DNA of 64,000 nucleotides from a virus. Shown piece by piece: positions 1 through 64,000 of this stretch. Under the pieces are notes generated by a model. That model ran no database searches, had not been told where the DNA came from, and worked only from the letters and a program-made list of their open reading frames with translations. The position numbers and the translations under genes are program-made. Position 1 is the first letter of the stretch. The number at the start of each line of letters is the position of its first letter. The DNA is taken from positions 54,974 to 118,973 of IMG/VR virus record IMGVR_UViG_3300027769_000875, one strand, 5' to 3'.

Positions 1-3000
1 TTGGTTTCATCAAGCGTTCCTTCTGGTTGCTCAAATACTTGAGGAATTTCTTCGTCTACTGGTTCTTGCACAGGAGCATTTTCCTCTTCTGCTCTCAAAC
101 GTTCATCTTCTATAATAGACTGAATCTCAGATATTTCAGCAGCCTTTGCAGTCATAATTTCAACTTCACGTGGAGTTAAATCAATACCTTCAAGATCACG
201 TCTTGCAATACTTTGCAATGTTATATCATCAACTTCTTGATTCTGTTTGAAGCTTTCATACACCGTGTCTGATATTACCTCAATAGGTGTATTATTAAAA
301 TGCTCTACAACATCATCATTAGTAATAAGATTTCGCTCCATTGCCAAATTCAACACCTCATTCTCTGGCATTGCGTCAAGTTGTGCCATTTCAAATTCGC
401 CAGTATTAACAAGAGCCTCTTTTGCTAAAGTTACTTTTGAACCATCCTGCACACCTCCATTTGCATTTTCATCAAAGTTTAAAGTTGATACAATAGAATC
501 TACTTCATCTTTGTTAGCATTATATACCTCACTTTGTCTATCAGACAATTGAACCTTTTGAGCAATTCTACGTGCAATAAGTGCAAGTGTATATCTTGGA
601 ACCTTTTTAGTTTTTTGAAACTCTTCATACTGCATGTCGTTGATATCACCTGTAATGTCTTGAGTAGCATATTCATCAAGCATTTCAGCAATCTTGTCAG
701 AAATTAAATCATTAAGTTTCTTAATGTTTTCTTGGGCAAACTTTGCGTTTTGCAAACCTGTGTTCTCATCAATACTAACTAGAACAAGATTCTTATAGTA
801 GTCACTACTTGTAACAGCAGTAGATAGTTCCTCATATAGTTTAGCAGCAAGTTGTATTTTTTCTACAATATCTTCTAAATCTGAGTTGGAAGCTACACTT
901 AAGATTATTTCTCGTAATCTATTATTCAGGTTATCTACAAACTCAAGTATTTCATATTTGAATCTACCATCTTGGATGTTTGTAAGTGTTTGGCGATAAT
1001 ACTCTGGATTAAACAACAAGTCCATTGCTTGTGTGTAGTCCTTAGAATCTTGCTCCAAACGCATGAAATCTACAACCTTATCAAGTGCATCACGTAACGA
1101 TTGTTCTGATAACTGGTCTGATATGCCATATTCTTTATTACGCAGATTGATAAATTCTCTAAATGTTTCTGCTATATCCTTATGATCTAAAGAGTAAACA
1201 GTTGTATTCTCATCAATAAGATTTCCATCTTCATCGTAGTATTTGATAGAATTAATTGGAACTCCAACAAACGTATTATAGATTTTTTCTTTTTGATCTA
1301 CTACCTCTCCTGTTTCAGTATCTTGTCTCATCGCAATAGTATCACGATCATCCCAAAATTCCATCCACTTATCATATAATTCTAATAAGCGTTTCTTATC
1401 TTTTATTTTTCCCTGTACTTGTTCTTTTTGTGCAGGTGTCATGTCTGTTGATTCTAAACTTTCTTCAAGAAGTTTAATGTCTGCAAGCATGTTACCTGAC
1501 TCAGCTTTAAAGTTTTCAGGATTAGCAAGAACACGTAAGGCATACTCAGATGAGTTGGCCATTCCTGGGATTGCTAAAAGATCTTGAGATACTTTCTGTG
1601 CTCGCTCAGAAGCACGTGTTGCTTTCATAGCATTAAGTGCTACAATACGAATTGCTTCTTCTTGAGCATTATGCATTATGATTGCAGTCATTTGTTCCTT
1701 TGATCCTTTTTCATACATCAAAGGATCAGGAAGATTGCGTACTTTTCTACGTATCCCATCAACAGTATCAGAATATTTTTTAACGTCTTTGGCCATTGCC
1801 TCAGTCATCTCAGCAGCAGAATTGTATTTTGTATCTGAAAGTTTAATTCCAAATGCTGCTTCAAACTCTTCATTACTCATGGTCTTACCCATTTCACGAA
1901 GTGCTTGTTGGAAAGTAAGAATAGTACCAGAACGATTAGCTGCCAATGCAGCACCAAGTACTGAATTATCCTGAGCATTTTGCCATTCATACTGATGACC
2001 TTTTGCTGCTGCTTCTGTCTGTGCTAAAGTAGAATCAACTTGGTTTGTAAAGTTTACAACATTGTCTTCAAACTTTTTACCTGACATCTGAGCCATGATA
2101 TCATTTTGCAAATTGATATCACGTTTTAATTGCTCACGCATTTTTACATATGGATTCTCAGCAGGATTATCTTTGTACGCTCTTTCTGTTGCTTTCTCAT
2201 TAAGATAACTTGTCATTTTACCAACAGTATGCGTAACAGGTCGTATCATAGATCCTGTCAATGCACCCTGTAAGAATGTTCTAAGTCCTTGTTTTGTGAA
2301 CTGCTCATCAAGACCTTTATTAAAAGCTTGACCTAATGTATATTTAGTACCATTGTATTGTCCAGCATAATAGTATTTCCAACCAGCACCAGACATTTCC
2401 TGAAGGTTTTCTTGAATACCTTCAGTAACCTCAAATTTTAGTAAGTCTTTTGCAAAAGCTTTACCTACCTCAAAGGCTGCTTGCTTTCTTCCAAAATCTT
2501 TAGCAATCTTTCCTGCCAAACCATATGTTCCAAAAAAACCTTTTTCATATGTTTTACCAAGAAGTTTGCTTGACTTCCACATTCTATTTACGCCAAGTGT
2601 GTTTTCAACACCCTCTTGTAAGATTTCTTTAGTCCATTTATTTGCTCCAATAAAACGATTAAATATAGTACCAAATTGTAATCTATTTGTGACTAGTAAT
2701 AAGTTAAGATTTGTATTATAATTGGCACTTGCTGATTTCATTGCAAGACCTTGCATTTTAGTAAACTCTTCTGCTGAAGGATTTTGACCTTCGTTGTCAG
2801 CACGATACTGCTCAACCATCATATCAAGAGTAGAACCATAAGATGTAACTGCTTCAAAGTTTGCCTCTGTAGAAGACATATTAAACTCCTGAGCCATGCG
2901 TCTCATGCCTTGCAATCCAATTCCTGTAAGCTTACCTGCATTTAATCCACCTTTAGCACCAGCTACAATCTTTTCACCATAACGTATTCCTGTACCAAGT

Positions 3001-4235
3001 ATAGGCGTACCCTTTGCTAAATTGCCAGCAAGTTGACCAAATGATTTTGATTTGATAATGTTACGCATGTTTAGTGTGTAAATATCAAACACTTCTTTCA
3101 TTGATGCACGCAATGCTTCAGAACCTACTTTACCAGCACTACCTACAGCTTTTGCTTGATTAGCTTTCTGAGTAACCTTACCAGCTGCTGACAAAGCATC
3201 AGTAGATTGATTTGCAAATTGATATGCACCTCTACCCATGTCAGCAACAAAATCAGTAAATCTAAATGCTGCTTGTCGTACCATTGAACCTGTACCTGCT
3301 CTAGCAGCTGTTTTAGCTCCAGCTACCGCTGCTTCTTTAGCACCAATACGTGTAGCTGTTGCACCAAATGATACAGCACCACCACCGCCAGTTGCAAATG
3401 TAATCGCTGCATCAGCAACAAGTTCTAATCCTAATCCTGCAAATGTACCTAATGCAAAACCAGCATTACCTACAAACTCAGATACTGAACGTTTACTAAA
3501 TATGTCATCTTCCTCTTCTGGTGGTACAAACGTATAATTACGCATTGATTCTTTGTACTCTTCAAAATTAGAATCAATCATTTCACCTTCAGTGTACTTA
3601 AGCTTGTCCCAATCCCAATTCCAAATTGCTTCACCTATTCTTCCATAAGATGCAAAGTAATCTGTAAAAGTATTACCAAATCTTGTAGCAAAGCTGTCAA
3701 AACCTTTACCTAATGCGGATCCCCAAGTTTCTGCTTCAATATAACCCTTTTGCTTTTCAGGATTGAAGTAGTTAAACCCTTGAGGATCAAAATCATCTTG
3801 ATATCTGAACATATCAATATCTTGACCTGCATATCTTGTTTTAGGACCAACAACTGGATTGATCTTTTCACTTAAAGTTTTTGGTTGAAATCTTTCAACA
3901 AATATCTCATTAGCATTTGAATCAATTACTTGATTCATTGCGTTCATAAAATCACTTGGTTGGGGTGAAGGTTGTGTTGATATATTTGGTTTTGCAGGAG
4001 CAGAAGGTTGTCCAAAATTCTTTGCACCATCCCCTGGTCCAGGAGCCACAATATTATTAATATCAAAAGATGGCGTAGATGCTTCAGACGTAGCTTGTAT
4101 TTCTGCTGCGCCTAAATCTAGTGCATCTTCTACTGATAAGTTTTGCGACAAACTTGTTTCAGCACCCATACTTGCCTCAGCATTAGCAGCCATTTCTGCC
4201 AATTGCTGTGTTCCCATTTCTAGTTCTTCTGCCAT
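1..4235 (-). CDS. Very large virion cargo/ejection protein, N-terminal >1400 aa (runs off the window start)
   Basis: Absent from the ORF track because it has no stop in the window. The ATG at 4233-4235 overlaps the upstream TAA (TAATG) and reads MAEELEMGTQQLAEM. Spot checks keep one frame (EGIQENLQE near 2400, EQPEGTLDET at base 3). It has a Gly/Ala-rich hydrophobic stretch (GNAGFALGTFAGLGLELVADAAITFATGGGG) and the position of crAss-like cargo/vRNAP-block genes. Confidence 0.8.
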   Translation of the reverse strand, partial: MAEELEMGTQQLAEMAANAEASMGAETSLSQNLSVEDALDLGAAEIQATSEASTPSFDINNIVAPGPGDGAKNFGQPSAPAKPNISTQPSPQPSDFMNAMNQVIDSNANEIFVERFQPKTLSEKINPVVGPKTRYAGQDIDMFRYQDDFDPQGFNYFNPEKQKGYIEAETWGSALGKGFDSFATRFGNTFTDYFASYGRIGEAIWNWDWDKLKYTEGEMIDSNFEEYKESMRNYTFVPPEEEDDIFSKRSVSEFVGNAGFALGTFAGLGLELVADAAITFATGGGGAVSFGATATRIGAKEAAVAGAKTAARAGTGSMVRQAAFRFTDFVADMGRGAYQFANQSTDALSAAGKVTQKANQAKAVGSAGKVGSEALRASMKEVFDIYTLNMRNIIKSKSFGQLAGNLAKGTPILGTGIRYGEKIVAGAKGGLNAGKLTGIGLQGMRRMAQEFNMSSTEANFEAVTSYGSTLDMMVEQYRADNEGQNPSAEEFTKMQGLAMKSASANYNTNLNLLLVTNRLQFGTIFNRFIGANKWTKEILQEGVENTLGVNRMWKSSKLLGKTYEKGFFGTYGLAGKIAKDFGRKQAAFEVGKAFAKDLLKFEVTEGIQENLQEMSGAGWKYYYAGQYNGTKYTLGQAFNKGLDEQFTKQGLRTFLQGALTGSMIRPVTHTVGKMTSYLNEKATERAYKDNPAENPYVKMREQLKRDINLQNDIMAQMSGKKFEDNVVNFTNQVDSTLAQTEAAAKGHQYEWQNAQDNSVLGAALAANRSGTILTFQQALREMGKTMSNEEFEAAFGIKLSDTKYNSAAEMTEAMAKDVKKYSDTVDGIRRKVRNLPDPLMYEKGSKEQMTAIIMHNAQEEAIRIVALNAMKATRASERAQKVSQDLLAIPGMANSSEYALRVLANPENFKAESGNMLADIKLLEESLESTDMTPAQKEQVQGKIKDKKRLLELYDKWMEFWDDRDTIAMRQDTETGEVVDQKEKIYNTFVGVPINSIKYYDEDGNLIDENTTVYSLDHKDIAETFREFINLRNKEYGISDQLSEQSLRDALDKVVDFMRLEQDSKDYTQAMDLLFNPEYYRQTLTNIQDGRFKYEILEFVDNLNNRLREIILSVASNSDLEDIVEKIQLAAKLYEELSTAVTSSDYYKNLVLVSIDENTGLQNAKFAQENIKKLNDLISDKIAEMLDEYATQDITGDINDMQYEEFQKTKKVPRYTLALIARRIAQKVQLSDRQSEVYNANKDEVDSIVSTLNFDENANGGVQDGSKVTLAKEALVNTGEFEMAQLDAMPENEVLNLAMERNLITNDDVVEHFNNTPIEVISDTVYESFKQNQEVDDITLQSIARRDLEGIDLTPREVEIMTAKAAEISEIQSIIEDERLRAEEENAPVQEPVDEEIPQVFEQPEGTLDET

Positions 4236-6913
4236 TAATATTCTATTGTAGGGTATTGTAATAAATCTTGTTGGTCAAACTGTTCTTCCCAAATTGATGT
4301 TGCATTTTGGAAGTTAGTCCATGTTGCATTAACCATTTCAGATATTTGTAAAAACTGAGATGGATCATTAGGATCAACCTGAAAGAATCTACTCGTACCT
4401 TCCTTTACACCTTTCTGTGGATTTAACATAGTAAAGTCAATGTTTACACCATACTGTCCATTATTGTTTCTTACACCAGCTGCAGTAAAGTCAAATCCAG
4501 TTGCTGTCATGCTTGCTGGAGCTTGAACTCTTGCCATTGGGTTTCTTGCAAAGTTTTCCATAATACCATAAGAGTCAGCGACAATTGAGTTATTAGGAAG
4601 ATAATTTTTAAAGCGTGTCAATGGACTATTCTGTACGTATGAATATGGTAATTTTACACGTATTGTTTCTCCTGCTTGCAGCTTCATTGATTTTGCTTCA
4701 CCACTGTCTGGATTAACTTTTAAATCAACATAAACACTTTTACCGCCAGGATCAAAACTTGCTATAAAAGATTCTCCAAATAGTTTAACCTGACTAGCAT
4801 ATGGAAGATTTCCAATTGTTGATGGATCAATTTTTTCACCATTTGATCTTGTGATAACAATATTTTTATCTGCTTTATTAAAAAACTGATAAAACTCTTC
4901 AGGTTGAGGTTTGGTCATGCTATATGTTGCTCCTACAGGGTTTGCACGATTATTAAACTCAGTACCAACAACTGTACTTAAATGCTTACGTTTTGCTTCT
5001 GACAAACCAGATAAGTCAAATATTGGAGTACCATCAGACATTCGCGATACAATTTTTGCACCTTCATAATCTGATTTTATCTTTCCTGATTTAAAGTCAT
5101 ATACCTTAGATGCAACTTCTCTATAACTTTTATCAAGTTCCTTTTGCTCTTGCAATATGCCTTTCATTGATGTAATTGTACCCTCAAATGATTGAGCATA
5201 TTTTCTACCTTCAGACGCTTTACCATTATCTGAATACCACTGCAAAACTTCAGTTGCTTTATTATAAGTGTTTGATGCAAGGGTTTGTATTAACGCATCA
5301 GCACTTGATGCATTAGTTACACTAATACCACGTCTATAACCTACAAGACTTCCATACTCTTTTAATAATTGTGTATCTTGTTCAGTGAGTTTTGCACCAT
5401 TACCTTGAGCAATTCCTTGAACCTTTGATAGTACTTGGTAATATTTAGAATGATCTCTATTTTTACCAATAACCATATTCATTAAACCATTCTGTGCACC
5501 AAACGCATTATTAAATAGTTCAGTTTTATTTTTAGTATTTGCTGTTTTTAGAACATCAACACCTGTACTACCTGTACCAACATAATCACCAACATAAGTT
5601 TCATTAGGAAGTTTACCTTCTGCTTTGAGTTTCATCATTTCAATCTCATTGGTATTTTGCATTTTAAGCATTTCCATTTGTTGATTATCTTGATGTATTT
5701 TCCAATTTTGCGCAAGAGTAGCAGCATGTCTTGCATTGGCTGCAGCTCTATCAAAATCAGCGATTACCTTTTGATCTGGTTTTACATCTACCTCAGCAGT
5801 AGCTTGAGCAGTACTTACACCCCAAACTGTAGCTGCATTTTTCTTTGCTTGTCCAGAAAGTATTCCATATAAATTAGAAACAGTATAATTCTCAGGATCC
5901 TCTTCTATCTTTTTAATTTCACCTTCTGATTGAGTTTTAGATGAATTTAATTCATAACGTAATTGTAAAAGTTTTTCATACTTTTGGAGTACATCTGCTT
6001 TACCAGATGGAATACCTTGAGGATACAAATCTTTTATAGTTTGAATTTGTTGATCAACACTTGTCAGGTTAGTAGCAGTTTCTTCAACGTCAACTTGTTG
6101 AGATTTCATATAATCTCCTGATATAGTTTTTGCAACCTGTTGCGTGGCTTGTTCTCTTGACATTCCTTGACTTATCAAATCACGTATTTGATTTTCAGCT
6201 GTCACACGTCCAATAACTCCAAACTGTCTGTCAAAACGATTACCCATTGTCATTGCAGCCCAGTTACTAAAAGGAACTTCAGCATACTTACCATTGGTAT
6301 ATGTCATAATGTATCCTTTTCCATCTGGACTTGCAAACTTTACTTGAAGTTTTGCTTCCTTTGCTGCACCTGATAGATATTCATTGATGTCTTCAAATGG
6401 TGTAAAGTCACGTGGCTGTACAGATGTTATAGAACCATCACCACGTTTTGCTTTACGCAAATCATCCTCAGCAAACATTAAATCAAGTTTTGAATAGTCA
6501 CTATATTGAGCACGTACTTTTGCATCAGTGCTGTTTTTATAACTGTCCATTAACGATTTTTGATTACCCTCATACTTAGTAAAGTACATATCATACGCAA
6601 TCTCTTTATCATCAGTAATTGGATCTAGTAAAGATTGTGCACGCATAACATTTGATGGATCAGATAAATCTAATGCAGAAACATTACGAAGACTTCCTTG
6701 AATTTTTTCAAACATGTCTTGTCTAAATTTCTGATTATCACCATTTGTCAATGGACTATTTAATACAGAATTATATAAACTCTTAACCTGATTAAATCCT
6801 TTATCAAAACGTGCTTGGGTTACACCATAAACCTGAGATAAAAAGGACCAATCAGGAGACCATGGTTTTACCTCTGCTATTGGATTTGCATCACCTGGAA
6901 CAAAATTTGCCAT
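4235..6913 (-). CDS. Putative virion cargo/ejection protein (892 aa)
   Basis: Long ORF tightly coupled to its neighbours, helical N-half, located in the cargo block downstream of the muzzle gene. Confidence 0.65.
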   Translation of the reverse strand: MANFVPGDANPIAEVKPWSPDWSFLSQVYGVTQARFDKGFNQVKSLYNSVLNSPLTNGDNQKFRQDMFEKIQGSLRNVSALDLSDPSNVMRAQSLLDPITDDKEIAYDMYFTKYEGNQKSLMDSYKNSTDAKVRAQYSDYSKLDLMFAEDDLRKAKRGDGSITSVQPRDFTPFEDINEYLSGAAKEAKLQVKFASPDGKGYIMTYTNGKYAEVPFSNWAAMTMGNRFDRQFGVIGRVTAENQIRDLISQGMSREQATQQVAKTISGDYMKSQQVDVEETATNLTSVDQQIQTIKDLYPQGIPSGKADVLQKYEKLLQLRYELNSSKTQSEGEIKKIEEDPENYTVSNLYGILSGQAKKNAATVWGVSTAQATAEVDVKPDQKVIADFDRAAANARHAATLAQNWKIHQDNQQMEMLKMQNTNEIEMMKLKAEGKLPNETYVGDYVGTGSTGVDVLKTANTKNKTELFNNAFGAQNGLMNMVIGKNRDHSKYYQVLSKVQGIAQGNGAKLTEQDTQLLKEYGSLVGYRRGISVTNASSADALIQTLASNTYNKATEVLQWYSDNGKASEGRKYAQSFEGTITSMKGILQEQKELDKSYREVASKVYDFKSGKIKSDYEGAKIVSRMSDGTPIFDLSGLSEAKRKHLSTVVGTEFNNRANPVGATYSMTKPQPEEFYQFFNKADKNIVITRSNGEKIDPSTIGNLPYASQVKLFGESFIASFDPGGKSVYVDLKVNPDSGEAKSMKLQAGETIRVKLPYSYVQNSPLTRFKNYLPNNSIVADSYGIMENFARNPMARVQAPASMTATGFDFTAAGVRNNNGQYGVNIDFTMLNPQKGVKEGTSRFFQVDPNDPSQFLQISEMVNATWTNFQNATSIWEEQFDQQDLLQYPTIEY

Positions 6914-6922
6914 AATTTTTAA

Positions 6923-9900
6923 TTAGTATATGTCATCAAAATAAACTCCTCCAAATTCCATAGAGCCTGGAGCTGTGTACATTGTTCCTCCAAATCTTTG
7001 TTGAATAAAGTTTTGACCGTACATCTGTTGTTGTGTTTTTGTTTGTGCATTTGCTCTATTCATGTTTTGAGAAATACAAGCCTTCTGCATATTAGATGCA
7101 TATTCTTCTTTAGCATCTTGAGGCATTGTTGTATCATTCTTTACTTGAGCGTATGCATCAGCATATGCTTTTGAACAATCCGCTTGTGTTGTTGCAGCAG
7201 TACCTGGAGAAACACTTGTATCAACTGCAGCTAATGGATCTTTTCCAGCACCTGACCATGCAAATGTAGGAGAAAGACGTTGTGCATGCCATGCATTTGG
7301 ATACATAACTCTTAAAGAATTGTCTTTTTGAACATTGCCCCAACCTGTACCAAAAAGCATTGCACCTTGTGCATCTTTCTTATTACGTTGTCCAGCAAGC
7401 TCTTCAACATATGTCGCATACTCATTGTCAAACTTACCACGTAACATTGTATTTTTGTAATCAACATCAGTATTAAGTTGCCCTATTGTTTGAAGATAAG
7501 GATTGACAATTTTAGTTGTGTTACCTTCTTCAACATCAGCAATGTCTCTTGACAATTGTTCAAACCCTTGGTTTGCACCTGCAGTAAATGCTGTTTGAGC
7601 ATCCATAGTATTCATTGCCAAATCCTGACTTTGTTTTACTAATCCTGTAGTACCAGCAATTCTGGTAATTGGATTAATTGTATCATACCCACTATAAGCA
7701 GCATTCATTTGTCTTAACACAGGTGGTGTGTTAGGAATTATTTGACGCTCATTGGTCATGTAATTTACAATATCTGGAGCAAACCATGTGTCTGGTTGCG
7801 GTGGCTGCTTGGTTGGTGGTGGTATTTTTGTTGGTGTACCACAATTCTTAGTAGCATCGTCAGCAGTTTCATACTGAGTAGCCTTGGTAACTGTTTTACC
7901 ATTTATCTCACCACTTGGTGCAACAGGTTGTTCACCTTCTTTGTAAGTAACCGTTTTAGTTTCTTTTGTACCATCAGAATACTCAACACAATAAAATGTA
8001 TTTTTTTCACCTGGTTTTGTTTCAGGTGGAGGTGGATTCAGATTATAACCAAGTCTTTCCTCTAATGTTGTGTTAGTACTGTACCTGTCAATTCCAGATA
8101 CTTGACCTTGAATATCAAATACAGTTTCATCATTTACACCAGTTTGTTTATGACTAGCTAGTCCTTGAAAATCTGGATTATTTAAAAGAGCACGTCTATA
8201 AGAAATGTATGTACCTTGTCCTAATTCATTTTTAGAAAAATCAATGTCACTAAGATTTACCTTACCATCTTTAGCTTGATTATCTACGATAATTTGTCTG
8301 GCTTCTTTGTTTACGTAATTACCTTGATAATCAGAAAGTGTTGGATCTCCTTTTGCAGCAACATTCTGACCAGCTTTAAAGTTAGGATCTGACCATGGAC
8401 CTGTTCCTGATGTTCTATCACCATAACCAAACGCTGCCATTCTTGCATTATTCTCTTCAAATTGCATCATTGTATTAATGATTTTTTCAGGATCTGCTGC
8501 AAGTGCTTTTACGTCTGCGCCATATAAATCTGAAAACTTTTTTCTTGTGTTTCTGTCTTTACCAGTGTACATTCGTAGCTCTGGATCTGCGACATCTGCT
8601 TTATACTGAGTTACAATAGCATCTCTAAATTTAGTATTTAATCGTATTTGATTATTTGCATTCTTAAAGTCAAGATATGCTTGTGTATTACCATTCCATC
8701 TTGATTCAATTTCCTTTTTCTCAGAAGCATTGAGATTGTCTGCTTTTATCCAGTCATAAGAACTACGAGTTATTTCTACTCCTGCAGGAATAGCTTCTTT
8801 AGTTGTTTCATTTCTTCTAACAATGACATTACCAGTGGCTTGATCTTCTAAAACTTGTACTACAGTATTATGATTTGGATCACCATCACTACCTTTATAA
8901 GTTATTGTATAAGCATTCATTGGTTTACCACCATTTTTGTTTGGATCAGTTACCACTTTTACCTCACTCGTAACTGGTTCTCCTCCACCACTTGTTCCAC
9001 CACCTGGATATTTAGGTAAAACAGAACCACCTCTGTCATAACGCAGTTTACCATTTTCATTAATAAGACCGCCATATCTAAAAACTTTATCTCCAATGGT
9101 GACATTAGAACCAACTGCTGGCATTGTACCACCAAGTCTCATTCCTCCAGATCCAAAAAGTTTATCAAAATCTTGATCTGTAAATCCACCTTCATATTTT
9201 GGTTTTGCCTGTGTTGGTTGCGGTTGTCTTCCTACTGGCGCTACTACATCTGTTTTTTTCTCTGTAGTATTCTCCTTTTTTATAGGCGTAACAGTTGTCT
9301 GTGGATTGATTTTATTTTCTTGCTCTAATAATTGAATTGCATCCATTGGTGCTTTTGCTGCAGGAAGTGCAACTTTTTTACCTTCTTTTGTAGAGGCTGC
9401 TGTATTTAATGAATCAACCCACGCTTGATTTGATACTTCTAATTGTGCACCATCTTGTGTTTCTTCAAACCAAACCATTTGACCATCCACATTTTTACCC
9501 ATTGTAAATATTGAGTTTGGTGCAGCTTTAAGTTTATATGGTTGAGCATAACCTTTTGCATCCTTTGCACTATTAGAAGGATTTTGAACTTGATTTATTG
9601 TTCTAACGTTGTCAATTACTTCTGGTGCATTATAGTTTAGAAAACCTTGTCTTTCATTTGTGTGTGTCAATCCTTTATTAGCTATAGGTGCAATTGTTGC
9701 AACAGTAGTACCTTTTATTTTGTCATGACCTTTTGTAATTTCATCATATATTTCAAAATAAGTTTTGAATCTAGGCCCATCAAACCATGAATCAGACCCT
9801 TCAACAACATCATCTCTATTAAGATTTATTCCAAGGATTTCTGTTTCGTTAAATAAAAAGTCAGTAGGGTATCCATAGCGAGGCATAACTTCCTCATCCT

Positions 9901-11929
9901 GAATTACACTTCCTATACCTGGTCCAGGTAGCCAACTATCCTCTGCTTCAAACTTTGAAGAGTTGACTTTCTTTTTCCAGCTTTCATGACCTGGACTTTC
10001 TAAGTATTGTTTATATCGTTTATATTTAGCTGCAAGATCAGCATATTGCTTTTTAGTTTTTACATCTACTGCTTCTCTAGCTTTTTTATCATAGTCAGTT
10101 ATAAGATCATCAGCTTTTTTAAGCATGTCATCTGTCTGATAATACTTTTGTATTTTGACTTTTTCCTTTTCGTTTAAGATTTTATAAGCTTGCTCATACA
10201 ATATGCTGTACATGTCATCAACCTTATCTTGATCTGTAAAAGGCAACCATCCTAAACTCCAATCAACATCAATATTTTTTATGTCATCAGCTGCAGCAAT
10301 CATTTGCTGAGGATCATTTGATAAAAGTGCTTTGTAAAACGTATCTCCTGCTGTAAACTGACCTGAACCAGAATTCATATATTCTTTAAGGGCATCTTTA
10401 GACCCAAATCCTGGAATAGCATCACCAAATGTTTTTTCTTTTGTGACCATATCAGCATAACTCTCAAATCCTTCTGCTTTAGCTTTCTCTTCTCTTTTTT
10501 GTTTTTCCTTTTGCTCAATACTTAAAGTTCCATACTTTTTATCTATACTGTATACAAGATCTTCTTCTGCTTGACGTTCATCTGTAAACTTACCAGTTGC
10601 AGGATCTAATCCCAAAAAGTATTTATTAAGATCTTTTAATAAAGCCTCTTCTTCACTTGTAGCTGTACCTTCAAATACTTTTTTAGTAAGTGTACCTGCT
10701 TGACTTGCTTTTTCGTAGTAACCTTCTTTTTTACGTTTTTCTTCAATAAGTCTCGCTTGTTCAGCTTTTGACTTTTCATAATTAGTAGGACCCTTGTCAA
10801 TTATTTTAAATGACTTATCAAATATCTCTTGAGCTTTTTTGTCAGCAGCAGATTGTTTTTTAACTGGAGCTGAAGTAGAACCTCGTGAAAAAACAAAGTC
10901 TTCATGATTTTTTTGAAAACTTTCATAAGGTATTCTGTAAACCTCTTTTGTATTTTTCCACATAGGAGTTACACATTCTCCAATATGACTGTTATAAACA
11001 AATCCAGGTTTACAACTAAGATTCATACTTTGCGTCCCTGGTTGAAATTTAAAAACTGAGTTTGTATAAACAGCAAATGGATCTGGATTAAAGTCTACTA
11101 CACCTGCACCTTCATAAGAAGGAAGCATAGTCCCTCCAAATTTACCTTGCATTTGATTTGCAATATCTTCAGGTGCAACTGCAGGTCCTTCAGGCATCAT
11201 ACCAGCCATAGCATCTTCATCTTCAGACATTGGAATACCTTGCTCTCCCATTGGAGGCATAGCACCTTGCTGCATACCCATACCTTGTTGAGGTTGTTGT
11301 GGAGCAAATTGTTGTGCCATTTGATTAGGATCAATTCCCATTGTGGAAAGAACCTCTTCAGCAATAGCAGGAATTCCATCAGGAAATCCTTTCATTGACT
11401 CTTGAATAAAAGCAAGTAAACCAAGTTTCTGTTTGTTCTTTTTAAGCATTTCAGCTGCAGAACGTTTTGCTAATGGATCTGAAGTTTCATCTTTTAAAAT
11501 CTCAATATAAACATTGATATCATATTTCCTAGAAATTTCAGCAGGTGTGTATCCTTGTTTTCTTGCAGGAAGATTGAATATTTTCTCAATTACTTCTGGA
11601 TCTTTAATTGTAAGGCTTTTTGTATCTGAGTAAATAAATGAGCCTTCTGGTATGTTTACAGGAACGCCTCCTTCAGTGTGTCTTTTTCCTTGGAAGTGCA
11701 TAAGCTCCATAGTGCCATCTTTATTGACATCGCCAATAACAGATTCGCCACCTTCAACTTCTATATTTGCTTGATCCCTTGGAATAGCACCCATTTTATC
11801 ATTTACTGCAACAGACTCAGGAGATACTTGCATTCCTCGTAAGTTTCTTACAAGACCGTATCCTTCTTGTTGTCCTGTGCTTTTATATGTTCCACCTTCT
11901 GGAGATGTTTTTATGCGTACCTTAAACAT
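6923..11929 (-). CDS. Putative virion cargo protein (1668 aa) with GG-delimited modules
   Basis: N-terminal ANIEVEGGESV...GKRHTEGGVP...GSFIYSD motif typical of crAss-like cargo proteins. Contains repeated KFGG/KYEGG/RYGG/RYDRGG/KYPGGG/RFGG/EFGG. Confidence 0.7.
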   Translation of the reverse strand: MFKVRIKTSPEGGTYKSTGQQEGYGLVRNLRGMQVSPESVAVNDKMGAIPRDQANIEVEGGESVIGDVNKDGTMELMHFQGKRHTEGGVPVNIPEGSFIYSDTKSLTIKDPEVIEKIFNLPARKQGYTPAEISRKYDINVYIEILKDETSDPLAKRSAAEMLKKNKQKLGLLAFIQESMKGFPDGIPAIAEEVLSTMGIDPNQMAQQFAPQQPQQGMGMQQGAMPPMGEQGIPMSEDEDAMAGMMPEGPAVAPEDIANQMQGKFGGTMLPSYEGAGVVDFNPDPFAVYTNSVFKFQPGTQSMNLSCKPGFVYNSHIGECVTPMWKNTKEVYRIPYESFQKNHEDFVFSRGSTSAPVKKQSAADKKAQEIFDKSFKIIDKGPTNYEKSKAEQARLIEEKRKKEGYYEKASQAGTLTKKVFEGTATSEEEALLKDLNKYFLGLDPATGKFTDERQAEEDLVYSIDKKYGTLSIEQKEKQKREEKAKAEGFESYADMVTKEKTFGDAIPGFGSKDALKEYMNSGSGQFTAGDTFYKALLSNDPQQMIAAADDIKNIDVDWSLGWLPFTDQDKVDDMYSILYEQAYKILNEKEKVKIQKYYQTDDMLKKADDLITDYDKKAREAVDVKTKKQYADLAAKYKRYKQYLESPGHESWKKKVNSSKFEAEDSWLPGPGIGSVIQDEEVMPRYGYPTDFLFNETEILGINLNRDDVVEGSDSWFDGPRFKTYFEIYDEITKGHDKIKGTTVATIAPIANKGLTHTNERQGFLNYNAPEVIDNVRTINQVQNPSNSAKDAKGYAQPYKLKAAPNSIFTMGKNVDGQMVWFEETQDGAQLEVSNQAWVDSLNTAASTKEGKKVALPAAKAPMDAIQLLEQENKINPQTTVTPIKKENTTEKKTDVVAPVGRQPQPTQAKPKYEGGFTDQDFDKLFGSGGMRLGGTMPAVGSNVTIGDKVFRYGGLINENGKLRYDRGGSVLPKYPGGGTSGGGEPVTSEVKVVTDPNKNGGKPMNAYTITYKGSDGDPNHNTVVQVLEDQATGNVIVRRNETTKEAIPAGVEITRSSYDWIKADNLNASEKKEIESRWNGNTQAYLDFKNANNQIRLNTKFRDAIVTQYKADVADPELRMYTGKDRNTRKKFSDLYGADVKALAADPEKIINTMMQFEENNARMAAFGYGDRTSGTGPWSDPNFKAGQNVAAKGDPTLSDYQGNYVNKEARQIIVDNQAKDGKVNLSDIDFSKNELGQGTYISYRRALLNNPDFQGLASHKQTGVNDETVFDIQGQVSGIDRYSTNTTLEERLGYNLNPPPPETKPGEKNTFYCVEYSDGTKETKTVTYKEGEQPVAPSGEINGKTVTKATQYETADDATKNCGTPTKIPPPTKQPPQPDTWFAPDIVNYMTNERQIIPNTPPVLRQMNAAYSGYDTINPITRIAGTTGLVKQSQDLAMNTMDAQTAFTAGANQGFEQLSRDIADVEEGNTTKIVNPYLQTIGQLNTDVDYKNTMLRGKFDNEYATYVEELAGQRNKKDAQGAMLFGTGWGNVQKDNSLRVMYPNAWHAQRLSPTFAWSGAGKDPLAAVDTSVSPGTAATTQADCSKAYADAYAQVKNDTTMPQDAKEEYASNMQKACISQNMNRANAQTKTQQQMYGQNFIQQRFGGTMYTAPGSMEFGGVYFDDIY

Positions 11930-11967
11930 ATTTTAAAATTTTAAAAAGGGATATGTCTTACCACATC

Positions 11968-11988
11968 CCTCATTAGAAGTTACAAAAT
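11968..11988 (-). promoter_or_regulatory. Candidate late promoter motif copy 1
   Basis: Minus strand TTTTG-TAACTTC-TAATGAGG in the gap upstream of the 1668-aa gene; shared with three other intergenic gaps. Confidence 0.5.
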
Positions 11989-12031
11989 TATTCTGATTTA
12001 TCCTATCCTCCATAATACAAATGTAGGAATT

Positions 12032-14773
12032 CTAATCTAAAAATTCAACCTCGCCACCCATCTGTATAATGGCTTGTAGCTCTTGTGGAGAAATCATATA
12101 TGTTCCACCTCTTCTATAATTTTTGGTTCCTCCAAATTTAGAAAGTGTAGTACCCCAGTCTTGAGTATGACCAAGGTCTGCAACATATTGATTGGCTCCT
12201 GGTCCAGCATTCAAGTTCCAAGTACCAAAACTTCCTTGAGTATTGATTGCATTATTGGCCATCATAGTATTACCAGCTTGTTTCTGACGTTTCTTTAAAT
12301 CCTTTACTGCTCTTCTTTCTCCCCATTGAGCTGTAGCATCCTCCATCATAGTAAGACCTTGATATGTATTACTTGCTGCTTTAAATCCTAATGGATCTCC
12401 TTGTTGAGTAGTATACTCTTTTGTATCAGTCATGTTAGCATTTGGGTTTGCACTCAATGCATTATTAGTGTTGTCAGTAGTATTAATCATTCCATTAGTA
12501 GAAGGTGTGCCAGCAACTGATGGATTATTGAAATTTGACACATAAGTATTGTAAGCATCCCAATCGTTTCTATTTAATGGGAATGGTCTACCAGTTTTAC
12601 TTGCCCAGTCTTGTTGACTATATGGAGAAGTTTCTGTATCAACTGCACCACCTGGAGCATACATGGGCATTGTAATTCTCAATTTACGTCTATTATCTAC
12701 AAATGGATTCCACTCACCACCATCCCTTTTATTCTCCTCATCATTAATTGGTCCTGATAAATTAGTCATTATTGATGGTTGTGCCACAGGTTGTGCAGTT
12801 ACAGGTTGCGGAGACGCAGTACCACTACCAGCATTTGGATTATAATTAGGAGCAGTTGGATCTGTTGATTGTAAGTCACCTGAAGCAGAACCTTCTGGTT
12901 GTTTGTTGACATTCAATTGACTATTCATATAGTTAACTTTATCTTGACCTGTAACAGTAGTTGGTGGAGCTGCTTCTGGTGCAGTAGATGTAGTAGGTTG
13001 CACATATCCTTGATTTTGTGTAGGAGCAGATGCAGGTTGATTCTTATTTAATGCTCTTTTTTCATCACGCTTGCTATTGTAAAAGAATACATTTCCTTTA
13101 TCATCATAAACACGAGATTCATCACCAGCCATTCCTTTAGCAATACCTAATCCTGCACCTCCAGCAACTGCAGCTGCACCCATTAAGAATTTAAGTCCAG
13201 GACCAAATCCACCAGTAATAGGGGCAAATCTTGGATCTGCAAATGAATTACTTACTGCCATTGCTCTTGTTGCCCAGTTTGAATCAATATTTGCAATCTT
13301 ATTTTTATCAGACATTACAATATATGGACTATTTGTCAAGCGTGGATCTGTTGGCATTGCGCCAGATGGATTATTAGCTGCTCCAGTTTTCCATTGGTCG
13401 TATGATAACTGAGGTGTTGCACCAGTATTACTAGCATTAGTTGCAGAGTATTGGTTTACATAATTTTGGTAAGCAGCAGGACTTGTTTTCATTTCAGTAT
13501 ACATTTGATCCTGAGCAGGATTCTGAGAAATAAATTCCTCATAAGATTGCATTGGTGCTCTATTCATGCTAGGATCAACTTTGCCACTGTTATAAAAGTC
13601 TACGACTTGTGTTTGATATTCTTGTTGTGCTTGATCTGAACCAAATATTTTTAAACAGTCACCATCAGGACCTTTGTAGTATCCAATTGGACATCCATCT
13701 TCAGTACCTCCAGCACCATATTGTTTCATTCCACCATTGACAAATTTGTTAAGTCCACCATAACGTGCATATCCTTGAGTTGCAGTTGGTTGTGTAACAA
13801 CTGGTTGTGGGTTAGTTGCATTTTGAAATGATTGGAAAAAGTTATTTTGTGGATTTGTCATTTGATCATTGCGAATACCAGAATACAAATTACCAATAGC
13901 TTGTTGTGATGCTTCTTTTTGTGCAACGCGATTAGCATCATAGGTTGATAACATGTTACCATAAAAATTAGCTTGTGCACTATTTCTGGCATCAGCAGCT
14001 TGTGCAGAAGCAACAACATTTTGATTGTACTGATCCATTCCTGCTTTTGCACCTTGCGGTCCAGTAAGCTCATTGCCACCAAATATTTTCATTCCACCAG
14101 CACCTTGTGATGCAGTATTTGCTGTAACAGCAGTAGGCATACATGTTGCAGTCATTTCATTCCATTCATATCCATCAGGACAAGAATTACCACCAGCACC
14201 ATATCTACGCAACTTTTTCATAGAGCCACCATACTTTCCTTGCATTGCCATTTCTTGATCTGCCATTTGCTGTTGATCAGTACCTTGAGCCATTGCCATT
14301 TGAGATTGATCCATACCAGTTTGTGGTCCAGCTTGTTGCCCCATTCCCATTGGGTCTTGGTTATTAAACATTCCCATTTGCTGTTGCAATGCCATCTGCT
14401 GTTCTTGCTGCAACTGTTGCTCTCGTGCTTTTTCATTTACATAATCACCTTCTTGAGCACGTTTCATGTACTCTTGTTTGGCAACCATTATCAATTCTTC
14501 AGCTTGGTCACGTTTTACACCAGAATCAATTAATGTCTTTTTAAGTATACGTTCACTTGTGCCTTTATCTAATTGTTGTAGCAAAAAAGTCATAAGCTGT
14601 TTAGCACTTGCATCCAATGCACTAGGTGGACGCATTGGTTGTTTTTGCATTTGACCCATGTCTGCAACAGCTGCTTGATCTTGTTGCATTGTATCTCCAC
14701 CATCAGCGTAACGCACTTTGCCACCACATTTGTAGCATTGACCTCCAGTCATATATTCTAACATGTTATTCAT
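12032..14773 (-). CDS. Putative virion cargo protein (913 aa), Gln/Met-rich with many GG motifs
   Basis: More than ten GG motifs, mostly Y/F-x(0-2)-GG. Two CPxGY...C mini-domains and a hydrophobic segment LKFLMGAAAVAGGAGLGIAKGM. Confidence 0.65.
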   Translation of the reverse strand: MNNMLEYMTGGQCYKCGGKVRYADGGDTMQQDQAAVADMGQMQKQPMRPPSALDASAKQLMTFLLQQLDKGTSERILKKTLIDSGVKRDQAEELIMVAKQEYMKRAQEGDYVNEKAREQQLQQEQQMALQQQMGMFNNQDPMGMGQQAGPQTGMDQSQMAMAQGTDQQQMADQEMAMQGKYGGSMKKLRRYGAGGNSCPDGYEWNEMTATCMPTAVTANTASQGAGGMKIFGGNELTGPQGAKAGMDQYNQNVVASAQAADARNSAQANFYGNMLSTYDANRVAQKEASQQAIGNLYSGIRNDQMTNPQNNFFQSFQNATNPQPVVTQPTATQGYARYGGLNKFVNGGMKQYGAGGTEDGCPIGYYKGPDGDCLKIFGSDQAQQEYQTQVVDFYNSGKVDPSMNRAPMQSYEEFISQNPAQDQMYTEMKTSPAAYQNYVNQYSATNASNTGATPQLSYDQWKTGAANNPSGAMPTDPRLTNSPYIVMSDKNKIANIDSNWATRAMAVSNSFADPRFAPITGGFGPGLKFLMGAAAVAGGAGLGIAKGMAGDESRVYDDKGNVFFYNSKRDEKRALNKNQPASAPTQNQGYVQPTTSTAPEAAPPTTVTGQDKVNYMNSQLNVNKQPEGSASGDLQSTDPTAPNYNPNAGSGTASPQPVTAQPVAQPSIMTNLSGPINDEENKRDGGEWNPFVDNRRKLRITMPMYAPGGAVDTETSPYSQQDWASKTGRPFPLNRNDWDAYNTYVSNFNNPSVAGTPSTNGMINTTDNTNNALSANPNANMTDTKEYTTQQGDPLGFKAASNTYQGLTMMEDATAQWGERRAVKDLKKRQKQAGNTMMANNAINTQGSFGTWNLNAGPGANQYVADLGHTQDWGTTLSKFGGTKNYRRGGTYMISPQELQAIIQMGGEVEFLD

Positions 14774-17700
14774 TTTCTGATAAATTTACTTAAAGTTTTT
14801 ATATTGCCACCATATTTATTTTTTGGTGTATCTGAATTCATTCCTTGTACAACACCATATCCAGCTGCTGGAATAAGTATTGGTAAATACTTAACAATTC
14901 CTGCCTTTAGTTCATTAGGTGCATCTTCTTTAAAATGAGGAGCTACCTCTGGATCTTTCATTAACCATTCAGCATAATAATCTTGATTTTCAGGAGCTTT
15001 AATATTTGCTATAGCCTCTTCCATAGATATATTATATGTTTTCATTAACTCTTTTGCAAGTTTGTATCTTGCAATCATTAAGTCAGAATGTAATTCATTT
15101 GGTGCAGCTAACCATGTTTGATCTGTCATACTTGTTACCATTTTTGCATCAGTAGTTGGTACAGTTGGTTCAACCATAACTTCTTTCATCATAGTTAACA
15201 ATTCACTTTTAGGATCTTGTCTTGTAACAAAATAACCATATGATGGATCATTTTGTTGAAGTCGTGAAATCCAGTTTCCATAAAACTTTTGAAAATTGTG
15301 ACCTAGTTCATGTGTATTAACTTCTGCTATACGATCAGGAGCTTTCATATACTGATCAATAAAGTGTATTACTTTAGGATCTGATGCTGTTTCTAAAGTT
15401 TCAGTTTCTGGTATTACAACTCCCATAAATTGATTTGCAAGCGTATTTGGTTTTGAACCAAGTGTTATTGTTGAATTTTCCATTGCAACTCCACCAATAT
15501 TGTCATAGTTATTCCCCACATACATTTTTTCAAATGGTGATAATGATTGGAAAGATGGTTCATGTTTTGCAGGATGTACAAGTTTTATTTTATCTTCAAG
15601 ACCTGTAAATTTATCAGCTATTCCACTTGCATATGGTTCATCAATTTTAGTTTTAATTTGATCAAATCTAGCAGGGTCATCACGCATTGTATCCTCATAA
15701 ATTTTGAGAATTTTATCTTTAAACTTAGGATCAATATTTGCCTCTATAGTTTTCATTTGTTCTCCTATTGTGCTTTGAAGTTGTTTTGCTTCTTTTTCCA
15801 TATTAAGCACAGACTCACTTGTTTGAAGAAGTCTTTGCATAATGCCATTATTAGGATTTTGTTTAGCCAAAATTTGAACAAGTTCACTTGTATGATCTCC
15901 TATATCAGCTATTGTTTTATCTGGATTTAATTTTAAAAATTCTTTTATTGCATCATCTTGATCTTGTGCATTAATAGAACGCAATTGTCTATTGAGTGAT
16001 TCTACTGCGTTTTTATATAAACCACCACGAGGGTCATTTGTACCTTTAATTTCATTCAATCTTTTAATTGATGGTGCAAGGATTTTATCTGCCTTTTTAA
16101 AAACATCTGAATCTTTAAATGCCCATTTTAATGCAAAGTCTGTAGATTCATCTAATGCTTGTTGTTGACCTGCTCTTGACATTGGAAAATCATCTGCAGA
16201 TTCATATCCTTTTGATGGCCATTGTTCTCTATATACACTAGTAATTTTTTCAGGAGACTCATTTAATAACTTTTGTTTTTCAGCTTCATTTGCAATACGT
16301 GTATATTTCATTCCTGACATTTTATCAGGACCAATTGTTAAATCTGAAGATTCTCCATATGTAATTGGTTTGTCACTCAGTTTAGATGGTAATGGTGTTG
16401 TGTCTACTTCAATTGAATTTAATGCTTTATTATTTGGAACTTTTACAACTAGTACTTTAGGATTCTTTCCTAACTGAAAGGCAGCATCCATTCTAGTATT
16501 ACCTGAAAATACTCTTCTTGTACCATCAGAAAATTCTAATACTATTGGCATATCCATATCTTTACCAGAACTCAAGCCATCATAAATAGCATTTATTGTA
16601 TTCTCATTTCTAAATTCTGGCCAAGACTTGTAACCTTTACTTAAATCTATCATTGCATCTTTACTACCAGTTCTACTTCTATAGCCAATAGATGCATCCA
16701 GTTCAGGTGTAATTTCTTCAACTGTACCATTTTTAACAGCACTCATAAATTCATCTTCACTGTTAAAAAATGTATTACCTTTTAACTCATGTTCAACATG
16801 ATATTCTTGTTTAAGTTGTGTTTCAGATGGTTTTTGCCAATTTGGTTGTGATTGTGCATTAGGTTTTTTTAGAGTTCTAATATTTCTTGGTTTTACTACA
16901 TAATCAAAACCTCCATGTTTATTAGGAAACTTTCCTACAACCTTCATATCAAAACCAGAACCAAATAATTCTAGCTCATCAACTGGACCTTTTGTATTTG
17001 CAAATCCTGGTCTTGTTCTATCTAAGATTTTTTGAATGGCTTCTTCTTTATTAGCAGGATCAGCAAATAATCTTAAGTTTTCATTGTAATCATTTACTTC
17101 ATTTGTAAAAATTTCTGCAGACTCTTCTGCAGTATAAACTCCATCTGCAGGATTACCTGACTTAGGTTTTCCAGTAAGAAAGTTTGGATCTTTAGGTGGT
17201 TTTGGACCTAAACCTGAGACATCAGAATATCTAGCATTTTGTTCTGCATATAGTGCCTCTGCTTGTGCCATAACTTCTTCAGAACTCAATCGTTGTGTAC
17301 CATAATAAGAATCACCTATCAAACGACTACCTTTGCTGTTGTCAATTACCGTTAGTTCTTCGTCAGGAATGTTAGTATAATATCCTTGCTCTAATGGTTC
17401 ATAACGTTGTTTTGCAAAGTTACCTTCTACCTTTTTAAGATTTTTACCACTAAGTACAATTCTATCAGTATTGCCATAATAGTATCTATCCTTATTACTT
17501 ACTCCAGTTGAAAATGCAGATGGTCTATCTTGAATTGAAATAGTTTTTATATCATCAGATGCACCAGTAAATGCTTGAAAGTCTCTTTCAGGATTTGAAA
17601 ATGCTCTTGTTACAACAGCATCTTCTGGAAATTTTAAATTTGCCTTTCCAATTAATTCATTAAATGCATCTTGTTTTGGACCTGGTTTTACAAATGGATA

Positions 17701-19572
17701 ATTAGAAAATTGATATTCTTTTAACATTGCCTTTTCAGCAGGTGTAAAGTCATCTGATTGTAAAATTTTATTAAACATTGTTTCAGAAACAGCACCATCT
17801 AAATTGGCTGCTGGATTTTTCCAAGCAAAAGGTAAAACGCTTTCGCCTTGAGCAACTGTATTGTATCCTTGCTTAATTTTAGCACCAGCCATTGTTATAT
17901 CATCAAGTACACTTGGTATACCTAATCTAGCTTCTGCTACAAATGGAAGTGTATTAGCAATACCCATAAATAACTCTTCATTACCTGTTTTCCAATCACC
18001 GCTACTATATGCGTCATATGCTTTTGGAAGGTTATGACCCAATCCATGATATGCGCCATATCCTGCTAAAGCTTGACCTGTAGTCATTCCACCCCAACTT
18101 GTTCCTGCTAATCCTGGTATATACTTTAACGGTTGAGTTTTTATCAATGCGTTTAATCCTTTCCAACCATACTTAGCACCTTTAACCATTGGTATTACTG
18201 TTGCAAGATTAAATACAGCGTCTCCATAATCACCCTCTCTTAATGCCAAACCTGCTCCTGCTCCTGCACGACCAATATTTACAACGTTGAGCATATTATT
18301 AAAGGTAGAATTAGATTTACCAGAAAACTTATCATAATAATAGTTATCTTCTGCAGAAAATCTTTCAGGATCAATTGACCATTCACCTTGTCCAACCATT
18401 GGCCCTTCACCTCTAAATAAAGCATTATTAGTAACCATTAATGGGTCAGCAATAAACGCTTGTGTTGCATTTAAACCTTTTTCCCACCATGCCAAATTAT
18501 CATATATTCTTTGTTCACTTTTTTTCCAAGCTGCTTCTTTTCTACTTTCAAGTGTGCTAAAGAAATCAGGATTTGTACGCATCTCTCTAAGTACAATATC
18601 TTGCATTGAAAGAGGACCACCTTCTCTATTTCCATTTTCTTTTGACATGTATTCTTTATACAACTCTGGAAAATGCTGAGCAAAGTCTCCACGAGCTACA
18701 ATCTGACGAGCTGCATCATTTTGAGCTTTAGTTATTGATAGTGTTTGCTCAAGTATATTTGGAATATTTCCTAACGAATTATTAGTTATAATGGAGTTAT
18801 CAACTCTTGTATTATCAGAACCAACAGTTCTTAAGTGTTGTTGTCTTTGTTCTTCAAGTCTTTCTAATTCTTTTTGCTTATCCTCTTTTTCTTTTTGTTT
18901 ATATAAGTCTTGTTGAATTTTTACATTACTTGCAATAGGACTATTTGTAGCTTTTATCTTTTGAGTTGTTGTAGCAAATGGACTGTTCAGTGTTTGGTTA
19001 CGTTGAATTTCATAATTAGATACTGTAGCTTTTGGTTTGTCATTACCCCAGTTTGAATCATCTGCTTGCATTCTTCCTCGCTGCAAATAGTCTTCAGGAT
19101 GCATATAATTATCCATATCATAGGCACTAGAACCATTTCCAGACATAATCCATGTCTTTCCATTCCATTTGTACCAGTTACCTTGTTGATCTTTTTTATA
19201 CTGAGTATTTTGATATCTATAGTATTTATCACCAGGATTACCACCACCTACAAATTTTGTAAGGCCACCTTCAGCATAAGATTTTATAGGATTTTCCCTA
19301 TGCCATTTTCTAGTAGCAGCAACTCCTTGTGCTACAGTTTTAGCATCAGCTTTATCTGTAAGATTGATTGTGTCCCATTTACCTTTATCTTCTTGAGGAT
19401 GATTAACTATAACATCACCATTAGCGTTTTTATAAACTCTATGATATTCACCATCTACTGTCAAATACTCACCACCATCAGGATATTTTTTGAGATCAGT
19501 TTTCTTCCTTCTTGAATTTGAAAATTCAGAAAGTTTCTCAAACATCCTTTGTTCACTGTACTTTGCCATCAA
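14770..19572 (-). CDS. Polyvalent virion protein (1600 aa): ART-like, ParB/Srx-like and zincin (HExxH) domains
   Basis: ART-like signature FTPAEKAMLKEY...VVTRAF...SAFSTG...DELEL. ParB/Srx-like signature MPIVLEFSDGTRRVFSGNTRMDAA. Zincin signature THELGH...PNELHS. GG motifs at both ends. Likely start is the ATG at 19569. Confidence 0.65.
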   Translation of the reverse strand: MMAKYSEQRMFEKLSEFSNSRRKKTDLKKYPDGGEYLTVDGEYHRVYKNANGDVIVNHPQEDKGKWDTINLTDKADAKTVAQGVAATRKWHRENPIKSYAEGGLTKFVGGGNPGDKYYRYQNTQYKKDQQGNWYKWNGKTWIMSGNGSSAYDMDNYMHPEDYLQRGRMQADDSNWGNDKPKATVSNYEIQRNQTLNSPFATTTQKIKATNSPIASNVKIQQDLYKQKEKEDKQKELERLEEQRQQHLRTVGSDNTRVDNSIITNNSLGNIPNILEQTLSITKAQNDAARQIVARGDFAQHFPELYKEYMSKENGNREGGPLSMQDIVLREMRTNPDFFSTLESRKEAAWKKSEQRIYDNLAWWEKGLNATQAFIADPLMVTNNALFRGEGPMVGQGEWSIDPERFSAEDNYYYDKFSGKSNSTFNNMLNVVNIGRAGAGAGLALREGDYGDAVFNLATVIPMVKGAKYGWKGLNALIKTQPLKYIPGLAGTSWGGMTTGQALAGYGAYHGLGHNLPKAYDAYSSGDWKTGNEELFMGIANTLPFVAEARLGIPSVLDDITMAGAKIKQGYNTVAQGESVLPFAWKNPAANLDGAVSETMFNKILQSDDFTPAEKAMLKEYQFSNYPFVKPGPKQDAFNELIGKANLKFPEDAVVTRAFSNPERDFQAFTGASDDIKTISIQDRPSAFSTGVSNKDRYYYGNTDRIVLSGKNLKKVEGNFAKQRYEPLEQGYYTNIPDEELTVIDNSKGSRLIGDSYYGTQRLSSEEVMAQAEALYAEQNARYSDVSGLGPKPPKDPNFLTGKPKSGNPADGVYTAEESAEIFTNEVNDYNENLRLFADPANKEEAIQKILDRTRPGFANTKGPVDELELFGSGFDMKVVGKFPNKHGGFDYVVKPRNIRTLKKPNAQSQPNWQKPSETQLKQEYHVEHELKGNTFFNSEDEFMSAVKNGTVEEITPELDASIGYRSRTGSKDAMIDLSKGYKSWPEFRNENTINAIYDGLSSGKDMDMPIVLEFSDGTRRVFSGNTRMDAAFQLGKNPKVLVVKVPNNKALNSIEVDTTPLPSKLSDKPITYGESSDLTIGPDKMSGMKYTRIANEAEKQKLLNESPEKITSVYREQWPSKGYESADDFPMSRAGQQQALDESTDFALKWAFKDSDVFKKADKILAPSIKRLNEIKGTNDPRGGLYKNAVESLNRQLRSINAQDQDDAIKEFLKLNPDKTIADIGDHTSELVQILAKQNPNNGIMQRLLQTSESVLNMEKEAKQLQSTIGEQMKTIEANIDPKFKDKILKIYEDTMRDDPARFDQIKTKIDEPYASGIADKFTGLEDKIKLVHPAKHEPSFQSLSPFEKMYVGNNYDNIGGVAMENSTITLGSKPNTLANQFMGVVIPETETLETASDPKVIHFIDQYMKAPDRIAEVNTHELGHNFQKFYGNWISRLQQNDPSYGYFVTRQDPKSELLTMMKEVMVEPTVPTTDAKMVTSMTDQTWLAAPNELHSDLMIARYKLAKELMKTYNISMEEAIANIKAPENQDYYAEWLMKDPEVAPHFKEDAPNELKAGIVKYLPILIPAAGYGVVQGMNSDTPKNKYGGNIKTLSKFIRK

Positions 19573-19578
19573 TTAAAG

Positions 19579-21669
19579 TTAAAAAAACTTACGCAATTTT
19601 CCTATATTTCCTCCATATTTGGCCATCTGAATATCAGAACCAAACACATCATTTTTACCTTTGCCAGAATCAGCAAGAAGATTAAATAGATTTGCCAAAG
19701 ACTTGTTATCTTTTTTCAATCTATAAATTCTATAAATATCATCAATAAAGTTAGGACTGTTTTTATCTAAATAACCTTTTTGTTCTGCTTCTTTTAACAT
19801 TTCATCAACTTTTTCTTCAGTGATCACATCTGTTGGTTGCAAGTTAAATAATTGTCTTGCTACATTTATATTTGAATGTATGTTATCTTCAGATGGTGTT
19901 GTAGAATAGTCATAATTTTGCTCTAATATTTCTTCTTGTTTAGAGTCTTTTGGATCTAATTTGCCTTCTGAAATAGCTCTACTACGAAAGTCTTCCCATG
20001 GCATTAAGGTTTCACCTAGTAGATTTGAATAAAACTTTTGATATTTTGTATCTTCAAAAAATGGTTCATTCATCCCTGTAGTCCATTCGTGTATCATTGT
20101 TGATTTTTGTTTGATTGGATTTGATAACTCATCTTTTCTAACACGAATGCTTCCTAATGCGCCATCTTCACCGTACACATATTCACCAACAGCATTTGGA
20201 TCTGCAAGAGGACCTGTATACTCAATTGGAGTTAGAGGTTGACCTTCTTCAATTTCACCATATTGTTGTTGCATTTGTGGAATAACTGTATTCATTAATT
20301 TCACATGTAATTCTGCATCTTTTGGATTTTCTGGATTACCAATTGCTTCAAGATACGCTGGATCAGTTAAAATTTTAGAACGATTGTCATACCAGTTCTT
20401 CATGTACTCTGTTGTCTCTAATGATTCTGGTGTAACTGTTCCCTCTATGGGAACACATACTTGGTATGTGTCATCCCACTCATACCCTTCCTTACAATCA
20501 GAAGGACCCATCATGCCACCCATTGCTTTTCTACGTAACTTGCGTTCTTGCTCTATCATCTCACGTGTAGGTTTTCTACCTGAACCTTTGTTTGCTCTTA
20601 TGTTGTCCCATAGTCCTCTTTGAGAATAAGAACCATCAGCACGTTTGATCATCTCTCCACCTTTTCTGTATTCTTGATTAAATGCTGGTGAAACTTGTTT
20701 ATAGTGCTCTGCAAAGTATTGTGCCTCAGCTGGATTATTAAATCTCATTGCTTCATTAGATTCAGAACCATAGTCACCAAGCATTAATTGGCCATTTTGA
20801 TTTTGTATCTGTGGAACAGCATAATCATCCATACTTGCCATATAATGAGTACCTGTCATACCATTTCCAAAATCATATGGATTATCTGGAGCAACTATCA
20901 TTCTTTTTGCAGCAGGATTACCAAACTCATTTGCATATGCAAGTTTTGATTTCATCATGCCTGTCACATAACCTTGTAAATGTTCAGGAACTTGAATTTC
21001 ATACTCTCCTGGTTCATTGTGATAATCTACAACAGCTTGACCTTCAGGTGTAGTTTCTCTCCAGTTTTTATACTGGTTAAGCGCATTTTGCAACATGTTA
21101 TAATCTTCCAATGTCCAACTTGCAGGATTACCTACTTGTGATTCAATTGATTTAATGTACTCTTCCCATTGTTCTGGAGAAGAAGGAATGGTTCCACCAT
21201 ACTCCATATTGTTAAGAATCTTATTCTGCACGTAATTTGGCAAAGCATTAAACCCAGGATTATTAATTGTACCACCTTCTTCTTTGGCAAAGTTTCTAGC
21301 AAAGTTTGCTTTCTTTACCATTGCTGATGAATAGTTATCTTTGTTTGCCAATATATGTGCAGCTGCTTCTTGTATGCCCATACCCATGCGTGTCGCTTGA
21401 GCTTTGAATGTTCCTTTTTTAGCAGGATCTAGATGTATACCACCACGCTTTGCTTGTTGATATGCTTGCTCCATGCTCATCTCTTCTTGAGGAGACATTT
21501 GTTGTTGCATACCAGGAACAAACTGACTAAGAGCTTGAGCTTGATTTTGCATAAGTGATTGTTTCAATTGATCTTTCAATTGTTTTTCTTGCTGAACTTC
21601 TGCTTGTCTTTTACCAAAGTTAGCTAATACATCAGCTATTGTCCATTTGTTAGGATTGTTTGAACTCAT
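19579..21669 (-). CDS. Modular virion protein (696 aa) with GG-delimited cassettes and a degenerate zincin-like C-terminal domain
   Basis: KRGG/EEGG/EYGG/YRKGG/AMGG/KYGG delimit short modules. STMIHEWTTG resembles HExxH lacking the second His. Confidence 0.6.
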   Translation of the reverse strand: MSSNNPNKWTIADVLANFGKRQAEVQQEKQLKDQLKQSLMQNQAQALSQFVPGMQQQMSPQEEMSMEQAYQQAKRGGIHLDPAKKGTFKAQATRMGMGIQEAAAHILANKDNYSSAMVKKANFARNFAKEEGGTINNPGFNALPNYVQNKILNNMEYGGTIPSSPEQWEEYIKSIESQVGNPASWTLEDYNMLQNALNQYKNWRETTPEGQAVVDYHNEPGEYEIQVPEHLQGYVTGMMKSKLAYANEFGNPAAKRMIVAPDNPYDFGNGMTGTHYMASMDDYAVPQIQNQNGQLMLGDYGSESNEAMRFNNPAEAQYFAEHYKQVSPAFNQEYRKGGEMIKRADGSYSQRGLWDNIRANKGSGRKPTREMIEQERKLRRKAMGGMMGPSDCKEGYEWDDTYQVCVPIEGTVTPESLETTEYMKNWYDNRSKILTDPAYLEAIGNPENPKDAELHVKLMNTVIPQMQQQYGEIEEGQPLTPIEYTGPLADPNAVGEYVYGEDGALGSIRVRKDELSNPIKQKSTMIHEWTTGMNEPFFEDTKYQKFYSNLLGETLMPWEDFRSRAISEGKLDPKDSKQEEILEQNYDYSTTPSEDNIHSNINVARQLFNLQPTDVITEEKVDEMLKEAEQKGYLDKNSPNFIDDIYRIYRLKKDNKSLANLFNLLADSGKGKNDVFGSDIQMAKYGGNIGKLRKFF

Positions 21670-24600
21670 TATCTTGGGCTATTTAAATTTTTAACGTTTG
21701 TAAGTTTAAGAACCATCTTATTATCTCCACTTATATTCTTTCTCAAAATTACTCTATTACCATAATGTCTGAACTTTTTGTGTTCAAGTGGTGATTTATT
21801 GTAATCAACATAAGCTGGATTAATAAACTTTTTGACTCCTGCACATTCAGTATTCCACATTGGAAGTTTGGTTCCTGAGAACTCACCTCTATCATTTGTA
21901 ATATCCCAGAATGTATTGAATCTATACTTGTTTTCTTCTTTGGAATAAAGTATTTCAATATAGTCTGGCCCAATTACTGGATTTGCTAAGATGTCTAATG
22001 GATTACTTTTTTGCTTAATGCGCATTCTAAGAATCCCTGATATCTGCTCTGAATTGTAAAGGATTGCTCTATCAAAGTTTTCATCTAACACATGGAAATA
22101 ATCTTTACCATCATTGTAGAATTTATACACATCAAGATAGTATTCAAAACTTCTGAGAGTTGTAATTTGATTTGGTGTAACAATTGGATACTCAATTTCC
22201 CATGGATAGTTGGTATCATAGTAGTTACAGAAGCTATCCCAACGATCATTGTGTTTCCAAATGCTATCACCATTGATGGTATAGAAATTTTGATATGATG
22301 GCATCATTAATGTTGGAATCCAATCATGGAAACTAATCCACATTTTTGATTTTGGATCATAACTTACTGTCCAATTACATGGTTCAAAACATGTTGGATC
22401 ATCATATGCACATGGACATTGTTGCACAATTGCATTCAGTGTAACACTTACCTCACATAGTTTTTGATCTCCTTCAGCATTTTCTACAAGAATTGAATAT
22501 GTTGTATTTCCAGCTGGAGTGACTGTAAAACTTCCATTTAATGGCAATGTTCCAACACCATTATTCATCGTTACAGAAACAGCATTTTGTGTTGACCATG
22601 TAAGTGTTACAGATTGACCGTAATCAATATTAACTGCAGATATTCCAAGCTGACAATCAGGACAAGGACTACCAGGAATAATTGTAGTAATCTCACAAAG
22701 TGGAACATCACATCCGCTTTCTACCATTGTACTTCCAGTAGGACATACATAATGACCTTGGCTTTCAGGATCTGGAATTTCTTCTCCAATAAAATCTCTT
22801 GTAGAAAATATGATAAAAGGTTCTAAATCTGCTGGAGTTGGTCCACAATCTAAAGGAGATGTTGTGTATGGCGTAAGAAGTCCGCTTGATTGAAACTGTG
22901 TAAGTGTCATGTCATATATCTCACCAGCAAACGCTGCAATTGAATTATGATTACGTCCACACAATCTTATTGTTCTTGTACCTGCTGTTAGTGTAACAGG
23001 GAATACGTGCCAAGATGTAAATGGAACAGTGACACTGCTATCCTCTTGTCCAGCAGAATTACGTGCTGAAAGATATACCCATAAATTTCCATCAACATAT
23101 ATTTTTACTTCATTGTCACCAGCAATACCAATAAGATATTGTTTTGTTGTTGGTATTGTTGTACAAAAAGAAAAACATACGTCAGTGTCAAAAGGTTGTT
23201 GACCACCATTTGGCCATACTCCTGCAATATTCAATCTACCACGAGTTTGACCACCACATGCTCCACTTGTATTCCACAATTCATTTTGAACATTTACTAA
23301 TGGATTCACAGGTGCACCAACTCCATTCATGCCTCTAACCTTGTAGGTTGAGTTATTACCAACACCTTTTAATGGTTTTATTTCTGAGGTAATATCTGGA
23401 TATAATCTTATTCCAGACTTATTATATGCAGCATTATTTGTTGCCTCATCAATTTCAAGAGTTGCTCCTGTAAACTCTGCTGGCACAGTAGTTTCAATAA
23501 CACATTCACCATCTATAATAACAGCTTCTGGAGGACAACCACCTTCGCATGGTTCAATAACAGGTGGTTCATAAGGAATGTCACCAGGTGTAATTTCACC
23601 ACAGATATAATATGGAACACCATTTGGATCATCAAATAGCAAATCATTTCTCAAAGGTCTATAATCTTTTTTTGAGAAGTACACTAACTCATATGTTGAG
23701 TCATAAATTGCTTGAACGCCAATACCTGCAACAGGATTATCATACAAAGGATAGTTTGGATATACCTCCAACATTTTAGAAGGTAAATTTTCTGCAAACC
23801 AGAATTTTAAACCAGTACGCGATATTTCTTCTATTCCTGAACCATTTGATGTAAACACTTTACCTATGTCTTGTGAGACAAAGAATAACCCATATGGTGT
23901 ATTTATCGCAGCTCTTGATGATATAGAAGAGCCATATGCAAGAGCATCATCAGCGTTAACAAGACTCTGAAAGTTTTGTTGAAATAATCCACTGTCACCA
24001 ATTGTTACTTTTGTTCCACCTTGAGTTTGAAGTTGATCAACGCCTACAAATGTTGTAGGTTCTGCATCTTCAAATAAGATAAGAGCACCAGTTGCATTCA
24101 ATGGTTTGATAATGTTTACTTTACCATAGAAGTCTTTATAGTTAAGGGGTAGATAGTTTCTCCAGTTATCTCTTCTGAGTCCTGATCGTTGTTGTAATGA
24201 ATAGACACTTCTTCGTGGGTAGTATTCAAAACATGATGAATACAATTGTGGGTCATAGTCACGTGGTAATATTTGTCCCCAGTTTGCAAGGTTGTTAAAT
24301 AGTTTGGAACTACTAAGTGATAAGTCATATTTATAGTATGTTGGTTTAGAAATAATATCTGACCTAAACATTGTGCTTATGTCATTAAATGAAAAGCCAT
24401 ACACATCATAAAACTTTTGGAAATCCTCAAGTCCATAATCTCTATATGCCATGTTTAATTCTGACTCTGTAAAGTAATCACGTACACCATTATAGAATAA
24501 ATAAAACCAGTTATTTTTTCTAACTAATCTAAGTGTTGCACCATTATTACCTGGTGCATCTAATCTATAGTTATCAGATGGCGTAGTTGCATCTAAGTCA

Positions 24601-27515
24601 GGAAGAAGGTCTGTTGGAAAGTTCCAAGAAAATGTTAAATCAAAATCTGATGAATCAAAGTTTGCATAGTTTGCCCAATATCTAGGAGCAGGTCCATTTA
24701 CATAGTTTCTATAATCCCATTCTGTACCATCTAATTCACCAAGCATCCATGTGTTAAAAAAGAAATATGGATTCTTTTCTGTGTATCTATTAATATAGAC
24801 ATCTCCTCCAAAAATAGCTGAAGTAGAATAAGTTAAACCAACAGCTGGAGTTGTTTCATAAACACAAGAATCTGTTGGTATTTGAACAATGCCATAGAGT
24901 TGTCCATATTGATTTTGATAATCAACTTTTATTGCACCATAATATTGACATATACTTGATGTAAATTCACCAAAAGGATCTTTGTAAGTAATTCCGTTTA
25001 CAACACCATCTAAATCTTTTACGCGTTTTTTAGAGTTATCTGCTGATGCTGGATTTGGTAAATCAGCTGTCAGTTTTAAACATAAAAATTTAGTTCTGTT
25101 TAAATTGTTTATTCTATATGAATTGTCAAAATCTTGAACATGCATTCCAATATATTTAATCATATTGTTTTGCACTTTTCTTCTAAAACATTTTGCGTAT
25201 CCTGAAGGAACACTGGTATTATTTACGTTTGCATAATTAGAATAGAAACCATGACTGTTATATTGCAATGCATAGTCTCTATAATTAGCCATATTGCGTA
25301 TCAAATCTAATACTACACTCATTCCTTTTGGAACCCAAAAACTAAGTTGTAGAATAAACTGAACAATACCTGCAACAGTACCAATTGCGTTAGCTTGACC
25401 ACCTGTTGAAATTGCTGATAATATACCACCACTAACTAAATCTGCAATAGTTGTAGCAGGTGCAGAATCACGAGTAGCATCTGCGTAAGGTGCACCACTA
25501 CCTACAGCAAGTGGAAAGTTACCACCTTTAATAGTTGACTTTCCTAGAGCTTCAATAAGTGCAATTCCTAAACCTACACCTACTGCTAATGTAAATGCAT
25601 TGTCTGTAAGTAATTTAAATCTAGGATGTTTGTATGGCAATTCGTATCTACCTGTGGATGTACCTTTTTCTTCAGTGTATATCTTTATGTAGTTTGTACC
25701 AAACGCAGGTCTTTCAAAATGAATCTCAGGAGAATGAAACGCAAGATAATTTTTCTTATATTTATTTAGCTTAGAAGCATCTTCCCAAGGTTCTTCATTC
25801 TCATTATTATCTAAGATTGTATAATCATCAGATAAAAATGGATCAGGTCTTAAGTCATTATATGGATAATTTTCAAATAATCCTTTTCTATTACCAATAG
25901 AACCATTTACATTGAACTCAACCATGTTGGAGAACAATCCTTTTGTGATAATAGATTTGTTATTCTCTCTTGAGCCTCTTAATATTTCGTATCCTACAAT
26001 ATCAGGAATTGGATTACCATTTGCATCAACTGGTGGTTCAATATTTGAAAACTCAACACCAAGAATTACAATTTTACTACCACCCTGATTATGTATATGA
26101 GTAGTCTCATTAGATGGCATCTTGTGGTGGCGTATAGGTTCATAACATAAATCACCCCATACCTCTGGATTAGTAGGATATCTTTCTACAGATTCCCAAT
26201 ATGCCATTTGACCTCTAGCAATAACAATACCTCCATCTTTTTCTACTCCTGATGCAGGTACAAAAGTTGAAGTATCATAAACTTGCCACGCTTTATTTTC
26301 TGTTGGGTCTACAACATCACTTGTTGTGATGTTTACTAAATCTGATGGGACTGCAGCTCTTCCTGGTATATGGTAAGATGCTGTTCTATTACCTGTATTG
26401 TATATCCATCTAATAAAAAATGAATAGACCTCATCACGCATATAGCCAACATGATTACCACCATTCCAGTAAAAATTAACGTCATATTCAACAGCAACCC
26501 AATTAGTACGTATCTTATTTGCTTGTATTTGATAGTTGATATATGGTTGAGTACTTACTCCACTTCTAATAAGATAGCCATTAACAGCAGCCATCTTCTC
26601 ACTACGCTCATATACAACATTTCTTAATGGTATATATGAAAGTGGCACAGTTTCCAAACTACCTTGAATAATATCAAGTACTACTGTTTTTTGATTAATG
26701 TTATAATAACCAATCTTTTTGGCAATAGCTTGTTGTGTGACAACTGAAATAATTACAAGTTCATACTCTTCATATTCTTCATCTAAATCAGATAGGTCAA
26801 TTTGAATACTTCCACCTTGACCACTATCTTGCCATAGTCCTTGAGGCACACTAGGCATTGAATACTCAGTCAAACGAATTCCATTTTCTGAATAAGCAAT
26901 GACTGCCATATAACTTCCATTATTCAATTGCCCAGCACCTAACGCTTTTCTAATAGTAACACATGGTTGTTGAATTAATGGATGCAAACGAATCTTATCA
27001 CAATCAAGTCTATCTGTACAAATCTCACCATCACAAGGATTGTCACTTGCAGGTTCGCAGATATAGGGAACCTCATTGATATTCATTGTTCTGTCTGGAT
27101 TTAGATTATCCTGCCAGTACGCTGAAAATGTACAGTCATAATTTTCTTTTACAAAAGCTGTAATAAGGTGTGTTGTGTTAAAATTTAAACAATCATCATT
27201 AATCACTTTTGCATAAGAACATCTTGACTCATCAAAAATTCCTATTTCAGAGCTTACATTATTTGTAGAGAAAATTAACCATTCTGTTTCTCTAATGAAA
27301 GCATATCCAATAATTGTGTATGGTGCTTCTGTACAATATCTGTTTGAAGGTTCATTACCTATTGAACCAGACTCACCATAGTGAGAGTTATTTATAGCAT
27401 TGATAGCATTGTACCAAAGACCCTCTGACATATAAATGTCAGTGTTGTCTTTATTCATTCCTTTATTAAAGGAATTTGTTTTAGAGTTTGATGTATTTTG
27501 GATTCCTTCAGCCAT
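21669..27515 (-). CDS. Tail muzzle/stabilisation protein (P22 gp10-like, crAss-type) with an inserted surface domain
   Basis: N-terminal SFNKGMNKD...GLWYNAINA, GYMRDEVYSFFIRW, FGGDVYINRY and C-terminal WTVSYDPKSKMWISFHDWIP are typical of crAss-like stabilisation proteins. It follows the ring-protein genes. Confidence 0.8.
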   Translation of the reverse strand: MAEGIQNTSNSKTNSFNKGMNKDNTDIYMSEGLWYNAINAINNSHYGESGSIGNEPSNRYCTEAPYTIIGYAFIRETEWLIFSTNNVSSEIGIFDESRCSYAKVINDDCLNFNTTHLITAFVKENYDCTFSAYWQDNLNPDRTMNINEVPYICEPASDNPCDGEICTDRLDCDKIRLHPLIQQPCVTIRKALGAGQLNNGSYMAVIAYSENGIRLTEYSMPSVPQGLWQDSGQGGSIQIDLSDLDEEYEEYELVIISVVTQQAIAKKIGYYNINQKTVVLDIIQGSLETVPLSYIPLRNVVYERSEKMAAVNGYLIRSGVSTQPYINYQIQANKIRTNWVAVEYDVNFYWNGGNHVGYMRDEVYSFFIRWIYNTGNRTASYHIPGRAAVPSDLVNITTSDVVDPTENKAWQVYDTSTFVPASGVEKDGGIVIARGQMAYWESVERYPTNPEVWGDLCYEPIRHHKMPSNETTHIHNQGGSKIVILGVEFSNIEPPVDANGNPIPDIVGYEILRGSRENNKSIITKGLFSNMVEFNVNGSIGNRKGLFENYPYNDLRPDPFLSDDYTILDNNENEEPWEDASKLNKYKKNYLAFHSPEIHFERPAFGTNYIKIYTEEKGTSTGRYELPYKHPRFKLLTDNAFTLAVGVGLGIALIEALGKSTIKGGNFPLAVGSGAPYADATRDSAPATTIADLVSGGILSAISTGGQANAIGTVAGIVQFILQLSFWVPKGMSVVLDLIRNMANYRDYALQYNSHGFYSNYANVNNTSVPSGYAKCFRRKVQNNMIKYIGMHVQDFDNSYRINNLNRTKFLCLKLTADLPNPASADNSKKRVKDLDGVVNGITYKDPFGEFTSSICQYYGAIKVDYQNQYGQLYGIVQIPTDSCVYETTPAVGLTYSTSAIFGGDVYINRYTEKNPYFFFNTWMLGELDGTEWDYRNYVNGPAPRYWANYANFDSSDFDLTFSWNFPTDLLPDLDATTPSDNYRLDAPGNNGATLRLVRKNNWFYLFYNGVRDYFTESELNMAYRDYGLEDFQKFYDVYGFSFNDISTMFRSDIISKPTYYKYDLSLSSSKLFNNLANWGQILPRDYDPQLYSSCFEYYPRRSVYSLQQRSGLRRDNWRNYLPLNYKDFYGKVNIIKPLNATGALILFEDAEPTTFVGVDQLQTQGGTKVTIGDSGLFQQNFQSLVNADDALAYGSSISSRAAINTPYGLFFVSQDIGKVFTSNGSGIEEISRTGLKFWFAENLPSKMLEVYPNYPLYDNPVAGIGVQAIYDSTYELVYFSKKDYRPLRNDLLFDDPNGVPYYICGEITPGDIPYEPPVIEPCEGGCPPEAVIIDGECVIETTVPAEFTGATLEIDEATNNAAYNKSGIRLYPDITSEIKPLKGVGNNSTYKVRGMNGVGAPVNPLVNVQNELWNTSGACGGQTRGRLNIAGVWPNGGQQPFDTDVCFSFCTTIPTTKQYLIGIAGDNEVKIYVDGNLWVYLSARNSAGQEDSSVTVPFTSWHVFPVTLTAGTRTIRLCGRNHNSIAAFAGEIYDMTLTQFQSSGLLTPYTTSPLDCGPTPADLEPFIIFSTRDFIGEEIPDPESQGHYVCPTGSTMVESGCDVPLCEITTIIPGSPCPDCQLGISAVNIDYGQSVTLTWSTQNAVSVTMNNGVGTLPLNGSFTVTPAGNTTYSILVENAEGDQKLCEVSVTLNAIVQQCPCAYDDPTCFEPCNWTVSYDPKSKMWISFHDWIPTLMMPSYQNFYTINGDSIWKHNDRWDSFCNYYDTNYPWEIEYPIVTPNQITTLRSFEYYLDVYKFYNDGKDYFHVLDENFDRAILYNSEQISGILRMRIKQKSNPLDILANPVIGPDYIEILYSKEENKYRFNTFWDITNDRGEFSGTKLPMWNTECAGVKKFINPAYVDYNKSPLEHKKFRHYGNRVILRKNISGDNKMVLKLTNVKNLNSPR

Positions 27516-27520
27516 TGCTT

Positions 27521-28690
27521 TTAAGTATAATATGGATGATAAGGCATGTAATTTTTAAACATGTCATAGTATCTGTGATACTGTGCTTTTCTATTTGTTT
27601 CCCATATCTGTTTCATTTCACCAAAGTCAGGAGTATTTATAAATCCTAAAGCTTTGTTTCTTGCTTCACGAAGTTTTCCAGACATAAGTTGCATAAGCTG
27701 TACAGTGTTTTCTCCAGCCTGAGCAAGGTTCTCATAAATTCTTTCTTTCAATGCATACTCATAGTACTCATCAGCATATGGATGACTGAGAACCATAAGA
27801 TCTCCTTTGTCAGTTTCCATTACACTTTCATACATAATCAGCACCTCACCTTCTTTAAAGTTTGTTTCTAAGAATCCATTCTTTAAGTACACATTGTAAT
27901 AATTGCGAGAATTTACGTCAGCGCAATCTGCAGATACTGAATTGTTTTTCACAATACCTAGTCTAAATAAATCTTTAAACTTTCTTGTTCTACCATTACA
28001 TCTGTCTATAACAACAGGATGTCCATTTTCATTAGTCAATGTTGTTTCATGACAAGGACTTGAATCTATTACACAAGGATTAGGTGGAATTGGACAAGGA
28101 TCTGGAGGACATGTTGCATCACAAGTTGCTTTAGAACCCATAACTGTAACAACTACACCGCTATATGTGGTTGTGTAATTAGAGATTAATTGTATTGTAT
28201 CTTGGTCAACTACAATAATCTCTAAGTTTAATAGATTATGATTTGCAGCAAGTGCTTGTACAATTACATAATTAGTTCCTAAGTTATGTGTAACTGTATT
28301 GATACCTGGCGCAATAGTCATAACCTTAGTACATTGCTCTACCATTTTTCTATAGATTTCAAATTCAGCTTGATATATACCATCTGCTACTCCTTGCTGA
28401 TATGTTTTGTAAGACCATAAAGGAGGTGTTTGAGTTTCAATTGAACCATTACACAACAATGCATGATTCAATACATAAAAATCAGATGGTAATTTTGCGC
28501 GATAATTAGATACTTCTAACATCTTAGTACGATTAGGATTTATTTTTAATCCTAAATCATAATTAACACGTTGAACAACTTTGATAAGAGTTTGATCATC
28601 AATCATTCCTTCAAGATCATACGTTCTTATATCAATTTTAACGCTGTCAAGAAGCTCATCAAATGTTCTATATTTAAGTTCTGTTTTCAT
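27521..28690 (-). CDS. Tail tubular/ring protein with an internal insertion
   Basis: YRAKLPSDFY...YYNVYLKNGFLETNFKEGEVLIMYES...YALK resembles crAss tail tubular proteins. Position directly before the muzzle gene. Confidence 0.7.
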   Translation of the reverse strand: MKTELKYRTFDELLDSVKIDIRTYDLEGMIDDQTLIKVVQRVNYDLGLKINPNRTKMLEVSNYRAKLPSDFYVLNHALLCNGSIETQTPPLWSYKTYQQGVADGIYQAEFEIYRKMVEQCTKVMTIAPGINTVTHNLGTNYVIVQALAANHNLLNLEIIVVDQDTIQLISNYTTTYSGVVVTVMGSKATCDATCPPDPCPIPPNPCVIDSSPCHETTLTNENGHPVVIDRCNGRTRKFKDLFRLGIVKNNSVSADCADVNSRNYYNVYLKNGFLETNFKEGEVLIMYESVMETDKGDLMVLSHPYADEYYEYALKERIYENLAQAGENTVQLMQLMSGKLREARNKALGFINTPDFGEMKQIWETNRKAQYHRYYDMFKNYMPYHPYYT

Positions 28691-28693
28691 TTA

Positions 28694-29374
28694 CTATGAT
28701 GTTGCACTTGTTGCTGACTGACCTGGATCAGATGGTATTTGAATCATCACACCTAAATCACGCATTACTAGTTGTTCAATTTCTGAGAATAAGAATTCTG
28801 GTACATTTATTTTCTGATCTGTAATAGCTAAACAGTCATCTGCTGTGTCACAAGTTAGTTTTGAAATATCATCTTCAAATACTCCTTCAATTCTTAGCGC
28901 ATCCCAGTCAAGATTTGGAAAATATAAATAACCATTCAAATACCAATAGTATTTTTTGTTATTGTACTTAAATGTACTTTGTTTAGAAATTTGCTGAAAT
29001 GTAGATGGAAATGTAGGCAGTAATTGATGAGATAAATCTAATGATGTAACAGCTCTTAGCAAAGGACCATAGTAACCTTCAATCATTCTTGGTAACTTAT
29101 CCTTGGTTCTTTTAAAATAACACCCTGTATCAACACCATAGCATTGTGCTTCAGCTTTGTCTACAGTAATCAATTCAATGTAATTAAGTGTTTGAAATAC
29201 ACTATTGAATTTCATTATGCGATTTAGATTATCTTGGCGATGCATGAAAAAACGTGCATGCTTCATAATCATAGAATACAAATATCTATCTGTGATATTT
29301 GCATCCTGCTTTACAGACTTAATCTGGTTACGCACTCTTGATATGGCTTGTCCAACTGTCATCTTAAAATTCAA
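28694..29374 (-). CDS. Tail ring/adaptor protein
   Basis: KYYWYLNGYLYFPN...IEGVFED motif, size and position typical of crAss ring proteins. Confidence 0.65.
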   Translation of the reverse strand: MNFKMTVGQAISRVRNQIKSVKQDANITDRYLYSMIMKHARFFMHRQDNLNRIMKFNSVFQTLNYIELITVDKAEAQCYGVDTGCYFKRTKDKLPRMIEGYYGPLLRAVTSLDLSHQLLPTFPSTFQQISKQSTFKYNNKKYYWYLNGYLYFPNLDWDALRIEGVFEDDISKLTCDTADDCLAITDQKINVPEFLFSEIEQLVMRDLGVMIQIPSDPGQSATSATS

Positions 29375-29942
29375 ATTCGTTATATGTCTTTAAACCTTCT
29401 TTAGCATCTTCAGTTCTTTCAATATTGTACAATCTACTTCTGTAAAGACTACTAATTTTCATACGAGGATCTACTTGAATATACATGTTCCATTTTTTTG
29501 GATATTCCTTTGCCACTGTTCTTTTAAAGTCTCTTACTCCAGCAAATCCCCATAATTCATTATTCTTAAATTTATATCTGCTTGCAAATGTTGTAAAGAA
29601 TATTTTTGCGAGATAATCATCACTTTCATAATTCTTATGTTGAATAACTTTGCCATAGTCAGATGAGGTTTTAAAATCTACGTTTTTACTTTTCTTACGT
29701 GGACATGTACCAATAAACAAATGACCTAGCTGACTTGGTATTTCAACACCATCTCTTTTTTCAATTACAGTATTCCAAACTTCATTATTAAACTCAAGTA
29801 ATATTCTTTTTATTTGTTTCTCTGTTAAATACTTGGCTGCAAAAACTTCAGATTGTATATGATCCACCATTTCTTTGACAACAGTTTTCTTTGTTGTCTT
29901 TCTAAATCTTGGAGCTTTAACATCTGGCATACAATTTTTCAT
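29364..29942 (-). CDS. IHF/HU-like protein of the crAss tail module
   Basis: IKRILLEFNNEVWNTVIEKRDGVEIPSQLGHLFIG resembles the HU/IHF core, in the conserved position before the ring genes. Confidence 0.6.
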   Translation of the reverse strand: MKNCMPDVKAPRFRKTTKKTVVKEMVDHIQSEVFAAKYLTEKQIKRILLEFNNEVWNTVIEKRDGVEIPSQLGHLFIGTCPRKKSKNVDFKTSSDYGKVIQHKNYESDDYLAKIFFTTFASRYKFKNNELWGFAGVRDFKRTVAKEYPKKWNMYIQVDPRMKISSLYRSRLYNIERTEDAKEGLKTYNEFEF

Positions 29943-29949
29943 AACAGAT

Positions 29950-29971
29950 CCTCATTAAAATATAGGCAAAA
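29950..29971 (-). promoter_or_regulatory. Candidate late promoter motif copy 2
   Basis: Minus strand TTTTGCC-TATATTT-TAATGAGG just upstream of the IHF-like gene. Confidence 0.5.
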
Positions 29972-29995
29972 TAATTGGTTTTAACAAATGTAATC

Positions 29996-30036
29996 AAAAA
30001 AACAAAACCCTTACAGCTATGCAAGGGTCTGCTTGT
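29996..30036 (-). terminator. Intrinsic terminator
   Basis: Minus strand AGACCCTTGCATAGCTGTAAGGGTTT hairpin followed by a T-run, downstream of the 577-aa gene. Confidence 0.6.
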
Positions 30037-30054
30037 AATTATAATAATCTATTA

Positions 30055-31788
30055 TTATCCAACCATTGTTACCCACATTTGTCCAACTGCAGCTGCTGAC
30101 AAAGTAGTAATTGAAATTGAATTAGCACTTAGAATTGAATATGAATAATCTATACCATGAACCAATGCAACACTTGGATAGTTTCCAGCTGTTGGTTTTG
30201 TTACAGATACTACAATGTATGGTGTAGCAAGTATATGTGTAACTGTTACTGATGTACCTATTGCACCAAATGTAACACCATACGCATCAGATTTAGCACC
30301 TGTACTTGTAATAGTAATATCTGTTGCTGTAGAAGTTAATCCAATTCCAGCACCTGCCTTTAAACCTTTAGTTGCTAATGCTGGACCAAACCACACATTT
30401 ACTAATGACTCATGTGTTGTTGTACCAGCATCAGATAACGTAACTGCAGATCCAGGATCAGTATTTGTAATAGTAACATCTGTACCAGTAGCAGGCAATG
30501 CAATTCCAGCACCTTCTTTCAATCCTTTTATAGCCAAAGTAGGTCCAACTCCATCATTTACAAGTACTGTGTGTGCACCTGTACCTGCATCTGCCAAAGT
30601 AACAGCTGAACCAGGATCTGTGTTAGTAACTGTAAATGTTGTTTGACTGCCAAGAACTGTAGAATTAACTTGAATGCCAGCACCTGCGGTAACTACAAAA
30701 GTCTGAGTACTTGTTGGAATAAAATCCAAGAAATCTTCAAATGCAATTTTAACCTCTGCACAACCATTTACATAAGTTATTGTATAAGATGCATTGTTTT
30801 CAGGATAGCACCACGCACCTGCTGTTGTTGCTGACCATGGGGCATCAAATATTAAATTTGCAATCGTTGAGTCATCGTTGAATTTGGTGTCAATTAAATC
30901 TGAAGTTAACCAAACCAAAGTTCCAATAACTTTACCATTATATAAATTACCACTATTATCCTTATAGGCATTTGATATGAAATCTCCATCTACCTCGTTG
31001 CAATCAATAGGTCTTACCAAACGTATACGTAATCCATAGTTTTTGTCAAATATTGCAGTAAGCAACGTATCATCAACATATGACAAACTGTAGTATGGTG
31101 CTCTTATGGCATCTGTCTCATCATATCCCCAGTATGTTCCTAATTGACCATTATTTGCGCTAAATAATCCATTGTCCAATCTATATGAAGATGGTAAAAC
31201 ACTTAAACCAGTAGTGTTTGTAGCTGCACTATTTGGATTACTCCAACATGTCGTTGTTTTCATAGGACCACCAGCAACGTTGTTCCATGGAGATTGAGTG
31301 GCAGCTGTATCAATAGCCAATGCTAAAGCATACCAATCATTTTCATTTGGAACACGCCAAGTGTTAACTTGATTATCTAATGGATCAATATTTACTATTC
31401 CACCTACAATTCTACCATCACCTTCTGTGCCATCATTAATTGAATACCAATTGTATAGTTTTCCAACGTATGCGCATGTAGCTGTGGAGTCTGTACAAAA
31501 AAGCAAATAGTCAGGGTTATCTATTTGTGTTACTGCTGGAATTGTACAACATGCACCTAAACATATATAATCTACAATTGCATCTAGTGCTTCTGCAATA
31601 GATGTATTTGAAGGGATTACAGGAGAATCTTGACATGTTAATGCAGGGCCAGTATAGACAACACATTCTGCATTGATTATCTCAGTGCATGGTTGAGGAT
31701 CAGGACATACAGGAGGTGGGGTTATACATGGCTCAGGTATTGCTGGCCCACATCCACATCCTACACAATTATTATTATAAGTTGCCAT
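30055..31788 (-). CDS. Tail/capsid fibre protein: Cys-rich N-terminus, Fib_succ_major (FISUMP)-like domain, tandem repeats
   Basis: GKLYNWY...WRVPNENDW...AGGPMK...TNTTGLSVLP...GLRIRLV is the FISUMP signature. Two ~50-aa TNTDPGSAVTL repeats follow. Confidence 0.7.
   Translation of the reverse strand: MATYNNNCVGCGCGPAIPEPCITPPPVCPDPQPCTEIINAECVVYTGPALTCQDSPVIPSNTSIAEALDAIVDYICLGACCTIPAVTQIDNPDYLLFCTDSTATCAYVGKLYNWYSINDGTEGDGRIVGGIVNIDPLDNQVNTWRVPNENDWYALALAIDTAATQSPWNNVAGGPMKTTTCWSNPNSAATNTTGLSVLPSSYRLDNGLFSANNGQLGTYWGYDETDAIRAPYYSLSYVDDTLLTAIFDKNYGLRIRLVRPIDCNEVDGDFISNAYKDNSGNLYNGKVIGTLVWLTSDLIDTKFNDDSTIANLIFDAPWSATTAGAWCYPENNASYTITYVNGCAEVKIAFEDFLDFIPTSTQTFVVTAGAGIQVNSTVLGSQTTFTVTNTDPGSAVTLADAGTGAHTVLVNDGVGPTLAIKGLKEGAGIALPATGTDVTITNTDPGSAVTLSDAGTTTHESLVNVWFGPALATKGLKAGAGIGLTSTATDITITSTGAKSDAYGVTFGAIGTSVTVTHILATPYIVVSVTKPTAGNYPSVALVHGIDYSYSILSANSISITTLSAAAVGQMWVTMVG
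30300..30630 (-). repeat. Two ~50-aa tandem repeats in the fibre protein
   Basis: TNTDPGSAVTL(A/S)DAG...LVN...GP.LA.KGLK.GAGI.L..T.TD.TIT occurs twice. Confidence 0.8.
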
Positions 31789-31820
31789 ATCTATTTTTTA
31801 ATTTATTTACAATCATTTAT

Positions 31821-32264
31821 TTACACTTCAGTATATGTTATTTCCATAGTCAGATTTTCACATGGACATCCAAGTTTTGAAAATACATCTGGTGCTATTA
31901 CTAGTTTTACTCGCCTGTCCTCATTATCAGTATATTCTCCCCAACTTTGATTTGCATTTAAATCATCTACTAACTGAGTAATGTTATTTAAAGGCGCAGA
32001 TGACGCATAATATTCTATTGGTTCTCCACTACAATAAAAAGTTACTAAATTAACAGGATAAAATACTATAGCATTTGAATATATTATACAAGGTTCAGAT
32101 GGAGGTTCGCATATTACCTCACACCAATTCAATCCATCCCAATATTTTACAACACATATTTGTGGCTTTAACTCTTGCCAGCCAAAAATAGTTTTAATAC
32201 GCACATCACAATTGCATATATCTACCCAATTAATACCATCAAATATTTTATACGCGTTAGTCAT
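31821..32264 (-). CDS. Small Cys/Trp-rich virion protein
   Basis: Likely start MTNAYKIFDGINW. Repeated K(I/Y)(F/W)DG.NW motif seen in fibre-associated proteins. Confidence 0.5.
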   Translation of the reverse strand: MTNAYKIFDGINWVDICNCDVRIKTIFGWQELKPQICVVKYWDGLNWCEVICEPPSEPCIIYSNAIVFYPVNLVTFYCSGEPIEYYASSAPLNNITQLVDDLNANQSWGEYTDNEDRRVKLVIAPDVFSKLGCPCENLTMEITYTEV

Positions 32265-32266
32265 AG

Positions 32267-32968
32267 TTACAATGGTGTGCAAGGTTGAATCCATATATCA
32301 CCTGGTCTAATTGTATTATTTGTTCCAATATAATTTACACCAAATCCTTCAATAGATCCATATATACTATCAAAATTAGCTTGTGTTGGTTCTGTTGTCT
32401 GTACAAATACAGCTACTCCTCTTCCTGATTTACCATCAGTTCCTGAATTACCAGGTAATCCTTGTGGTCCTGGAGGTCCTATTGGTCCAGGGCCACCAGC
32501 AGGTCCAGCAGATCCAGGTGCACCCGTACACCCATTGCATGCAAAATCAGTACTTATAATAGTATCAGATATGCCATCAAAATAATCTATTTGAACACCA
32601 CCACATGGACAATGTATATCTCCTAAAGGTATCGTATATACTTTTACATAATTACCATTGATTCCTGCTGATCCATTTGCGCCTCTTAAACCTGGAGGGC
32701 CAGGTAATAATTGTATAGCACATATTTGGTCTATAACAAGTTGGAACAATTCTGAGAAATCAGTTGGTGGACAAGATATATCATTAAAACATGAAATGTC
32801 ATATTGTGTAGGATCTAACATTACAAGTGTATCGCAAAACTTAGTAGCAAGTTTATACAACACATCTGTTATCGTATCACCATTACACAGTTTCAAACAT
32901 GGAATATCTGGACCTTCCCAGATTACACAGTTTGAAGAAGTTTTCATACATCCATCTTTGCTTCTCAT
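32267..32968 (-). CDS. Collagen-like fibre protein with a Cys-rich N-terminal domain
   Basis: Gly-X-Y runs (GPPGLRGANG, GPAGGPGPIGPPGPQGLPG). The N-terminus is paralogous to that of the 530-aa neighbour. Confidence 0.75.
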   Translation of the reverse strand: MRSKDGCMKTSSNCVIWEGPDIPCLKLCNGDTITDVLYKLATKFCDTLVMLDPTQYDISCFNDISCPPTDFSELFQLVIDQICAIQLLPGPPGLRGANGSAGINGNYVKVYTIPLGDIHCPCGGVQIDYFDGISDTIISTDFACNGCTGAPGSAGPAGGPGPIGPPGPQGLPGNSGTDGKSGRGVAVFVQTTEPTQANFDSIYGSIEGFGVNYIGTNNTIRPGDIWIQPCTPL

Positions 32969-32978
32969 ATCTAATTTT

Positions 32979-34571
32979 TTAACACGTTCCTAAACTTGTC
33001 AATGTTGTATCTAATCCAATTGTAGCTGGTAAAGGAGCACCTCCTGCTAATTCTGCACTAACAAGGCAAAGAACACTTCTTGTTACAGTTATACATCCCT
33101 CACCTGGACAGTAAAGTAATTCACTTGAGTTGAATGTAGTAGTTCCATAAGATTGACCATTTGGAATAGTTATTACAAGATCTGTTTCTACTACTGGATC
33201 TGAACTACATGCAACATACTCAATTCGTATTGTAACCTCTATTGCTGTTCCAGTATTTATCAATGTTCCTCCACTACCATTTAAAAGTTCAACTTCCAAT
33301 GTTGTTTGTGTAGGATTGTATGGTGTAGTTATTGGTCCTATTGGATTAACACACTCTGCAGGTTCAGCTGTAACTGAGGTAGATCTATAGAATAATTTTC
33401 CAACATATGGAAAATCTATTAAAACACCAGTTGTTTCAATAGGACTTGATGTACCACAGTCATAAATTGCAGAAATTGTAATGGTATACTCTGTGCCTGC
33501 TGTAAATGCAGGATCTACAAGATTATAAGTTAATGGACTTGGGCCAACTGTTACAGACAGTATTGGTGGTATTGTTCCAGATATATTAAACACTTGAATT
33601 TGATATCCTATTGGTGCTTGTGATCCAGTTGTTACTGGAGCAACCCATGTTATAGTACCAGCTGTAGTGCTTATAGAGGATATTGCTACAGACACTGGTG
33701 GAATAGTTACACAAGGAATAGCAGGCGTTGTTGATATACAATCATTTAATTGACAAACAACTAACCAAAGATTTGTCATTGACTGAGCTGCTGTAATTGG
33801 ATTAGTAATCCAACCTGCTATATCACCATAAGTACCATCAGTACATGGCAATGGTGTTGTTTCATCAATACATATTGTATTAAACATTTCTTGCCATTGT
33901 GCAAGTGTTCCTAGTATTTGTAGGTAACTACACAGTGCTTGCTCCATGTTATAAAAAGCAGTTTCAATTGCCAAGGTTTGTCCAGGCGCAGTACCACTTA
34001 AACATTGTGTGGTAATATTAATAACTGGAGGAGGTGTACTTCCACCTCCACCACTATCAATAATGTTTTGTATAATTTGCAACTGATTGCTTATAGATGT
34101 GATCGTAGCAGTAAGGCTACTTATGCTAACAAGAATCTCACAAATTTTACTAGCCAAGTATTCAACATATTCATCTAAAGGCAATGCTGTAATTACATCA
34201 CCTGTGTCAGTATCAACATACCATAAACATTCAGGTAGCTGTGCAACTGGAATTGGTGTTGGTGTAGGTGGTACAGGATCAGGTGGTAAACAAATTTTTT
34301 CAATAATCAATTGTATTGTTTCAAGTAGCGTGTCAGGAGGACATTGCCCACTTTCCAAAAGACAATCAAAATCTAAACTGGAAACATCTAATACATTTTC
34401 AGTTATATCACAAAGAATCTTTGCTAATTCGTAAATTACCACATCAATAGTATCACCTTTGCACAAATCAATACAGGGAATATTTGGTCCATCCCATGTG
34501 ACACATGTTGCTGATACAGGCATGCATCCACCCTTTCTGTACTTGTCAATATTTGATGGTAATGCTTTCAT
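32979..34571 (-). CDS. Cys-rich virion protein with a fibronectin type III domain
   Basis: FN3 signature PPVSVAISSISTTAGTITWVAP...IGYQIQV...LVDPAFTAGTEYTITISA, plus a Cys-rich N-terminal domain. Confidence 0.7.
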   Translation of the reverse strand: MKALPSNIDKYRKGGCMPVSATCVTWDGPNIPCIDLCKGDTIDVVIYELAKILCDITENVLDVSSLDFDCLLESGQCPPDTLLETIQLIIEKICLPPDPVPPTPTPIPVAQLPECLWYVDTDTGDVITALPLDEYVEYLASKICEILVSISSLTATITSISNQLQIIQNIIDSGGGGSTPPPVINITTQCLSGTAPGQTLAIETAFYNMEQALCSYLQILGTLAQWQEMFNTICIDETTPLPCTDGTYGDIAGWITNPITAAQSMTNLWLVVCQLNDCISTTPAIPCVTIPPVSVAISSISTTAGTITWVAPVTTGSQAPIGYQIQVFNISGTIPPILSVTVGPSPLTYNLVDPAFTAGTEYTITISAIYDCGTSSPIETTGVLIDFPYVGKLFYRSTSVTAEPAECVNPIGPITTPYNPTQTTLEVELLNGSGGTLINTGTAIEVTIRIEYVACSSDPVVETDLVITIPNGQSYGTTTFNSSELLYCPGEGCITVTRSVLCLVSAELAGGAPLPATIGLDTTLTSLGTC

Positions 34572-34799
34572 CTATAGAGTATTAATATATTCATTTACAG
34601 TAGTGTACCCACAGCAACTATTAGCAGCAGGGAGTCCACAATTTTGACGCTCCAATCCTCTTTCATAGATTTGTTTCATTTCATATGCCAAATCTGGATC
34701 AAGACGTTTTTTACATCCTTCAATACCAAAACGAACATTATTAAACTCTTGAAATAAAGAGTCTGCAAATAATTCATTTATATATACTTGTGTATCCAT
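34572..34799 (-). CDS. Hypothetical protein (75 aa)
   Basis: Abuts both neighbours in the operon. Confidence 0.55.
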   Translation of the reverse strand: MDTQVYINELFADSLFQEFNNVRFGIEGCKKRLDPDLAYEMKQIYERGLERQNCGLPAANSCCGYTTVNEYINTL

Positions 34800-34984
34800 T
34801 ACTTCTTAGGATAATAGTTATGTGGTATGTCCCATATATATGGTCCTTTATTTTCTTCTGTCAAATTAGGTTTCAATGAATTTTCATATGCAGTAATACA
34901 ATTTGAACATACTGATTTACCATTTGACGCAATTCTTTGTTGGCAACTACACGATAGTTTTGTTCCACAATTTGAACATTTCAT
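34799..34984 (-). CDS. Small Cys-rich (zinc-finger-like) protein
   Basis: CSNC..CSC..CSNC pattern; its stop is coupled to the next gene. Confidence 0.55.
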   Translation of the reverse strand: MKCSNCGTKLSCSCQQRIASNGKSVCSNCITAYENSLKPNLTEENKGPYIWDIPHNYYPKK

Positions 34985-35002
34985 ATTCTTCTGTTTTTAA
35001 AG

Positions 35003-35560
35003 TTATCTACACATAATACAACAACCCATGATATACTTATCCAACATTTTGTTTGCATACGCTAACATCTGAACTCCTTGCTCTGGTGCATGACAATATT
35101 CTGTCTTTGCTTTTGCTGCATCTATGAGCATTTTGATATATCGTAAGTCATTAAGATTTTGTCTTTCTTCTGAACTTGGTTCGCACTCTTGTAAGTGTAA
35201 TTTACAAATTTCACCTAAATATCTATTTGTGATCATTGTTGTTCTCAAATGAAAATACTGAACGTATGATTGTTCATTAGGTGAAATACTATACTTAATA
35301 GTATAAAGTCCATCATGTAATGGTGAACCTGGAGGACAGTCAATGCCTAAATCTGTTGCATCAAATACAGCACAGAAATTTGGAGTAAGTCCAAGTGTTA
35401 TATAAACTGGTTGATTTGTACCAGGAATTGTTATATCTAACTGTTGACACTCTATTGGTAAAATAGCAGGGTCAGCATAAATAGATGTATCTACAACTCT
35501 AATGATGTTCTCACAAGCTGTTTCAGGAACATCTAACTGTAATATGTGTTTTATTGCCAT
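35003..35560 (-). CDS. Virion/tail hub-like structural protein
   Basis: Likely start MAIKH at 35560, since the track's TTG start lies inside the promoter-like motif. LHDGLYTIKYS motif and structural-block position. Confidence 0.5.
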   Translation of the reverse strand: MAIKHILQLDVPETACENIIRVVDTSIYADPAILPIECQQLDITIPGTNQPVYITLGLTPNFCAVFDATDLGIDCPPGSPLHDGLYTIKYSISPNEQSYVQYFHLRTTMITNRYLGEICKLHLQECEPSSEERQNLNDLRYIKMLIDAAKAKTEYCHAPEQGVQMLAYANKMLDKYIMGCCIMCR

Positions 35561-35581
35561 AGTTGCAGGTTTTAAATACCG

Positions 35582-35601
35582 CTTCAATAAAATTTAAGAA
35601 A
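35582..35601 (-). promoter_or_regulatory. Candidate late promoter motif copy 3
   Basis: Minus strand TTTCT-TAAATTT-TATTGAAG just downstream of a terminator. Confidence 0.45.
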
Positions 35602-35620
35602 TTTTTCTGAAAGATACAAT

Positions 35621-35656
35621 AAAAAAAGAAAAGAAGAGCGCAATGCCCTTCTTTTC
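35621..35656 (-). terminator. Intrinsic terminator
   Basis: Minus strand GAAAAGAAGGGC-ATTGC-GCTCTTCTTTTC hairpin followed by a T-run. Confidence 0.75.
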
Positions 35657-35681
35657 CTCTTTATAATGGTCAGGTATGCTA

Positions 35682-37202
35682 TTACGCAACAACCTGTAGA
35701 ACAACGCCTGTACCAGCAGAAGTTAACCATGTATTCCACCAAGTTTGGAATGTTGTCATGTTTGCAATTGAACCTGCAGCTGAGGTCAAGAAACTAGGAA
35801 CAACAATCTTAACTAAGTATTGGTCATTGTCAAATACACCAGTTGGATTATTCTTACGAGGAATGCTGTGTAGCAAATAGTAAACACTATATCTTGTACC
35901 ACGTACAAGTTCTGGTCCACCAGCAAGTGTTGATCCAAGAGTAGTATCTTGAATTACTTCACGCATACGTGGATCGTCATACCAAGGTTCTTGTTGGTAA
36001 CGCTTAGCAAGAATTAACTCACGTACTAAAGTTTCACCAAACCCTTTGCCTTGTTTTGCTTCTTGAATTTCAGTAATTGCAAAACAAGAGACAGCACAAG
36101 TATCACCACCAAGATCATTGGAGTTATTTGCATAAGCAGCCATTGAAGCATAAAGCAAGATTGGCTCAGTTTCAAAATGATCTTTAGGATTAAATGAACA
36201 ATCACCAAATACTGTATCAACATATGCACCAATGATATCAATACAAGAACTTACTGTGCTTGCAGCAGCTCCAGTTGCAGGAACATAAGTAGCAGTAGTA
36301 GTTGTACGATATACAGAGATTGCAGTACCAGCAGTAACAGTAGCAGGCAATACAAATGGAGTTTGGTTTTGATTAACCAAAGGAACTGTGGTAGAACCAG
36401 CTACATAAGTAGAAGCTACATATGCAGAGTATCCATTAAATTTCACTTTGTTACCAATTTGAATTGCAGTAGCACCAGAACCAGCTGAAACAACAGTGAT
36501 TTGTGATGTACCAATAGTACCAGAAGCAGTAGTAGATAATGCAGTTTTAACCCAAACAACAGCTTGAACAAATTGACTCAAGAATGGAGTAGAGTTGTTT
36601 CCAGAAGATACACTATTGATTTGGTCAGCCCATTGTAACAATACAACTGTAGGGTCAACTAAATCAGGAGTGGTTGGAGATACAAGATTTGTACAACATC
36701 CAGTATATGCACTAAGTGTTTGGTACAAGTTATGATTCAAAAAGCGTAATGCTGGAGAACCTTTGATATCCAAACGTAAGTCATACATTGTATCACAAGT
36801 AAGACCACAGTTTGCCTGACAAATCTCAAGAACATCATTTACTGGAGCTGCAGGATCTGTTCTGTAGAACGAACTTACAAACTTAGCATTGATGCCTTTT
36901 GATTTTACAGACTCTTTGTAACCTCCATGGAAAGGACCAATTTTGTCATTTAAATGGAAACTACCTTGTGCCAAATACACTTGAGAATAAGCATTCGCAG
37001 TTGTAGCTGGTCCATAAGTAGGAGCAACAGCAGGGTCAATAGGAACATTTGTCAAAGCATTGACAATTGCTACTTGACCAGCTGCAATAGCAACAGTTGT
37101 TGCAGGAGTTGAACCACCATTAGGAAATGGTAGTGGAGTTGCACCACCAGCTGGGTGAGTTGCAACTAGCATTTTTTGAAATGCATGTGGAAAATAAGCC
37201 AT
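35682..37202 (-). CDS. Putative auxiliary capsid/structural protein (506 aa)
   Basis: Ala/Thr-rich ORF downstream of the MCP block with its own terminator. KSKGI...CDTMYDLRL...GFGETLVRELI pattern. Confidence 0.5.
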   Translation of the reverse strand: MAYFPHAFQKMLVATHPAGGATPLPFPNGGSTPATTVAIAAGQVAIVNALTNVPIDPAVAPTYGPATTANAYSQVYLAQGSFHLNDKIGPFHGGYKESVKSKGINAKFVSSFYRTDPAAPVNDVLEICQANCGLTCDTMYDLRLDIKGSPALRFLNHNLYQTLSAYTGCCTNLVSPTTPDLVDPTVVLLQWADQINSVSSGNNSTPFLSQFVQAVVWVKTALSTTASGTIGTSQITVVSAGSGATAIQIGNKVKFNGYSAYVASTYVAGSTTVPLVNQNQTPFVLPATVTAGTAISVYRTTTTATYVPATGAAASTVSSCIDIIGAYVDTVFGDCSFNPKDHFETEPILLYASMAAYANNSNDLGGDTCAVSCFAITEIQEAKQGKGFGETLVRELILAKRYQQEPWYDDPRMREVIQDTTLGSTLAGGPELVRGTRYSVYYLLHSIPRKNNPTGVFDNDQYLVKIVVPSFLTSAAGSIANMTTFQTWWNTWLTSAGTGVVLQVVA

Positions 37203-37245
37203 AACAATTAAAATTTAAAAATTAAACAAAAAAACAATTAACAAT

Positions 37246-37722
37246 TTATTTTAAAAACTTGAGTTTATACTTAGCTGAGTTTAATGTTGATTTGATAGTA
37301 TCAAGATCATTCACTATTTCACTATATGGCATCATAGCTTGTAGTTCATTAACTTCAGAAGTTAGTTCTCGTATATAAGATAATGCATCTTCAACAGAAT
37401 TGCAAACTTTTTTTGAATATTCTTCTTCATGAGAACATTCTACAATTCGTTCTACTGCACCTTGATATCCTTCAATAAGAGTATCAGCATGTCCAGGTAA
37501 TGCTTCATACAAATCTCCAAGAGCTTTGTGTGCAGCATAAGAACCTAAATCTTTTACTTTTAAATGCAGTTTGTGAAAACAGGTTGCAGCATCCATAAGT
37601 TTATATCCTAATTCTGCAACTTCCTCGTCAAGAGGGTTTTCAGAACTATGATAAGTCTCTTTGTCTACAGCTGCTGTAATCAAAGGACGTCTTTTTAATG
37701 AGTATCCACCAGTAAAATCCAT
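37246..37722 (-). CDS. Dps/ferritin-like protein
   Basis: FHKLHLKV...SYAAHKALGDLYEAL..HADTLIEGYQG matches the ferritin-like four-helix H..H..D..E pattern. It ends YKLKFLK, like phage Dps-like proteins. Confidence 0.75.
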   Translation of the reverse strand: MDFTGGYSLKRRPLITAAVDKETYHSSENPLDEEVAELGYKLMDAATCFHKLHLKVKDLGSYAAHKALGDLYEALPGHADTLIEGYQGAVERIVECSHEEEYSKKVCNSVEDALSYIRELTSEVNELQAMMPYSEIVNDLDTIKSTLNSAKYKLKFLK

Positions 37723-37732
37723 AATATATTAT

Positions 37733-38434
37733 TTATTCATTTGACATTTGACTTTGTTGCGCTCTTTGCATTTGATTGAATGATTCAATATCTCCTGCTA
37801 AAATTGCCACTGTACCATCCACCATTAGTTCTGCTACATCATCTTTAAATTCACATGTGATATCTACAGCAGATGGTAATCCTGTTGTTATATCAATACA
37901 TCCAGCAAATTGTACAAATCGTGGTTTTCTATAATAAGTAAGCACTGCATCATCAAGTTCAAATTCATTATTTGTGTAAATACGAATTCTGTTACTTTGC
38001 ATGGTACAAAATGATTCACCCCATTCATAGCTTGGTTTTTTAAACTCATCAGATAACAAGTTGTCAACGTCAGCTGCTTCATCAAGATATATAGTCAATG
38101 CACGTGGAGGACAACAGTCTTTTACACCTTTTATTGATACACGTTTGAAATATAAATAATCATCAGGAATCAACTCAGTTTCATAAAACAAATCACGTTT
38201 AGCTATGCTAATTTTATCAGATAACAAAATGTTTTGCAAATCATCTATCTGCATTTTAGAAGATTCATCATATTCAGGATGTGTAGGACTTACGTGAATT
38301 TGTCTACGCACCCATTCTAATTGCGCTTTGTTAAACGCCTCAACTATTTGCCAACATTCAATATTGTCATAGTCAAATGAAGCGAGTTTATTCAAACGCT
38401 CATAAATCTTTATTCTGAGTAGATTGTTATCCAT
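37733..38434 (-). CDS. Head-tail adaptor/ring protein
   Basis: FNKAQLEWV...DDLQNIL...IPDDYLYF...LTYYRKP is typical of crAss ring proteins. Confidence 0.65.
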   Translation of the reverse strand: MDNNLLRIKIYERLNKLASFDYDNIECWQIVEAFNKAQLEWVRRQIHVSPTHPEYDESSKMQIDDLQNILLSDKISIAKRDLFYETELIPDDYLYFKRVSIKGVKDCCPPRALTIYLDEAADVDNLLSDEFKKPSYEWGESFCTMQSNRIRIYTNNEFELDDAVLTYYRKPRFVQFAGCIDITTGLPSAVDITCEFKDDVAELMVDGTVAILAGDIESFNQMQRAQQSQMSNE

Positions 38435-39450
38435 TAGCTATTCCAGTGTTGTTCAACATTACGTATTACATCCATAAGTATTTCTTCATTGAGTGGATTT
38501 TTTAAATACTCAATAATTTCTGATGGAGTTTTTCCAAGCATTGCACCACTCTTCATATGGTAAATGTTACCATCTCCACGTGTAGCAATAACTTTATAAA
38601 AATTAGCATCTTTTACAATTGCTCTTAGTTTCAGTGTCTCCATATCTAGACCACTGATTTCTAAGAACTTAGAAGCTGTTTTTCTTTTATCTTTATCAAC
38701 AGACTCACCATTGATATACTTATCCATATTATCATATAGAACATCATTTGGTGTTGATTTTCTATATTGAGTAGAATTTGAATCTATCACTTTACAAACC
38801 AAGTATAACTTGTTAGCATTCTTGTCATAAAGTTTTTGAAGTTCAGAAAGCGCTCTATTGCGTAGTTTTTTAACTTCAGTCTTGATAGATACTGTTTCTT
38901 CGTACTTATCTAAGTAAAATTTAAAAGATGCACTGTTTCTTGCTTGATCTAATGATTTTGCAATTAACGAGAATCCTCCTGCTTCAATAGCACGTAGTTT
39001 AATCAAGTCATATGGATCAAGAGTTGGATCAAGAAATACAGGATCATTACCCATTCTCAAAACAATCTTTTCCCAAAAGTCAGAGTTATCTGGACGTAAT
39101 AGTTTTACTTTATTCCAGAACTCTTCATCTTTAGGATCAATTACATTGGATGCTAATTCTTTTTCCAATTGTGCAACAGTTGATCTAATTTCTTTGATTG
39201 CAGCTGCTTGTTCTTCGTCTGACAAAACTTTTATCTCTGGAGCAAACTCATTAAGACCTGTTACATATCTTTTAATACCATTGTATTCAAGACATGCAAT
39301 AACTTCTTCATGTACTACTCCCTCAAATACTGCCATTTCCCATTTCTCTAAACCCATGTTAGAGATTGAAGAATTGACATAAGGTTTAATTGACACAGTG
39401 CTTGTTCGCTTTTGTGCCCTGTCTTTTTCAACTACTGTGATGTTTTCCAT
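38434..39450 (-). CDS. Conserved crAss-like structural-module protein downstream of MCP
   Basis: Position directly after the MCP; VFLDPTLDPYDLIK and EYLKNPLNEEIL motifs. Confidence 0.55.
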   Translation of the reverse strand: MENITVVEKDRAQKRTSTVSIKPYVNSSISNMGLEKWEMAVFEGVVHEEVIACLEYNGIKRYVTGLNEFAPEIKVLSDEEQAAAIKEIRSTVAQLEKELASNVIDPKDEEFWNKVKLLRPDNSDFWEKIVLRMGNDPVFLDPTLDPYDLIKLRAIEAGGFSLIAKSLDQARNSASFKFYLDKYEETVSIKTEVKKLRNRALSELQKLYDKNANKLYLVCKVIDSNSTQYRKSTPNDVLYDNMDKYINGESVDKDKRKTASKFLEISGLDMETLKLRAIVKDANFYKVIATRGDGNIYHMKSGAMLGKTPSEIIEYLKNPLNEEILMDVIRNVEQHWNS

Positions 39451-39499
39451 TTTTAACTTGTTTTTAATTGGTTTTTCTTTTCTTCTTTTTTTGCAACGT

Positions 39500-39630
39500 T
39501 AGTCAGCATTTCTGCTTAAGCTCCTGAACCACGCCAAGGTGTTGCTCTCAGGAGAACCAGGAAGATAATTAAGTACCTTCCTGGCGTTTGCTTCCATCAG
39601 ATTCACATCTGATATTGAGGAGGTGGAGCG
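39500..39630 (-). other. Cluster of tandem hairpins in the MCP 3' intergenic region
   Basis: Inverted repeats CTCCTGA/TCAGGAG (39521-39554), CCAGGAAG/CTTCCTGG (39557-39584) and ATCAGAT/ATCTGAT (39596-39613), plus a GCA-GAAA-TGC hairpin on the minus strand. Confidence 0.6.
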
Positions 39631-39632
39631 TC

Positions 39633-41261
39633 TTAGAATGAGCCTCCAGTCACTGGATTTCTCATAACAATCTTCAATACTTTAGTTGGATCTTTAACCC
39701 AAATAGCTGGCATTGTTTGAGACATCATCACGCGATATCCATTGAAGTTTCCAGAAGACTGGAATCCTTGTGAACGTCCCATGTAGTCCATAGTACCATT
39801 TTGGTAGAACCATTTCAATTCACTATCCCACTTCAATTTCAACAAGAAGATGTTGTCATTTGTGTTGTCAGTGATATCAAAAATAATAAAGTTGTAAGAA
39901 GATAATGGGAAACCATCAATGATTGGGTTTTCAATATCATTTGTGTGTACATTGTCAAATGCAGGGTTAAGAACAAACTTCACATTTGCCAAGAAAGGAA
40001 TTGTGTAGCTTGTGAATGCAAATCCAAAGTTCAAGTCCATTGCATTGTTACCTGAAATTGCACCAACACCTGATTGATCCATGTTGACAGTAAGACCAGT
40101 ACCAAATGCTTCTTTCTTGATAGCTTGGTTGATCATCTTCATACCTGCCATACCTGTTTGTACGATCAAGTTACGTTGTGGATCTGGTCCTTTAAATTCA
40201 ACTTTACCATTGAAGAAGTTGAAGATCTCAGAGCGGAACAAGTCAAGAGTAAATCCTGATTTGTTATAGATACGCTTGTATGAGTTATCCAACTGAGACC
40301 AAAGTCCTACTGATAAACGCATGTCATCTGGACCATCTTGCTTGATACGTCCTCCTTGTCCCCACATTAAGTAAGTCTCAATGTCAGTTGCAATCTTAGT
40401 TAAGTGTGCAGCTTCCATTTTAGTCAAGAATGAACGAGTCAATGAACCATTGTCATATGCTTTCTTGATGTACTCTTTACCCATTACAGCTAACATTTGG
40501 TCAATGTTTGCAATAGAAGGATCTAAGTTTTTGTCAAATGTTCTCCAGATCTCAGTTACAGGAACTGAACCATCTGCATTCAAACCACCTTTCATCATCA
40601 TCTCTGCGCGAGAAGATACTGAATAGTGAACGTGAGCTTCAGCACCACCAACAAAGTTGTAGTACTCACGGAAACCATTTGATAATTCACCAATGTCAGA
40701 GAATCTTTCACCATACTCACCACGTGCAGAACCTTTTCTGAAGAATTTAGTTCCTGGCTTCAAGTACTTGTGATCCAAAGATGCATTGTTATTATTGTTT
40801 ACAAGTTGAACAGTGTAGATAAAACCATCTGCAGAAGGAAGAATATCATCAGCAGTGATGTACATTTCCAACCCTTTGTATTTATCATAGGTAACAATAT
40901 CACCATGACCAAATACTCGTCTGTTCAATTTGATTTTAAAAGTAGTACCATCTTGACCAAGAACCGCAGCAGTTGGTTCAATATCCTCAGTAATGTAAGG
41001 AAGATCTTGTACAATTGGTGTTTGCCATTTGTACTCACCACGTGGTGTGTCCACCATGATTGTGTTCTTCCCACCAAATGAAGACATTTGATAAAGAGGC
41101 ATTTCTACTTTTTGAGACATTGCCCAAAGATCAACAGGACCTAAATCCATAGGTTCTGCAGACTTCAGCATGTTTACTAGGTGGTATGAGTCAATGTGAG
41201 ACGAAACTTTGTAGTTTGTATCTCGCAAAAACAGACCATTGTTTAAAACTGGTGTTGCCAT
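39633..41261 (-). CDS. Major capsid protein (crAss-like)
   Basis: 542 aa in the order terminase-portal-scaffold-MCP, with biased codon use. GEYKWQ, IETYLMWG, GLWSQL and IWVKDPTK motifs. Confidence 0.85.
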   Translation of the reverse strand: MATPVLNNGLFLRDTNYKVSSHIDSYHLVNMLKSAEPMDLGPVDLWAMSQKVEMPLYQMSSFGGKNTIMVDTPRGEYKWQTPIVQDLPYITEDIEPTAAVLGQDGTTFKIKLNRRVFGHGDIVTYDKYKGLEMYITADDILPSADGFIYTVQLVNNNNNASLDHKYLKPGTKFFRKGSARGEYGERFSDIGELSNGFREYYNFVGGAEAHVHYSVSSRAEMMMKGGLNADGSVPVTEIWRTFDKNLDPSIANIDQMLAVMGKEYIKKAYDNGSLTRSFLTKMEAAHLTKIATDIETYLMWGQGGRIKQDGPDDMRLSVGLWSQLDNSYKRIYNKSGFTLDLFRSEIFNFFNGKVEFKGPDPQRNLIVQTGMAGMKMINQAIKKEAFGTGLTVNMDQSGVGAISGNNAMDLNFGFAFTSYTIPFLANVKFVLNPAFDNVHTNDIENPIIDGFPLSSYNFIIFDITDNTNDNIFLLKLKWDSELKWFYQNGTMDYMGRSQGFQSSGNFNGYRVMMSQTMPAIWVKDPTKVLKIVMRNPVTGGSF

Positions 41262-41297
41262 TTTTGTTTGTTATTTAGAGTTAATAATTAAAATACG

Positions 41298-42521
41298 TTA
41301 TCTGTTACTAAAAATGTTACGTGGCTTCTTCAAAGATGCCCTTGAGCTTGTTGGTTCCTTTTCTTCTTGTACTGTTGATGACAAACGTCTTGCTTCTTCA
41401 GTTTTAAGTTTCTTTACAGTTTCTTGTGTTGCTTGATTTTTTCCTTGTTGTCTTATCTGTTGTTTATAATCATCTGGATCTGACAATAACCACAGTGTTT
41501 CTGCGATCAAATCATACCTTGGATTATTACTGAACTGATACTCTTCAAGCAATCTTCCTAAAAGATTTGTTGGTTTTCCTTGTAAACTCTGATACTTCAA
41601 CGTTGTCAATTCTTCCCATAAGAACTTCTGACGTTTGTTATCAACCTTTACACCATTTAAATCTCCAGGCTTTAAAGTATTATATATGTTTTCCATATAC
41701 ATTTCTTTTTGCTGCTGTTGTTGCATTTTAAATTGCTCCTGTTGTTGCAATTTAGCCTGCAATACTTGCGTTTGCATGTCATCTAATTTTGGTTTAAATT
41801 GATTAGCACGTTTGGTAATTGTTCCATTATTAACCCACTCTTCAATCTGGTCTTCAATCAATGATTGATCACCACTTCCAAAATTAGTTGCGTAAAGGTA
41901 CTGACGAACAATCATCTCTTGATGTTCTTCATTTGAAGGATCTAATGAACGTTGTTCTTCTACTTGAGCTAATGCTCTGAACAAACCTTTCATGTCCTTA
42001 CCACCTTTAGCAACATACTCAGCAGCATACTGCAATTCTTCAGGCAAAGCTTCAAAGAACTCTTTTGGAGTCTGCTCACGTAATGCTCGCTCCCTTTCTT
42101 CTATATTAGCTTGGATAAGTTCTTTCCAATCTTTTATAGAATATTCCTCAAGTGGTTTGTCATCTTCAAAACCCATAAGAACGCCTTCGTCCATAAGTTT
42201 TGAGAATGTTTCTACCATTCCACTTTTGTCAATCTTTTTGCGACCAGGTTTGGAAGCATCATCAGAATCTTCAAACTCACCATCAAGTTCTGATAGTGCT
42301 GAATCCAATTCTTCTTTAGTTACCTTTGGTGTATCAGAGTCATCTCCTTCCAAAAATCCTAAATCAGTTGGTTCAGGTTTTGAGAAAACTGTTTTTGTTT
42401 CCTCTTCTTCTGATGTTACCACGCTGTCTGCCCCTGGTAGTGGCAAAAAGTCATCAATGTTTTCAATCATAACTGAACTCACGTCTTGAGTATCAGTGTT
42501 TGCTTTATTCATGTTTTCCAT
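41298..42521 (-). CDS. Putative scaffolding protein
   Basis: Acidic N-terminus and coiled-coil, located between portal and MCP. Confidence 0.6.
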   Translation of the reverse strand: MENMNKANTDTQDVSSVMIENIDDFLPLPGADSVVTSEEEETKTVFSKPEPTDLGFLEGDDSDTPKVTKEELDSALSELDGEFEDSDDASKPGRKKIDKSGMVETFSKLMDEGVLMGFEDDKPLEEYSIKDWKELIQANIEERERALREQTPKEFFEALPEELQYAAEYVAKGGKDMKGLFRALAQVEEQRSLDPSNEEHQEMIVRQYLYATNFGSGDQSLIEDQIEEWVNNGTITKRANQFKPKLDDMQTQVLQAKLQQQEQFKMQQQQQKEMYMENIYNTLKPGDLNGVKVDNKRQKFLWEELTTLKYQSLQGKPTNLLGRLLEEYQFSNNPRYDLIAETLWLLSDPDDYKQQIRQQGKNQATQETVKKLKTEEARRLSSTVQEEKEPTSSRASLKKPRNIFSNR

Positions 42522-42550
42522 ACTTCTGTTTTATGTGGTTTGTCTTTCTT

Positions 42551-42571
42551 CTTCAATAACAAGTTAGCAAA
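42551..42571 (-). promoter_or_regulatory. Candidate late promoter motif copy 4
   Basis: Minus strand TTTGC-TAACTTGT-TATTGAAG upstream of the scaffold/MCP genes. Confidence 0.5.
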
Positions 42572-42635
42572 TAAACTTCAAAAATTTAAACTGGCAAGCA
42601 CCTCTAATTAAAGTTTTTGTCAGTATATGGCTATA

Positions 42636-45365
42636 CTATTTTTTCTTGTCATATTTATTTTTGTTGACCATAGCAATTTGAAGTTGTTTATCAGCAATAT
42701 TCTCACGTGTTTGCATTTCCTGACGTTGTAAATCACTCTGTGTTTGATTCTCTATCATCTTGTTAATTTCACGTGTTTCAGACATTTGTTGATCACGATC
42801 TTTAGCTCTTCGTTTGTCAAGATATTCAAGTGTGTCAATATAATCTGTTTGTTTATTTAGATTCTGATCTTTCATACCTGTAAATCCTGCTGAACGAATT
42901 TCAGCAACTTGAATTTCTGTTTGTCTATCAAGTTGTGCTTGTTCTGCCTTATAACGAAGTTCTGCCTCTTGACGTTTGTTTTCACCTTCTTGACGCATTT
43001 TCTCAGATTCTTGTGCTGATTGAGCTTGTTGTTGTTGTTGAGCTTGTACTTTTTGTTCAACTGCTTTAAGAGTGTGTGTAATCTCAGCAAGCGAATCTGC
43101 TTTGATTAAGTTACCTAAGTCATAAATAGATGCACCAGATGTGTTATTGTTAAGAGCTAATTGGCGTATTTGCTCCATGATCTGACGCTGATTTACTTTA
43201 GTAGATATAAAGATGTTTAACTCTCTAGCTAATAACTCAGTTCCATTCATTTCAAAGTTTACCTTTTCATCAAGAGTTGTCATGTACTGCAATCTTAAAC
43301 TTGGCTTAGTTGAATGATAGTACTGTGCTAAGTCAGTACGCATCTGATGAACACGTGGCATTAAGTATTCTGAGTGTTGTACAAAGTACATTTCAGTTTG
43401 AGAATAACTTTGATTAATAGCCTGCTCAATTCCTTGTGCTGTTTCTTGTGCGTTTACAGCACCCATACGCTGAGGTGAAATACCAATTGTTTCAAAACAC
43501 TGTTGTTTAAAGTGATTAGCCAACTGTATTCTTGACATCAATCTATTTGTTTGCTCAAGGTTTAATACTTGATAGTGTTGGAAGTTAAGTGCATTCTCTG
43601 TATTAGTAATGGAAGTATCCAATGGTAATATACCAAAGTTCTTCATTGCAACGTATGCTTTTCCAAAATTACCATGACCCCAATCTTCGCCAGCTGAATG
43701 ACGTGGCAATGCATTTTGATCAAGTAATATCACAGTACCTAACTCATCAATTAAGATGTCAGCAATCTGATTGTTTACAAGATTATATCCAATCTGATAT
43801 GGTTTCATCTTATCTACAAGTGAACGTGACTTTGTATTTCTATCTGAAAACACAGCTCCTTCTACTGGAAGTTTGCAACCATACAAGGTAAAGTCACCTT
43901 TAAATTGAAACTTGATTGGTGCAACATTAAGATATAATGGTGAGAAGTTCAAGTTATCAGTATTACCATAGAATGTTGGTCTGTTAGGTCCAATCTTTAC
44001 ACCACCCCATGTTTGATTAATCCAAATCCAATCAATGTGTTCTCCAAGCATTAATGTATCTCTTGTCTTTTTCTTTATGACAGTAGTGTCATACAAAGGT
44101 TTTTCTGTCACTTTGTAGTTTTCATCAACAATCATATCTATAAGCATTCCTTGCTCATCAATACGTGTTAAATGCCCAACCATTCTCTGAGACTTCCAAT
44201 AACATGTAGTTACACGTAATAAACCTGTATTATCAAAGTCTAACAAATCTTCAGACTCTGTAAGAATCTTAAGAATGATGTCATCTCCAAATGCATTTGT
44301 TGTATCACGATATGATGTAAATTGACGCATTCCCAAAGAAGGACCATCAACGTTCCATTCATGCGAGCGCGTAGCATCATAGAAAGAACCATCATTTTGA
44401 ACACCTGGTAAAATGTATCCTGCAGATTTAACTGGATATATTGCCTCAAGACTTTTTAATTGCTCACCAGTCATCATGTAACCATACTTGTCAATTACAT
44501 CTGCTGGTGTCATTAAATCAATTTTACCTGCCCAGTTAGATTGTGAGATATATCTTGCTCCTGGAGACTTGTGATAGAATGTAATAACAGGATTCCATAC
44601 CTCAACATCATAGTCATCCTCAAGCATATTAAAATGCCAAAACTCTCTATCAGCAATAAGGCTATCCTTAAATGCTAATGTCTCAAGTTCTTTCATGTTA
44701 AAACGCTCAGTATCTACATTATGCTGATGTGATGCCCACTCTTCAACAAGAGATTTATAATTCTTTTTGAAAAACTCTTCAATCTCAGGCAATGTTTTTA
44801 TTGCCTCTGGAGACATCATCTGCTGAGCTTGCTGCTGTTGTTCTTGGTTATTTGGATCTAAACCCATTGACTCAACCTTCATCTTCATTTTTAACTCAGC
44901 ACTAGACAATAGTGTTTGTTCTACCATTGCTCTTTTTTGCTCAAGCATTTCATTGTATGATGTGTCATCCACTGATCTATACATGATCTTATCATTGCGC
45001 TTAGCAAATTCTCCAACCATTACGTTTATGACATTAGGTATAATTGGAAAAAACTTTAACTCAAAAGCAGATGAATCTTCTTTGGTAAGAATATCAACAA
45101 GTTCTGCCATGTCATTATCTTCTTCAACAATGTAATCAGTTTTGTCAATGATTCCATTTGCTAACTTATAATTCTTAAGTAGGCGTCTTGCATTTCTGCG
45201 TATCTGCTTAAGGCCTTGCATTTCGTACCAGTCCATGTTCCATGCAGCCCATGCATCATCTTTATCCTTTGATTGTAAGAATTGCACAGGTTGGGTAAAT
45301 GTACCCATCTTGTTATAGTCTGCTTTAGCGCCATTCTTTAGTTGCAGTGCATTGAATACTTGCAT
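42636..45365 (-). CDS. Portal protein
   Basis: 909 aa after the terminase. FPIIPNVINVMVGE, SLVDKMKPYQIGYN and GISPQRMG motifs, with a C-terminal coiled-coil barrel. Confidence 0.9.
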   Translation of the reverse strand: MQVFNALQLKNGAKADYNKMGTFTQPVQFLQSKDKDDAWAAWNMDWYEMQGLKQIRRNARRLLKNYKLANGIIDKTDYIVEEDNDMAELVDILTKEDSSAFELKFFPIIPNVINVMVGEFAKRNDKIMYRSVDDTSYNEMLEQKRAMVEQTLLSSAELKMKMKVESMGLDPNNQEQQQQAQQMMSPEAIKTLPEIEEFFKKNYKSLVEEWASHQHNVDTERFNMKELETLAFKDSLIADREFWHFNMLEDDYDVEVWNPVITFYHKSPGARYISQSNWAGKIDLMTPADVIDKYGYMMTGEQLKSLEAIYPVKSAGYILPGVQNDGSFYDATRSHEWNVDGPSLGMRQFTSYRDTTNAFGDDIILKILTESEDLLDFDNTGLLRVTTCYWKSQRMVGHLTRIDEQGMLIDMIVDENYKVTEKPLYDTTVIKKKTRDTLMLGEHIDWIWINQTWGGVKIGPNRPTFYGNTDNLNFSPLYLNVAPIKFQFKGDFTLYGCKLPVEGAVFSDRNTKSRSLVDKMKPYQIGYNLVNNQIADILIDELGTVILLDQNALPRHSAGEDWGHGNFGKAYVAMKNFGILPLDTSITNTENALNFQHYQVLNLEQTNRLMSRIQLANHFKQQCFETIGISPQRMGAVNAQETAQGIEQAINQSYSQTEMYFVQHSEYLMPRVHQMRTDLAQYYHSTKPSLRLQYMTTLDEKVNFEMNGTELLARELNIFISTKVNQRQIMEQIRQLALNNNTSGASIYDLGNLIKADSLAEITHTLKAVEQKVQAQQQQQAQSAQESEKMRQEGENKRQEAELRYKAEQAQLDRQTEIQVAEIRSAGFTGMKDQNLNKQTDYIDTLEYLDKRRAKDRDQQMSETREINKMIENQTQSDLQRQEMQTRENIADKQLQIAMVNKNKYDKKK

Positions 45366-45366
45366 A

Positions 45367-47592
45367 TCATTTCATGTTTTTAAATGGGTTCCTTGGTTTT
45401 CGCATAAGAGAACTAGTTGAGCTTTGCTCACTATTACCAATATGACGAAAAGGACTCATAAATAAGTTAGTATTTTTATTTGTATTTTGCAAACTCTGTG
45501 GATCTTCATGATCTGTACGTTTTGCAAATCCTCTATTTGACTCTTGAACTCTTGCAAATGCAACTAAAGCGCAGAACGCTACCAAGCGGTCAACGTTAAG
45601 ACCATCTCTATAAGCCTGCATTTCTTTAAGCAACATTAAGTCAGGTATTCTTTCAACACCATATGTTACTTTGGTTATTGTACCATCTGGTTTAGTTTCA
45701 ACATCTATTTCTTCTTCTAAAAACTGTATCGCATATGATACAAGATTTGATTTAAAAAGCGTACCAGTATTCCTCCAACCATACTCCTGGAAAACGTTAG
45801 CATTACTACCAAGTTCCTTTAAGAACATAATTTGATTTTTAGGCACAAGATATTTCTGCTTACGTCTAGATATCATGTACTGTATAAACAAGTGAACGTT
45901 GTTTTCTACTATGGTCCATGCATTGTAATACTCTATGATGAGTTCTAAACGCTCATGTGTTTTTTTCAGGTCATCAAATCGCCCACACCATGCAGCAACA
46001 ATTTTATCACCCTCAATGTAAGAGTCAACTGACCCATCTTTTTTGTGGACAGTAACTTCTTGTGCAGTTTTGTAAACAAATATGGAACACAGTGATTCTG
46101 AGGTAGTTGTCTTTCCTTCTGATACAGGGTCAATAGATGCGTAATAAGTTCCAAACTTTGGATTCTCAATTGGTTTTTCATAAATGATTATTGCGCCCTC
46201 TTTGTTCTCTGTTTTTGGTGAAATTGGAAACTCCATTATTGGTAATTTGCGTGTGAATTTCTGGACAATCTTGTCATCTTCCCACATTAAATCTACAAAT
46301 TCCATTGGATATTCTTTATCCTCTATACGTCTAATCTGTTGTGAAACTAAATGCTCAGGAAATCTTGCATCTTTTCTATAATCAAAAGCCTCTTTGATGT
46401 TAATAGGTTTCTGAGAAATACGTAGTCTATAATCTTCTGGTTTTAGTTTCTTTTTCCAGTCTTCTCGCTCAAGAAGAATCATTTCCAATGCCTTCTCAAC
46501 TTGAGAATTACCATAATCATCTATGCATGGAAGCATTGACCACTGTTCTGGTATAAACAAACCACACATTCCTTTTGTACCATTCTCATCCAATAAGTGT
46601 GTTTCAACAGCAAGTATATCTTTTGAGTCTGGATTTAAGATTAATTCTTTCAATGGCTCACACTGATCTAAATCACCCACAGATCCTGCTACCACAAACA
46701 TACCTGTATACATCATACCTGACTTCATTGCAGGTAATAAGTACTCAAGTGTTGTACTCATCTTGGGAGCAATACCTGCCTCCTCGTGGAAGAATAGCGT
46801 ACATGGTCCCCCTACACCATTTGTTGGATCTTTTTCAAGTACCAATCCAAATATAACTGACTTTAATCCAATATCTACTTTTCTACCTCCCTGTGTAACC
46901 TCAGCTTTTTGTTCCCAGTTAAGAACCTTGTCTGGATTACAAGGACGATACCACGCAGTATGCTTGTTTAGGAAGTTACGATACTCTTCAAGAAAACGCC
47001 ATGTACCTTTTTCATTGATGTAATCTTTAAGTGAACCTGCCATTTTAGATACAGAACCTTCCTCAAAATAAAATAGGTTAATGATTTTACCAGAATGATA
47101 ATATGAAGATGCAATCTGACGTTTCTTAAGTATTGCAGCGTGTTTGTTTTTTAGTTGAGCCAACTCTTCATAAAGAGCCATGTGGTACTGGGCATCACGC
47201 ACGTCAGCAAATGTAAATCTATTTACCTCTTTGTTGTAGATAGGTAAGAAGTTTAACCACATATAGTAATCGCGTGGCAAATACCATGTCTTACCTTTGT
47301 TCTTGAATATAACTCCTCTTCTGCATTTCTCTTTTTCTGTATCCCAGTAGTGTATAAAGTCTTTAGAACGCTCAGGTGCTAAGCAATATACTCTATTCTT
47401 ATTGAACTTTCTAGCTTCTGCGTTAAACATGATTGAACACTCGTCAAAGTCATACTTTCCTGGTTCTTTAAATATCTCTTCAAGAAACTCAGCAAAGTCA
47501 TCTTTAGTCTCAAATGCAGTGTATCCCCACTGTTCAAGCTCATAATCATATGTTGGTATATCTCTAAACATGTTAAAACTTTGGTCTGTCAA
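45367..47592 (-). CDS. terL: Terminase large subunit
   Basis: Walker A-like LKKRQIASSY, Walker B FFHEEAG, and RNase H-like nuclease motifs YASIDPV...IVENN...NVDRLVA. Confidence 0.92.
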   Translation of the reverse strand: MTDQSFNMFRDIPTYDYELEQWGYTAFETKDDFAEFLEEIFKEPGKYDFDECSIMFNAEARKFNKNRVYCLAPERSKDFIHYWDTEKEKCRRGVIFKNKGKTWYLPRDYYMWLNFLPIYNKEVNRFTFADVRDAQYHMALYEELAQLKNKHAAILKKRQIASSYYHSGKIINLFYFEEGSVSKMAGSLKDYINEKGTWRFLEEYRNFLNKHTAWYRPCNPDKVLNWEQKAEVTQGGRKVDIGLKSVIFGLVLEKDPTNGVGGPCTLFFHEEAGIAPKMSTTLEYLLPAMKSGMMYTGMFVVAGSVGDLDQCEPLKELILNPDSKDILAVETHLLDENGTKGMCGLFIPEQWSMLPCIDDYGNSQVEKALEMILLEREDWKKKLKPEDYRLRISQKPINIKEAFDYRKDARFPEHLVSQQIRRIEDKEYPMEFVDLMWEDDKIVQKFTRKLPIMEFPISPKTENKEGAIIIYEKPIENPKFGTYYASIDPVSEGKTTTSESLCSIFVYKTAQEVTVHKKDGSVDSYIEGDKIVAAWCGRFDDLKKTHERLELIIEYYNAWTIVENNVHLFIQYMISRRKQKYLVPKNQIMFLKELGSNANVFQEYGWRNTGTLFKSNLVSYAIQFLEEEIDVETKPDGTITKVTYGVERIPDLMLLKEMQAYRDGLNVDRLVAFCALVAFARVQESNRGFAKRTDHEDPQSLQNTNKNTNLFMSPFRHIGNSEQSSTSSLMRKPRNPFKNMK

Positions 47593-47767
47593 CTAGTAAA
47601 GTTACTGTTCTTCTGTCAGATAAGTTCCAAGAAACGTTTTTAACTACAAAGTTTTCTGCTCCTATCTCTATCCAATCACCTCTTGATGGAATACATGGTA
47701 GTTCTCTTTGTATCAGTTTCCCTTCTGATATGTGTTCAACTTTTACTATAAACATAAACTGCTCCAT
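47573..47767 (-). CDS. Hypothetical protein (64 aa)
   Basis: Likely start MEQFMFIVKV. The longer track ORF's N-part overlaps the 171-aa gene out of frame. Confidence 0.5.
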   Translation of the reverse strand: MEQFMFIVKVEHISEGKLIQRELPCIPSRGDWIEIGAENFVVKNVSWNLSDRRTVTLLVDRPKF

Positions 47768-47771
47768 CTTT

Positions 47772-48287
47772 CTAGAATTGGTCGTATGCGAGATTTTGCC
47801 CTCCTCTGACTTGGCTTTTTTGCTCTTCCATAAGGTCTTTATACGCTCCTTTGTACGAGCCACGTATTTGCTCAAACTTTGCTGCAGCATTGACAAGCGG
47901 TGTGATATTTCCATCACGACCATGGTGTATTGGGGTATGCTCCATATAAGTAGCAAGGCGATCCAACATAGATTTGATACCCATGTAAGCCCTGTACGAA
48001 GGTGTTTCATAAAGTTTTTTACAAAACTCAAGTGCCACAACAACATCATCATCCTCAGTTGAAAATTCAGCTTGCAACTGCGCAAGTATAAGTTCTTCTT
48101 TTTCATGCTCTCTAACATCAAAAAATGGATTAACATCAGGATTAGGACATGACATATAAAACAGGTATTGGTACACTTTCATATAATCCTCTGGATAGTT
48201 GTCCATTATATCTTTGAGAGCTTTCAATGCATAGCAGTGTTCTGTAGGAACAAGCACTCCATTTTGTATGTCAAATAACTTAACCAT
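47772..48287 (-). CDS. Conserved hypothetical protein upstream of terminase (possible small terminase)
   Basis: Helical protein ending QVRGG, just upstream of terL. Function inferred from position only. Confidence 0.45.
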   Translation of the reverse strand: MVKLFDIQNGVLVPTEHCYALKALKDIMDNYPEDYMKVYQYLFYMSCPNPDVNPFFDVREHEKEELILAQLQAEFSTEDDDVVVALEFCKKLYETPSYRAYMGIKSMLDRLATYMEHTPIHHGRDGNITPLVNAAAKFEQIRGSYKGAYKDLMEEQKSQVRGGQNLAYDQF

Positions 48288-49132
48288 TATTTTTTATTTT
48301 TTGAGAAGTTTAATAACTCATCTTTATTCTCTTTTGCCCATTGGAAAATAGCCAATACTTCTTCTTTTAAGTATGGAAGTTTATATTGAACTATCTCTTT
48401 TACAATAGGATCACCTTGTTCTGTGCGACTTACAATTGGATATCCATACTCATCTTCTCCATCTGTTTCAAATAGTATATGATGCAATATCAAATCACCA
48501 GGTTTTAATTTTGGATTATGCTTTTGTATCATGTACATGTAAGCAGATAACTGAAGAGCGTAGTGATAGTAATTACAATCATCCAAATGTGACACAGGTC
48601 CTGACATCTTTTGCGATATACCTTCCCAATTCACAAAAGATTGAGTTTTGATTTCTTTGTTTGTCTTGTAATCAGTGATGTGTATTAAGCCATGAGCAAT
48701 TTCTACTAAATCTGACTGCCCACATACACCTACAGATCGCAGGTATACAAGATGTTCAGGATAGATTCCTGCAAGAAGTTTTTGTGAAGATGCAACCTTA
48801 TAGCCTTTCTCATTGACAATAGGCTTTACAACTTGCAAAGTTGCTTCATGACGAGTAATGGTATCACAATTTGTGATGTCAAGTTCTCTTTGATCATGAT
48901 ACCATGTGCCTAAATCAGTAGCACGCTTGGCTTCAGCTTTCCAAATTTCTTGTATTTTTTCTGGGGTTAAACCTTGCCACTTCTTGCTGCTTTTAGAACT
49001 CTTTTTAGAGATTGCTTTAGCATCAAAAGGTTGCTTGAAAAAGCCTATTAAGGTTGTAACACTAATCCAGTCAATCTTATCATTTGGATCAATTGATATG
49101 TACTTATGATTTTCTGGTTCAAACGATAACAT
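48287..49132 (-). CDS. PD-(D/E)XK exonuclease
   Basis: GTWYH...CGQSDLV...ITDYKTNK...YALQLSAY motifs. Confidence 0.85.
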   Translation of the reverse strand: MLSFEPENHKYISIDPNDKIDWISVTTLIGFFKQPFDAKAISKKSSKSSKKWQGLTPEKIQEIWKAEAKRATDLGTWYHDQRELDITNCDTITRHEATLQVVKPIVNEKGYKVASSQKLLAGIYPEHLVYLRSVGVCGQSDLVEIAHGLIHITDYKTNKEIKTQSFVNWEGISQKMSGPVSHLDDCNYYHYALQLSAYMYMIQKHNPKLKPGDLILHHILFETDGEDEYGYPIVSRTEQGDPIVKEIVQYKLPYLKEEVLAIFQWAKENKDELLNFSKNKK

Positions 49133-49134
49133 AA

Positions 49135-49440
49135 CTAATCTTTTATACTGTTAATAATAGCATCTTCTTCATCTTCAGAAGTAAGTGCATCCCATTTACC
49201 TTTTGGACAAGATGAAGATAGTGATCTTGTTTTAAATGACAACTTGCAACCGCAATCTCCACAGCATGGTTGTGTTCCTGCCATGTAACACTTAGTGCCA
49301 ACTCTATCAATTAACTCACAAGATTCACATATTGACATTCTTGTAGAAGCAATCTCTTCAATATGTTCTTGTTTAAAGATACTATTTTTTACGCCTTCCA
49401 GTATCTTACCCTTCTCTTTCCATATTTTTATCAGACTCAT
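49135..49440 (-). CDS. Cys-rich putative metal-binding protein
   Basis: Likely start MSLIKIW. RMSICESC...CCGDCGC...CPKGKW pattern. Confidence 0.6.
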   Translation of the reverse strand: MSLIKIWKEKGKILEGVKNSIFKQEHIEEIASTRMSICESCELIDRVGTKCYMAGTQPCCGDCGCKLSFKTRSLSSSCPKGKWDALTSEDEEDAIINSIKD

Positions 49441-49825
49441 GTTTAGTAGTTTTATAAAGTTTCTTTTCTTCTTCTTTCTGTGCCTTTCTTTCATCGTTTG
49501 TTGTAAGTTCATCCAACATTCTTTGATAAGAGTCAACATCCTTTCTAAGTGACATAAGCGAGGTGTATTCACGTAATGTTGGTTGTTTTATATCTTCGTA
49601 CTTCTTTAAAGCTAACTTATATATTCTAAGTTTTTCTTCAAGCTTTGAACGTTTAATATAAAATGTACCTAGACCATCAAGTGAAATTTGAGATCCTACA
49701 AGTCCACTTAGTTTTTTCTGAATTGCTGAGTAATAACATTGAATTATTTCATCAACAGTTTCAGCAGATAAATTTAACCTTTCTGCAACTTTTTCAGAAA
49801 GTTGTTTACGCTTAATTGGTCGCAA
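49406..49825 (-). CDS. HU/IHF-like DNA-binding protein
   Basis: KQLSEKVAERLNLS...VDEII...ISLDGLGTFYIK HU signature. Confidence 0.75.
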   Translation of the reverse strand: MRPIKRKQLSEKVAERLNLSAETVDEIIQCYYSAIQKKLSGLVGSQISLDGLGTFYIKRSKLEEKLRIYKLALKKYEDIKQPTLREYTSLMSLRKDVDSYQRMLDELTTNDERKAQKEEEKKLYKTTKHESDKNMEREG

Positions 49826-50201
49826 GTGCCAAAAATTTATAATCCAACATTACATTGCCAGATTTTAAAACAGGAACTGATAGTGCAATCTGTATAGTTT
49901 TTTTATAACTATCAGTCTTACTAATTAGTCCACGTTTTTCTAACTTGGTCAATTTGTTTCTCACATTCTGTGATCTAACTCCAAACTCCTCTGGTGTAAT
50001 CTCTGGATATGTTTTCTTGACAACTACGTTGCAAAACTTTGTAAGTTCCATTGGACCTTCAAGTGCCAAAAGCGTAAGCAATTCTAAATCAGTATCAATA
50101 AGGTTCTCTTTCTTAAAGAATACAAACTCAGTTATGACCTGGTATTTAACCAAGTCATAATGAGTCAATCTGTATTTCTTTTCTACCTTATTTACTTCCA
50201 T
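49812..50201 (-). CDS. Putative winged-helix DNA-binding protein
   Basis: DLELLTLL...SQNVRNKLTKLEKRGLISK pattern. Confidence 0.5.
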   Translation of the reverse strand: MEVNKVEKKYRLTHYDLVKYQVITEFVFFKKENLIDTDLELLTLLALEGPMELTKFCNVVVKKTYPEITPEEFGVRSQNVRNKLTKLEKRGLISKTDSYKKTIQIALSVPVLKSGNVMLDYKFLALATN

Positions 50202-50536
50202 TACGCGTTAGTAAAAGTGATTACTTTAACAACGTTCATCTGAGCATTAAGAATCTCACCAATAGCATGATTCATTAAGAATTCTCTGTTAGCTGTAAGA
50301 GTTCCATGATGACCGTGCTCCTCACGATGCTTTTCAATCACATCAATCAAGTATGCACATGCACGTTTAACTGTATCCACTTCACTGTTAGCTGAAGGAT
50401 TAAAGTTAATACCAACTAATTGTTCACCACGACTAACTTCAGACACCTTAGACATATCTAAAAGTTCCTCATTTACAATGGTTGGTTCATTAAGAAGTTC
50501 CTCTTTCTTCTCAATTGTTGATTTTTCTTTTTCCAT
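50201..50536 (-). CDS. Acb2/Tad1-like helical-hairpin protein (candidate immune-signal sponge)
   Basis: GEQLVGINFNPS..SEVDTVKRACAYLIDVIE...AIGEILNAQMNVVKVIT resembles the Acb2-type two-helix pattern. Confidence 0.55.
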   Translation of the reverse strand: MEKEKSTIEKKEELLNEPTIVNEELLDMSKVSEVSRGEQLVGINFNPSANSEVDTVKRACAYLIDVIEKHREEHGHHGTLTANREFLMNHAIGEILNAQMNVVKVITFTNA

Positions 50537-50538
50537 GA

Positions 50539-50877
50539 TTATTCTGTTTCAATATTAATTTCACTTTTACTTTTACTTACGTGTTTAAAATTCAAAACCT
50601 CATCCCAAATGATTGCAATTTCAAATTCATTAATCATCAACTTAGCATCCTCACCAATCATAATTCTTTCTGCTGATGATAATGATGATACTGACACATA
50701 AACTCTGTCTCCTGGTTTAAACGTGGTAACATCTGCACCTACAGCATAGACCTCAAGATTAGTCCACTCTTGAATCATGTCTAATTCAAGTTGCTTTTCT
50801 GTTTCTGGAGTTAATTCAATGATAGATTCCTTTCTTCTTGGAACTGTCAATAAAACTCGTTTTCCTAATAACTTCAT
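50539..50877 (-). CDS. groES: GroES-like co-chaperonin
   Basis: MKLLGKRVLL...EVYAVGADVTTFKPGDRVYV...LMINEFEIAII. Confidence 0.75.
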   Translation of the reverse strand: MKLLGKRVLLTVPRRKESIIELTPETEKQLELDMIQEWTNLEVYAVGADVTTFKPGDRVYVSVSSLSSAERIMIGEDAKLMINEFEIAIIWDEVLNFKHVSKSKSEINIETE

Positions 50878-50888
50878 AATTTAAACTT

Positions 50889-51128
50889 TTAAGATTTAGT
50901 ATTTTCTGATTCAGGTGCATCGTCCTCTTCTTCATCTTGACCTTTCAAGATTTCAGTTCCTGCTGTTTTGATATTTGCAATCATTACAACATGCTGTAGT
51001 CGCTCTGACTCATAACGTACTGCACGTGCTTGCTGCTCTGCAAGGTCTGCACGTAGCGTAGCCAGTTCAATCTGATCTTTGTACCATGCCACTGCTTGTT
51101 CTCTGGTAACTTCTTTTTCTTCTTCCAT
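50889..51128 (-). CDS. Hypothetical coiled-coil protein
   Basis: First gene of the minus-strand block; likely start MEEEKEV. Confidence 0.55.
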   Translation of the reverse strand: MEEEKEVTREQAVAWYKDQIELATLRADLAEQQARAVRYESERLQHVVMIANIKTAGTEILKGQDEEEDDAPESENTKS

Positions 51129-51150
51129 TTTGTATAATTTAAAGTTCATA

Positions 51151-51199
51151 CAAATATATAGCTAAAAGTTTAAATTAAAATCATTTATTATTAAATTTG
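51151..51199. promoter_or_regulatory. Divergent Bacteroidota-type -7 promoter boxes
   Basis: TATATTTG on the minus strand (51151-51158) and TAAATTTG on the plus strand (51192-51199) match TAnnTTTG exactly at the strand switch. Confidence 0.65.
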
Positions 51200-51213
51200 T
51201 CAAAAGCTATATT

Positions 51214-51711
51214 ATGTATGTATCACGCGATTTAGAATGGACAGTACTTCAAGAGTTTTGTGAGAGATTAGAAACATTAGATACAGATCCTAAGAAGACT
51301 CTAATTGTAGTAGTAAGTCCTGATTACAGTGCTACAGTAGGTATGCATGTAGCTCACCATTTAAGTAAGAATGGGGAAATGCTAGACCTTACATATCTAG
51401 AAGTACCATATCCAGATGAGACTGTATCAGATTACAGAGCAGAGTTCCTAAATCAGCTTAATCCATATGGCATAAGAATCTATCAGAACTATGAGAACGT
51501 ACTACTCTTAGAAGCTGGCGTGATCACTGGCAAAAACTACACTTGGATAACAGAATGCTTAGACGCTGCGTCCATTAAATACTACACAGCTGCACTCTTT
51601 GAAAACATAGACAGCATATACAAATCTGACATAGTAGGAAGATACTATTCTGAGAAGCTGCACGAACTAGAGTTTTATTGGGAGAAACCTAATAACCACT
51701 GGTCAAAGTAA
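51214..51711 (+). CDS. Phosphoribosyltransferase-like protein (divergent PRPP loop)
   Basis: LIVVVSPDYSATVGMHVAHHL and NVLLLEAGVITGKNY resemble type I PRTase motifs; C-terminal FYWE. Confidence 0.55.
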   Translation: MYVSRDLEWTVLQEFCERLETLDTDPKKTLIVVVSPDYSATVGMHVAHHLSKNGEMLDLTYLEVPYPDETVSDYRAEFLNQLNPYGIRIYQNYENVLLLEAGVITGKNYTWITECLDAASIKYYTAALFENIDSIYKSDIVGRYYSEKLHELEFYWEKPNNHWSK

Positions 51712-51802
51712 ATCAAAAAAAAATTTTTGGTATTTTGAAAATTGTATGAGGATGCTCTTGTAGAGAGTGTCTATCCAGCACCGCCCCCCAGCGTGGCGCA
51801 GC

Positions 51803-51819
51803 TACGTCACCCCCCATGA
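51803..51819 (+). promoter_or_regulatory. Repeated early-region motif copy 1 (TACGTCACCCCCCATGA)
   Basis: The 14-mer is identical to 53381-53394 and lies just upstream of a small ORF. Confidence 0.55.
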
Positions 51820-51842
51820 CGTGCAGGACACAAACAATTGTT

Positions 51843-51932
51843 ATGTACAAAACATACTACATTGCAGGAGTTCTAATCATTGCTAAATCTCTGTCAGAAG
51901 CATACGCTTACTACAGAGCTAACTGCATGTGA
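51843..51932 (+). CDS. Small hypothetical protein (29 aa, MYKTYYIAGVLIIAKSLSEAYAYYRANCM)
   Basis: ATG after an A-rich leader downstream of the motif; below the ORF-track cutoff. Confidence 0.4.
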   Translation: MYKTYYIAGVLIIAKSLSEAYAYYRANCM

Positions 51933-52047
51933 TTCCAAAGGTCTGGTGGGATGCCAGGCGCCTGCGCAGGACGACAGCACAGGGAGACTAATTATCTCTC
52001 TGTGTTATCTATATAACCTGCTGTCCACACAGTTTGCATTCAAGGGT

Positions 52048-52066
52048 TACATCAACCCCCAAATGA
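52048..52066 (+). promoter_or_regulatory. Repeated early-region motif copy 2 (TACATCAACCCCCAAATGA)
   Basis: Degenerate copy about 90 nt upstream of the 164-aa gene. Confidence 0.4.
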
Positions 52067-52155
52067 TACAGGCTTCTCTGCACTATGGCCTTGAGAATTA
52101 TAGTGCACAATTTAATTTAGAACCTTTTGGTGCTTAGGTCAACCATCCCACGATT

Positions 52156-52650
52156 ATGGCAAATTCAGTTGCTATCAAAACGAACAGCAAAGGTGCGTTC
52201 GTTAATGTGTATTCCTCTAACGCAGGGTTTGGATACATAGTGCTTGAGTCTAACTCTATCTCAACCGTTGGTGGTTGGGTTAGAGAGTCCAAGCGCACCT
52301 GTCTTATCAGGGGGACAGTTGAAACCCTTGAAAAACTCGTTGCACACGCACCAGGTAAGCAATTACCAGGACGCATAGCTGTGCGCGAGTATCTTGAGGA
52401 CGCCATCCCTCAAGACATTGCTGCACGTGAGTTGCGCGATGATGTCTCTCTTGAAGAGGCGCTTGCTCCATACTTCAAACGTGCGGGGCAAGATGGTGTC
52501 ATCCTGAGCAAGGATGGCAAGCGCATTGTACGCTTCACTGAATATGACGCAAGTGGTACTATTCAGGATGTTACACTGTCTCACGATAACGTGGCAGAGG
52601 TGACTGCGAGCAAGGCGCAAGGTGCTAACGAGGATAAGGCGCCATTCTAA
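52156..52650 (+). CDS. Early protein, paralog A (possible SSB-like)
   Basis: Clear paralog of 53429-53929. Beta-rich N-half; C-terminus EDKAPF resembles an SSB acidic tip. Confidence 0.6.
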   Translation: MANSVAIKTNSKGAFVNVYSSNAGFGYIVLESNSISTVGGWVRESKRTCLIRGTVETLEKLVAHAPGKQLPGRIAVREYLEDAIPQDIAARELRDDVSLEEALAPYFKRAGQDGVILSKDGKRIVRFTEYDASGTIQDVTLSHDNVAEVTASKAQGANEDKAPF

Positions 52651-52667
52651 TTATCCTCACAGGCCAT

Positions 52668-52693
52668 AAGGGAGAGCCTTCAATCTCCCTTTC
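52668..52693 (+). terminator. Hairpin/terminator
   Basis: AAGGGAGA-GCCTTCAA-TCTCCCTT followed by a T-rich tract. Confidence 0.55.
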
Positions 52694-52712
52694 ACTTTAA
52701 ATTTAACTTGCT

Positions 52713-53057
52713 ATGAAAGCAGCTAAATACAACTTCCAATTTATCAAATCTCAATCTCTGATATCTTGGATGGATGAAAACAACGTGACAACTCTACACG
52801 TTGATGAGATTGAGGAGTTAGGATTAAAGTATGCTACATCTACAGATGGGCATCAAATCCTAATGGCTAGCACAGTGCCAGGTCTGTGCAGAGACCTACA
52901 AGTGTGCGTGGTTACAAATCCACGTCACAGAGACCATCCTGGCAACTTCCTTCTCATCTGCTTGCAACCTTGGAGTAATGGCAGCACGTTCAAGAGCAGC
53001 TTCACTAGATATAAATCTAGGAGGCGTAATTCTAACAGATTTGCTCTTGCGTCATGA
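52713..53057 (+). CDS. Hypothetical protein (114 aa)
   Basis: ATG with an AT-rich leader; no recognisable motif. Confidence 0.5.
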   Translation: MKAAKYNFQFIKSQSLISWMDENNVTTLHVDEIEELGLKYATSTDGHQILMASTVPGLCRDLQVCVVTNPRHRDHPGNFLLICLQPWSNGSTFKSSFTRYKSRRRNSNRFALAS

Positions 53058-53380
53058 TTAAGCAGGTAGCACTTTACACCTGGGTAGTGGTCTGCCTGGG
53101 TGTATTCACTGGTATATTCATGTCAATGGGGTCACATATGTGGGAAGCCATTGGAGTAAGTTGCCTGTTCTGGGCATGCATGCTCATGGGTATGCTAGGT
53201 AAGTAGACGTCATCCACCTATGGGGAAAAGCTGTACACACGTTGTGCAGTTTTTTGTCCCCAGGGTGGGGTTGAGGGGAGGATGTGTGTCAGCATACGAT
53301 ACGCAGCAGTTTTTTCCCCAACGAGTATGGTACTTCAACCACCCTTGAGAATACGTGTATTTGACGTTTGATTTGTCCAA

Positions 53381-53398
53381 TACGTCACCCCCCAATGA
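53381..53398 (+). promoter_or_regulatory. Repeated early-region motif copy 3 (TACGTCACCCCCCAATGA)
   Basis: 14-mer identical to copy 1, 30 nt upstream of paralog B. Confidence 0.55.
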
Positions 53399-53428
53399 GT
53401 TCAAGTATTAATTTAAAACTCTTGATGT

Positions 53429-53929
53429 ATGAGTAATGTAAGAATCGTCCCTGGAAAGAAGGGAACAGTCGTGACAGCGTACGAGACAAACGCTGATTTT
53501 GGTTATGTACAATTAGAGCAAAGTGCTATTGTAATGACCGCTGGATGGGTTCGCGAAGTAAAGCGCACTTGTCTTTTACGTGGTAAAACTGCTACACTTG
53601 AAGCCTTTGTAGGTGCAAGTAGAGGTTTGCAGTTACCAGGTAAATTGGTTTCTCTTGAGTACCTTGAATCTCAAGTACCTGCTGACCTTGCGAAGGAATA
53701 CCTTCGTGATGATGTTTCCTTTGAGGAAGCAATTGACCCATATATCAAGCGTGCTGGCGCTGATGGTGTGGCGTTAACTGCAGGAGGAGAGCGTATCTTG
53801 CGCTTTACCAAGTATGATGCTGCTGATCAGATGGCTGATGTACGTGTTGCACACGACAATCAGGCTGAAGTTAGCGCTGAGAAGAACTTGGCAAGCAACA
53901 GAAGCACGTTGCCTGGTGGTGAAGAATAG
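53429..53929 (+). CDS. Early protein, paralog B
   Basis: Shares FGY..LE...GWVRE.KRTCL.RG...QLPG...EYLE...LRDDVS.EEA..PY.KRAG.DGV...RI.RFT.YDA...HDN with paralog A. Confidence 0.7.
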   Translation: MSNVRIVPGKKGTVVTAYETNADFGYVQLEQSAIVMTAGWVREVKRTCLLRGKTATLEAFVGASRGLQLPGKLVSLEYLESQVPADLAKEYLRDDVSFEEAIDPYIKRAGADGVALTAGGERILRFTKYDAADQMADVRVAHDNQAEVSAEKNLASNRSTLPGGEE

Positions 53930-53948
53930 TAACCACTAGTATTTAGAG

Positions 53949-53991
53949 GAGGTGAGTGTGGGGGAGTAATCCCTCACCACACCTTTCTTTG
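53949..53991 (+). terminator. Intrinsic terminator
   Basis: GGTG..GTGTGGGGA-GTAA-TCCCTCAC.CACACC hairpin followed by TTTCTTT. Confidence 0.6.
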
Positions 53992-54066
53992 ACTTCAATT
54001 TTTGGTATCATTAGCCACAAAGATTGTCGCAGTAGATGGCTATATAACAGTTTAAACACCCACGTT

Positions 54067-54531
54067 ATGCAAAGAGCACGTATGTTAGCACATTTGGAAC
54101 TAGATAGTAGACATGACTTAGATAGTTCTTTTTTTATATCAGATAGAGAGTTTCATGAAGTACTAGGTAAGTTACATTCTACCTATAATATGAATACTGA
54201 TTCCCTTGAGGAGTTTCATATTAAGAATAGAGTTAACTTCCTGGACCTTGGTTATGGTGATTGTCATTCCTTTGTGTTTGATAAGCATCAGTACTTCTCT
54301 TTTGTCTGTATGAAGTCTGTAGGCTGGCAAGGTGATAAAGATATAGACTCTCAGTGCTATGTCAAAGTCCCTTACAAGACTACTGAAGAGATTATGGAGG
54401 AGTATTCCTTCTTGTTTGAGAACAAGCCTTCTCCTAGACTTCCTGATGATGATATCTTTGGTGTCAAGCCTGATACTAAAGATACACTTCCTCAAGATTT
54501 GAGAGATCCTGAGTGGTATGAGTTTGATTAA
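54067..54531 (+). CDS. Hypothetical protein
   Basis: Likely start MQRARML at 54067, because the track's upstream start lies within the terminator. Confidence 0.55.
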   Translation: MQRARMLAHLELDSRHDLDSSFFISDREFHEVLGKLHSTYNMNTDSLEEFHIKNRVNFLDLGYGDCHSFVFDKHQYFSFVCMKSVGWQGDKDIDSQCYVKVPYKTTEEIMEEYSFLFENKPSPRLPDDDIFGVKPDTKDTLPQDLRDPEWYEFD

Positions 54532-54559
54532 GCTCGTACCACTTTTTTTCCTTATCATT

Positions 54560-55453
54560 GCAGACTGAGTTGCAAATCAGTTTGTTTTGAGAAAGCCATT
54601 CCTATTGATCATGTAGGAATTTGCAGGTAAGAGTCCTGATTATAAGTATACATTGTTGTTGCCCTCAGAGTTGAAATGCTCATGGCGTATGCGTTAAGCT
54701 CCCTTGTGGAGTTACTGAAACAACAGGTCAGCCTTCGTGACCATAGGATAAACCAGTGATGGTATAAAGTGATGTGTTGGTAACACATTGCGCAGAGAGT
54801 AATCTCTGTCTACTGAAAGGTACTACATTCCCTGTAGTATGGTGTGCTCGTGGCCTAACGGTTGATGCACAGTATTACAGAACTTCTGACAGGCAGGAGT
54901 TTGAGAGAGAAATCTCAATAGAAGAGTGTAGTAAGCAAATTGTAGTAGGAGTCGCCAACTCTGAAGCGTTTGTTAGTTTTTTGTAGTCTGTTGGTAGAAA
55001 TACCGTGGACAATTACAATCAACAGTGAGTATCCTTGGCAGGTGAAAACAGAAAGAAGTTGTATCTAAACTACTCAAAAGGTAGCATGATGCTGTGCGCT
55101 TGGGCCACTTCTTTCACAAATCCTGGACCGCTTAAAACTTTAATTATCTTAAAGAGAAAGCAAAAGTGTCCAAGCACGTATTGGTGATAATACTCTTATT
55201 CTGCTGTAATATGCAGATGTCTGATGTTCGCAAGACAGATGACAAGGGAAATGATTACTATCTAACTAACAGGAGGCATCTTGTAAATCCTTTGCAGGGA
55301 AGTTGGTAGGAAAAGGAACCTATGAGCCAATATGTAGTGGTCAGACAGAAACCTATTCTGTTGAGTATGTCGTGTACTTGTTTAACCGCAAGTGTGTGTA
55401 AGATGACGAAAGTTGTCAGAATCACGATATGAAAGGTCAACACTCAGCCTTTT
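54560..55453 (+). ncRNA. Large structured ncRNA, GOLLD-like (~890 nt)
   Basis: No credible ORF and a dense array of hairpins, several with GAAA/GTAA loops. Long-range and pseudoknot pairs include TCAGAGTTG 54665-73 with CAACTCTGA 54956-64, and GCTTGGG 55098-104 with TCCAAGC 55169-75. A closing 3' domain GTTGAGT-ATGTCGTG...CACGATAT...ACTCAGC is followed by a T-run. Confidence 0.7.
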
Positions 55454-55464
55454 GAATTTTTTAA

Positions 55465-55905
55465 GGACAGCATTGTTATAAGTATCACTCCATTAAAAGC
55501 TGATACAAGACTTGTTATAGCTGTAAGCAAGTTATTTTACATTTTTACTGACTGATAGTCAGGCAGTTGTAGAAAATATGATGGGTCTGAATTGACAGAC
55601 TAAGAGCAGTACGCTGAGAGGTTGCCTAAGTACACGGTGTAAAACGAACGTCCTCATCATTAGCACATTACAAGTTACTTAATCCTTAACAGGAAGATAA
55701 TTGGAATGTGCACTACAGCTGTGTGTAAAACTCGTTTGAGCGAGTATAAATAGTTGCTTAAGCTCAAAGCGTTGTAGAAATACAGGTGCACTGCATGAAG
55801 TTTGTAGGGTATACGCCAGTCGTGCGAACCCTATAGGAGTGATTTCCTAATGCCATACGAAGTATAGTAGTATGGCATTGAACATATCAACAGTTTTTTG
55901 ATGTC
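55465..55905 (+). ncRNA. Second large structured RNA (~440 nt), family unassigned
   Basis: No ORF. Multiple helices (55578-85/55653-60, 55663-69/55705-11, 55804-10/55828-34, 55849-58/55870-79). Loop AGCTGTA (55519-25) is complementary to TACAGCT (55714-20). Confidence 0.55.
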
Positions 55906-55929
55906 TAAACAAATTAAATCTTAAAGTAT

Positions 55930-56352
55930 ATGAAAGTATTAGTGAACAAATGCTATGGTGGTTATGGTACGTCTGTTGAAGCAGGTCTTGAATGGCTTAA
56001 AAGAAACAACAAAGTTTTTACTGTTATTGATGACAGTTATAGTCTTGTTGTAGAAATGGATGGTGAAAAGCACTACATAGACTTAGACAGAGAAGATCCA
56101 ATTCTTATAGAGTTGTTTGAAGAGAGAGGCAGTAAGTTTGTCTCTGGAAATCATGCAGAACTTGTATTAGTTCATATTCCTGACAACTGTGAGTATTCTG
56201 TTGGAGAATATGATGGTCAAGAATGGATTGAGGAGACATGGATCAACGTAACACTTGAAGAACTAAAGAATGGTTTGTCAGAAGACAAATTACTTCTTGC
56301 TCAACAGGTTTCTTGTATAAGAATCGCTGATGAGAACCCTACTAGTAACTAA
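55930..56352 (+). CDS. Widespread phage protein of unknown function (NKCYGG family)
   Basis: MKVLVNKCYGGYG...REDPILIEL...G..AELVLVHIPD...GEYDGQEWIEE is a recurrent phage-protein pattern. Confidence 0.7.
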   Translation: MKVLVNKCYGGYGTSVEAGLEWLKRNNKVFTVIDDSYSLVVEMDGEKHYIDLDREDPILIELFEERGSKFVSGNHAELVLVHIPDNCEYSVGEYDGQEWIEETWINVTLEELKNGLSEDKLLLAQQVSCIRIADENPTSN

Positions 56353-56367
56353 TTAAATTACATAGAG

Positions 56368-56469
56368 ATGAAGGATAAAGTGATGGATGGATTAGACATT
56401 GGCTATAAGTTAGCCATTATTATGTGGTTTATGCTTGAATTGTATTGTTTTGCTACTGGTAAGTACTAG
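56368..56469 (+). CDS. Small membrane peptide (33 aa)
   Basis: MKDKVMDGLDIGYKLAIIMWFMLELYCFATGKY; below the track cutoff. Confidence 0.35.
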   Translation: MKDKVMDGLDIGYKLAIIMWFMLELYCFATGKY

Positions 56470-56504
56470 TAGTAAAAATGCTATAACCGTGGGAAGTTAA
56501 AGCA

Positions 56505-56548
56505 AAAATGGAGGAGATGAAATACTCTCCTCTGTTTTTTTACCTTTG
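56505..56548 (+). terminator. Terminator followed by a TAnnTTTG promoter box
   Basis: GGAGGAG...CTCCTCT hairpin with a T-run, then TACCTTTG at 56541-56548. Confidence 0.55.
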
Positions 56549-56580
56549 TGAGAAATTTATTAACGTTTAATTATATACAA

Positions 56581-56790
56581 ATGCAGAAGATACACTTTGC
56601 TACGAGAGTAATAGCGAAGCTTGTACCTAAATCTGATGCATCTAACGCTTCTAATAATCTTCGTCAGGAGTTAAGCGCACAAATCAATAAGCACAAGGTG
56701 TCTATTGATAGAAGTGTGTTTAAGAAAACTGATGATGAGAAAGTAGAGCTGAAGATTGCTAAGATTAAGTGGAAAGCAAGTCAGAACTAG
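56581..56790 (+). CDS. Small basic hypothetical protein
   Basis: Likely start MQKIHF downstream of the promoter box. Confidence 0.5.
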   Translation: MQKIHFATRVIAKLVPKSDASNASNNLRQELSAQINKHKVSIDRSVFKKTDDEKVELKIAKIKWKASQN

Positions 56791-56948
56791 TTTACTGTTG
56801 TTAAAAAAATCCTACTAAAAAGGTTGGCTGGAGCTTGGATAACCATAAGGCTCTGTTTTTTGTTTGATGTCCTGAGCTAAAGTAGCTCGCTCTCCACTAT
56901 GATAGGGTGTCTTAGGATGCCCTATTATGGTATACTAATTAGTGAACT

Positions 56949-57203
56949 ATGAGCACAAAACTATCTAAAAGAATACCTATGAGTAGTGTATTAGATCAAA
57001 TTAGTAGCAATACATGGATAATTAGATTCACTACATACGATGGTTTAACAGAACATATTGGTGCACAAGACAGAATACGCACTGAAGTTCTTGAAATTGA
57101 TAACATTGATGAAATTCCTCCTGACGTTTTACATACAAACAAAGGTGAAATAGTCAGTGGAGAGTTATTAAGTAATGGCAAGTTTAAATACAATTGGAAA
57201 TGA
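56949..57203 (+). CDS. Hypothetical protein (84 aa)
   Basis: ORF coupled to the next gene. Confidence 0.5.
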   Translation: MSTKLSKRIPMSSVLDQISSNTWIIRFTTYDGLTEHIGAQDRIRTEVLEIDNIDEIPPDVLHTNKGEIVSGELLSNGKFKYNWK

Positions 57204-57490
57204 AAACATTAGCAATTTTTTTATTGGTCCTCATAAGTGGTTCCTGTGCGTCAAGCCAAAAGACTTATAAATCAGATTTTAATGACTATGAAATTAGTTT
57301 CATTAAAAATGTAATCAGAATTGTTGAAGAGAAACCAACCAGTGTTTCAAGAAGATCAACTGATAGCCATATAGTACTAGAATTTCCAACAGAAATTTGG
57401 GTTTTAAGACGTGATGGTTATGTTGATACTGTCTATGAATTACGAGATGGTGAGTGGCATTGTTATGGACCTGAAGAAGACGCATTTTGA
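57200..57490 (+). CDS. Putative lipoprotein
   Basis: MKTLAIFLLVLISGSCASSQK: short signal peptide with a Cys at a lipobox-like position. Confidence 0.55.
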   Translation: MKTLAIFLLVLISGSCASSQKTYKSDFNDYEISFIKNVIRIVEEKPTSVSRRSTDSHIVLEFPTEIWVLRRDGYVDTVYELRDGEWHCYGPEEDAF

Positions 57491-57708
57491 TGAATAGTCT
57501 ATGCACAACATGCTTGTCTACATCAAGCATTACATGTGGCATCTGTATAGATGGGCATGAAGAAGATAGTATCAAAGTGGTACTAGAAGGAACTATTAAA
57601 CCAAATAAAACAAGAACTGTATGGCAATTGACCTCAGAAAACAAAAAAAAGCAGGTAGACCCAAGGGATCTAAAACAAAGATTGAGAAAAATCTGGTACA
57701 ACCTGTAA
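57487..57708 (+). CDS. Small CxxC..CxxC protein
   Basis: CTTC...CGIC; the start overlaps the upstream stop and the 3' end overlaps the next ORF. Confidence 0.35.
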   Translation: MMNSLCTTCLSTSSITCGICIDGHEEDSIKVVLEGTIKPNKTRTVWQLTSENKKKQVDPRDLKQRLRKIWYNL

Positions 57709-58034
57709 ACGAAACAACATTAACAAAAGAAGATTTTGATGTTGCAGTAGAAACAATTAAAAATCTTCAACAACATATTGAGTATTGGAAAGAACTAGCT
57801 GAAATAGCAGGAGAGAATGCAGACAAATGGGTTGACAATTTTGATAATCTTGCAAGACAACAAGAACAATTGCAACATTTTATCAAAACTACTGTATCAC
57901 AACTTAAGAGTGCGTTCAGTAAAGGTGTTGATCTAACAGGACAGATTGCTATTGAAGATGTTAATTATCATTTTGACTTGTTAGTAAGAATGATTGATCA
58001 TAGATTCTTCAAAGAGAACAAAGAAGATAACTAA
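57621..58034 (+). CDS. AT-hook-like coiled-coil protein
   Basis: KKAGRPKGSKTK followed by a coiled-coil. Confidence 0.6.
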   Translation: MAIDLRKQKKAGRPKGSKTKIEKNLVQPVNETTLTKEDFDVAVETIKNLQQHIEYWKELAEIAGENADKWVDNFDNLARQQEQLQHFIKTTVSQLKSAFSKGVDLTGQIAIEDVNYHFDLLVRMIDHRFFKENKEDN

Positions 58035-58064
58035 GATTTTTGCAGTGGTTGTAAAAACCATGAG

Positions 58065-58100
58065 ATGGGCGTGTACATTGTCGTATACGCCCATTTTTTT
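58065..58100 (+). terminator. Intrinsic terminator
   Basis: ATGGGCGTGTAC...GTATACGCCCAT hairpin followed by a T-run. Confidence 0.8.
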
Positions 58101-58131
58101 GGATTATTGTTAAACTTTTAATTTTTTAAAT

Positions 58132-58308
58132 ATGCGTAAACTAGAATTAACTATCGCGATTGTAATGCTTATTTGCACAATTGGCTCTCTTGTGAGTCTT
58201 TTCTTCTGTACTGAAGACTTTGAAATGATGATGACAACTATTGCGTTCATCTTTTCAGGAGCAGTAGGAGTATTGGCATTAGGTTCATACAATACAAGTA
58301 AATACTAA
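58132..58308 (+). CDS. Small two-TM membrane protein (58 aa)
   Basis: MRKLELTIAIVMLICTIGSLVSLFF...TTIAFIFSGAVGVLALGSY; below the track cutoff. Confidence 0.55.
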   Translation: MRKLELTIAIVMLICTIGSLVSLFFCTEDFEMMMTTIAFIFSGAVGVLALGSYNTSKY

Positions 58309-58326
58309 CTTTTAAATCTTAGAAAC

Positions 58327-58596
58327 ATGAGTTTAAATAGTAGAATTTTAGAGCTTAGAGAAAAGCGTGACTATTATCAAATGGAACTTGAGGATTTGCA
58401 TATGTCAGAGCCAAGTGAAAGTTGGTACAAACATCGTAGGTATGAACTTGAGTCTCAAATTGCAATGATTGAAGATGCATTGTTTGATTTAGAAAATGAG
58501 CAACGTATGATGCGTCCATTTTTCTGGACAACTGTAGCATTTGTAATTACAGTATGTGGGATAATGGTGTATTACTATGTAAAAACTAATATGTAA
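58327..58596 (+). CDS. Coiled-coil protein with a C-terminal TM anchor
   Basis: Coiled-coil followed by FFWTTVAFVITVCGIMVYYYV. Confidence 0.6.
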   Translation: MSLNSRILELREKRDYYQMELEDLHMSEPSESWYKHRRYELESQIAMIEDALFDLENEQRMMRPFFWTTVAFVITVCGIMVYYYVKTNM

Positions 58597-58600
58597 CGCT

Positions 58601-58840
58601 ATGAGAAATGACAACACCCTTATAACGTCAGTGTTAGGTTTTGATTTCAATTCACGTGTTACCTATGTTGACGAGAATGGCCAAGAAAAAGAACTTTGCA
58701 AAGGATGTAAAAGCATTCCATACACTGGTAATGAACAACCAAGAGTAGGAACAATGCTCGCATCTTATAACAGTTTTTTTACAAACTTCAATGACAAGTT
58801 GCTGAATAAGATCAGAGATTACAAATCTAAAAACTTGTAG
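58601..58840 (+). CDS. Hypothetical protein (79 aa)
   Basis: Tightly spaced ORF in the early operon. Confidence 0.55.
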   Translation: MRNDNTLITSVLGFDFNSRVTYVDENGQEKELCKGCKSIPYTGNEQPRVGTMLASYNSFFTNFNDKLLNKIRDYKSKNL

Positions 58841-58842
58841 TT

Positions 58843-59127
58843 ATGGGACGTATGAAAGAACTGTTTATGGAAATGCAAGAAAGAGATCTTTATGACATGG
58901 CATTACATGAGTATTTAGCAATGAGAAATCATGAAAGAGCTATGCAGGAACCTGAACCTCATCCAGAAGACGAGATGGGTGATGAATATTGGCAAGAAAA
59001 GGCAAATTTGCAAGAGATGTACGAGAAGGACATTGAGAATGAAATACACCGCGAAGCTGAACTGCCAAGAAACAAGAGAATTCCTCCATGTGCTGGTCAT
59101 GATTTTCAAAAACAAGAAGAAGAATGA
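58843..59127 (+). CDS. Hypothetical acidic protein (94 aa)
   Basis: MGRMKELFMEMQE start; coupled to its neighbours. Confidence 0.55.
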   Translation: MGRMKELFMEMQERDLYDMALHEYLAMRNHERAMQEPEPHPEDEMGDEYWQEKANLQEMYEKDIENEIHREAELPRNKRIPPCAGHDFQKQEEE

Positions 59128-59333
59128 CTATTATTTATTTGATTATCACTCTATTGTATGTGTTCAACGCACATATGATTTACAATTACTCTAGAGATAC
59201 AGGTGTATTTGCTGTAATAGATTTAATACATCTTATCTTTAGTCCATTTACAATTTTTAACGTGGTGGTTCTTAAACTATTATCACACGTTTTACCTCTT
59301 GACTATCCTTTATGGACAAGAGATCATGACTAA
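59124..59333 (+). CDS. Small membrane protein (69 aa)
   Basis: Two hydrophobic segments; ATGA overlap. Confidence 0.55.
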   Translation: MTIIYLIITLLYVFNAHMIYNYSRDTGVFAVIDLIHLIFSPFTIFNVVVLKLLSHVLPLDYPLWTRDHD

Positions 59334-59378
59334 AATGACGCACAGCGTTTTATTATTAACCCTTTTTTATTTTTTATT

Positions 59379-59906
59379 ATGCAGAAATATGCATCAATTA
59401 CAGCCACAGCGCAAGGTTATGTCACCTATGATTCAAATGGTAAAGCCAGAATGGAAAGGTATGACAAACTAGCGCAAAACAAGATTACTCAATCTAATAG
59501 AGTTAAAGTAACTCAAGATGAAATTGAGAAGATTCACCTCAACATGGTACAGCGTAACATGTATCGTAGACTTATGTATGGTCTAAAAGAGTATTCACCT
59601 GAACAAATTGCAAGTTTTTCTCCTAATACACTTAGTAGAATCGTTGCAGACTACAAGAAAGCAAAGCAGTATTTGCATATTCTTAAAGCAAAGAAGTTGT
59701 TTGGACCTGAGACAATGATCATCAATGCACTTTTTCCTCACGCAAAGATTGGTGAGAAAGACTTTGACTGGTTTGTTGATTTGCCAAAATCAGCAACTTT
59801 ACGTAATTTAGGTATAGGTACAAAAGATGTCATTGACGAGTTTGTCAGACGTAAGTTATTACCAAAGAATTTCTTAAGTTTAGAAACAGAAATACAATTA
59901 CCATGA
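59379..59906 (+). CDS. Hypothetical protein (175 aa)
   Basis: Clean ORF coupled to the next gene. Confidence 0.65.
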   Translation: MQKYASITATAQGYVTYDSNGKARMERYDKLAQNKITQSNRVKVTQDEIEKIHLNMVQRNMYRRLMYGLKEYSPEQIASFSPNTLSRIVADYKKAKQYLHILKAKKLFGPETMIINALFPHAKIGEKDFDWFVDLPKSATLRNLGIGTKDVIDEFVRRKLLPKNFLSLETEIQLP

Positions 59907-60211
59907 GTGAAGACAAGAACAACTACAAGGGTTTGAGCAATGAAGAAATCATTATGATTTACTATCGTTTTGATAAATACTTGACAGGAATGAACGCTAA
60001 TCTTGATAAGAACATGATTAGCAAAAACGTTGATACACCATTTGGAAATGGCATAGCAATGATTAGCGTTCCTCCTGCGCATGTAGACAAGTTCAAACAA
60101 ACACAGTACTATGAGCTGTTAAATTCCATAGTGGTTAAGCTAAAACCAATTGTAGAGTTGCTAGAAGATTGCGACCCTGTGATGAAAGAGTTAGCTGAAG
60201 AAGTTAAATAA
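59903..60211 (+). CDS. Hypothetical protein (102 aa)
   Basis: ATGA overlap with the upstream gene. Confidence 0.6.
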   Translation: MSEDKNNYKGLSNEEIIMIYYRFDKYLTGMNANLDKNMISKNVDTPFGNGIAMISVPPAHVDKFKQTQYYELLNSIVVKLKPIVELLEDCDPVMKELAEEVK

Positions 60212-60224
60212 TTAAATTGTGCAT

Positions 60225-60737
60225 ATGGCAAAAAATGATTCAATGCTTGTAGACTTACGTAAGTTCTTTGAAGAAGAAAATGTAAGTAAAAACTATTTCT
60301 CACACATGGTAGTAGCTATGGAAGTGAGTGAAAATGGCACACCAATAGGTGCTGCTGTTAAAATGAAATGTTCTCCTATTCTAGCTCTTGGTATTATAGA
60401 CTTGTTACATGATAAGCTCAGTGAAGCGCGTGATCAAGTTCTTGAAGAACTCAAAGAGTATGAGAATGAGAATATGTCTGTGGAATCTGACAGATCTAGT
60501 GGTTTAGCAGGTAATTTTGAGCAAGTAATCAAAAGTGCTTTATCATCTATATCTGATGAAGACAAAGCATTTTTTGCAGACTGTCAAAAACGTGCAATGG
60601 AAGCTATAATGAACAGCAATGAAGATGAATTAAAATCTATTGTTGAGCAAATGCGTGCATACGTTGCAAACAAAACTAAAAAGGATGATTCATCTGAAGA
60701 TGGATTTGATCTTAATGATTTCAAAGGAGGATTCTGA
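60225..60737 (+). CDS. Hypothetical acidic protein
   Basis: Likely start MAKNDS; acidic C-terminal tail. Confidence 0.6.
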   Translation: MAKNDSMLVDLRKFFEEENVSKNYFSHMVVAMEVSENGTPIGAAVKMKCSPILALGIIDLLHDKLSEARDQVLEELKEYENENMSVESDRSSGLAGNFEQVIKSALSSISDEDKAFFADCQKRAMEAIMNSNEDELKSIVEQMRAYVANKTKKDDSSEDGFDLNDFKGGF

Positions 60738-60823
60738 CAATCCAATTAACTCTTAAGAGTATTTTGACAATTTACAGCAAAGTGCTGTACTGAATTTTTA
60801 TTAATCTTTTTTATACGAAGACA

Positions 60824-62113
60824 ATGATCCTATTGCAAACACGAATTGAGGGTACAAGTTACCAATTAACAACATTGCCTGGTCAGGCATTTGAGAAAAA
60901 ACTTACAAGAAGCATTGATGACCTGAAGATTACAGGTCCTATTGCTGAATTTGCTAAGTTTCCACTTGGAACAGTGTTTGTCGCTGACAAATATGAGTTT
61001 CCAGAAGATGACCATTTACACATTGTCTCTGATACAGTCACAGGACTGTTCTTCAATGGCAGCGTGTTTCCTATCTCTGCGCTTGGCGAAGAGAAAATTC
61101 AAGAAGTATGTGACTTCACTATTGACTATATGATTGATAGTGGACGTTATGACTTGGAGAAAGAAGTTCAACCACTCGCTACACAATTTGCTTCATATGG
61201 TTATACATATGATTGGGATGCCAAAGTTGCTCCTAAACCAATGGAAGAAGGTTCTATACCTGCAGGTACAAATATCAAGCGTACTATTGCTGCGCATTAT
61301 CCAGTGCCAAAACGTGAGGATTGTGGGTTCCACATTGATCCAGACATTTGGTTCTTGATGGTGCGTAATGTATTGCGTGGAGAGAATACTTTGTTAGTAG
61401 GACCAACAGGTTCAGGTAAGACAGAGATTCTAGTCCATTTGGCTAAAGCTATGGGTAAAGAATTGTACACTCAAGATATGGGTACTGTACAAGATGCTCA
61501 GTCTGCTTTGCTAGGTGTTCACCGCATCAACAAAGAAGGCCACTCAGCGTTTGATTATGCTCCTTTTGTAGGACATATCAAGTCTGGTGGTATTGTGTTG
61601 TTAGATGAGCTGAATCGTGCTCCATTGGCTGCTAATAACATCTTGTTCCCTTGTTTGGATAAGAGACGTTATTTGCCAGTTGATGTAGCATGTGATGAAG
61701 GAGACAGAATGGTTCCAGTAGCTGAAGGAACTGTTTTCTTTGCAACTGCTAACCTTGGTTCTGAGTATTCTGGTACTCAAGCGATAGATAGAGCGCTCTT
61801 AGACCGCTTCTTTCCTATTGAGCTTGATTATCCAAGACTTGAGGATGAGGTTAAAATCTTGATGTTACGTACTGGTGTTGATGAAAAAGTTGCAACAGCA
61901 ATCGTTAAAGTATCCAATGAGATACGCAAGCAGTACAAAGAGCAGGAATTATCTTCTGCGATTTCAGTTCGTCACACACTTCAGGCAGCAAGTTTGGTGT
62001 CTGATGGGTTTGAAGTAGACAAAGCATTGCTTTCTACTATTATGCCATTGTTTGAAGATGGTATAGGCGTTTCTGAACGTAGTAAGGTACTTTCCATAGT
62101 ATCTGCGTTCTAA
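60824..62113 (+). CDS. MoxR/CbbQ/NorQ-type AAA+ ATPase
   Basis: Walker A GPTGSGKT, Walker B VLLDELNR, FFATAN and DRALLDRF. Confidence 0.9.
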   Translation: MILLQTRIEGTSYQLTTLPGQAFEKKLTRSIDDLKITGPIAEFAKFPLGTVFVADKYEFPEDDHLHIVSDTVTGLFFNGSVFPISALGEEKIQEVCDFTIDYMIDSGRYDLEKEVQPLATQFASYGYTYDWDAKVAPKPMEEGSIPAGTNIKRTIAAHYPVPKREDCGFHIDPDIWFLMVRNVLRGENTLLVGPTGSGKTEILVHLAKAMGKELYTQDMGTVQDAQSALLGVHRINKEGHSAFDYAPFVGHIKSGGIVLLDELNRAPLAANNILFPCLDKRRYLPVDVACDEGDRMVPVAEGTVFFATANLGSEYSGTQAIDRALLDRFFPIELDYPRLEDEVKILMLRTGVDEKVATAIVKVSNEIRKQYKEQELSSAISVRHTLQAASLVSDGFEVDKALLSTIMPLFEDGIGVSERSKVLSIVSAF

Positions 62114-62151
62114 AGAAATGCTGTAGTAGGATCAGCAATGTAGAAAACAAC

Positions 62152-62186
62152 GAGAGAGTGTCATTCGTGATGCTCTCTCTTTTCTA
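62152..62186 (+). terminator. Hairpin/terminator between the AAA and VWA genes
   Basis: GAGAGAGTGTCA-TTCG-TGATGCTCTCTC followed by TTTTCT. Confidence 0.6.
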
Positions 62187-62205
62187 TTCATTTAATTTAG
62201 AACAT

Positions 62206-64000
62206 ATGAGCAAAAACTTTGCTAAAGATTGGTTTGGTAGGAGAAAAGAAGAAGCCTACACATACACAGACAACAGAAATAGATTCTTCAATTGGGACAG
62301 TGGAAGAAGTAATTATTCTTCTTTCTTTACACGCTCTAATGATAGTTTACAGACATCTGCAAAGATGATTGGTTCTATGTTTAGAGTTATTGGAGTTCCC
62401 AAAACATTTGACTATAAAGCACAAGACCCTAAGAAGAACACAGAAATCCAGATTCCAATTCACATGTTGAAGGATGAAGATGGTAAGTATCGTGAACCAG
62501 ATCCAGAGATTCTTGATGCATTTTATGGCGCTGCTATACAAAATGCTGCGCTTGCATCTATGCAGACAACTAGCGAGTATGGTAAATCTATCACATGTAG
62601 AAATATAACCAGAAGTGGATTTTCTCTTAAAGATTATATGTTTAGTATTCTTAATACAGAACGTATTGATAAGAAACTTGCCAATAGACTTCCTGGTTAT
62701 CTAAAGTTTGTGCAGAAATACAAGGATCATGTTTATGATAAAAATTATGAACCTATTGGTCCTGAAGAAAAAGCACAAAAGCGTTTGCTTGACCTCATCA
62801 CAAGAATGTTGAGATATCCAGCTAATGTGACTGAAGAAGAGCTTTCTGAGTTTGATAAGCCACTTAAACAGATTGAAAGACTTCTTAAGAAACATGGAGG
62901 TATACCTTCAACATCTGAAGATTGTTCATCCATGGCTTCTAGTCTTGCTAATATCGTATACAAATACGTAGAAGAGGAAGAAGAGAAACCAAAAGGTGGC
63001 GGTGGAAGTGATGATGATGAAGATGGAGGAGAAGATGAACCAAGCACTGGTTCTTCGCCATCAACTCCTGGAATGAGTAAATCTGAAGTTAATGACTTTG
63101 CAAAAGAAATGATGGGTAATGCATTTGGTGAAGATGAATCTGATGAGTCAGACTCTGAACAAATGAGTGCTTTCAATGACTTTGTGGATGATATGACAAC
63201 TGATGGCACTACAAACAATTCCAAAATAGATTACAGTGATGAAGGCATTGCTACAGATGGTGACGTTAAGTTTATCAAATCTCATAGCAATAAAGGAACA
63301 TATACTGCAAATCTTAAAAGAATTGATGTAACTAAAGCTGCTGTACTTCAGAAGTTATTTCAACGTAAGAGTAAGGATTATCAGTTTGCAATGCGTTCTA
63401 TGCGTTCAGGTAGATTGGATACTAATAAGATTGCAGAAGCAGTTCAAAGAGTACCAACTGTATATGAGCGCTATGGTACTGTAAAGACTGATAGAATCTG
63501 CGTTGGTGTTCTTATTGATGAGTCTGGTTCTATGTGTGGTACTAAAATCCAGAAAGCACGTGAAGCTGCTATCTTTATTAACGAAGTTTTTAGAGGTATG
63601 CGTGACGTAGAGCTTTTTATGTATGGTCATACTGCTGATGAAGGTGGTTATAGTAGTACACAAATCAGAATCTATCGCGAACCTGGATTTCATATGGATC
63701 CTTATGCATTAGGTGCTGTTGAAGCAAGAAGTAACAACCGTGATGGTGATGCTATCATTGCTACTGCAAAACGTATCAGAAAACTTACAGAAAACCAAGG
63801 TATTTTGTTTGTTATATCTGATGGTCAGCCTTCTGCGTATGATTATAATGGCAGTGAAGCTATTAGAGATACACGTGAAAAGGTAAGTAAAGCACAAAAT
63901 CTTGGATTCCAAGTGATTCAGATTGCTATTGAGGAGTCTGTTCCTTCCAAAGAGATGTTTGATTACTATATTAAGATGACAGATATTAAAAATCTGCCAC
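62206..64000 (+). CDS. VWA (CobT/NorD-like) partner of the MoxR ATPase, truncated by the window end
   Basis: Absent from the track because it has no stop in the window. Starts MSKNFAKDWF. In-frame MIDAS motif VLIDESGSM near 63505-63534, then RDGDAI and VISDGQP, with an acidic linker. Confidence 0.85.
   Translation, partial: MSKNFAKDWFGRRKEEAYTYTDNRNRFFNWDSGRSNYSSFFTRSNDSLQTSAKMIGSMFRVIGVPKTFDYKAQDPKKNTEIQIPIHMLKDEDGKYREPDPEILDAFYGAAIQNAALASMQTTSEYGKSITCRNITRSGFSLKDYMFSILNTERIDKKLANRLPGYLKFVQKYKDHVYDKNYEPIGPEEKAQKRLLDLITRMLRYPANVTEEELSEFDKPLKQIERLLKKHGGIPSTSEDCSSMASSLANIVYKYVEEEEEKPKGGGGSDDDEDGGEDEPSTGSSPSTPGMSKSEVNDFAKEMMGNAFGEDESDESDSEQMSAFNDFVDDMTTDGTTNNSKIDYSDEGIATDGDVKFIKSHSNKGTYTANLKRIDVTKAAVLQKLFQRKSKDYQFAMRSMRSGRLDTNKIAEAVQRVPTVYERYGTVKTDRICVGVLIDESGSMCGTKIQKAREAAIFINEVFRGMRDVELFMYGHTADEGGYSSTQIRIYREPGFHMDPYALGAVEARSNNRDGDAIIATAKRIRKLTENQGILFVISDGQPSAYDYNGSEAIRDTREKVSKAQNLGFQVIQIAIEESVPSKEMFDYYIKMTDIKNLP

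Follow-up and report, generated by a model that had tools for sequence, protein, structure and literature searches.

Four consecutive genes for large proteins in a distant crAss-like phage with a genome of 119 kb carry a recurrent aromatic-Gly-Gly motif, and the question raised by this locus is what the motif does. In the 64,000-nucleotide stretch of DNA analysed here (the window), positions 6923-21669 hold exactly four ORFs, all on the minus strand and coding for 1668, 913, 1600, and 696 aa (Table 1); the ORFs come from a greedy caller with a minimum length of 60 aa and not from an annotation. The four genes are flanked by a muzzle-like gene on one side and by the genes for RNA-polymerase cargo on the other, a slot which by gene-order comparison is held in crAss001 by the cargo protein C1 (gp45), and the proteins, placed in the virion by this synteny only, are probably packed into the particle and injected. 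A Pfam search of the four proteins returned no domains. The initial annotation had interpreted the motif as either a protease cleavage site releasing many small effectors from polyproteins or a loading/ejection tag that also serves as a module-shuffling joint.

Table 1 Features of the cargo-position block and its flanking controls (coordinates refer to the window)
Feature	Position	Strand	Basis or remark
696-aa cargo-position protein	19579..21669	-	ORF; N-terminal 'carrier', variable middle, C-terminal GG tag
GG-bounded module, residues 75-133 of 696-aa protein	21271..21447	-	RGG-IHLDP...KGTF...ANFARNFAKEE-GG
C-terminal tag of 696-aa protein, AKYGGNIGKLRKFF	19582..19623	-	sequence
1600-aa mosaic cargo-position protein	14770..19572	-	ORF
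C-terminal tag of 1600-aa protein, NKYGGNIKTLSKFIRK	14773..14820	-	sequence
913-aa protein, motif-richest (12 loose, 6 strict)	12032..14773	-	ORF
Residues 1-26 of 913-aa protein, with three motifs (YMTGG, YKCGG, YADGG) spaced by 7-8 residues	14696..14773	-	alignment A1
Double-GG unit KYGG..LRRYGAGG and two-Cys hairpin, residues 179-213 of 913-aa protein, AF2-predicted strands at 202-205/210-213	14135..14239	-	sequence
Second double-GG copy, residues 336-375 of 913-aa protein, AF2-predicted strands at 365-367/373-375	13649-13768	-	sequence
Conserved C-terminal module, residues 839-913 of 913-aa protein	12035..12259	-	ends ..KFGG..YRRGGTY..S..EL..II.MGGEVEFLD
1668-aa protein	6923..11929	-	ORF; N-terminal signature MFKVRIKTSPEGG
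GG cluster, residues 911-983 of 1668-aa protein	8981-9199	-	sequence
C-terminus of 1668-aa protein, QRFGGTMYTAPGSMEFGGVYFDDIY	6926-7000	-	sequence
892-aa protein, crAss001 C2 (gp46) position, flanking control	4235..6913	-	0 strict, 1 loose motif
1948-aa muzzle-position virion protein, upstream of block, flanking control	21669..27515	-	PHROG 37948, 15100 'virion structural protein'

The four proteins (4,877 aa) contain 16 copies of the motif in its strict form, [KR][YF]x(0-2)GG, and the other 115 ORFs (32,654 aa) contain two; for the loose form, [YF]x0-2GG, the counts are 28 versus 27, i.e. 5.74 versus 0.83 per 1000 aa, and for GG dipeptides 49 versus 100. When the residues of each protein were shuffled 500 times with composition preserved, none of the 500 shuffles reached the 16 strict (mean 0.9, maximum 4) or the 28 loose copies (mean 7.4, maximum 17), and the motif, enriched over the rest of the proteome, is a specific feature of the genes in the cargo position. 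Each of the 16 example strings given in the initial annotation is present in the four proteins, as are two near-identical C-termini (KYGGNIGKLRKFF and KYGGNIKTLSKFIRK), and the described rarity in capsid, portal, and tail genes is borne out by the remaining genome, which stays at or below the shuffle expectation (6, 9, and 12 copies for gaps of 0, 1, and 2 residues versus 10.0, 10.7, and 11.0 expected). Homologues of the flanking 892-aa protein in four related phages (L001, L002, L003, and L090) have no strict motif, and the muzzle-position protein has three loose copies when overlapping ones are counted, or two non-overlapping, in 1,948 aa. Taken one by one, the 913-aa and 1668-aa proteins are strongly enriched (six strict motifs each, 0/500 shuffles in both cases), and the enrichment is weaker in the 1600-aa (strict 3, reached by 3/500 shuffles; loose 4, 78/500) and 696-aa proteins (strict 1, 67/500; loose 3, 48/500), neither of which is significant on its own for the loose motif in the shuffle test. 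The sites form pairs or triplets spaced by 7-12 residues and lie 6-13 residues from termini. A chance product of Gly-rich low-complexity linkers, to which the somewhat Gly-rich composition (7.2-10.3%) and the M/Q-rich tracts of the four proteins might point, has virtually no likelihood and is refuted by the shuffle counts and by homologues that keep the site positions.

The motif glycines are the best-conserved residues among homologues: when 42 homologues are aligned for the 913-aa protein, motif glycines account for 14 of the 36 invariant columns, and mean conservation is 0.85 at GG residues, compared with 0.53 at other Gly and 0.48 at all remaining residues. The window, L001, L002, and L003 have the same N-terminal block in this protein (residues 1-26), from which L090 differs at some residues. 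Among these five phages, synonymous codons vary in 8 of the 20 invariant columns of this block and in 11/16 invariant motif columns, and the GG at the 28 motif sites is encoded by seven different hexamers. Since the codons under the motif glycines vary synonymously, selection acts on the protein; together with enrichment and glycine conservation, this agrees with the initial view of a dedicated, selected protein signal. A DNA-level signal, i.e. a stretch selected as crossover site for cassette exchange and not as peptide, would be in keeping with breaks in homology blocks at the motif, but is largely refuted by the hexamer and codon variation and by the fact that an amino-acid pattern with an aromatic register is conserved, and we consider it highly improbable. 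In this register, aromatic residues occupy positions -1, -3, and -5 relative to GG, which is the periodicity of a beta-strand: for gaps of 0-5 residues, 163, 35, 269, 101, 147, and 87 copies were counted in 913-family bodies (about 55 expected each) and 178, 50, 319, 98, 167, and 116 in the 696 family (about 52 expected each), whereas the register is flat across the remaining genome. The preference for Lys/Arg before the aromatic residue is weak outside this phage (16-29% versus about 11% background).

Homology blocks tend to break at GG. Among close phages, 10 of 23 breakpoints fall at most 5 aa from a GG versus 2.7 expected. The effect is strong in the 696 family, where 137 of 174 HSP ends lie at GG versus 10.3% background, with clusters at GG132, GG158, GG337, and GG384; as the subjects are relatives of one another, these counts lack independence, and when each position is counted once, the values are 23/44 ends and 20/66 starts. 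It is modest in the 1600-aa family (6/23 and 6/29 breakpoints near GG versus 6.5% background), and the test fails for distant relatives of the 913-aa protein (7/43 ends and 37/154 starts near GG versus 19.4% background). The earlier claim that the motif marks boundaries between unrelated modules holds only in part: a number of copies are located within a single conserved C-terminal domain, and several of the supposedly unrelated modules are paralogous. Modules recurring after GG are a Cys hairpin, a GGIH..KGTF module, and a GGEY..LS-helix.

Nearly every polypeptide has a GG tag at its end, in agreement with the originally proposed tag for loading/ejection that doubles as a shuffling joint. The C-terminal module of about 75 aa of the 913-aa protein is new: it matched 210 protein clusters at E<=1e-3 in a profile search, nearly all by this end only, and has no Pfam family and no match in 50,697 GenBank phage records. 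Of 195 proteins (913-aa family and search matches), 187 end in this type of C-terminus. The 696-aa protein shares mainly its first ~135-160 aa with 1,575 database proteins, and its relatives combine the same carrier module with different payloads, e.g. a SET domain; of 119 family members among the matches listed, 107 have a GG in their final 35 aa, versus 31% of other 35-aa windows. The 1600-aa protein starts with a leader (residues 1-34) with KKYPDGG at its end, followed by a double unit, SYAEGGLTKFVGGG (residues 98-111), and contains a block (residues 906-1035) common to unrelated phages. Its family ends in GGN[IV]K.LSKFI[RK]K in 16, in a long tag in 3, and otherwise in 3 of 22 matches listed. 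In L002 and L090, the homologue consists of two genes, of which the upstream one also encodes a tag of its own.

A relative of known structure is gp45 of crAss001 (Bayfield et al. 2023, PMC10172136; PDB 7QOG, 7QOI, 7QOJ, 7QOL, 8CKB), which occupies the same gene slot (muzzle, C1, then C2 and RNA-polymerase cargo). Like the four proteins, gp45 is rich in aromatic-x0-2-GG (9 copies in 842 aa, 1/500 shuffles), with motif glycines invariant among six relatives, and in 4 of 8 proteins comprising gp45 and its relatives at most 5/500 shuffles reached the motif count. The parts of gp45 that are ordered in the virion, residues 214-245 and 425-552 (the latter modelled as one domain; available text of PMC10172136), have YGG208, FGG426, and YGG561 at their flanks. 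Residues 75-133 of the 696-aa protein match gp45 373-431 as a shared GG-bounded module (hhalign, A7 versus A6: probability 85%, E 6e-6); an hmmsearch of A7 against PDB sequences did not recover gp45. The 1668-aa protein is the probable C1 counterpart, its residues 53-180 being a candidate portal-binding region that may be common to gp45 447-543 (hhalign, A5 versus A6: 55%, E 1.2e-4). Further likenesses are a basic N-terminus with terminal GG and a hydrophobic glycine-rich stretch; in the 913-aa protein, residues 521-548 form a hydrophobic, glycine-zipper-like stretch. In contrast to gp45, a single protein of 842 aa, the present phage distributes the elements among four proteins (696-1668 aa); the 1668-aa protein has no match to Pfam crAss_CARG1, and BLASTP gave nothing significant. 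The C-terminal modules conserved in this group of phages are missing from crAss001 and from the 50,697 GenBank phage records. Neither the motif nor the strings 'cleav' and 'proteoly' appear in the available text of Bayfield et al. (2023, PMC10172136).

The proteins also resemble polyvalent proteins of phages and conjugative elements, which are described in the available text of Iyer et al. (2017, PMC5512222) as large mosaics encoded adjacent to virion genes, thought to be delivered with the DNA and subject to rapid module shuffling; one of the four has a zincin-type HExxH, and relatives have enzyme domains (SET). They differ in the absence of a match to the MPTase-PolyVal model and of any Pfam domain; the ddrB-ParB model did not match either, but its control matched no genome. 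That text describes no seam or tag motif, and 'glycine' does not occur in its main text. Cutting at the seams, as considered in the initial annotation, is the processing proposed there for polyvalent proteins.

Could a phage protease, e.g. the HExxH domain of the 1600-aa protein, cut the GG seams, either inside the head or once the proteins have been injected, and free the modules as separate effectors? We regard this as rather unlikely. In its favour, the seams lie between modules in predicted disordered regions, hence accessible, relatives have enzyme-like payloads such as SET, and HE[LIFV]GH (HELGH at residues 1421-1425) is kept in 5/5 close 1600-family proteins (window, L001, L002, L003, L090); zincin-like MPTase domains have been proposed to process polyvalent proteins, with processing of phage P1 DdrB cited (Iyer et al. 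2017, PMC5512222, available text). However, Peptidase_S78, CLP_protease, Peptidase_C39, and MPTase-PolyVal gave no match (an S77 search had a control that matched no genome), Pfam returned nothing in the HExxH region, HExxH is absent within the 18-20 kb examined at three distant loci (L091, L093, L094), and the 696-aa protein retains its tag despite a degenerate zincin-like HEWTT (residues 527-531). Because sites are paired or tripled and near termini, cutting would yield tiny peptides, and aromatics at two registers (-1 or -3) are unlike a single protease subsite. The last GG sites of the 913-aa protein are predicted to lie inside a confident mini-fold (AF2 pLDDT 81-89 for the last 25 aa). 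In gp45, the model runs as one chain through residues 425-552, which include three GG sites, and the protein is treated as a single portal-spanning chain in the available text (PMC10172136). Gel bands of crAss001 virions include 85, 100, 150, 270, and >300 kDa, given as sizes and not matched to proteins in the available text (PMC6235969).

Other short signals offer partial parallels. In T4 and giant phages, the capsid-targeting signals of internal head proteins sit at the N-terminus, and a dedicated prohead protease cleaves them off at Glu-containing sites; the tags described here, by contrast, are found internally or at the C-terminus, terminate in Gly-Gly, and belong to a phage with no S78 or ClpP match. 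Double-glycine leader peptides are N-terminal and single, with Gly-Gly ending a short conserved peptide cut by a C39 peptidase, whereas the present sites are multiple, internal and C-terminal, and no C39 peptidase was found in the genome. Encapsulin cargo-loading peptides are short terminal Gly/hydrophobic-rich tags that dock cargo inside an HK97-fold shell, and the short tag GG-x-I-x-x-L-x-K-F may be likened to them as a functional analogy only. The likeness to T4 and giant phages is that head-packaged, ejected proteins are marked by a short peptide signal (available text of PMC9026906 and PMC10052503).

A stronger competitor, still unlikely in our estimation, is a purely intramolecular fold element in which aromatic-GG caps beta-rich mini-domains and acts as a hinge, with no docking or tag role. 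The beta-like register, the small modules recurring after GG, and the ordered gp45 domain containing GG sites speak for it. However, motif regions of the 913-aa protein, which is predicted to be mostly disordered or helical, have pLDDT <50 in the full-length AF2 model, and most seams stay below 50 even with 42-88 homologues aligned, as for motifs that order upon binding; a fold cap alone also leaves unexplained the extreme C-terminal placement and the new terminal tag upon gene fission.

We assign an even chance to the reading of the motif as an uncut seam and putative docking tag. Enrichment, conservation, protein-level selection, beta-like periodicity, terminal placement, breaks at GG, and relatedness to crAss001 C1 are observed, whereas a virion location of the proteins, docking of the tags to a partner, and the absence of cutting at the seams are inferred. 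The seam would be a short extended strand with an aromatic residue (here mostly after Lys/Arg) followed by a Gly-Gly turn, capping small modules of beads-on-a-string cargo (ejection) proteins. Copies at chain ends, of a short ([KR]YGG-x5-L-x-KF) or long type (..YGG..Y.xGG.Y.LS..EI..IL..GGE[IV]EFLD), would bring the polypeptide into the procapsid or keep order for ejection. Internal copies would be the same element retained at module fusions, providing flexibility and perhaps multivalent docking for proteins that pass the narrow portal and tail channel, and because the seam is the sole sequence common to otherwise unrelated modules, it is there that modules would be exchanged.

The window covers the last 64 kb of one virus record, which is 118,973 bp long and has a CheckV completeness of 94%, and the portal, large terminase (TerL), and major capsid protein (MCP) match PHROGs 6547 (E 1e-88), 6681 (E 3e-68), and 11589 (E 2e-33), respectively. 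In tblastn comparisons of the portal, crassvirus portals showed 22–27% identity, the closest named portal being that of Leptolyngbya phage Lbo-JY46 (31%). In the 33 kb of this phage that the analysis covered, the nearest named one, a large tRNA cluster adjoins the portal, unlike in the window, within which no tRNA genes were found. The portal, the large terminase, the HK97-type capsid protein, and the gene order are all of the crAss-like (Crassvirales) type. The portal gene spans positions 42636–45365 and the capsid gene positions 39633–41261. On the minus strand, the capsid and tail genes are followed by a 1948-aa ORF ("virion structural protein" by PHROGs), by the four ORFs of 696, 1600, 913, and 1668 aa considered here, by an 892-aa ORF, and by three giant ORFs of 1932, 4004, and 2031 aa. 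The latter match the RNA-polymerase-associated cargo proteins gp47, gp49, and gp50 of Bacteroides phage crAss001 (4004 aa: gp50, E 5e-10, and gp47, E 2e-9; 2031 aa: gp47, E 8e-5; 1932 aa: gp47, E 0.003), and the presence of such genes downstream of the cargo block is a further crAss-like trait. According to the parts of PMC10172136 that deal with cargo, the slot between the muzzle protein gp44 and gp47 of crAss001 is occupied by the cargo proteins C1 (gp45) and C2 (gp46). The gene position found here corresponds to that of C1, directly after the muzzle gene and before C2 in the order gp44, gp45, gp46, gp47, with three additional genes preceding the C1-like gene in comparison with crAss001. Because the four proteins hold the same position as C1 and C2, we infer from synteny that they are virion cargo. 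Use of the 892-aa protein as anchor yielded only four loci, and 80 loci collected around the capsid gene, which end short of the cargo block, were left out of the cargo analyses. Near position 51000 of the window, the minus-strand block of structural and cargo genes gives way to genes on the plus strand, with a switch in GC skew; the GC content is higher (0.42) at 52–56 kb.

Features of the putative cargo proteins and of neighbouring ORFs (positions refer to the window unless stated otherwise)
Feature	Protein and residues	Position	Remark
N-terminal carrier	696-aa protein, 1–160	21190–21669	very widespread, with different downstream parts including SET domains
Two-Cys module	913-aa protein, 198–213	14135–14200	beta-hairpin in the AlphaFold2 model
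Two-Cys module	913-aa protein, 361–375	13649–13700	beta-hairpin in the AlphaFold2 model
Two-Cys module	696-aa protein, 392–405	20440–20500	
Two-Cys module	1668-aa protein, ~305–318	about 10982–11020	
Met/Gln-rich tract	913-aa protein, ~120–178		
Met/Gln-rich tract	1668-aa protein, ~205–262		
Met/Gln-rich tract	696-aa protein, ~38–70		
Block shared with named phages	1600-aa protein, 906–1035	16468–16857	45–48% identity
HELGH	1600-aa protein	15298–15312	conserved as HE[LIFV]GH in the 1600-aa family
HEWTT, degenerate	696-aa protein	20077–20091	
HEAFH	4004-aa RNA-polymerase-like giant	upstream of the window, genome 41383–53397	
Paralogous ORFs	164 aa and 166 aa	52156–52650 and 53429–53929, plus strand	51% identity over 161 aa
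Adjacent paralogous ORFs	233 aa and 530 aa	32267–32968 and 32979–34571, minus strand	N-termini 48% identical over 82 aa

All motif strings quoted in the initial annotation were found in the four proteins, and enrichment over the rest of the proteome is borne out by counting. Across the 4,877 aa of the four proteins there are 16 copies of the strict motif, [KR][YF]x0-2GG, compared with two in the 32,654 aa of the other 115 ORFs; for the loose motif, [YF]x0-2GG, the counts are 28 and 27. An artefact of composition is rejected, residue shuffles giving means of 0.9 strict and 7.4 loose motifs and reaching the observed counts in 0 of 500 cases. The enrichment comes mostly from the 913-aa and 1668-aa proteins; the loose motif alone is not significant in the 1600-aa (78/500 shuffles) and 696-aa (48/500) proteins. 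In the related IMG/VR contigs L001, L002, L003, and L090, the motifs occur in the same proteins and at the same positions (identity of the 913-aa protein 41–86%), and the homologues of the 892-aa protein from these loci lack the motif. Within the 913-aa family (42 homologues), motif glycines make up 14 of the 36 invariant columns, and the mean conservation is 0.85 for GG residues versus 0.53 for other glycines and 0.48 for all other residues. The motif is under selection at the protein level. A recombination signal at the DNA level is rejected as unlikely, since codons at invariant motif residues vary among five phages (8 of 20 and 11 of 16 columns) and seven distinct hexamers encode GG across the 28 motif sites. 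The motif finding is real and extends well past this genome; a literature search found no paper on a glycine motif in Crassvirales cargo, and term counts in the portions of PMC10172136 and PMC5512222 that were searched likewise gave none.

The shape of the motif was derived from the number of aromatic residues at each distance (gap 0–5) before GG. These numbers are 11, 3, 16, 2, 3, and 2 in the four proteins (about 2.6 expected each), 163, 35, 269, 101, 147, and 87 in 116 representatives of the relatives of the 913-aa protein, trimmed of their C-terminal 60 aa (about 55 expected), and 178, 50, 319, 98, 167, and 116 in 119 relatives of the 696-aa protein (about 52 expected), and elsewhere in this genome the register is flat. 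Because the aromatic residues recur at i, i+2, and i+4, as expected of an extended strand with aromatic side chains on one face, the motif can be read as a probable strand that ends in a Gly-Gly turn. Lysine or arginine precedes the aromatic residue in 73% of the cases at gap 0 in this phage, and this preference is weak (16–29%) across the wider families. Double units ([YF]GG, 2–10 residues, [YF]x0-2GG) number 58 within the 116 relatives versus 1.7 in shuffles. With 42 homologues, AlphaFold2 modelled the full-length 913-aa protein poorly (mean pLDDT 44): the motif regions 1–57, 132–198, 296–367, 648–709, and 830–890 have pLDDT values below 50, and the two Cys modules form small hairpins. For the last 174 aa (88 sequences), a long helix at 794–834 was modelled confidently, as was the terminal element 889–913 (pLDDT 81–89), which leads from GG-TY.. 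via a helix to MGG-EVEFLD; in this model, the terminal GG sites look like turns within a mini-fold. A Foldseek search of the C-terminal model against the PDB gave no match. Motifs that become ordered upon binding typically look like this, as conserved islands amid sequence modelled with low confidence.

A search of 1.84 billion representative proteins with a profile of the 913-aa family yielded 210 clusters (counted at 50% identity) at E≤1e-3 and 101 at 1e-10, nearly all of the 210 aligning only with the last ~130–150 profile positions, at the C-terminus of proteins of 41–2,242 aa. The pattern ..[KR][YF]GG..[YF].xGG[ET]Y.[LV][ST]..E[IL]..[IL][IL]..GG[ED][IV]E[FY][LI]D forms the C-terminal ending of 187 of 195 stored proteins, and the distant contigs L091–L094 retain both the gene order and this ending. 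Pfam is without a family for the module, and three tblastn queries for it gave no hit in 50,697 GenBank phage records, no cultured relative there carrying it; searches of these phages with the 913-aa protein, its last 174 aa, and two family representatives returned nothing real (lone match E=6). The C-terminal module is new, widespread, and present in no domain library. The 696-aa and 1600-aa families have a short end tag consisting of [KR][YFH]GG, about five residues, and L/M..F[FI], and their C-terminal ~100 residues align weakly with each other (hhalign 44%, E 2.4e-4). Of the 119 relatives of the 696-aa protein, 107 have GG within the last 35 aa; among other 35-aa windows, 31% contain it. 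Among 22 relatives of the 1600-aa protein, 19 are tagged, 16 finishing with GGN[IV]K.LSKFI[RK]K and 3 with the long tag, and 3 end otherwise. Tag variants include a short FF type and long types, EFLD and YTFEKI. The presence of a short conserved terminal tag on each cargo polypeptide recalls, by analogy only, the cargo-loading tags of encapsulin-like systems. In L002 (3502–10004) and L090 (3988–10004), the homologue of the 1600-aa protein is split into two genes at a point corresponding to the double unit SYAEGGLTKFVGGG inside the 1600-aa protein of the window, and the upstream piece has a C-terminal tag of its own, RFGG...LLNKFFRQ. The internal copies (seams) and the terminal copies (tags) of the motif are thus the same element.

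The expectation that breaks in homology coincide with the motif held for the 696-aa family and for five close phages and failed for the 913-aa protein against 165 relatives, where GG is not enriched at breaks (7/43 and 37/154 versus 19.4%). Of the 23 distinct internal boundaries of homology blocks in these five phages, 10 are ≤5 residues from GG, where 2.7 would be expected (P ~1e-4). When the 696-aa protein was aligned with 119 relatives, GG lay close to 137 of the 174 ends and 77 of the 166 starts of HSPs that were internal (background 10.3%); counted by unique position, the figures are 23 of 44 ends and 20 of 66 starts, and in the subject sequences 136 of 165 ends have one of the subject's own GG nearby. 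The corresponding values for the 1600-aa protein are 6/23 and 6/29 versus a background of 6.5%. All these counts are non-independent because the subjects are related to one another. The 696-aa protein is matched by 1,575 database proteins, mainly in its first ~135–160 aa and mostly over 9–30% of the query; its relatives include matches to SET (28.9 and 25.1 bits, cut-off 22.4), partial matches to CBM_14, and a Pkinase match below the cut-off. Because HSP ends fall near GG and the relatives share the carrier with differing downstream parts, these alignments point to a conserved N-terminal carrier that is joined at GG to varied payloads. The cargo proteins evolve by module exchange at seams, and the motif explains how. 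The proposal that the motif is a tag and a shuffling joint is supported within the reach of sequence analysis.

Several other elements recur in these proteins. A two-Cys mini-module, C-[PK]-x-G-[YF]-x-[WY]-x5-7-C-[VM]-P, is usually located directly after GG, and its copies in relatives partially match Pfam CBM_14 (chitin-binding peritrophin-A domain). Met/Gln-rich low-complexity tracts precede the seam ..QGK[YF]GG[ST]M in three of the four proteins, and residues 131–268 of the 1668-aa protein are weakly paralogous to residues 54–185 of the 913-aa protein (BLASTP E 0.003). A second signature, in which basic-V-[KR]-[IV]-K-x-x-P precedes GG, recurs as well. C1-position proteins have it at the N-terminus (MFKVRIKTSPEGG in this phage), as do gp45 proteins of the crAss001 type; the 913-aa protein has an internal copy (KLRITMPMYAPGG), and in the distant phages L091 and L094, upstream proteins (ORFs of 1951 and 1334 aa) carry it at their C-termini. 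In a search with the 1600-aa protein, residues 906–1035 were the sole matching part, the matches being hypothetical proteins of Rhodothermus phage RM378 and two Alishewanella phages; Pfam gave nothing for this block, which contains ...SGNTRMDAAFQLG and may be ParB-like.

Besides C1 of crAss001, hundreds of uncultured relatives possess the seam/tag motif, and the C1 proteins of DAC15 and DAC17 have these seams too. With 842 aa, gp45 contains 21 GG and 9 loose motifs, a number reached by 1 of 500 shuffles; among eight C1 proteins of named crassviruses, the count was reached by ≤5 of 500 shuffles in four and by 32–48 of 500 in the other four. The gp45 motif glycines G20, G209/210, G373/374, G392, G427/428, G447, and G562/563 are invariant across six C1 proteins. 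The module GG76–GG132 of the 696-aa protein aligns with the likewise GG-bounded gp45 residues 373–431 (hhalign probability 85%, E 6e-6), and a tentative alignment links residues 53–180 of the 1668-aa protein to gp45 residues 447–543 in the portal-bound domain (probability 55%, E 1.2e-4). Neither the 1668-aa nor the 913-aa protein had a significant BLASTP match to gp45, an hmmsearch of PDB sequences with the alignment of the 696-aa side (A7) gave spurious matches without gp45, and a phmmer search of the PDB sequences with the 1668-aa protein returned a spurious match only. A genome-wide search with Pfam crAss_CARG1 (PF25725) returned nothing at E≤10, and Pfam scans of the 1668-aa protein and its first 200 aa were likewise empty. 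In the structural passages of PMC10172136, order is described for gp45 residues 214–245 in the tail barrel and for residues 425–552 on the portal; in the gp45 sequence, these segments are flanked by YGG208, FGG426, and YGG561, and the modelled domain 425–552 holds three GG sites. Because they lie inside one modelled domain, as delimited in these passages, the three sites must be uncut in the virion.

Cleavage of the seams by a protease is, in our judgement, unlikely, and it stays a live rival because HE[LIFV]GH is conserved in the 1600-aa family and zincins have been proposed, in the relevant sections of Iyer et al. (2017; PMC5512222), as processors of polyvalent proteins. Zincin-type HExxH motifs are present in the cargo-position proteins, and no peptidase model matches them. 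With working controls, the genome (94% complete) gave no match to Peptidase_S78 or CLP_protease, the models by which a prohead protease gene of the T4/HK97 type was sought, to Peptidase_C39 (PF03412; control matched in 7 of 14 genomes), or to MPTase-PolyVal (PF18818; E≤0.1; control matched in Bacteroides thetaiotaomicron). Peptidase_S77 had no match either, but its control was also silent, and the same holds for ddrB-ParB (PF18763), the control of which matched in no genome. Moreover, the two aromatic registers fit a single protease subsite poorly. Among the traits of polyvalent proteins (Iyer et al. 2017) are a zincin-like MPTase domain, a DdrB-like ParB domain, and several unrelated effector domains in one polypeptide. 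Of the first, the proteins studied here show only a bare HELGH, conserved in homologues; Pfam gave no domain in the four proteins, and relatives of the 696-aa protein carry SET. Neither Pfam nor PHROGs gave a match in the four proteins or in six sub-regions; Atlas pointed to LPD23 (score 0.91, 134 shared features), which is a lead only, and its leads were otherwise weak. The original suggestion of polyproteins cut into small effectors is not supported. The 913-aa C-terminus was also considered as a double-glycine leader and rejected, being off register by two residues relative to the leader consensus, with no C39 peptidase found.

Crassviruses are among the most abundant phages known. For the loading and ordered ejection of their ~5 MDa cargo, the pertinent sections of Bayfield et al. 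(2023; PMC10172136) offer only a hypothetical model. It is conceivable, at a low probability, that seams and tags constitute a general cargo code of environmental crAss-like phages, in which a payload placed between a carrier and a C-terminal GG tag would be loaded and injected and half-units at the chain ends ([KR]YGG..L.KF at the C-terminus, [KR][YF]xxGG near the N-terminus) would pair in trans to form an ordered exit chain, or that a cargo-borne zincin would cut the seams after injection, which would make these proteins true injected polyproteins. If the seams were cut, they would give phage polyvalent proteins their first processing code defined at the sequence level. As an element common to cargo-position proteins, the seam/tag motif provides a concrete, mutable handle on cargo loading and ordered ejection, and the tags are open to deletion, swapping, and reporter fusion in cultured crAss001 or DAC systems.

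Follow-up and report, generated by a model that had tools for sequence, protein, structure and literature searches.

A divergent GOLLD RNA gene in a freshwater crAss-like phage, probably followed by a processing module with a decayed twister-like element and a Pistol ribozyme

The stretch of DNA analysed here (the window, 64,000 nucleotides of a virus record of 118,973 nt) is likely to carry a divergent GOLLD RNA gene of a freshwater crAss-like phage that is followed by a processing module, namely a decayed twister-like element and an intact Pistol self-cleaving ribozyme. The GOLLD RNA gene would extend over 54654-55450 on the + strand, possibly starting at 54560 instead, and its conserved 3' domain (55051-55450, +) matches the Rfam GOLLD model RF02032 end to end (model positions 1-416 of 416, 117.8 bits, E 6.3e-32). 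The record bears phage marks, a portal protein and a major capsid protein that matches Pfam Crass_capsid with 111.8 bits, which bears out the crAss-like origin claimed in an earlier note made from the sequence alone. No tRNA gene was detected in the 64-kb window or in the whole 118,973-nt record, in agreement with that note, which had seen none beside the RNA.

The RNA lies in a gap of the ORF list, 54532-55929, that is wider than the 54560-55453 described in the earlier note as free of any credible ORF; the observation holds for the wider gap, whose longest ORF has 70 aa under table 11, 88 aa when TAG is read as Q and 90 aa under table 4. As there is no long ORF under any of these three codes, a coding reading of the gap was rejected. 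The upstream gene (53956-54531, +; 191 aa, function unknown) has no PHROG or Pfam match and a relative in the related locus L006 that is 76% identical. At its end a consensus scan found a terminator-like hairpin followed by a T-run (54511-54549, +; 15 pairs, then TTTTT), suggesting that the GOLLD RNA may be a transcription unit of its own; a scan for sigma-70 promoters gave 6 sites versus 4.8 +/- 2.0 in shuffles, i.e., no excess. The gene on the other side (55930-56352, +; 140 aa, phrog_16527, function unknown) is preceded by a conserved tail that includes its 5' leader (55792-55929, +), recognised by conservation and fold, with hairpins at 55805-33 and 55850-78, a fold z of -2.5 and a U55851-A55877 pair that is replaced by C-G in L006, L109 and L005.

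The Pistol ribozyme at 55730-55791 (+) matches RF02679 over model positions 1-68 of 68 with 55.0 bits, above the gathering score of 34.5, and comprises P1, P2, P3 and the conserved linker. Matches in related loci score 51.9-64.6 bits, and the P3 pair A55776-U55781 is changed to G-C in L109, a compensatory replacement. The Pistol literature places the cleavage site at a GU junction between P3 and P2, near the 3' end of the ribozyme (PMC4604425); G55786 and U55787 align to the P3-P2 junction columns of RF02679, and the cut is predicted between these two bases. Pistol was found in all 5 related loci that reach this place (5 of the 7 loci scanned), and in L002/L003 it begins only 5 nt after GOLLD. 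Its distribution is confined to a narrow lineage of at least 94% identity. GOLLD was verified at E 1e-5 in 46 of 93 records searched, and our corrected tallies use such verified loci: Pistol is found in 0/45 of the other verified GOLLD records and in 0/31 records of the nearest subfamily, and 40 + 17 further loci gave no self-cleaving ribozyme at Rfam gathering level.

Between GOLLD and Pistol lies a variable insert of 279 nt (55451-55729, +) which, by alignment to relatives, appears to be a decayed copy of a long twister-like element. It retains the stems P2, P4 and P5, P2 through compensatory change, but neither the loop UUCCCAAGG nor the 3' GAGGGG. The distance from GOLLD to Pistol among close relatives is 5, 166, 206 or 279 nt, and a 73-nt piece (55463-55535) is missing from L106 and L109. 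The long element stands directly 3' of GOLLD in 5/7 full-length relatives and in L005. It resembles twister in the order of its motifs (UAAUG, P2, a P4 hairpin with a CCCAAG-type loop, P2', GAGGG), and differs from twister type P1 in an extra hairpin of 25-123 nt and in being missed by the Rfam twister models: the long elements of L005, L138, L143, L137 and L131 gave no match to the twister-P1 and Twister-P5 models at E up to 10. A compact form occurs in L121 and L136, where a 52-nt match to twister-P1 (RF03160) lies exactly at the GOLLD end, its 56.8 bits (E 4.6e-10) falling below the cut-off of 67.2, and in L138 this site, flanked identically, holds the long element. By this resemblance the long element may be a ribozyme. 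The window copy departs from twister in the lost loop and GAGGG, and as 54300-56100 gave no twister match at E up to 10 (RF03160, RF02684), we call it twister-like and decayed and do not file it as twister. A mobile-element reading of the insert was also considered and rejected, no other copy being present in the genome or in the related loci examined. Both the Pistol, 280 nt downstream of the RNA, and the element in between had been omitted from the earlier note.

What stands at the 3' end of GOLLD varies among phages. A same-strand tRNA adjoins it in 14/43 verified GOLLD loci and in 13/28 loci of the nearest subfamily, and is therefore a tendency and not a defining GOLLD trait. In another 13/28 loci of that subfamily this position holds no tRNA and no recognised ribozyme, and six of these (L115, L116, L131, L137, L138, L143) bear the long twister-like element missed by Rfam models. 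These counts indicate that a flanking processing element is frequent, yet not universal.

We propose that the GOLLD RNA folds into two domains and that its copies, by homology with solved GOLLDs, would self-assemble into a hollow RNA-only cage. Pistol would cut between 55786 and 55787 and so yield two RNAs, one carrying GOLLD and ending in a 2',3'-cyclic phosphate, the other the message of the next gene, starting with a 5'-OH; such a separation is probably its role. As this phage has no tRNA genes, the ribozymes most likely stand in for the tRNA-processing enzymes that act in other phages. The cut lies close to the 3' end of Pistol itself, which would leave 336 nt attached to GOLLD here (62 nt in L002); trimming of GOLLD explains this no better than trimming of the message downstream. 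More broadly, we tentatively consider that in phages lacking tRNA genes GOLLD is released by self-cleaving ribozymes acting as "punctuation", which turn over at one junction, a generalisation that we regard as possible and hold with less confidence than the description of the locus. The junction is seen in several states: a twister-type element in relatives, such an element together with Pistol in one close relative, a dead copy with Pistol in the window, and Pistol alone in another relative. If this reading is true, the exchange of ribozyme classes at one fixed position would mean that there is selection for cleavage as such, that cage building by GOLLD depends on a free and defined end, and that Pistol and bacterial twisters gain a concrete biological job.

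The separation of the two RNAs may instead serve mainly the downstream 140-aa gene, Pistol supplying a clean 5'-OH message freed of a huge folded RNA while the 3' end of GOLLD is made otherwise. We consider this rather doubtful, and it is the rival to be taken most seriously, as the cut at the GU leaves 5 ribozyme bases downstream and the whole ribozyme on GOLLD (PMC4604425), and as the tail at 55792-55929 is kept, together with Pistol, in every relative reaching that far. In L005 an intact-looking twister-like element lies beside GOLLD and a Pistol beside the gene, which would fit one ribozyme per neighbour. Against this, the Pistol of L002/L003 follows GOLLD after 5 nt, and neither a T-run nor any other element is present there that could end the RNA. 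Nor are ribozymes known to accompany homologues of the downstream gene in named phages, and a role for the gene and a role for GOLLD are mutually compatible.

Termination could also make the GOLLD end. The earlier note had the 3' domain close just before a T-run, and a T-run is indeed present at 55451-66; it is absent in L002/L003. It follows the last GOLLD hairpin in the window, L006, L108, L106 and L109, which are exactly the loci with the decayed twister-like element, as would be expected if GOLLD ended there and the insert, Pistol and tail formed a separate downstream unit. We find this unlikely because the final hairpin of GOLLD, with 3 pairs in the Rfam model, is weak and was not called by the terminator scan, because L002/L003 do without the T-run, and because contigs of two RNA libraries from two studies span it (X16 to 55608, X17 to 55715). 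These two belong to four metatranscriptome runs of four studies whose contigs cover the RNA from 54661 or 54714 to between 55326 and 55715, contigs in themselves proving neither transcription nor ends. The stops at 54661 or 54714, recurring in several runs, most likely reflect breaks in assembly where sites vary. On the RNA the contig depth was 15-656, on the neighbour genes 0-54, a measure that cannot rank parts. The junction 55786/55787 was crossed by no contig among the matches listed and 54208-54660 was uncovered; neither counts as evidence.

We regard it as quite improbable that the 440 nt after GOLLD (55465-55905) are a second large functional RNA, making this a tandem ncRNA locus. The stretch has several hairpins and a conserved 3' third, and the survival of stems P2, P4 and P5 in an insert that has lost its core motifs could point to a new structural use. 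Yet it holds a complete Pistol ribozyme, and the insert folds with a z of only -1.57, 16/200 shuffles being as good. In addition, since 55453-55727 is wholly missing in L002/L003 and shortened in L005, L106 and L109, the helix 55484-91/55836-43 that would join the ends of such an RNA cannot be conserved.

The identity of the RNA itself is supported on several sides. The window match of 117.8 bits is below the RF02032 gathering score of 150, and therefore Rfam's own pipeline would not label the RNA; the score marks it as a divergent GOLLD member that routine annotation misses. The same match is found in 6/7 related loci scanned, the seventh contig beginning past the RNA, and in our viral sample 10/46 GOLLD matches lie under the 150-bit cut-off. 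Kretsch et al. gathered 806 GOLLDs by cmsearch at E 1e-5, according to their preprint (bioRxiv 10.1101/2024.12.08.627333); the window match satisfies this threshold, and this lineage could already be among the members of their alignment. The Rfam scan that the earlier note had proposed thus returned GOLLD in full length, and none of the other three classes it had named (ROOL, OLE, HEARO) in 54300-56100 at E up to 10. Introns and all other RNA classes in Rfam were likewise rejected at E up to 10, save for four chance-level rows, and three loci found with a generic GOLLD pattern were discarded as dicistrovirus IRES regions. A DNA search for named phages with this locus gave no match, searches with the flanking proteins returned 5 related loci only, and one metagenome scan returned 5 loci, each at least 94% identical. 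The L005 sequence is 94.6% identical in its GOLLD part versus 80% in the region of the next gene, a contrast that we count as a sign of selection on the RNA.

Upstream of the Rfam-matched region we place a 5' domain of 397 nt (54654-55050), the front 159 nt of which are shared with 5 GOLLD loci and the back 238 nt of which are lineage-specific but covarying. The front (54654-54812, +), an enclosing helix with hairpins and the motif AGGAUAAnCCAGUGAUGG at 54748-65, was recognised with a covariance model (R1) that matches L064 (44.4 bits, E 1e-10), L026, L066, L074 and L034. In 5/5 loci the match lies on the same strand as the GOLLD core and ~370-450 nt upstream of it, and L034 and L074 are above-cut-off GOLLDs (304.8 and 250 bits). 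In the alignment of this front 97.6% of cells pair and 36/48 pairs are altered on both sides. Models of the back (54813-55050, +; helices 11-22, including the hairpin GGUA-GAAA-UACC at 54993-55004) gave no credible match when run on 45 further GOLLD loci, the three weak matches of R2 (E 0.17-0.63) all being on the wrong strand or side, and R3 adding none. Preceding the 5' domain is a structured leader of three hairpins (54560-54653, +) specific to a sub-lineage: it folds in the window, L006, L109 and L106 (z -2.5 to -4.2), with compensatory changes, and is replaced by unrelated sequence in L002, L107 and L108.

Folding and covariation, which the earlier note had named as checks, both came out in favour of a structured RNA. 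The + strand of 54560-55453 folds at -262.4 kcal/mol versus -235.2 +/- 7.4 in 20 shuffles (z -3.69, 0/20 as good), and the - strand has a z of -2.04. Across 12 sequences of 70-100% identity, 110/223 predicted pairs are altered on both sides and 98.0% of cells pair, versus 86.2% in shuffles (0/500) and 36-47% in slid controls; covariation runs the length of the 800 nt and includes the 3' domain at 55051-55450 (helices 23-40). An RNAalifold fold of six near-identical sequences was set aside, its long-range helices being lost in the wider alignment. Most helices of the earlier note survive this comparison. The hairpin ATTCCTA/TAGGAAT (54598-604/54614-20) keeps its pairing in L109 through a U-A to C-G change; the enclosing helix TGTTGTT/AACAACA (54654-60/54719-25; helix 1) and the hairpins ATGTGTT-GGT-AACACAT and CAGAGA-GTAA-TCTCTG (helices 7 and 8 of the front alignment) covary in distant GOLLD loci, each with 7 pairs altered on both sides; the stem of GGTA-GAAA-TACC covaries around a GAAA loop that is invariant in 12/12 sequences; and GAAAGAAGT/ACTTCTTTC (55051-59/55107-15; helix 23), which covaries, corresponds to the stem that opens the Rfam GOLLD model. 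For TACTACA/TGTAGTA, it is a rival long-range helix, 54821-30/54924-33, that bears the covariation (helix 11, 6/9 pairs altered on both sides).

The earlier note had claimed two pseudoknots, one of which is real and family-wide. It joins 55098-55105 with 55168-55175 (+; 8 bp, seven of which, 55098-104/55169-75, had been noted), directly 3' of the AAAGCAAAAGU motif; 99% of cells pair versus 87% in shuffles (0/500) and 16-44% in slid controls, and 5/8 pairs are altered on both sides. The same pairing, which links the internal loop in the first stem of the 3' domain to the bases following AAAGCAAAAGU, is complementary at 7/7 positions in 16/20 sequence classes of verified GOLLD loci, among which its 7-bp arms have many different sequences. 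The other, 54665-73/54956-64, found no support (78.7% of cells pair versus 77.6% in shuffles, 170/500 as high), and the bases of its 3' arm form part of a local hairpin that covaries.

Based on these data, the view of the earlier note that this is a GOLLD-class member or a new relative is supported by the end-to-end RF02032 match (E 6e-32), the pseudoknot, the core motifs and the homology of the 5' domain, and sequence comparison argues that 54654-55450 is a divergent GOLLD and not a new class. That an unrelated class merely resembles GOLLD is hardly tenable: the score is below the gathering cut-off and the back 240 nt of the 5' domain have no detectable homologue beyond the lineage, but the match covers all 416 model positions with conserved motifs and pseudoknot present, the front of the 5' domain is common to above-cut-off GOLLDs, and weaker conservation of GOLLD 5' regions is already on record (bioRxiv 10.1101/2024.12.08.627333).

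GOLLD is among the largest bacterial and phage RNAs; that it forms an RNA-only cage is known, what it does and how it matures is not. Most bacterial self-cleaving ribozymes are likewise without a known role, as stated in a review (PMC6765202). A lineage that has GOLLD without tRNA and interchangeable ribozymes on its 3' flank poses the question whether cleavage sets the GOLLD end for assembly. New beyond the earlier note are the predicted Pistol, the putative decayed twister-like element and the finding that one pseudoknot is unsupported. A whole branch of GOLLD, carried by crAss-like and large freshwater phages, falls below the Rfam cut-off and is missed, which matters for annotation and for the choice of structural constructs. 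In the literature as far as its text could be searched, we found no paper linking GOLLD with self-cleaving ribozymes, those naming both, including PMC5737381, drawing no link in the parts available; among the matches listed for GOLLD since 2018, no title concerns crAss-like phages or ribozymes.

Compared with known systems, the Pistol of the window is like those described for RF02679 in its P1 hairpin, conserved linker, GU junction and phage association (PMC4604425), and unlike the literature cases in its position directly behind a GOLLD RNA, a location not found in the searchable papers, and in that its cleavage is predicted. ROOL, OLE and HEARO are also large and ornate, and ROOL is also phage-borne and cage-forming, but the window RNA has no Rfam match to any of them. 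With GOLLD (RF02032) it shares a length of ~800-890 nt, a phage host, a 5' half of ~400 nt before a conserved 3' half of ~400 nt, the core motifs AAAGCAAAAGU, the UCAAAAG and UCGCAAG loops and the pseudoknot after the core motif, as well as a GAAA loop conserved in the 5' domain. It differs in its score of under 150 bits, the lineage-specific back half of its 5' domain, the lack of a tRNA in or beside it, the ribozymes on its 3' flank and its crAss-like phage genome. The env-38 GOLLD (833 nt) forms a D7 14-mer cage (bioRxiv 10.1101/2024.12.08.627333); what is seen there would hold for the window RNA by homology. Among its close counterparts are the GOLLDs of large phages at L064, L066, L088, L026 and in the AGGAUAAnCCAGUGAUGG subfamily, which are also below the Rfam cut-off (70-104 bits). 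These sub-cut-off GOLLDs differ from the window in lying in tRNA or tmRNA arrays without Pistol, with a tRNA beginning 10-38 nt past the RNA in L088, L066 and L064 and, in some, inside the linker, whereas the motif and helices of the 5' domain are common to that subfamily and the window.

The RNA at 54654-55450 is a divergent member of the known GOLLD family. Its 3' half (55051-55450, + strand) is matched by the Rfam GOLLD model (RF02032) over its whole length, positions 1-416, at 117.8 bits and E 6.3e-32, a score below Rfam's cut-off of 150 that was reported by E-value, and the GOLLD-class assignment proposed in the earlier note is upheld. The match recurs in six of the seven loci scanned (the close relatives L002, L003, L005, L006, L106 and L109), the seventh, L004, starting downstream of the RNA. 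As the Rfam model describes the conserved 3' half of GOLLD only, the 5' half was compared separately. Using nhmmer and a covariance model of 54654-54812 (R1), homologues outside the lineage were found in L064 (44.4 bits, E 1e-10), L026 and L066 (E about 1e-7) and L074 and L034 (E about 1e-4), all five lying on the same strand and preceding the GOLLD core of their own locus by about 370-450 nt; L034 and L074 are canonical GOLLDs of 304.8 and 250 bits. In the R1 alignment, which is fitted to the model and hence biased towards structure, 97.6% of cells are paired as compared to 73% in shuffles (0/500), and 36 of 48 pairs changed on both sides (slid controls, 38-48%). Covariance models of the remaining 240 nt of the 5' half matched nothing beyond the lineage.

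The window covers the rightmost 64 kb of a 118,973-nt virus record. The RNA lies there in an ORF-free gap that follows the end of a 191-aa gene at 54531 and extends to a 140-aa gene starting at 55930. The longest ORF encodes 70 aa (table 11), 88 aa (TAG=Q) or 90 aa (table 4), in agreement with the earlier claim of no credible ORF. At 54560-55453 the + strand folds better than shuffles (z -3.69; 0/20 as good) and the - strand gives z -2.04, while G+C is 40.7% as compared to 34.9% in the genome. A terminator-like hairpin with a T-run (54511-54549) overlaps the upstream gene's stop just ahead of the RNA's leader. The phage is crAss-like, as had been suggested: its major capsid protein matches Pfam Crass_capsid (111.8 bits, cut-off 27), and its portal protein is 22-27% identical to crAss-like portals and 31% to that of a Leptolyngbya phage. 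The sequence occurs in freshwater and lake metagenomes. That no tRNAs flank the RNA holds for the whole genome, which has 0 tRNA genes.

A lack of covariation among homologs had been named as speaking against a structured RNA, and covariation is what we find. A 5'-domain motif scan provided full-length relatives at 70-85% identity (L123, L143, L131, L137, L116, L115 and L135), and 12 sequences of the whole RNA were aligned with MAFFT, with no structure fitting. RNAalifold predicted 223 pairs, of which 110 changed on both sides. Pairing holds in 98.0% of cells as compared to 86.2% in shuffles (0/500), and slid controls gave 36-47% paired with 17-23 such pairs. Most of the hairpins described earlier and both enclosing helices stand. 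The proposed pseudoknot 55098-104/55169-75 covaries within the lineage as an 8-bp pairing, and its equivalent is fully complementary (7/7) in 16 of 20 sequence classes of verified GOLLDs generally. The other pseudoknot, 54665-73/54956-64, falls, as it shows no covariation and its 3' arm contributes one strand to a local hairpin (54948-52/54958-62) with 4/5 pairs changed on both sides. The stem of the GGUA-GAAA-UACC hairpin covaries around an invariant GAAA loop, which may be the counterpart of the conserved GAAA loop L11a in env-38, the GOLLD of the solved cage structure. RNAalifold also pairs GGAC of the linker (55128-55131) with GUCC after the core motif (55168-55171); this pairing covaries too, competes with the pseudoknot over the same bases and may represent an alternative fold or an inter-molecule contact.

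The sole match in the window at Rfam's own cut-offs is the Pistol ribozyme (RF02679) at 55730-55791 (55 bits, cut-off 34.5), which recurs in L002, L003, L005, L006 and L109; L106 stops short of the site. Close relatives (at least 94% identity) differ in how far Pistol lies from GOLLD: 5 nt in L002/L003, 166 nt in L005/L110, 206 nt in L106 and L109, and 279 nt in the window (55451-55729), L006 and L108. A 73-nt piece (55463-55535) is missing from L106 and L109. In the distant full-length relatives a conserved element begins about 8-12 nt after GOLLD (the gap in L143 is about 125 nt), comprising, in order, UAAUGCACC, a 5-bp stem that encloses the loop UUC(C/A)CAAGG and is complementary in each of its four versions, a hairpin of variable length (25-123 nt) and (A)GUGCAGAG(G/U)G. 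Eight distinct long copies were found, in L005/L110, L115, L116, L131 (two), L137, L138 and L143. As Rfam's twister models do not match the long form, we call it only twister-like. At the same spot L121 and L136 carry a compact 52-nt element matching twister-P1 (RF03160; 56.8 bits, E 4.6e-10, cut-off 67.2). The long form of L138 sits between flanks matching those of L121, so that near-identical flanks enclose 52 nt in one and 157 nt in the other, an exchange of versions that looks allele-like. In L131 (12771-14000, minus strand) two tandem twister-like elements with extra hairpins of 25 nt and 123 nt directly follow GOLLD.

The 279-nt insert of the window can be aligned to the long element. 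It keeps the P4 and P5 stems, and P2 through a compensatory change, and lacks both the conserved loop and GAGGGG at the 3' end; by this alignment it is a decayed copy of the twister-like element. L005 holds an intact-looking copy together with Pistol, and L002 has Pistol alone. After Pistol (55792-55929), hairpins at 55805-33 and 55850-78, the latter kept paired by a U-A to C-G change, are retained in every relative extending that far and may form the 5' leader of the 140-aa gene.

Based on homology, conserved structure and a Pistol match that exceeds the cut-off and has a canonical GU junction, we propose that the RNA would assemble into a GOLLD-type cage and that Pistol, predicted to cut between 55786 and 55787, would detach the RNA carrying GOLLD from the message that follows. 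As the cut site is near the ribozyme's own 3' end, GOLLD would be left with a 336-nt tail, which keeps alive the alternative that Pistol chiefly trims the downstream message. That GOLLD instead ends by termination at the T-run (55451-66) is also still conceivable, but contigs of two RNA libraries cross it. Contigs of four metatranscriptome runs from four studies cover the RNA, although they are not proof of transcription and RNA ends are not visible in them. One contig, from run X15, has a loose end at 54743 and runs on into a different GOLLD variant with the same 5'-domain motif, indicating several subfamily lineages within one freshwater sample.

At E 1e-5, GOLLD was verified in 46 of 93 pattern-bearing virus records, 36 of them above the cut-off. 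Three loci with the loose pattern (L015, L033 and L078) are dicistrovirus-like, with Cripavirus IRES matches of up to 192 bits, and not phages, which cautions against tallies from pattern alone. Freshwater-1 RNA (RF02979, 75.4 bits) occurs at L138:12522-12584, roughly 6 kb downstream from the GOLLD there. Large-phage GOLLD loci L026, L066, L119, L120, L132, L141 and L142 lie within tRNA arrays with tmRNA matches; several of them contain a tRNA inside the linker of GOLLD, with a tRNA-like gene of 121-127 nt adjoining the 3' end. Pistol is present in one of the 46 verified records, a relative of this phage, and in none of 31 nearest-subfamily records. A same-strand tRNA directly abuts the 3' end of GOLLD in 14 of 43 verified loci; in the nearest subfamily this applies to 13 of 28, many with tRNA-like genes of 121-127 nt. 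The gap measures 10 nt in L088, 15 nt in L066 and 38 nt in L064. Another 13 of the 28 lack a tRNA as well as any ribozyme recognised by Rfam; six of these 13 carry the long twister-like element. With tRNA, twister-type or Pistol elements at its 3' side, the GOLLD flank thus frequently, though not universally, carries something that is cut. The RNA itself belongs to a known family; a ribozyme flank of GOLLD and its turnover find no mention in the papers that were searched.

Follow-up and report, generated by a model that had tools for sequence, protein, structure and literature searches.

The structured stretch at positions 55465-55905 of the DNA analysed here (the window, 64 kb in its entirety) is probably the modular 3' trailer of a GOLLD transcription unit in an uncultured freshwater tailed phage, a unit that would be split by self-cleavage of a Pistol ribozyme; we put the probability of this reading at about 70%. 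It draws on which modules are present and in what order, on how they have been gained and lost among relatives, on the helices with their covariation, and on RNA-library contigs that run from GOLLD into the insert.

The phage record, which is 118,973 nt long and 94% complete (CheckV), includes genes for the major head protein, the portal and the large terminase, and the DNA runs that bear the locus come under freshwater or lake metagenome labels, which serve as description only. GenBank phages yielded no match to 54532-55929 (blastn, distant mode). Terminator-like hairpins flank the unit at 54511-54544 and 56504-56539, and the program-made list contains no plus-strand open reading frame of at least 30 aa between 55432 and 55930. 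ARAGORN detected no tRNA or tmRNA in the window, and the only Rfam match above the gathering threshold in the 64 kb is Pistol (cmscan); other Rfam families gave only chance-level rows (E >1) on the insert, on the leader and on the twister-type elements discussed below, and no row on the minimal L210 element. The parts of the unit are as follows:

54545-55452, + strand: GOLLD RNA as identified with RF02032, conserved 3' half at 55051-55450
55463-55535, + strand: module A, an inserted 73-nt hairpin block, the exact span missing in relative L383
55536-55729, + strand: decayed twister-type element (X'), aligned with intact copies in L123 and L237
55573-55712, + strand: inner folded domain at the position of the twister P5 arm, with compensatory changes in 8 sequences
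55730-55791, + strand: Pistol self-cleaving ribozyme, RF02679 above the gathering score
55792-55890, + strand: structured leader 3' of the predicted cut, conserved in relatives
55930-56352, + strand: 140-aa downstream gene from the open reading frame list, matching phrog_16527

The large RNA upstream of the stretch appears to be GOLLD: RF02032 aligns in full length (model positions 1-416) with 55051-55450 at 117.8 bits and E 6.3e-32, although this score is under the gathering cut-off of 150. GOLLD is among the largest bacterial and phage RNAs and assembles into a 14-subunit cage. GOLLD and Pistol are each present once in this genome, and the same GOLLD was identified in L003, L006, L166, L383 and other related loci.

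The Pistol match, located in the middle of the stretch, scores 55 bits, above the gathering score of 34.5 (E 2.8e-07 for the whole window), and covers model positions 1-68 of 68. In the model alignment, the loop of the P1 hairpin, UUUGAG, and CUCAAA in the P2-P3 junction form a 6-bp pseudoknot, P3 is capped by a GAAA loop, and GGU at 55785-55787 is aligned with the GGU junction of the model. The pseudoknot covaries in other phage pistols (TCTGAG/CTCAGA, TCTGGG/CCCAGA and TCACGG/CCGTGA). Cleavage of pistols takes place at the G-U dinucleotide that joins P3 to P2, according to PMC6154101, and the cut in the window is predicted between G55786 and U55787. In both the window and L003, a U-C mismatch occupies the first P2 pair, so that the activity of this Pistol could be reduced. 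The earlier note, made from the letters alone, could assign the stretch to no known family and proposed a match to Rfam as the test of novelty; because Pistol is a known Rfam family, novelty is refuted by that note's own criterion.

Comparison of related loci, which were gathered via the 140-aa protein, short DNA patterns and blastn within the fetched loci, exposes the composite make-up of the stretch. In L003 (equivalent to L004, L130 and L178), GOLLD is followed by 5 nt and then by Pistol. In L006 (equivalent to L187), a different 163-nt insert, which holds an intact twister-type element, separates GOLLD from Pistol, whereas L383 has the order of the window without 55463-55535, that is, GOLLD, the decayed element and Pistol; the complete arrangement of the window, including module A, is found in L166 and L369. 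L003 thus lacks the 5' 265 nt of the stretch, L006 has another sequence in their place, and L383 has them shortened by 73 nt, which implies that this portion is dispensable and composite. Pistol is conserved in L003, L006, L166 and L383, and the constant part among the relatives consists of Pistol together with the ~100-nt leader.

These comparisons bear directly on the proposal of the earlier note that the stretch is a single ~440-nt noncoding RNA, closed by pairing of its two ends and by a contact between a hairpin loop and a distant TACAGCT, and forming a two-RNA system together with the upstream RNA; we consider this highly improbable. All seven helices on which the proposal was built are present by direct pairing check: the hairpin helix 55509-16/55526-33 (6 Watson-Crick and 2 G-U pairs of 8), the loop-to-TACAGCT pairing 55519-25/55714-20 (7/7), the end-joining pairing 55484-91/55836-43 (8/8), the inner-domain helices 55578-85/55653-60 (7 Watson-Crick and 1 G-U pair) and 55663-69/55705-11 (7/7), the leader helix 55804-10/55828-34 (6 Watson-Crick and 1 G-U pair) and the leader stem 55849-58/55870-79 (10/10). 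The 441-nt stretch folds at -124.3 kcal/mol (z -3.87), with 0 of 100 dinucleotide shuffles as good, and its minimum free energy fold contains the end-joining helix; the minus strand of the same stretch is nearly as stable (z -3.63). Hence the description of a structured, non-coding plus-strand sequence directly 3' of a large noncoding RNA holds, given the fold and the lack of an open reading frame noted above.

The helices themselves fare unequally. Compensatory changes are observed at 55578-85/55653-60, 55663-69/55705-11 and 55849-58/55870-79, but the two long-range pairings, exact as their complementarity is, are at the chance level and are not conserved. Among approximate dinucleotide-preserving shuffles (n=60), perfect complementary 8-mers, of which the stretch has 4, average 2.18 +/- 1.74 (11/60 shuffles as high), and perfect complementary 7-mers, of which it has 12, average 7.45 +/- 3.15 (8/60 as high). 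The end-joining strand GGAGTGAT is retained in L003, L006 and L383, all of which lack the partner ATCACTCC, such that the 3' sequence is conserved in close relatives where the 5' 265 nt is lost, replaced or shortened. TACAGCT, the supposed partner of the loop, is the 3' strand of the helix 55564-72/55713-21, a homologue of the P5 stem that covariation supports in the twister-type elements. With Pistol in the middle, a dispensable 5' part and modules that are found separately elsewhere, the stretch does not behave as one RNA. Its start directly after a T-run that was taken as the end of the first RNA also stands only in part: the T-run is partly contributed by the insert, and L003 has ...CAGCCTTTCAAACTCG at this place. 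The stretch is a modular patchwork trailer behind GOLLD, not a second large RNA gene.

The first part of this patchwork is module A. L383 lacks exactly 55463-55535, with 94% alignment on either flank; the module is 98.6% identical to 7908-7981 of L018, where it is located directly 5' of a twister-type element, and an 18-mer from it was found in two viral contigs only, L018 and L166. An RNA-library contig of a relative (X16 record 11) carries 55468-55534 with different flanks. The small hairpins of the module include GACTTGTT-ATAGCTGTA-AGCAAGTT; identification as a tRNA-like RNA or a small ribozyme was considered and dropped, with no match from ARAGORN or Rfam. Module A is likely to be a recent insertion.

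The next segment, 55536-55729, descends from a family of twister-type elements. Its sequence can be aligned base for base with the intact elements of L123 and L237, and 55558-55725 is 83% identical to L123 over 169 nt, an alignment that reaches the 3' strand of P4 and has alignable flanks on both the 5' and the 3' side. Compared with L123 and L237, the window copy has lost the AA after the cut-site U, carries CTGATAG in L4 in place of TTCCCAAGG, and lacks the CCC/AAGG loop and the 3' GGGG strand. Retained are the P2-like helix 55538-42/55723-27, with a double change from G-C to A-U, the P4-like hairpin 55548-52/55558-62 and the P5 stem 55564-72/55713-21. Our family model (R1) gave no match on 55536-55729 with E up to 10 and filters off (searched across 54000-57000), nor anywhere in the genome, and Rfam gave none on the window copy at E up to 10. 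Because the cut site and both pseudoknot strands are lost, the window copy is not a ribozyme; it has decayed into a non-catalytic folded scaffold in which the passenger domain is still conserved.

The intact family itself consists of a fixed 5' part of ~40 nt, a fixed 3' part of ~22 nt and, between the two, 24-270 nt of variable sequence. One 19-mer of the family occurs unaltered in 63 viral and 5 GTDB contigs, and 53 distinct full copies were found. In an alignment of 22 members, 98.1% of the cells are paired, and 15 of the 22 pairs are changed on both sides, which 0 of 500 shuffles reach. The architecture includes U-A-A, P2, a P4 hairpin with a loop that pairs with the 3' GGG (T1), and a P5 arm between P4 and the 3' strand of P2; a T2 interaction between the P4 loop and CC after P2 is possible. 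The T1 pseudoknot shows a compensatory change from CCC/GGG to CAC/GUG in one member, and the P4 arms of variants are wholly swapped while still complementary (CTCAC/GTGAG, TCTAC/GTAGA and CTAGC/GCTAG). This layout resembles that of P1-type twisters in which the optional P5 stem is present.

Searches of L123, L034 and L210 (a 73-nt minimal member) with Rfam twister models gave nothing at E up to 10, and RF03160 gave no match on 5 records. A link to catalogued twisters comes from the slot behind GOLLD. In L151/L170, this slot holds a 52-nt match to twister-P1 (RF03160; 56.8 bits at a gathering score of 67.2, E ~1e-13), and in the homologous locus L177, this slot is occupied by a twister-type element, the GTAC/GTAC P1 and the sequence that follows being those of L151/L170. 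Twisters possess two pseudoknots, between L4 and L1/L2, and are cleaved at a U-A step, and P5 is present in 1% of annotated twisters, as described in the accessible part of PMC6154101. Given the architecture, the covariation and the slot shared with a model-detected twister, we regard the family as a twister branch that is absent from the catalogue and in which P5 is obligatory and bears cargo. For the conserved element, hatchet and twister-sister identities were dropped, there being no model match. The elements are intergenic, co-oriented with their neighbours and often several per contig. Since only 3 of the 50 element-bearing records contain GOLLD, the twister-type element is a general intergenic device rather than a GOLLD accessory.

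Within the decayed copy, the inner domain (55573-55712) stands out. It is found inside intact twister-type elements in L123, L237, L373 and L379, and outside any such element in L371 and L367. Across 8 sequences from different contexts, 6 of the 37 predicted pairs keep pairing via double changes, as do 6 of the 45 predicted pairs in a comparison of 4 sequences. The 3' half of the domain, 55661-55712 (~52 nt), is near-invariant, the exceptions being compensatory changes in the closing stem, and two RNA-library contigs (X15 record 8 and X18 record 18) cover the domain exactly. Conservation inside a decayed ribozyme makes the inner domain a candidate functional RNA. That the domain, and 55661-55712 especially, represents a new RNA class, which would occur either in the P5 arm of twisters or free-standing and which would here stay tethered to GOLLD, the twister that would have freed it being disabled and Pistol setting the exact 3' end, is quite doubtful; if true, it would be attached to every GOLLD subunit and displayed on, or enclosed in, the nanocage many times.

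A broader version of this idea, in which the whole of 55536-55729 is a functional accessory RNA that is kept attached to GOLLD, its own ribozyme being dead, and is trimmed at the 3' end by Pistol, seems unlikely to us. It would account for the double change by which the P2-like helix is preserved, for the retention of the P5 stem and the P4-like hairpin, and for the behaviour of the inner domain, with its compensatory changes and a 3' part that hardly varies among 8 contexts, two of them outside twisters. L166, L369, L383 and an RNA-library contig carry this decayed form as well, and 8 DNA runs contain 0.92-0.98 of the sampled words of 54532-56352, a query that includes the decayed element. 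Furthermore, tRNAs covalently linked within GOLLD are discussed as possible cage cargo in the part of Kretsch et al. that is available (bioRxiv 10.1101/2024.12.08.627333). However, L003, the closest relative by the flanking protein (90%), is without the domain, and the sequences compared are few and closely related, so that retention may reflect recent decay.

What is seen directly behind GOLLD in other loci fits the trailer reading. We surveyed 18 distinct GOLLD 3' ends that have at least 100 nt downstream, called with nhmmer and classified by pistol-like and twister-type patterns only; partial GOLLD matches (L190 and L174), duplicate loci, L160 (10 nt downstream) and L154 and L163, in which a GOLLD 15-mer precedes an element but nhmmer makes no GOLLD call, are outside this set. 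A ribozyme element starts at most 10 nt from the GOLLD 3' end in 8 of the 18 loci: Pistol in L003, a twister-type element in L006, L172, L224, L192, L177 and L146, and a model-detected twister in L151. In L234, a twister-type element is located at +88, and the window type has the relic followed by Pistol. No ribozyme was recognised within 300 nt of the GOLLD end in the other 8 of the 18 loci, one of which, L175, has a weak match to the R1 model ~0.4 kb on; a ribozyme is accordingly not obligatory after GOLLD. Its placement within 10 nt in 8 of the 18 loci points to the GOLLD end as the thing that is defined.

Evidence of expression comes from four metatranscriptome runs, in which the contigs belong to relatives and inform on neither ends nor strand, with DNA carry-over possible. 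Two contigs extend across the GOLLD end into the insert, one from X16 (record 9, spanning 54661-55608) and one from X17 (record 13, spanning 54714-55715 before continuing into unlike sequence). Exact contigs span 55500-55674 and 55572-55723. RNA-library contigs leave 54448-54595 uncovered, and also the region from ~55724 onward save for low-depth pieces of a diverged relative; the contig ends at 55715 and 55723 and the uncovered stretches do not imply a transcript end at the Pistol site. The dedicated two-RNA system of the earlier note finds nothing in its support here, since contigs that are continuous from GOLLD into the insert fit one precursor better than two genes.

Downstream of the predicted cut, the leader contains hairpins at 55801-10/55828-37 and 55848-58/55870-80, the 11-bp hairpin showing one compensatory pair (U-A to C-G), and for the GTGAT of the proposed end-joining helix there is a conserved partner nearby, at 55886-90, with which it could form the helix 55839-43/55886-90. 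The leader is ~94-95% identical in L003 and L006, for which the identity of the downstream protein is 90% and 74%, respectively; this 140-aa protein matches phrog_16527, a family of unknown function, with E 1.1e-13. A leader 17-mer was examined as a wider motif and discarded, its 10 hits being 4 close relatives and 6 instances of unrelated high-GC coding DNA.

The strong conservation of the leader hairpins would also suit a different interpretation, namely, that the stretch serves the 140-aa gene as a long 5' untranslated leader, transcribed from a separate promoter behind GOLLD, and that Pistol is an insulator unrelated to GOLLD. In other contigs, twister-type elements are often located 46-57 nt 5' of an ATG, and pistols are present in many unrelated phage intergenic regions, with 18 in the contigs fetched. 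We nevertheless regard this interpretation as improbable, given that RNA-library contigs bridge GOLLD and the insert, that ribozymes adjoin the GOLLD end so closely in the surveyed loci, and that promoter-like sites are not in excess over shuffles (10 vs 8.3 +/- 3.3). A promoter inside the trailer or the leader is possible.

Under the preferred reading, that of a GOLLD trailer cut by Pistol, we infer co-transcription through Pistol, cleavage and its purpose along the following lines. GOLLD, the trailer and the 140-aa gene would be transcribed together, and Pistol would cut itself at G55786/U55787, parting GOLLD and the trailer from the downstream mRNA. The 5' product would be GOLLD plus the trailer with a 2',3'-cyclic phosphate end, and the 3' product an mRNA that starts with a 5'-OH and has a leader protected by hairpins. 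The intact twister-type element or Pistol that lies a few bases behind GOLLD in relatives would do the same job nearer the GOLLD 3' end. Ribozyme cleavage may in this manner define the mature 3' end of GOLLD and uncouple the downstream mRNA. This yields a testable rule: of the related loci examined, about half have a self-cleaving ribozyme only a few bases downstream of the GOLLD 3' end. The recurrent post-GOLLD ribozyme, the decay of a ribozyme to a scaffold and the orphan inner domain all appear worth following.

In the literature searched, to the extent that the sources were available, we found no description of how the ends of GOLLD are formed and no link between GOLLD and pistol or twister; Weinberg et al. 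2017 (PMC5737381) was the one paper to surface for these pairs, without such a link in the text available. The string 'self-cleav' has 0 occurrences in the portion of the Kretsch et al. preprint (bioRxiv 10.1101/2024.12.08.627333) available to us. No paper that combines a self-cleaving ribozyme with crAss-like phages, the label given to this phage in the earlier notes, was found in the literature search.

The locus can be compared with several known systems. With the islands of GOLLD, phage tRNAs and other noncoding RNAs (RF02032; PMC5737381 and bioRxiv 10.1101/2024.12.08.627333, as far as available), it shares a large phage RNA that adjoins other noncoding RNAs and is possibly co-transcribed with them; unlike those islands, the window is devoid of tRNA, and the neighbours of GOLLD are self-cleaving ribozymes and orphan folded modules. 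The intact twister-type family shares with type P1 twisters (RF03160; accessible part of PMC6154101) the U-A-A, P2, P4, T1, the capacity for T2 and the P5 arm, but differs from annotated twisters in that P5 is always present with its 24-270 nt of variable sequence, and Rfam twister models do not match it. The Pistol of the window has in common with RF02679 pistols (PMC6154101, same part) the full model, P1, the 6-bp pseudoknot, P3, the G-U junction and a neighbourhood of phage genes. Described pistols come mostly from Firmicutes (PMC6154101), whereas this one belongs to a freshwater phage, lies directly behind GOLLD or its trailer, and has a mismatched first P2 pair. Finally, the HDV-like theta ribozymes, which adjoin tRNAs in gut phages according to the available text of PMC10879173, offer a parallel in arrangement, a small self-cleaving ribozyme beside a phage noncoding RNA gene that it is proposed to process; the window differs from that system in the class of the ribozyme, in the partner RNA and in the habitat.

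The block that comprises GOLLD (the large RNA that matches RF02032 below its gathering score), the modular trailer 3' of it and the downstream 140-aa gene is flanked on both sides by terminator-like sequences, with a short ORF lying inside the second of these boundaries:

54511-54544, terminator-like hairpin and T-run, one flank of the block
56368-56469, 33-aa ORF with many hydrophobic residues, between the 140-aa gene and the terminator-like hairpin
56504-56539, terminator-like hairpin and T-run, the other flank of the block

A scan of positions 54000-56800 yielded 6 terminator-like sites, compared to 1.1 +/- 1.2 in shuffled sequences.

At the 5' end of the block, the initial 180 nt (54545-54724) of the non-coding sequence that precedes the 3' half of GOLLD show 88.9% identity to two comparison contigs, L034 (6502-6680) and L054. 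Neither contig contains a match to GOLLD with RF02032, and both carry, approximately 350 nt beyond the matching stretch, a twister-type element, that is, a member of the widespread P2/P4/P5 ribozyme-like family of which the window harbors a decayed copy; this 180-nt segment may represent a separate module rather than a part of GOLLD.

The inner domain, the conserved folded RNA at 55573-55712, shares an exact 18-mer, TTACAAGTTACTTAATCC, with ten metagenome contigs of one unrelated family (L364-L366, L368, L370, L372, L374, L376, L381 and L382). The 3' half of the domain (55661-55712) is absent from all ten, and the match could be due to chance or to a common short motif. An intact twister-type element with the inner domain of the window is present in L237, a 3.5-kb GTDB contig binned in a Phycisphaerales MAG. 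This contig, like the other GTDB loci with twister-type elements, is probably phage DNA inside a MAG bin and, accordingly, its binning provides no clue to the host.

In L191 (9202-9539), two twister-type elements are arranged head to tail without a spacer, the TAATG of the downstream copy following immediately on the 3' end of its predecessor. L018 (7400-8120) contains a second RNA island, with the following order:

7612-7798, twister-type element
approximately 110 nt, intervening sequence
7908-7981, module A (in the window, the 73-nt hairpin block at 55463-55535, plus strand)
downstream of module A, second twister-type element

The P4 arms of this second element are fully swapped (TCTAC/GTAGA).

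Immediately 5' of the twister-type element in L234 (~2700-2720, minus strand) lies a hairpin, GCAAGT-TAGCTGTTGAG-ACTTGC; compared with it, the hairpin at the 3' end of module A has swapped arms and a similar loop, TAGCTGT. A hairpin with a conserved loop may be a regular 5' neighbor of the cut site.
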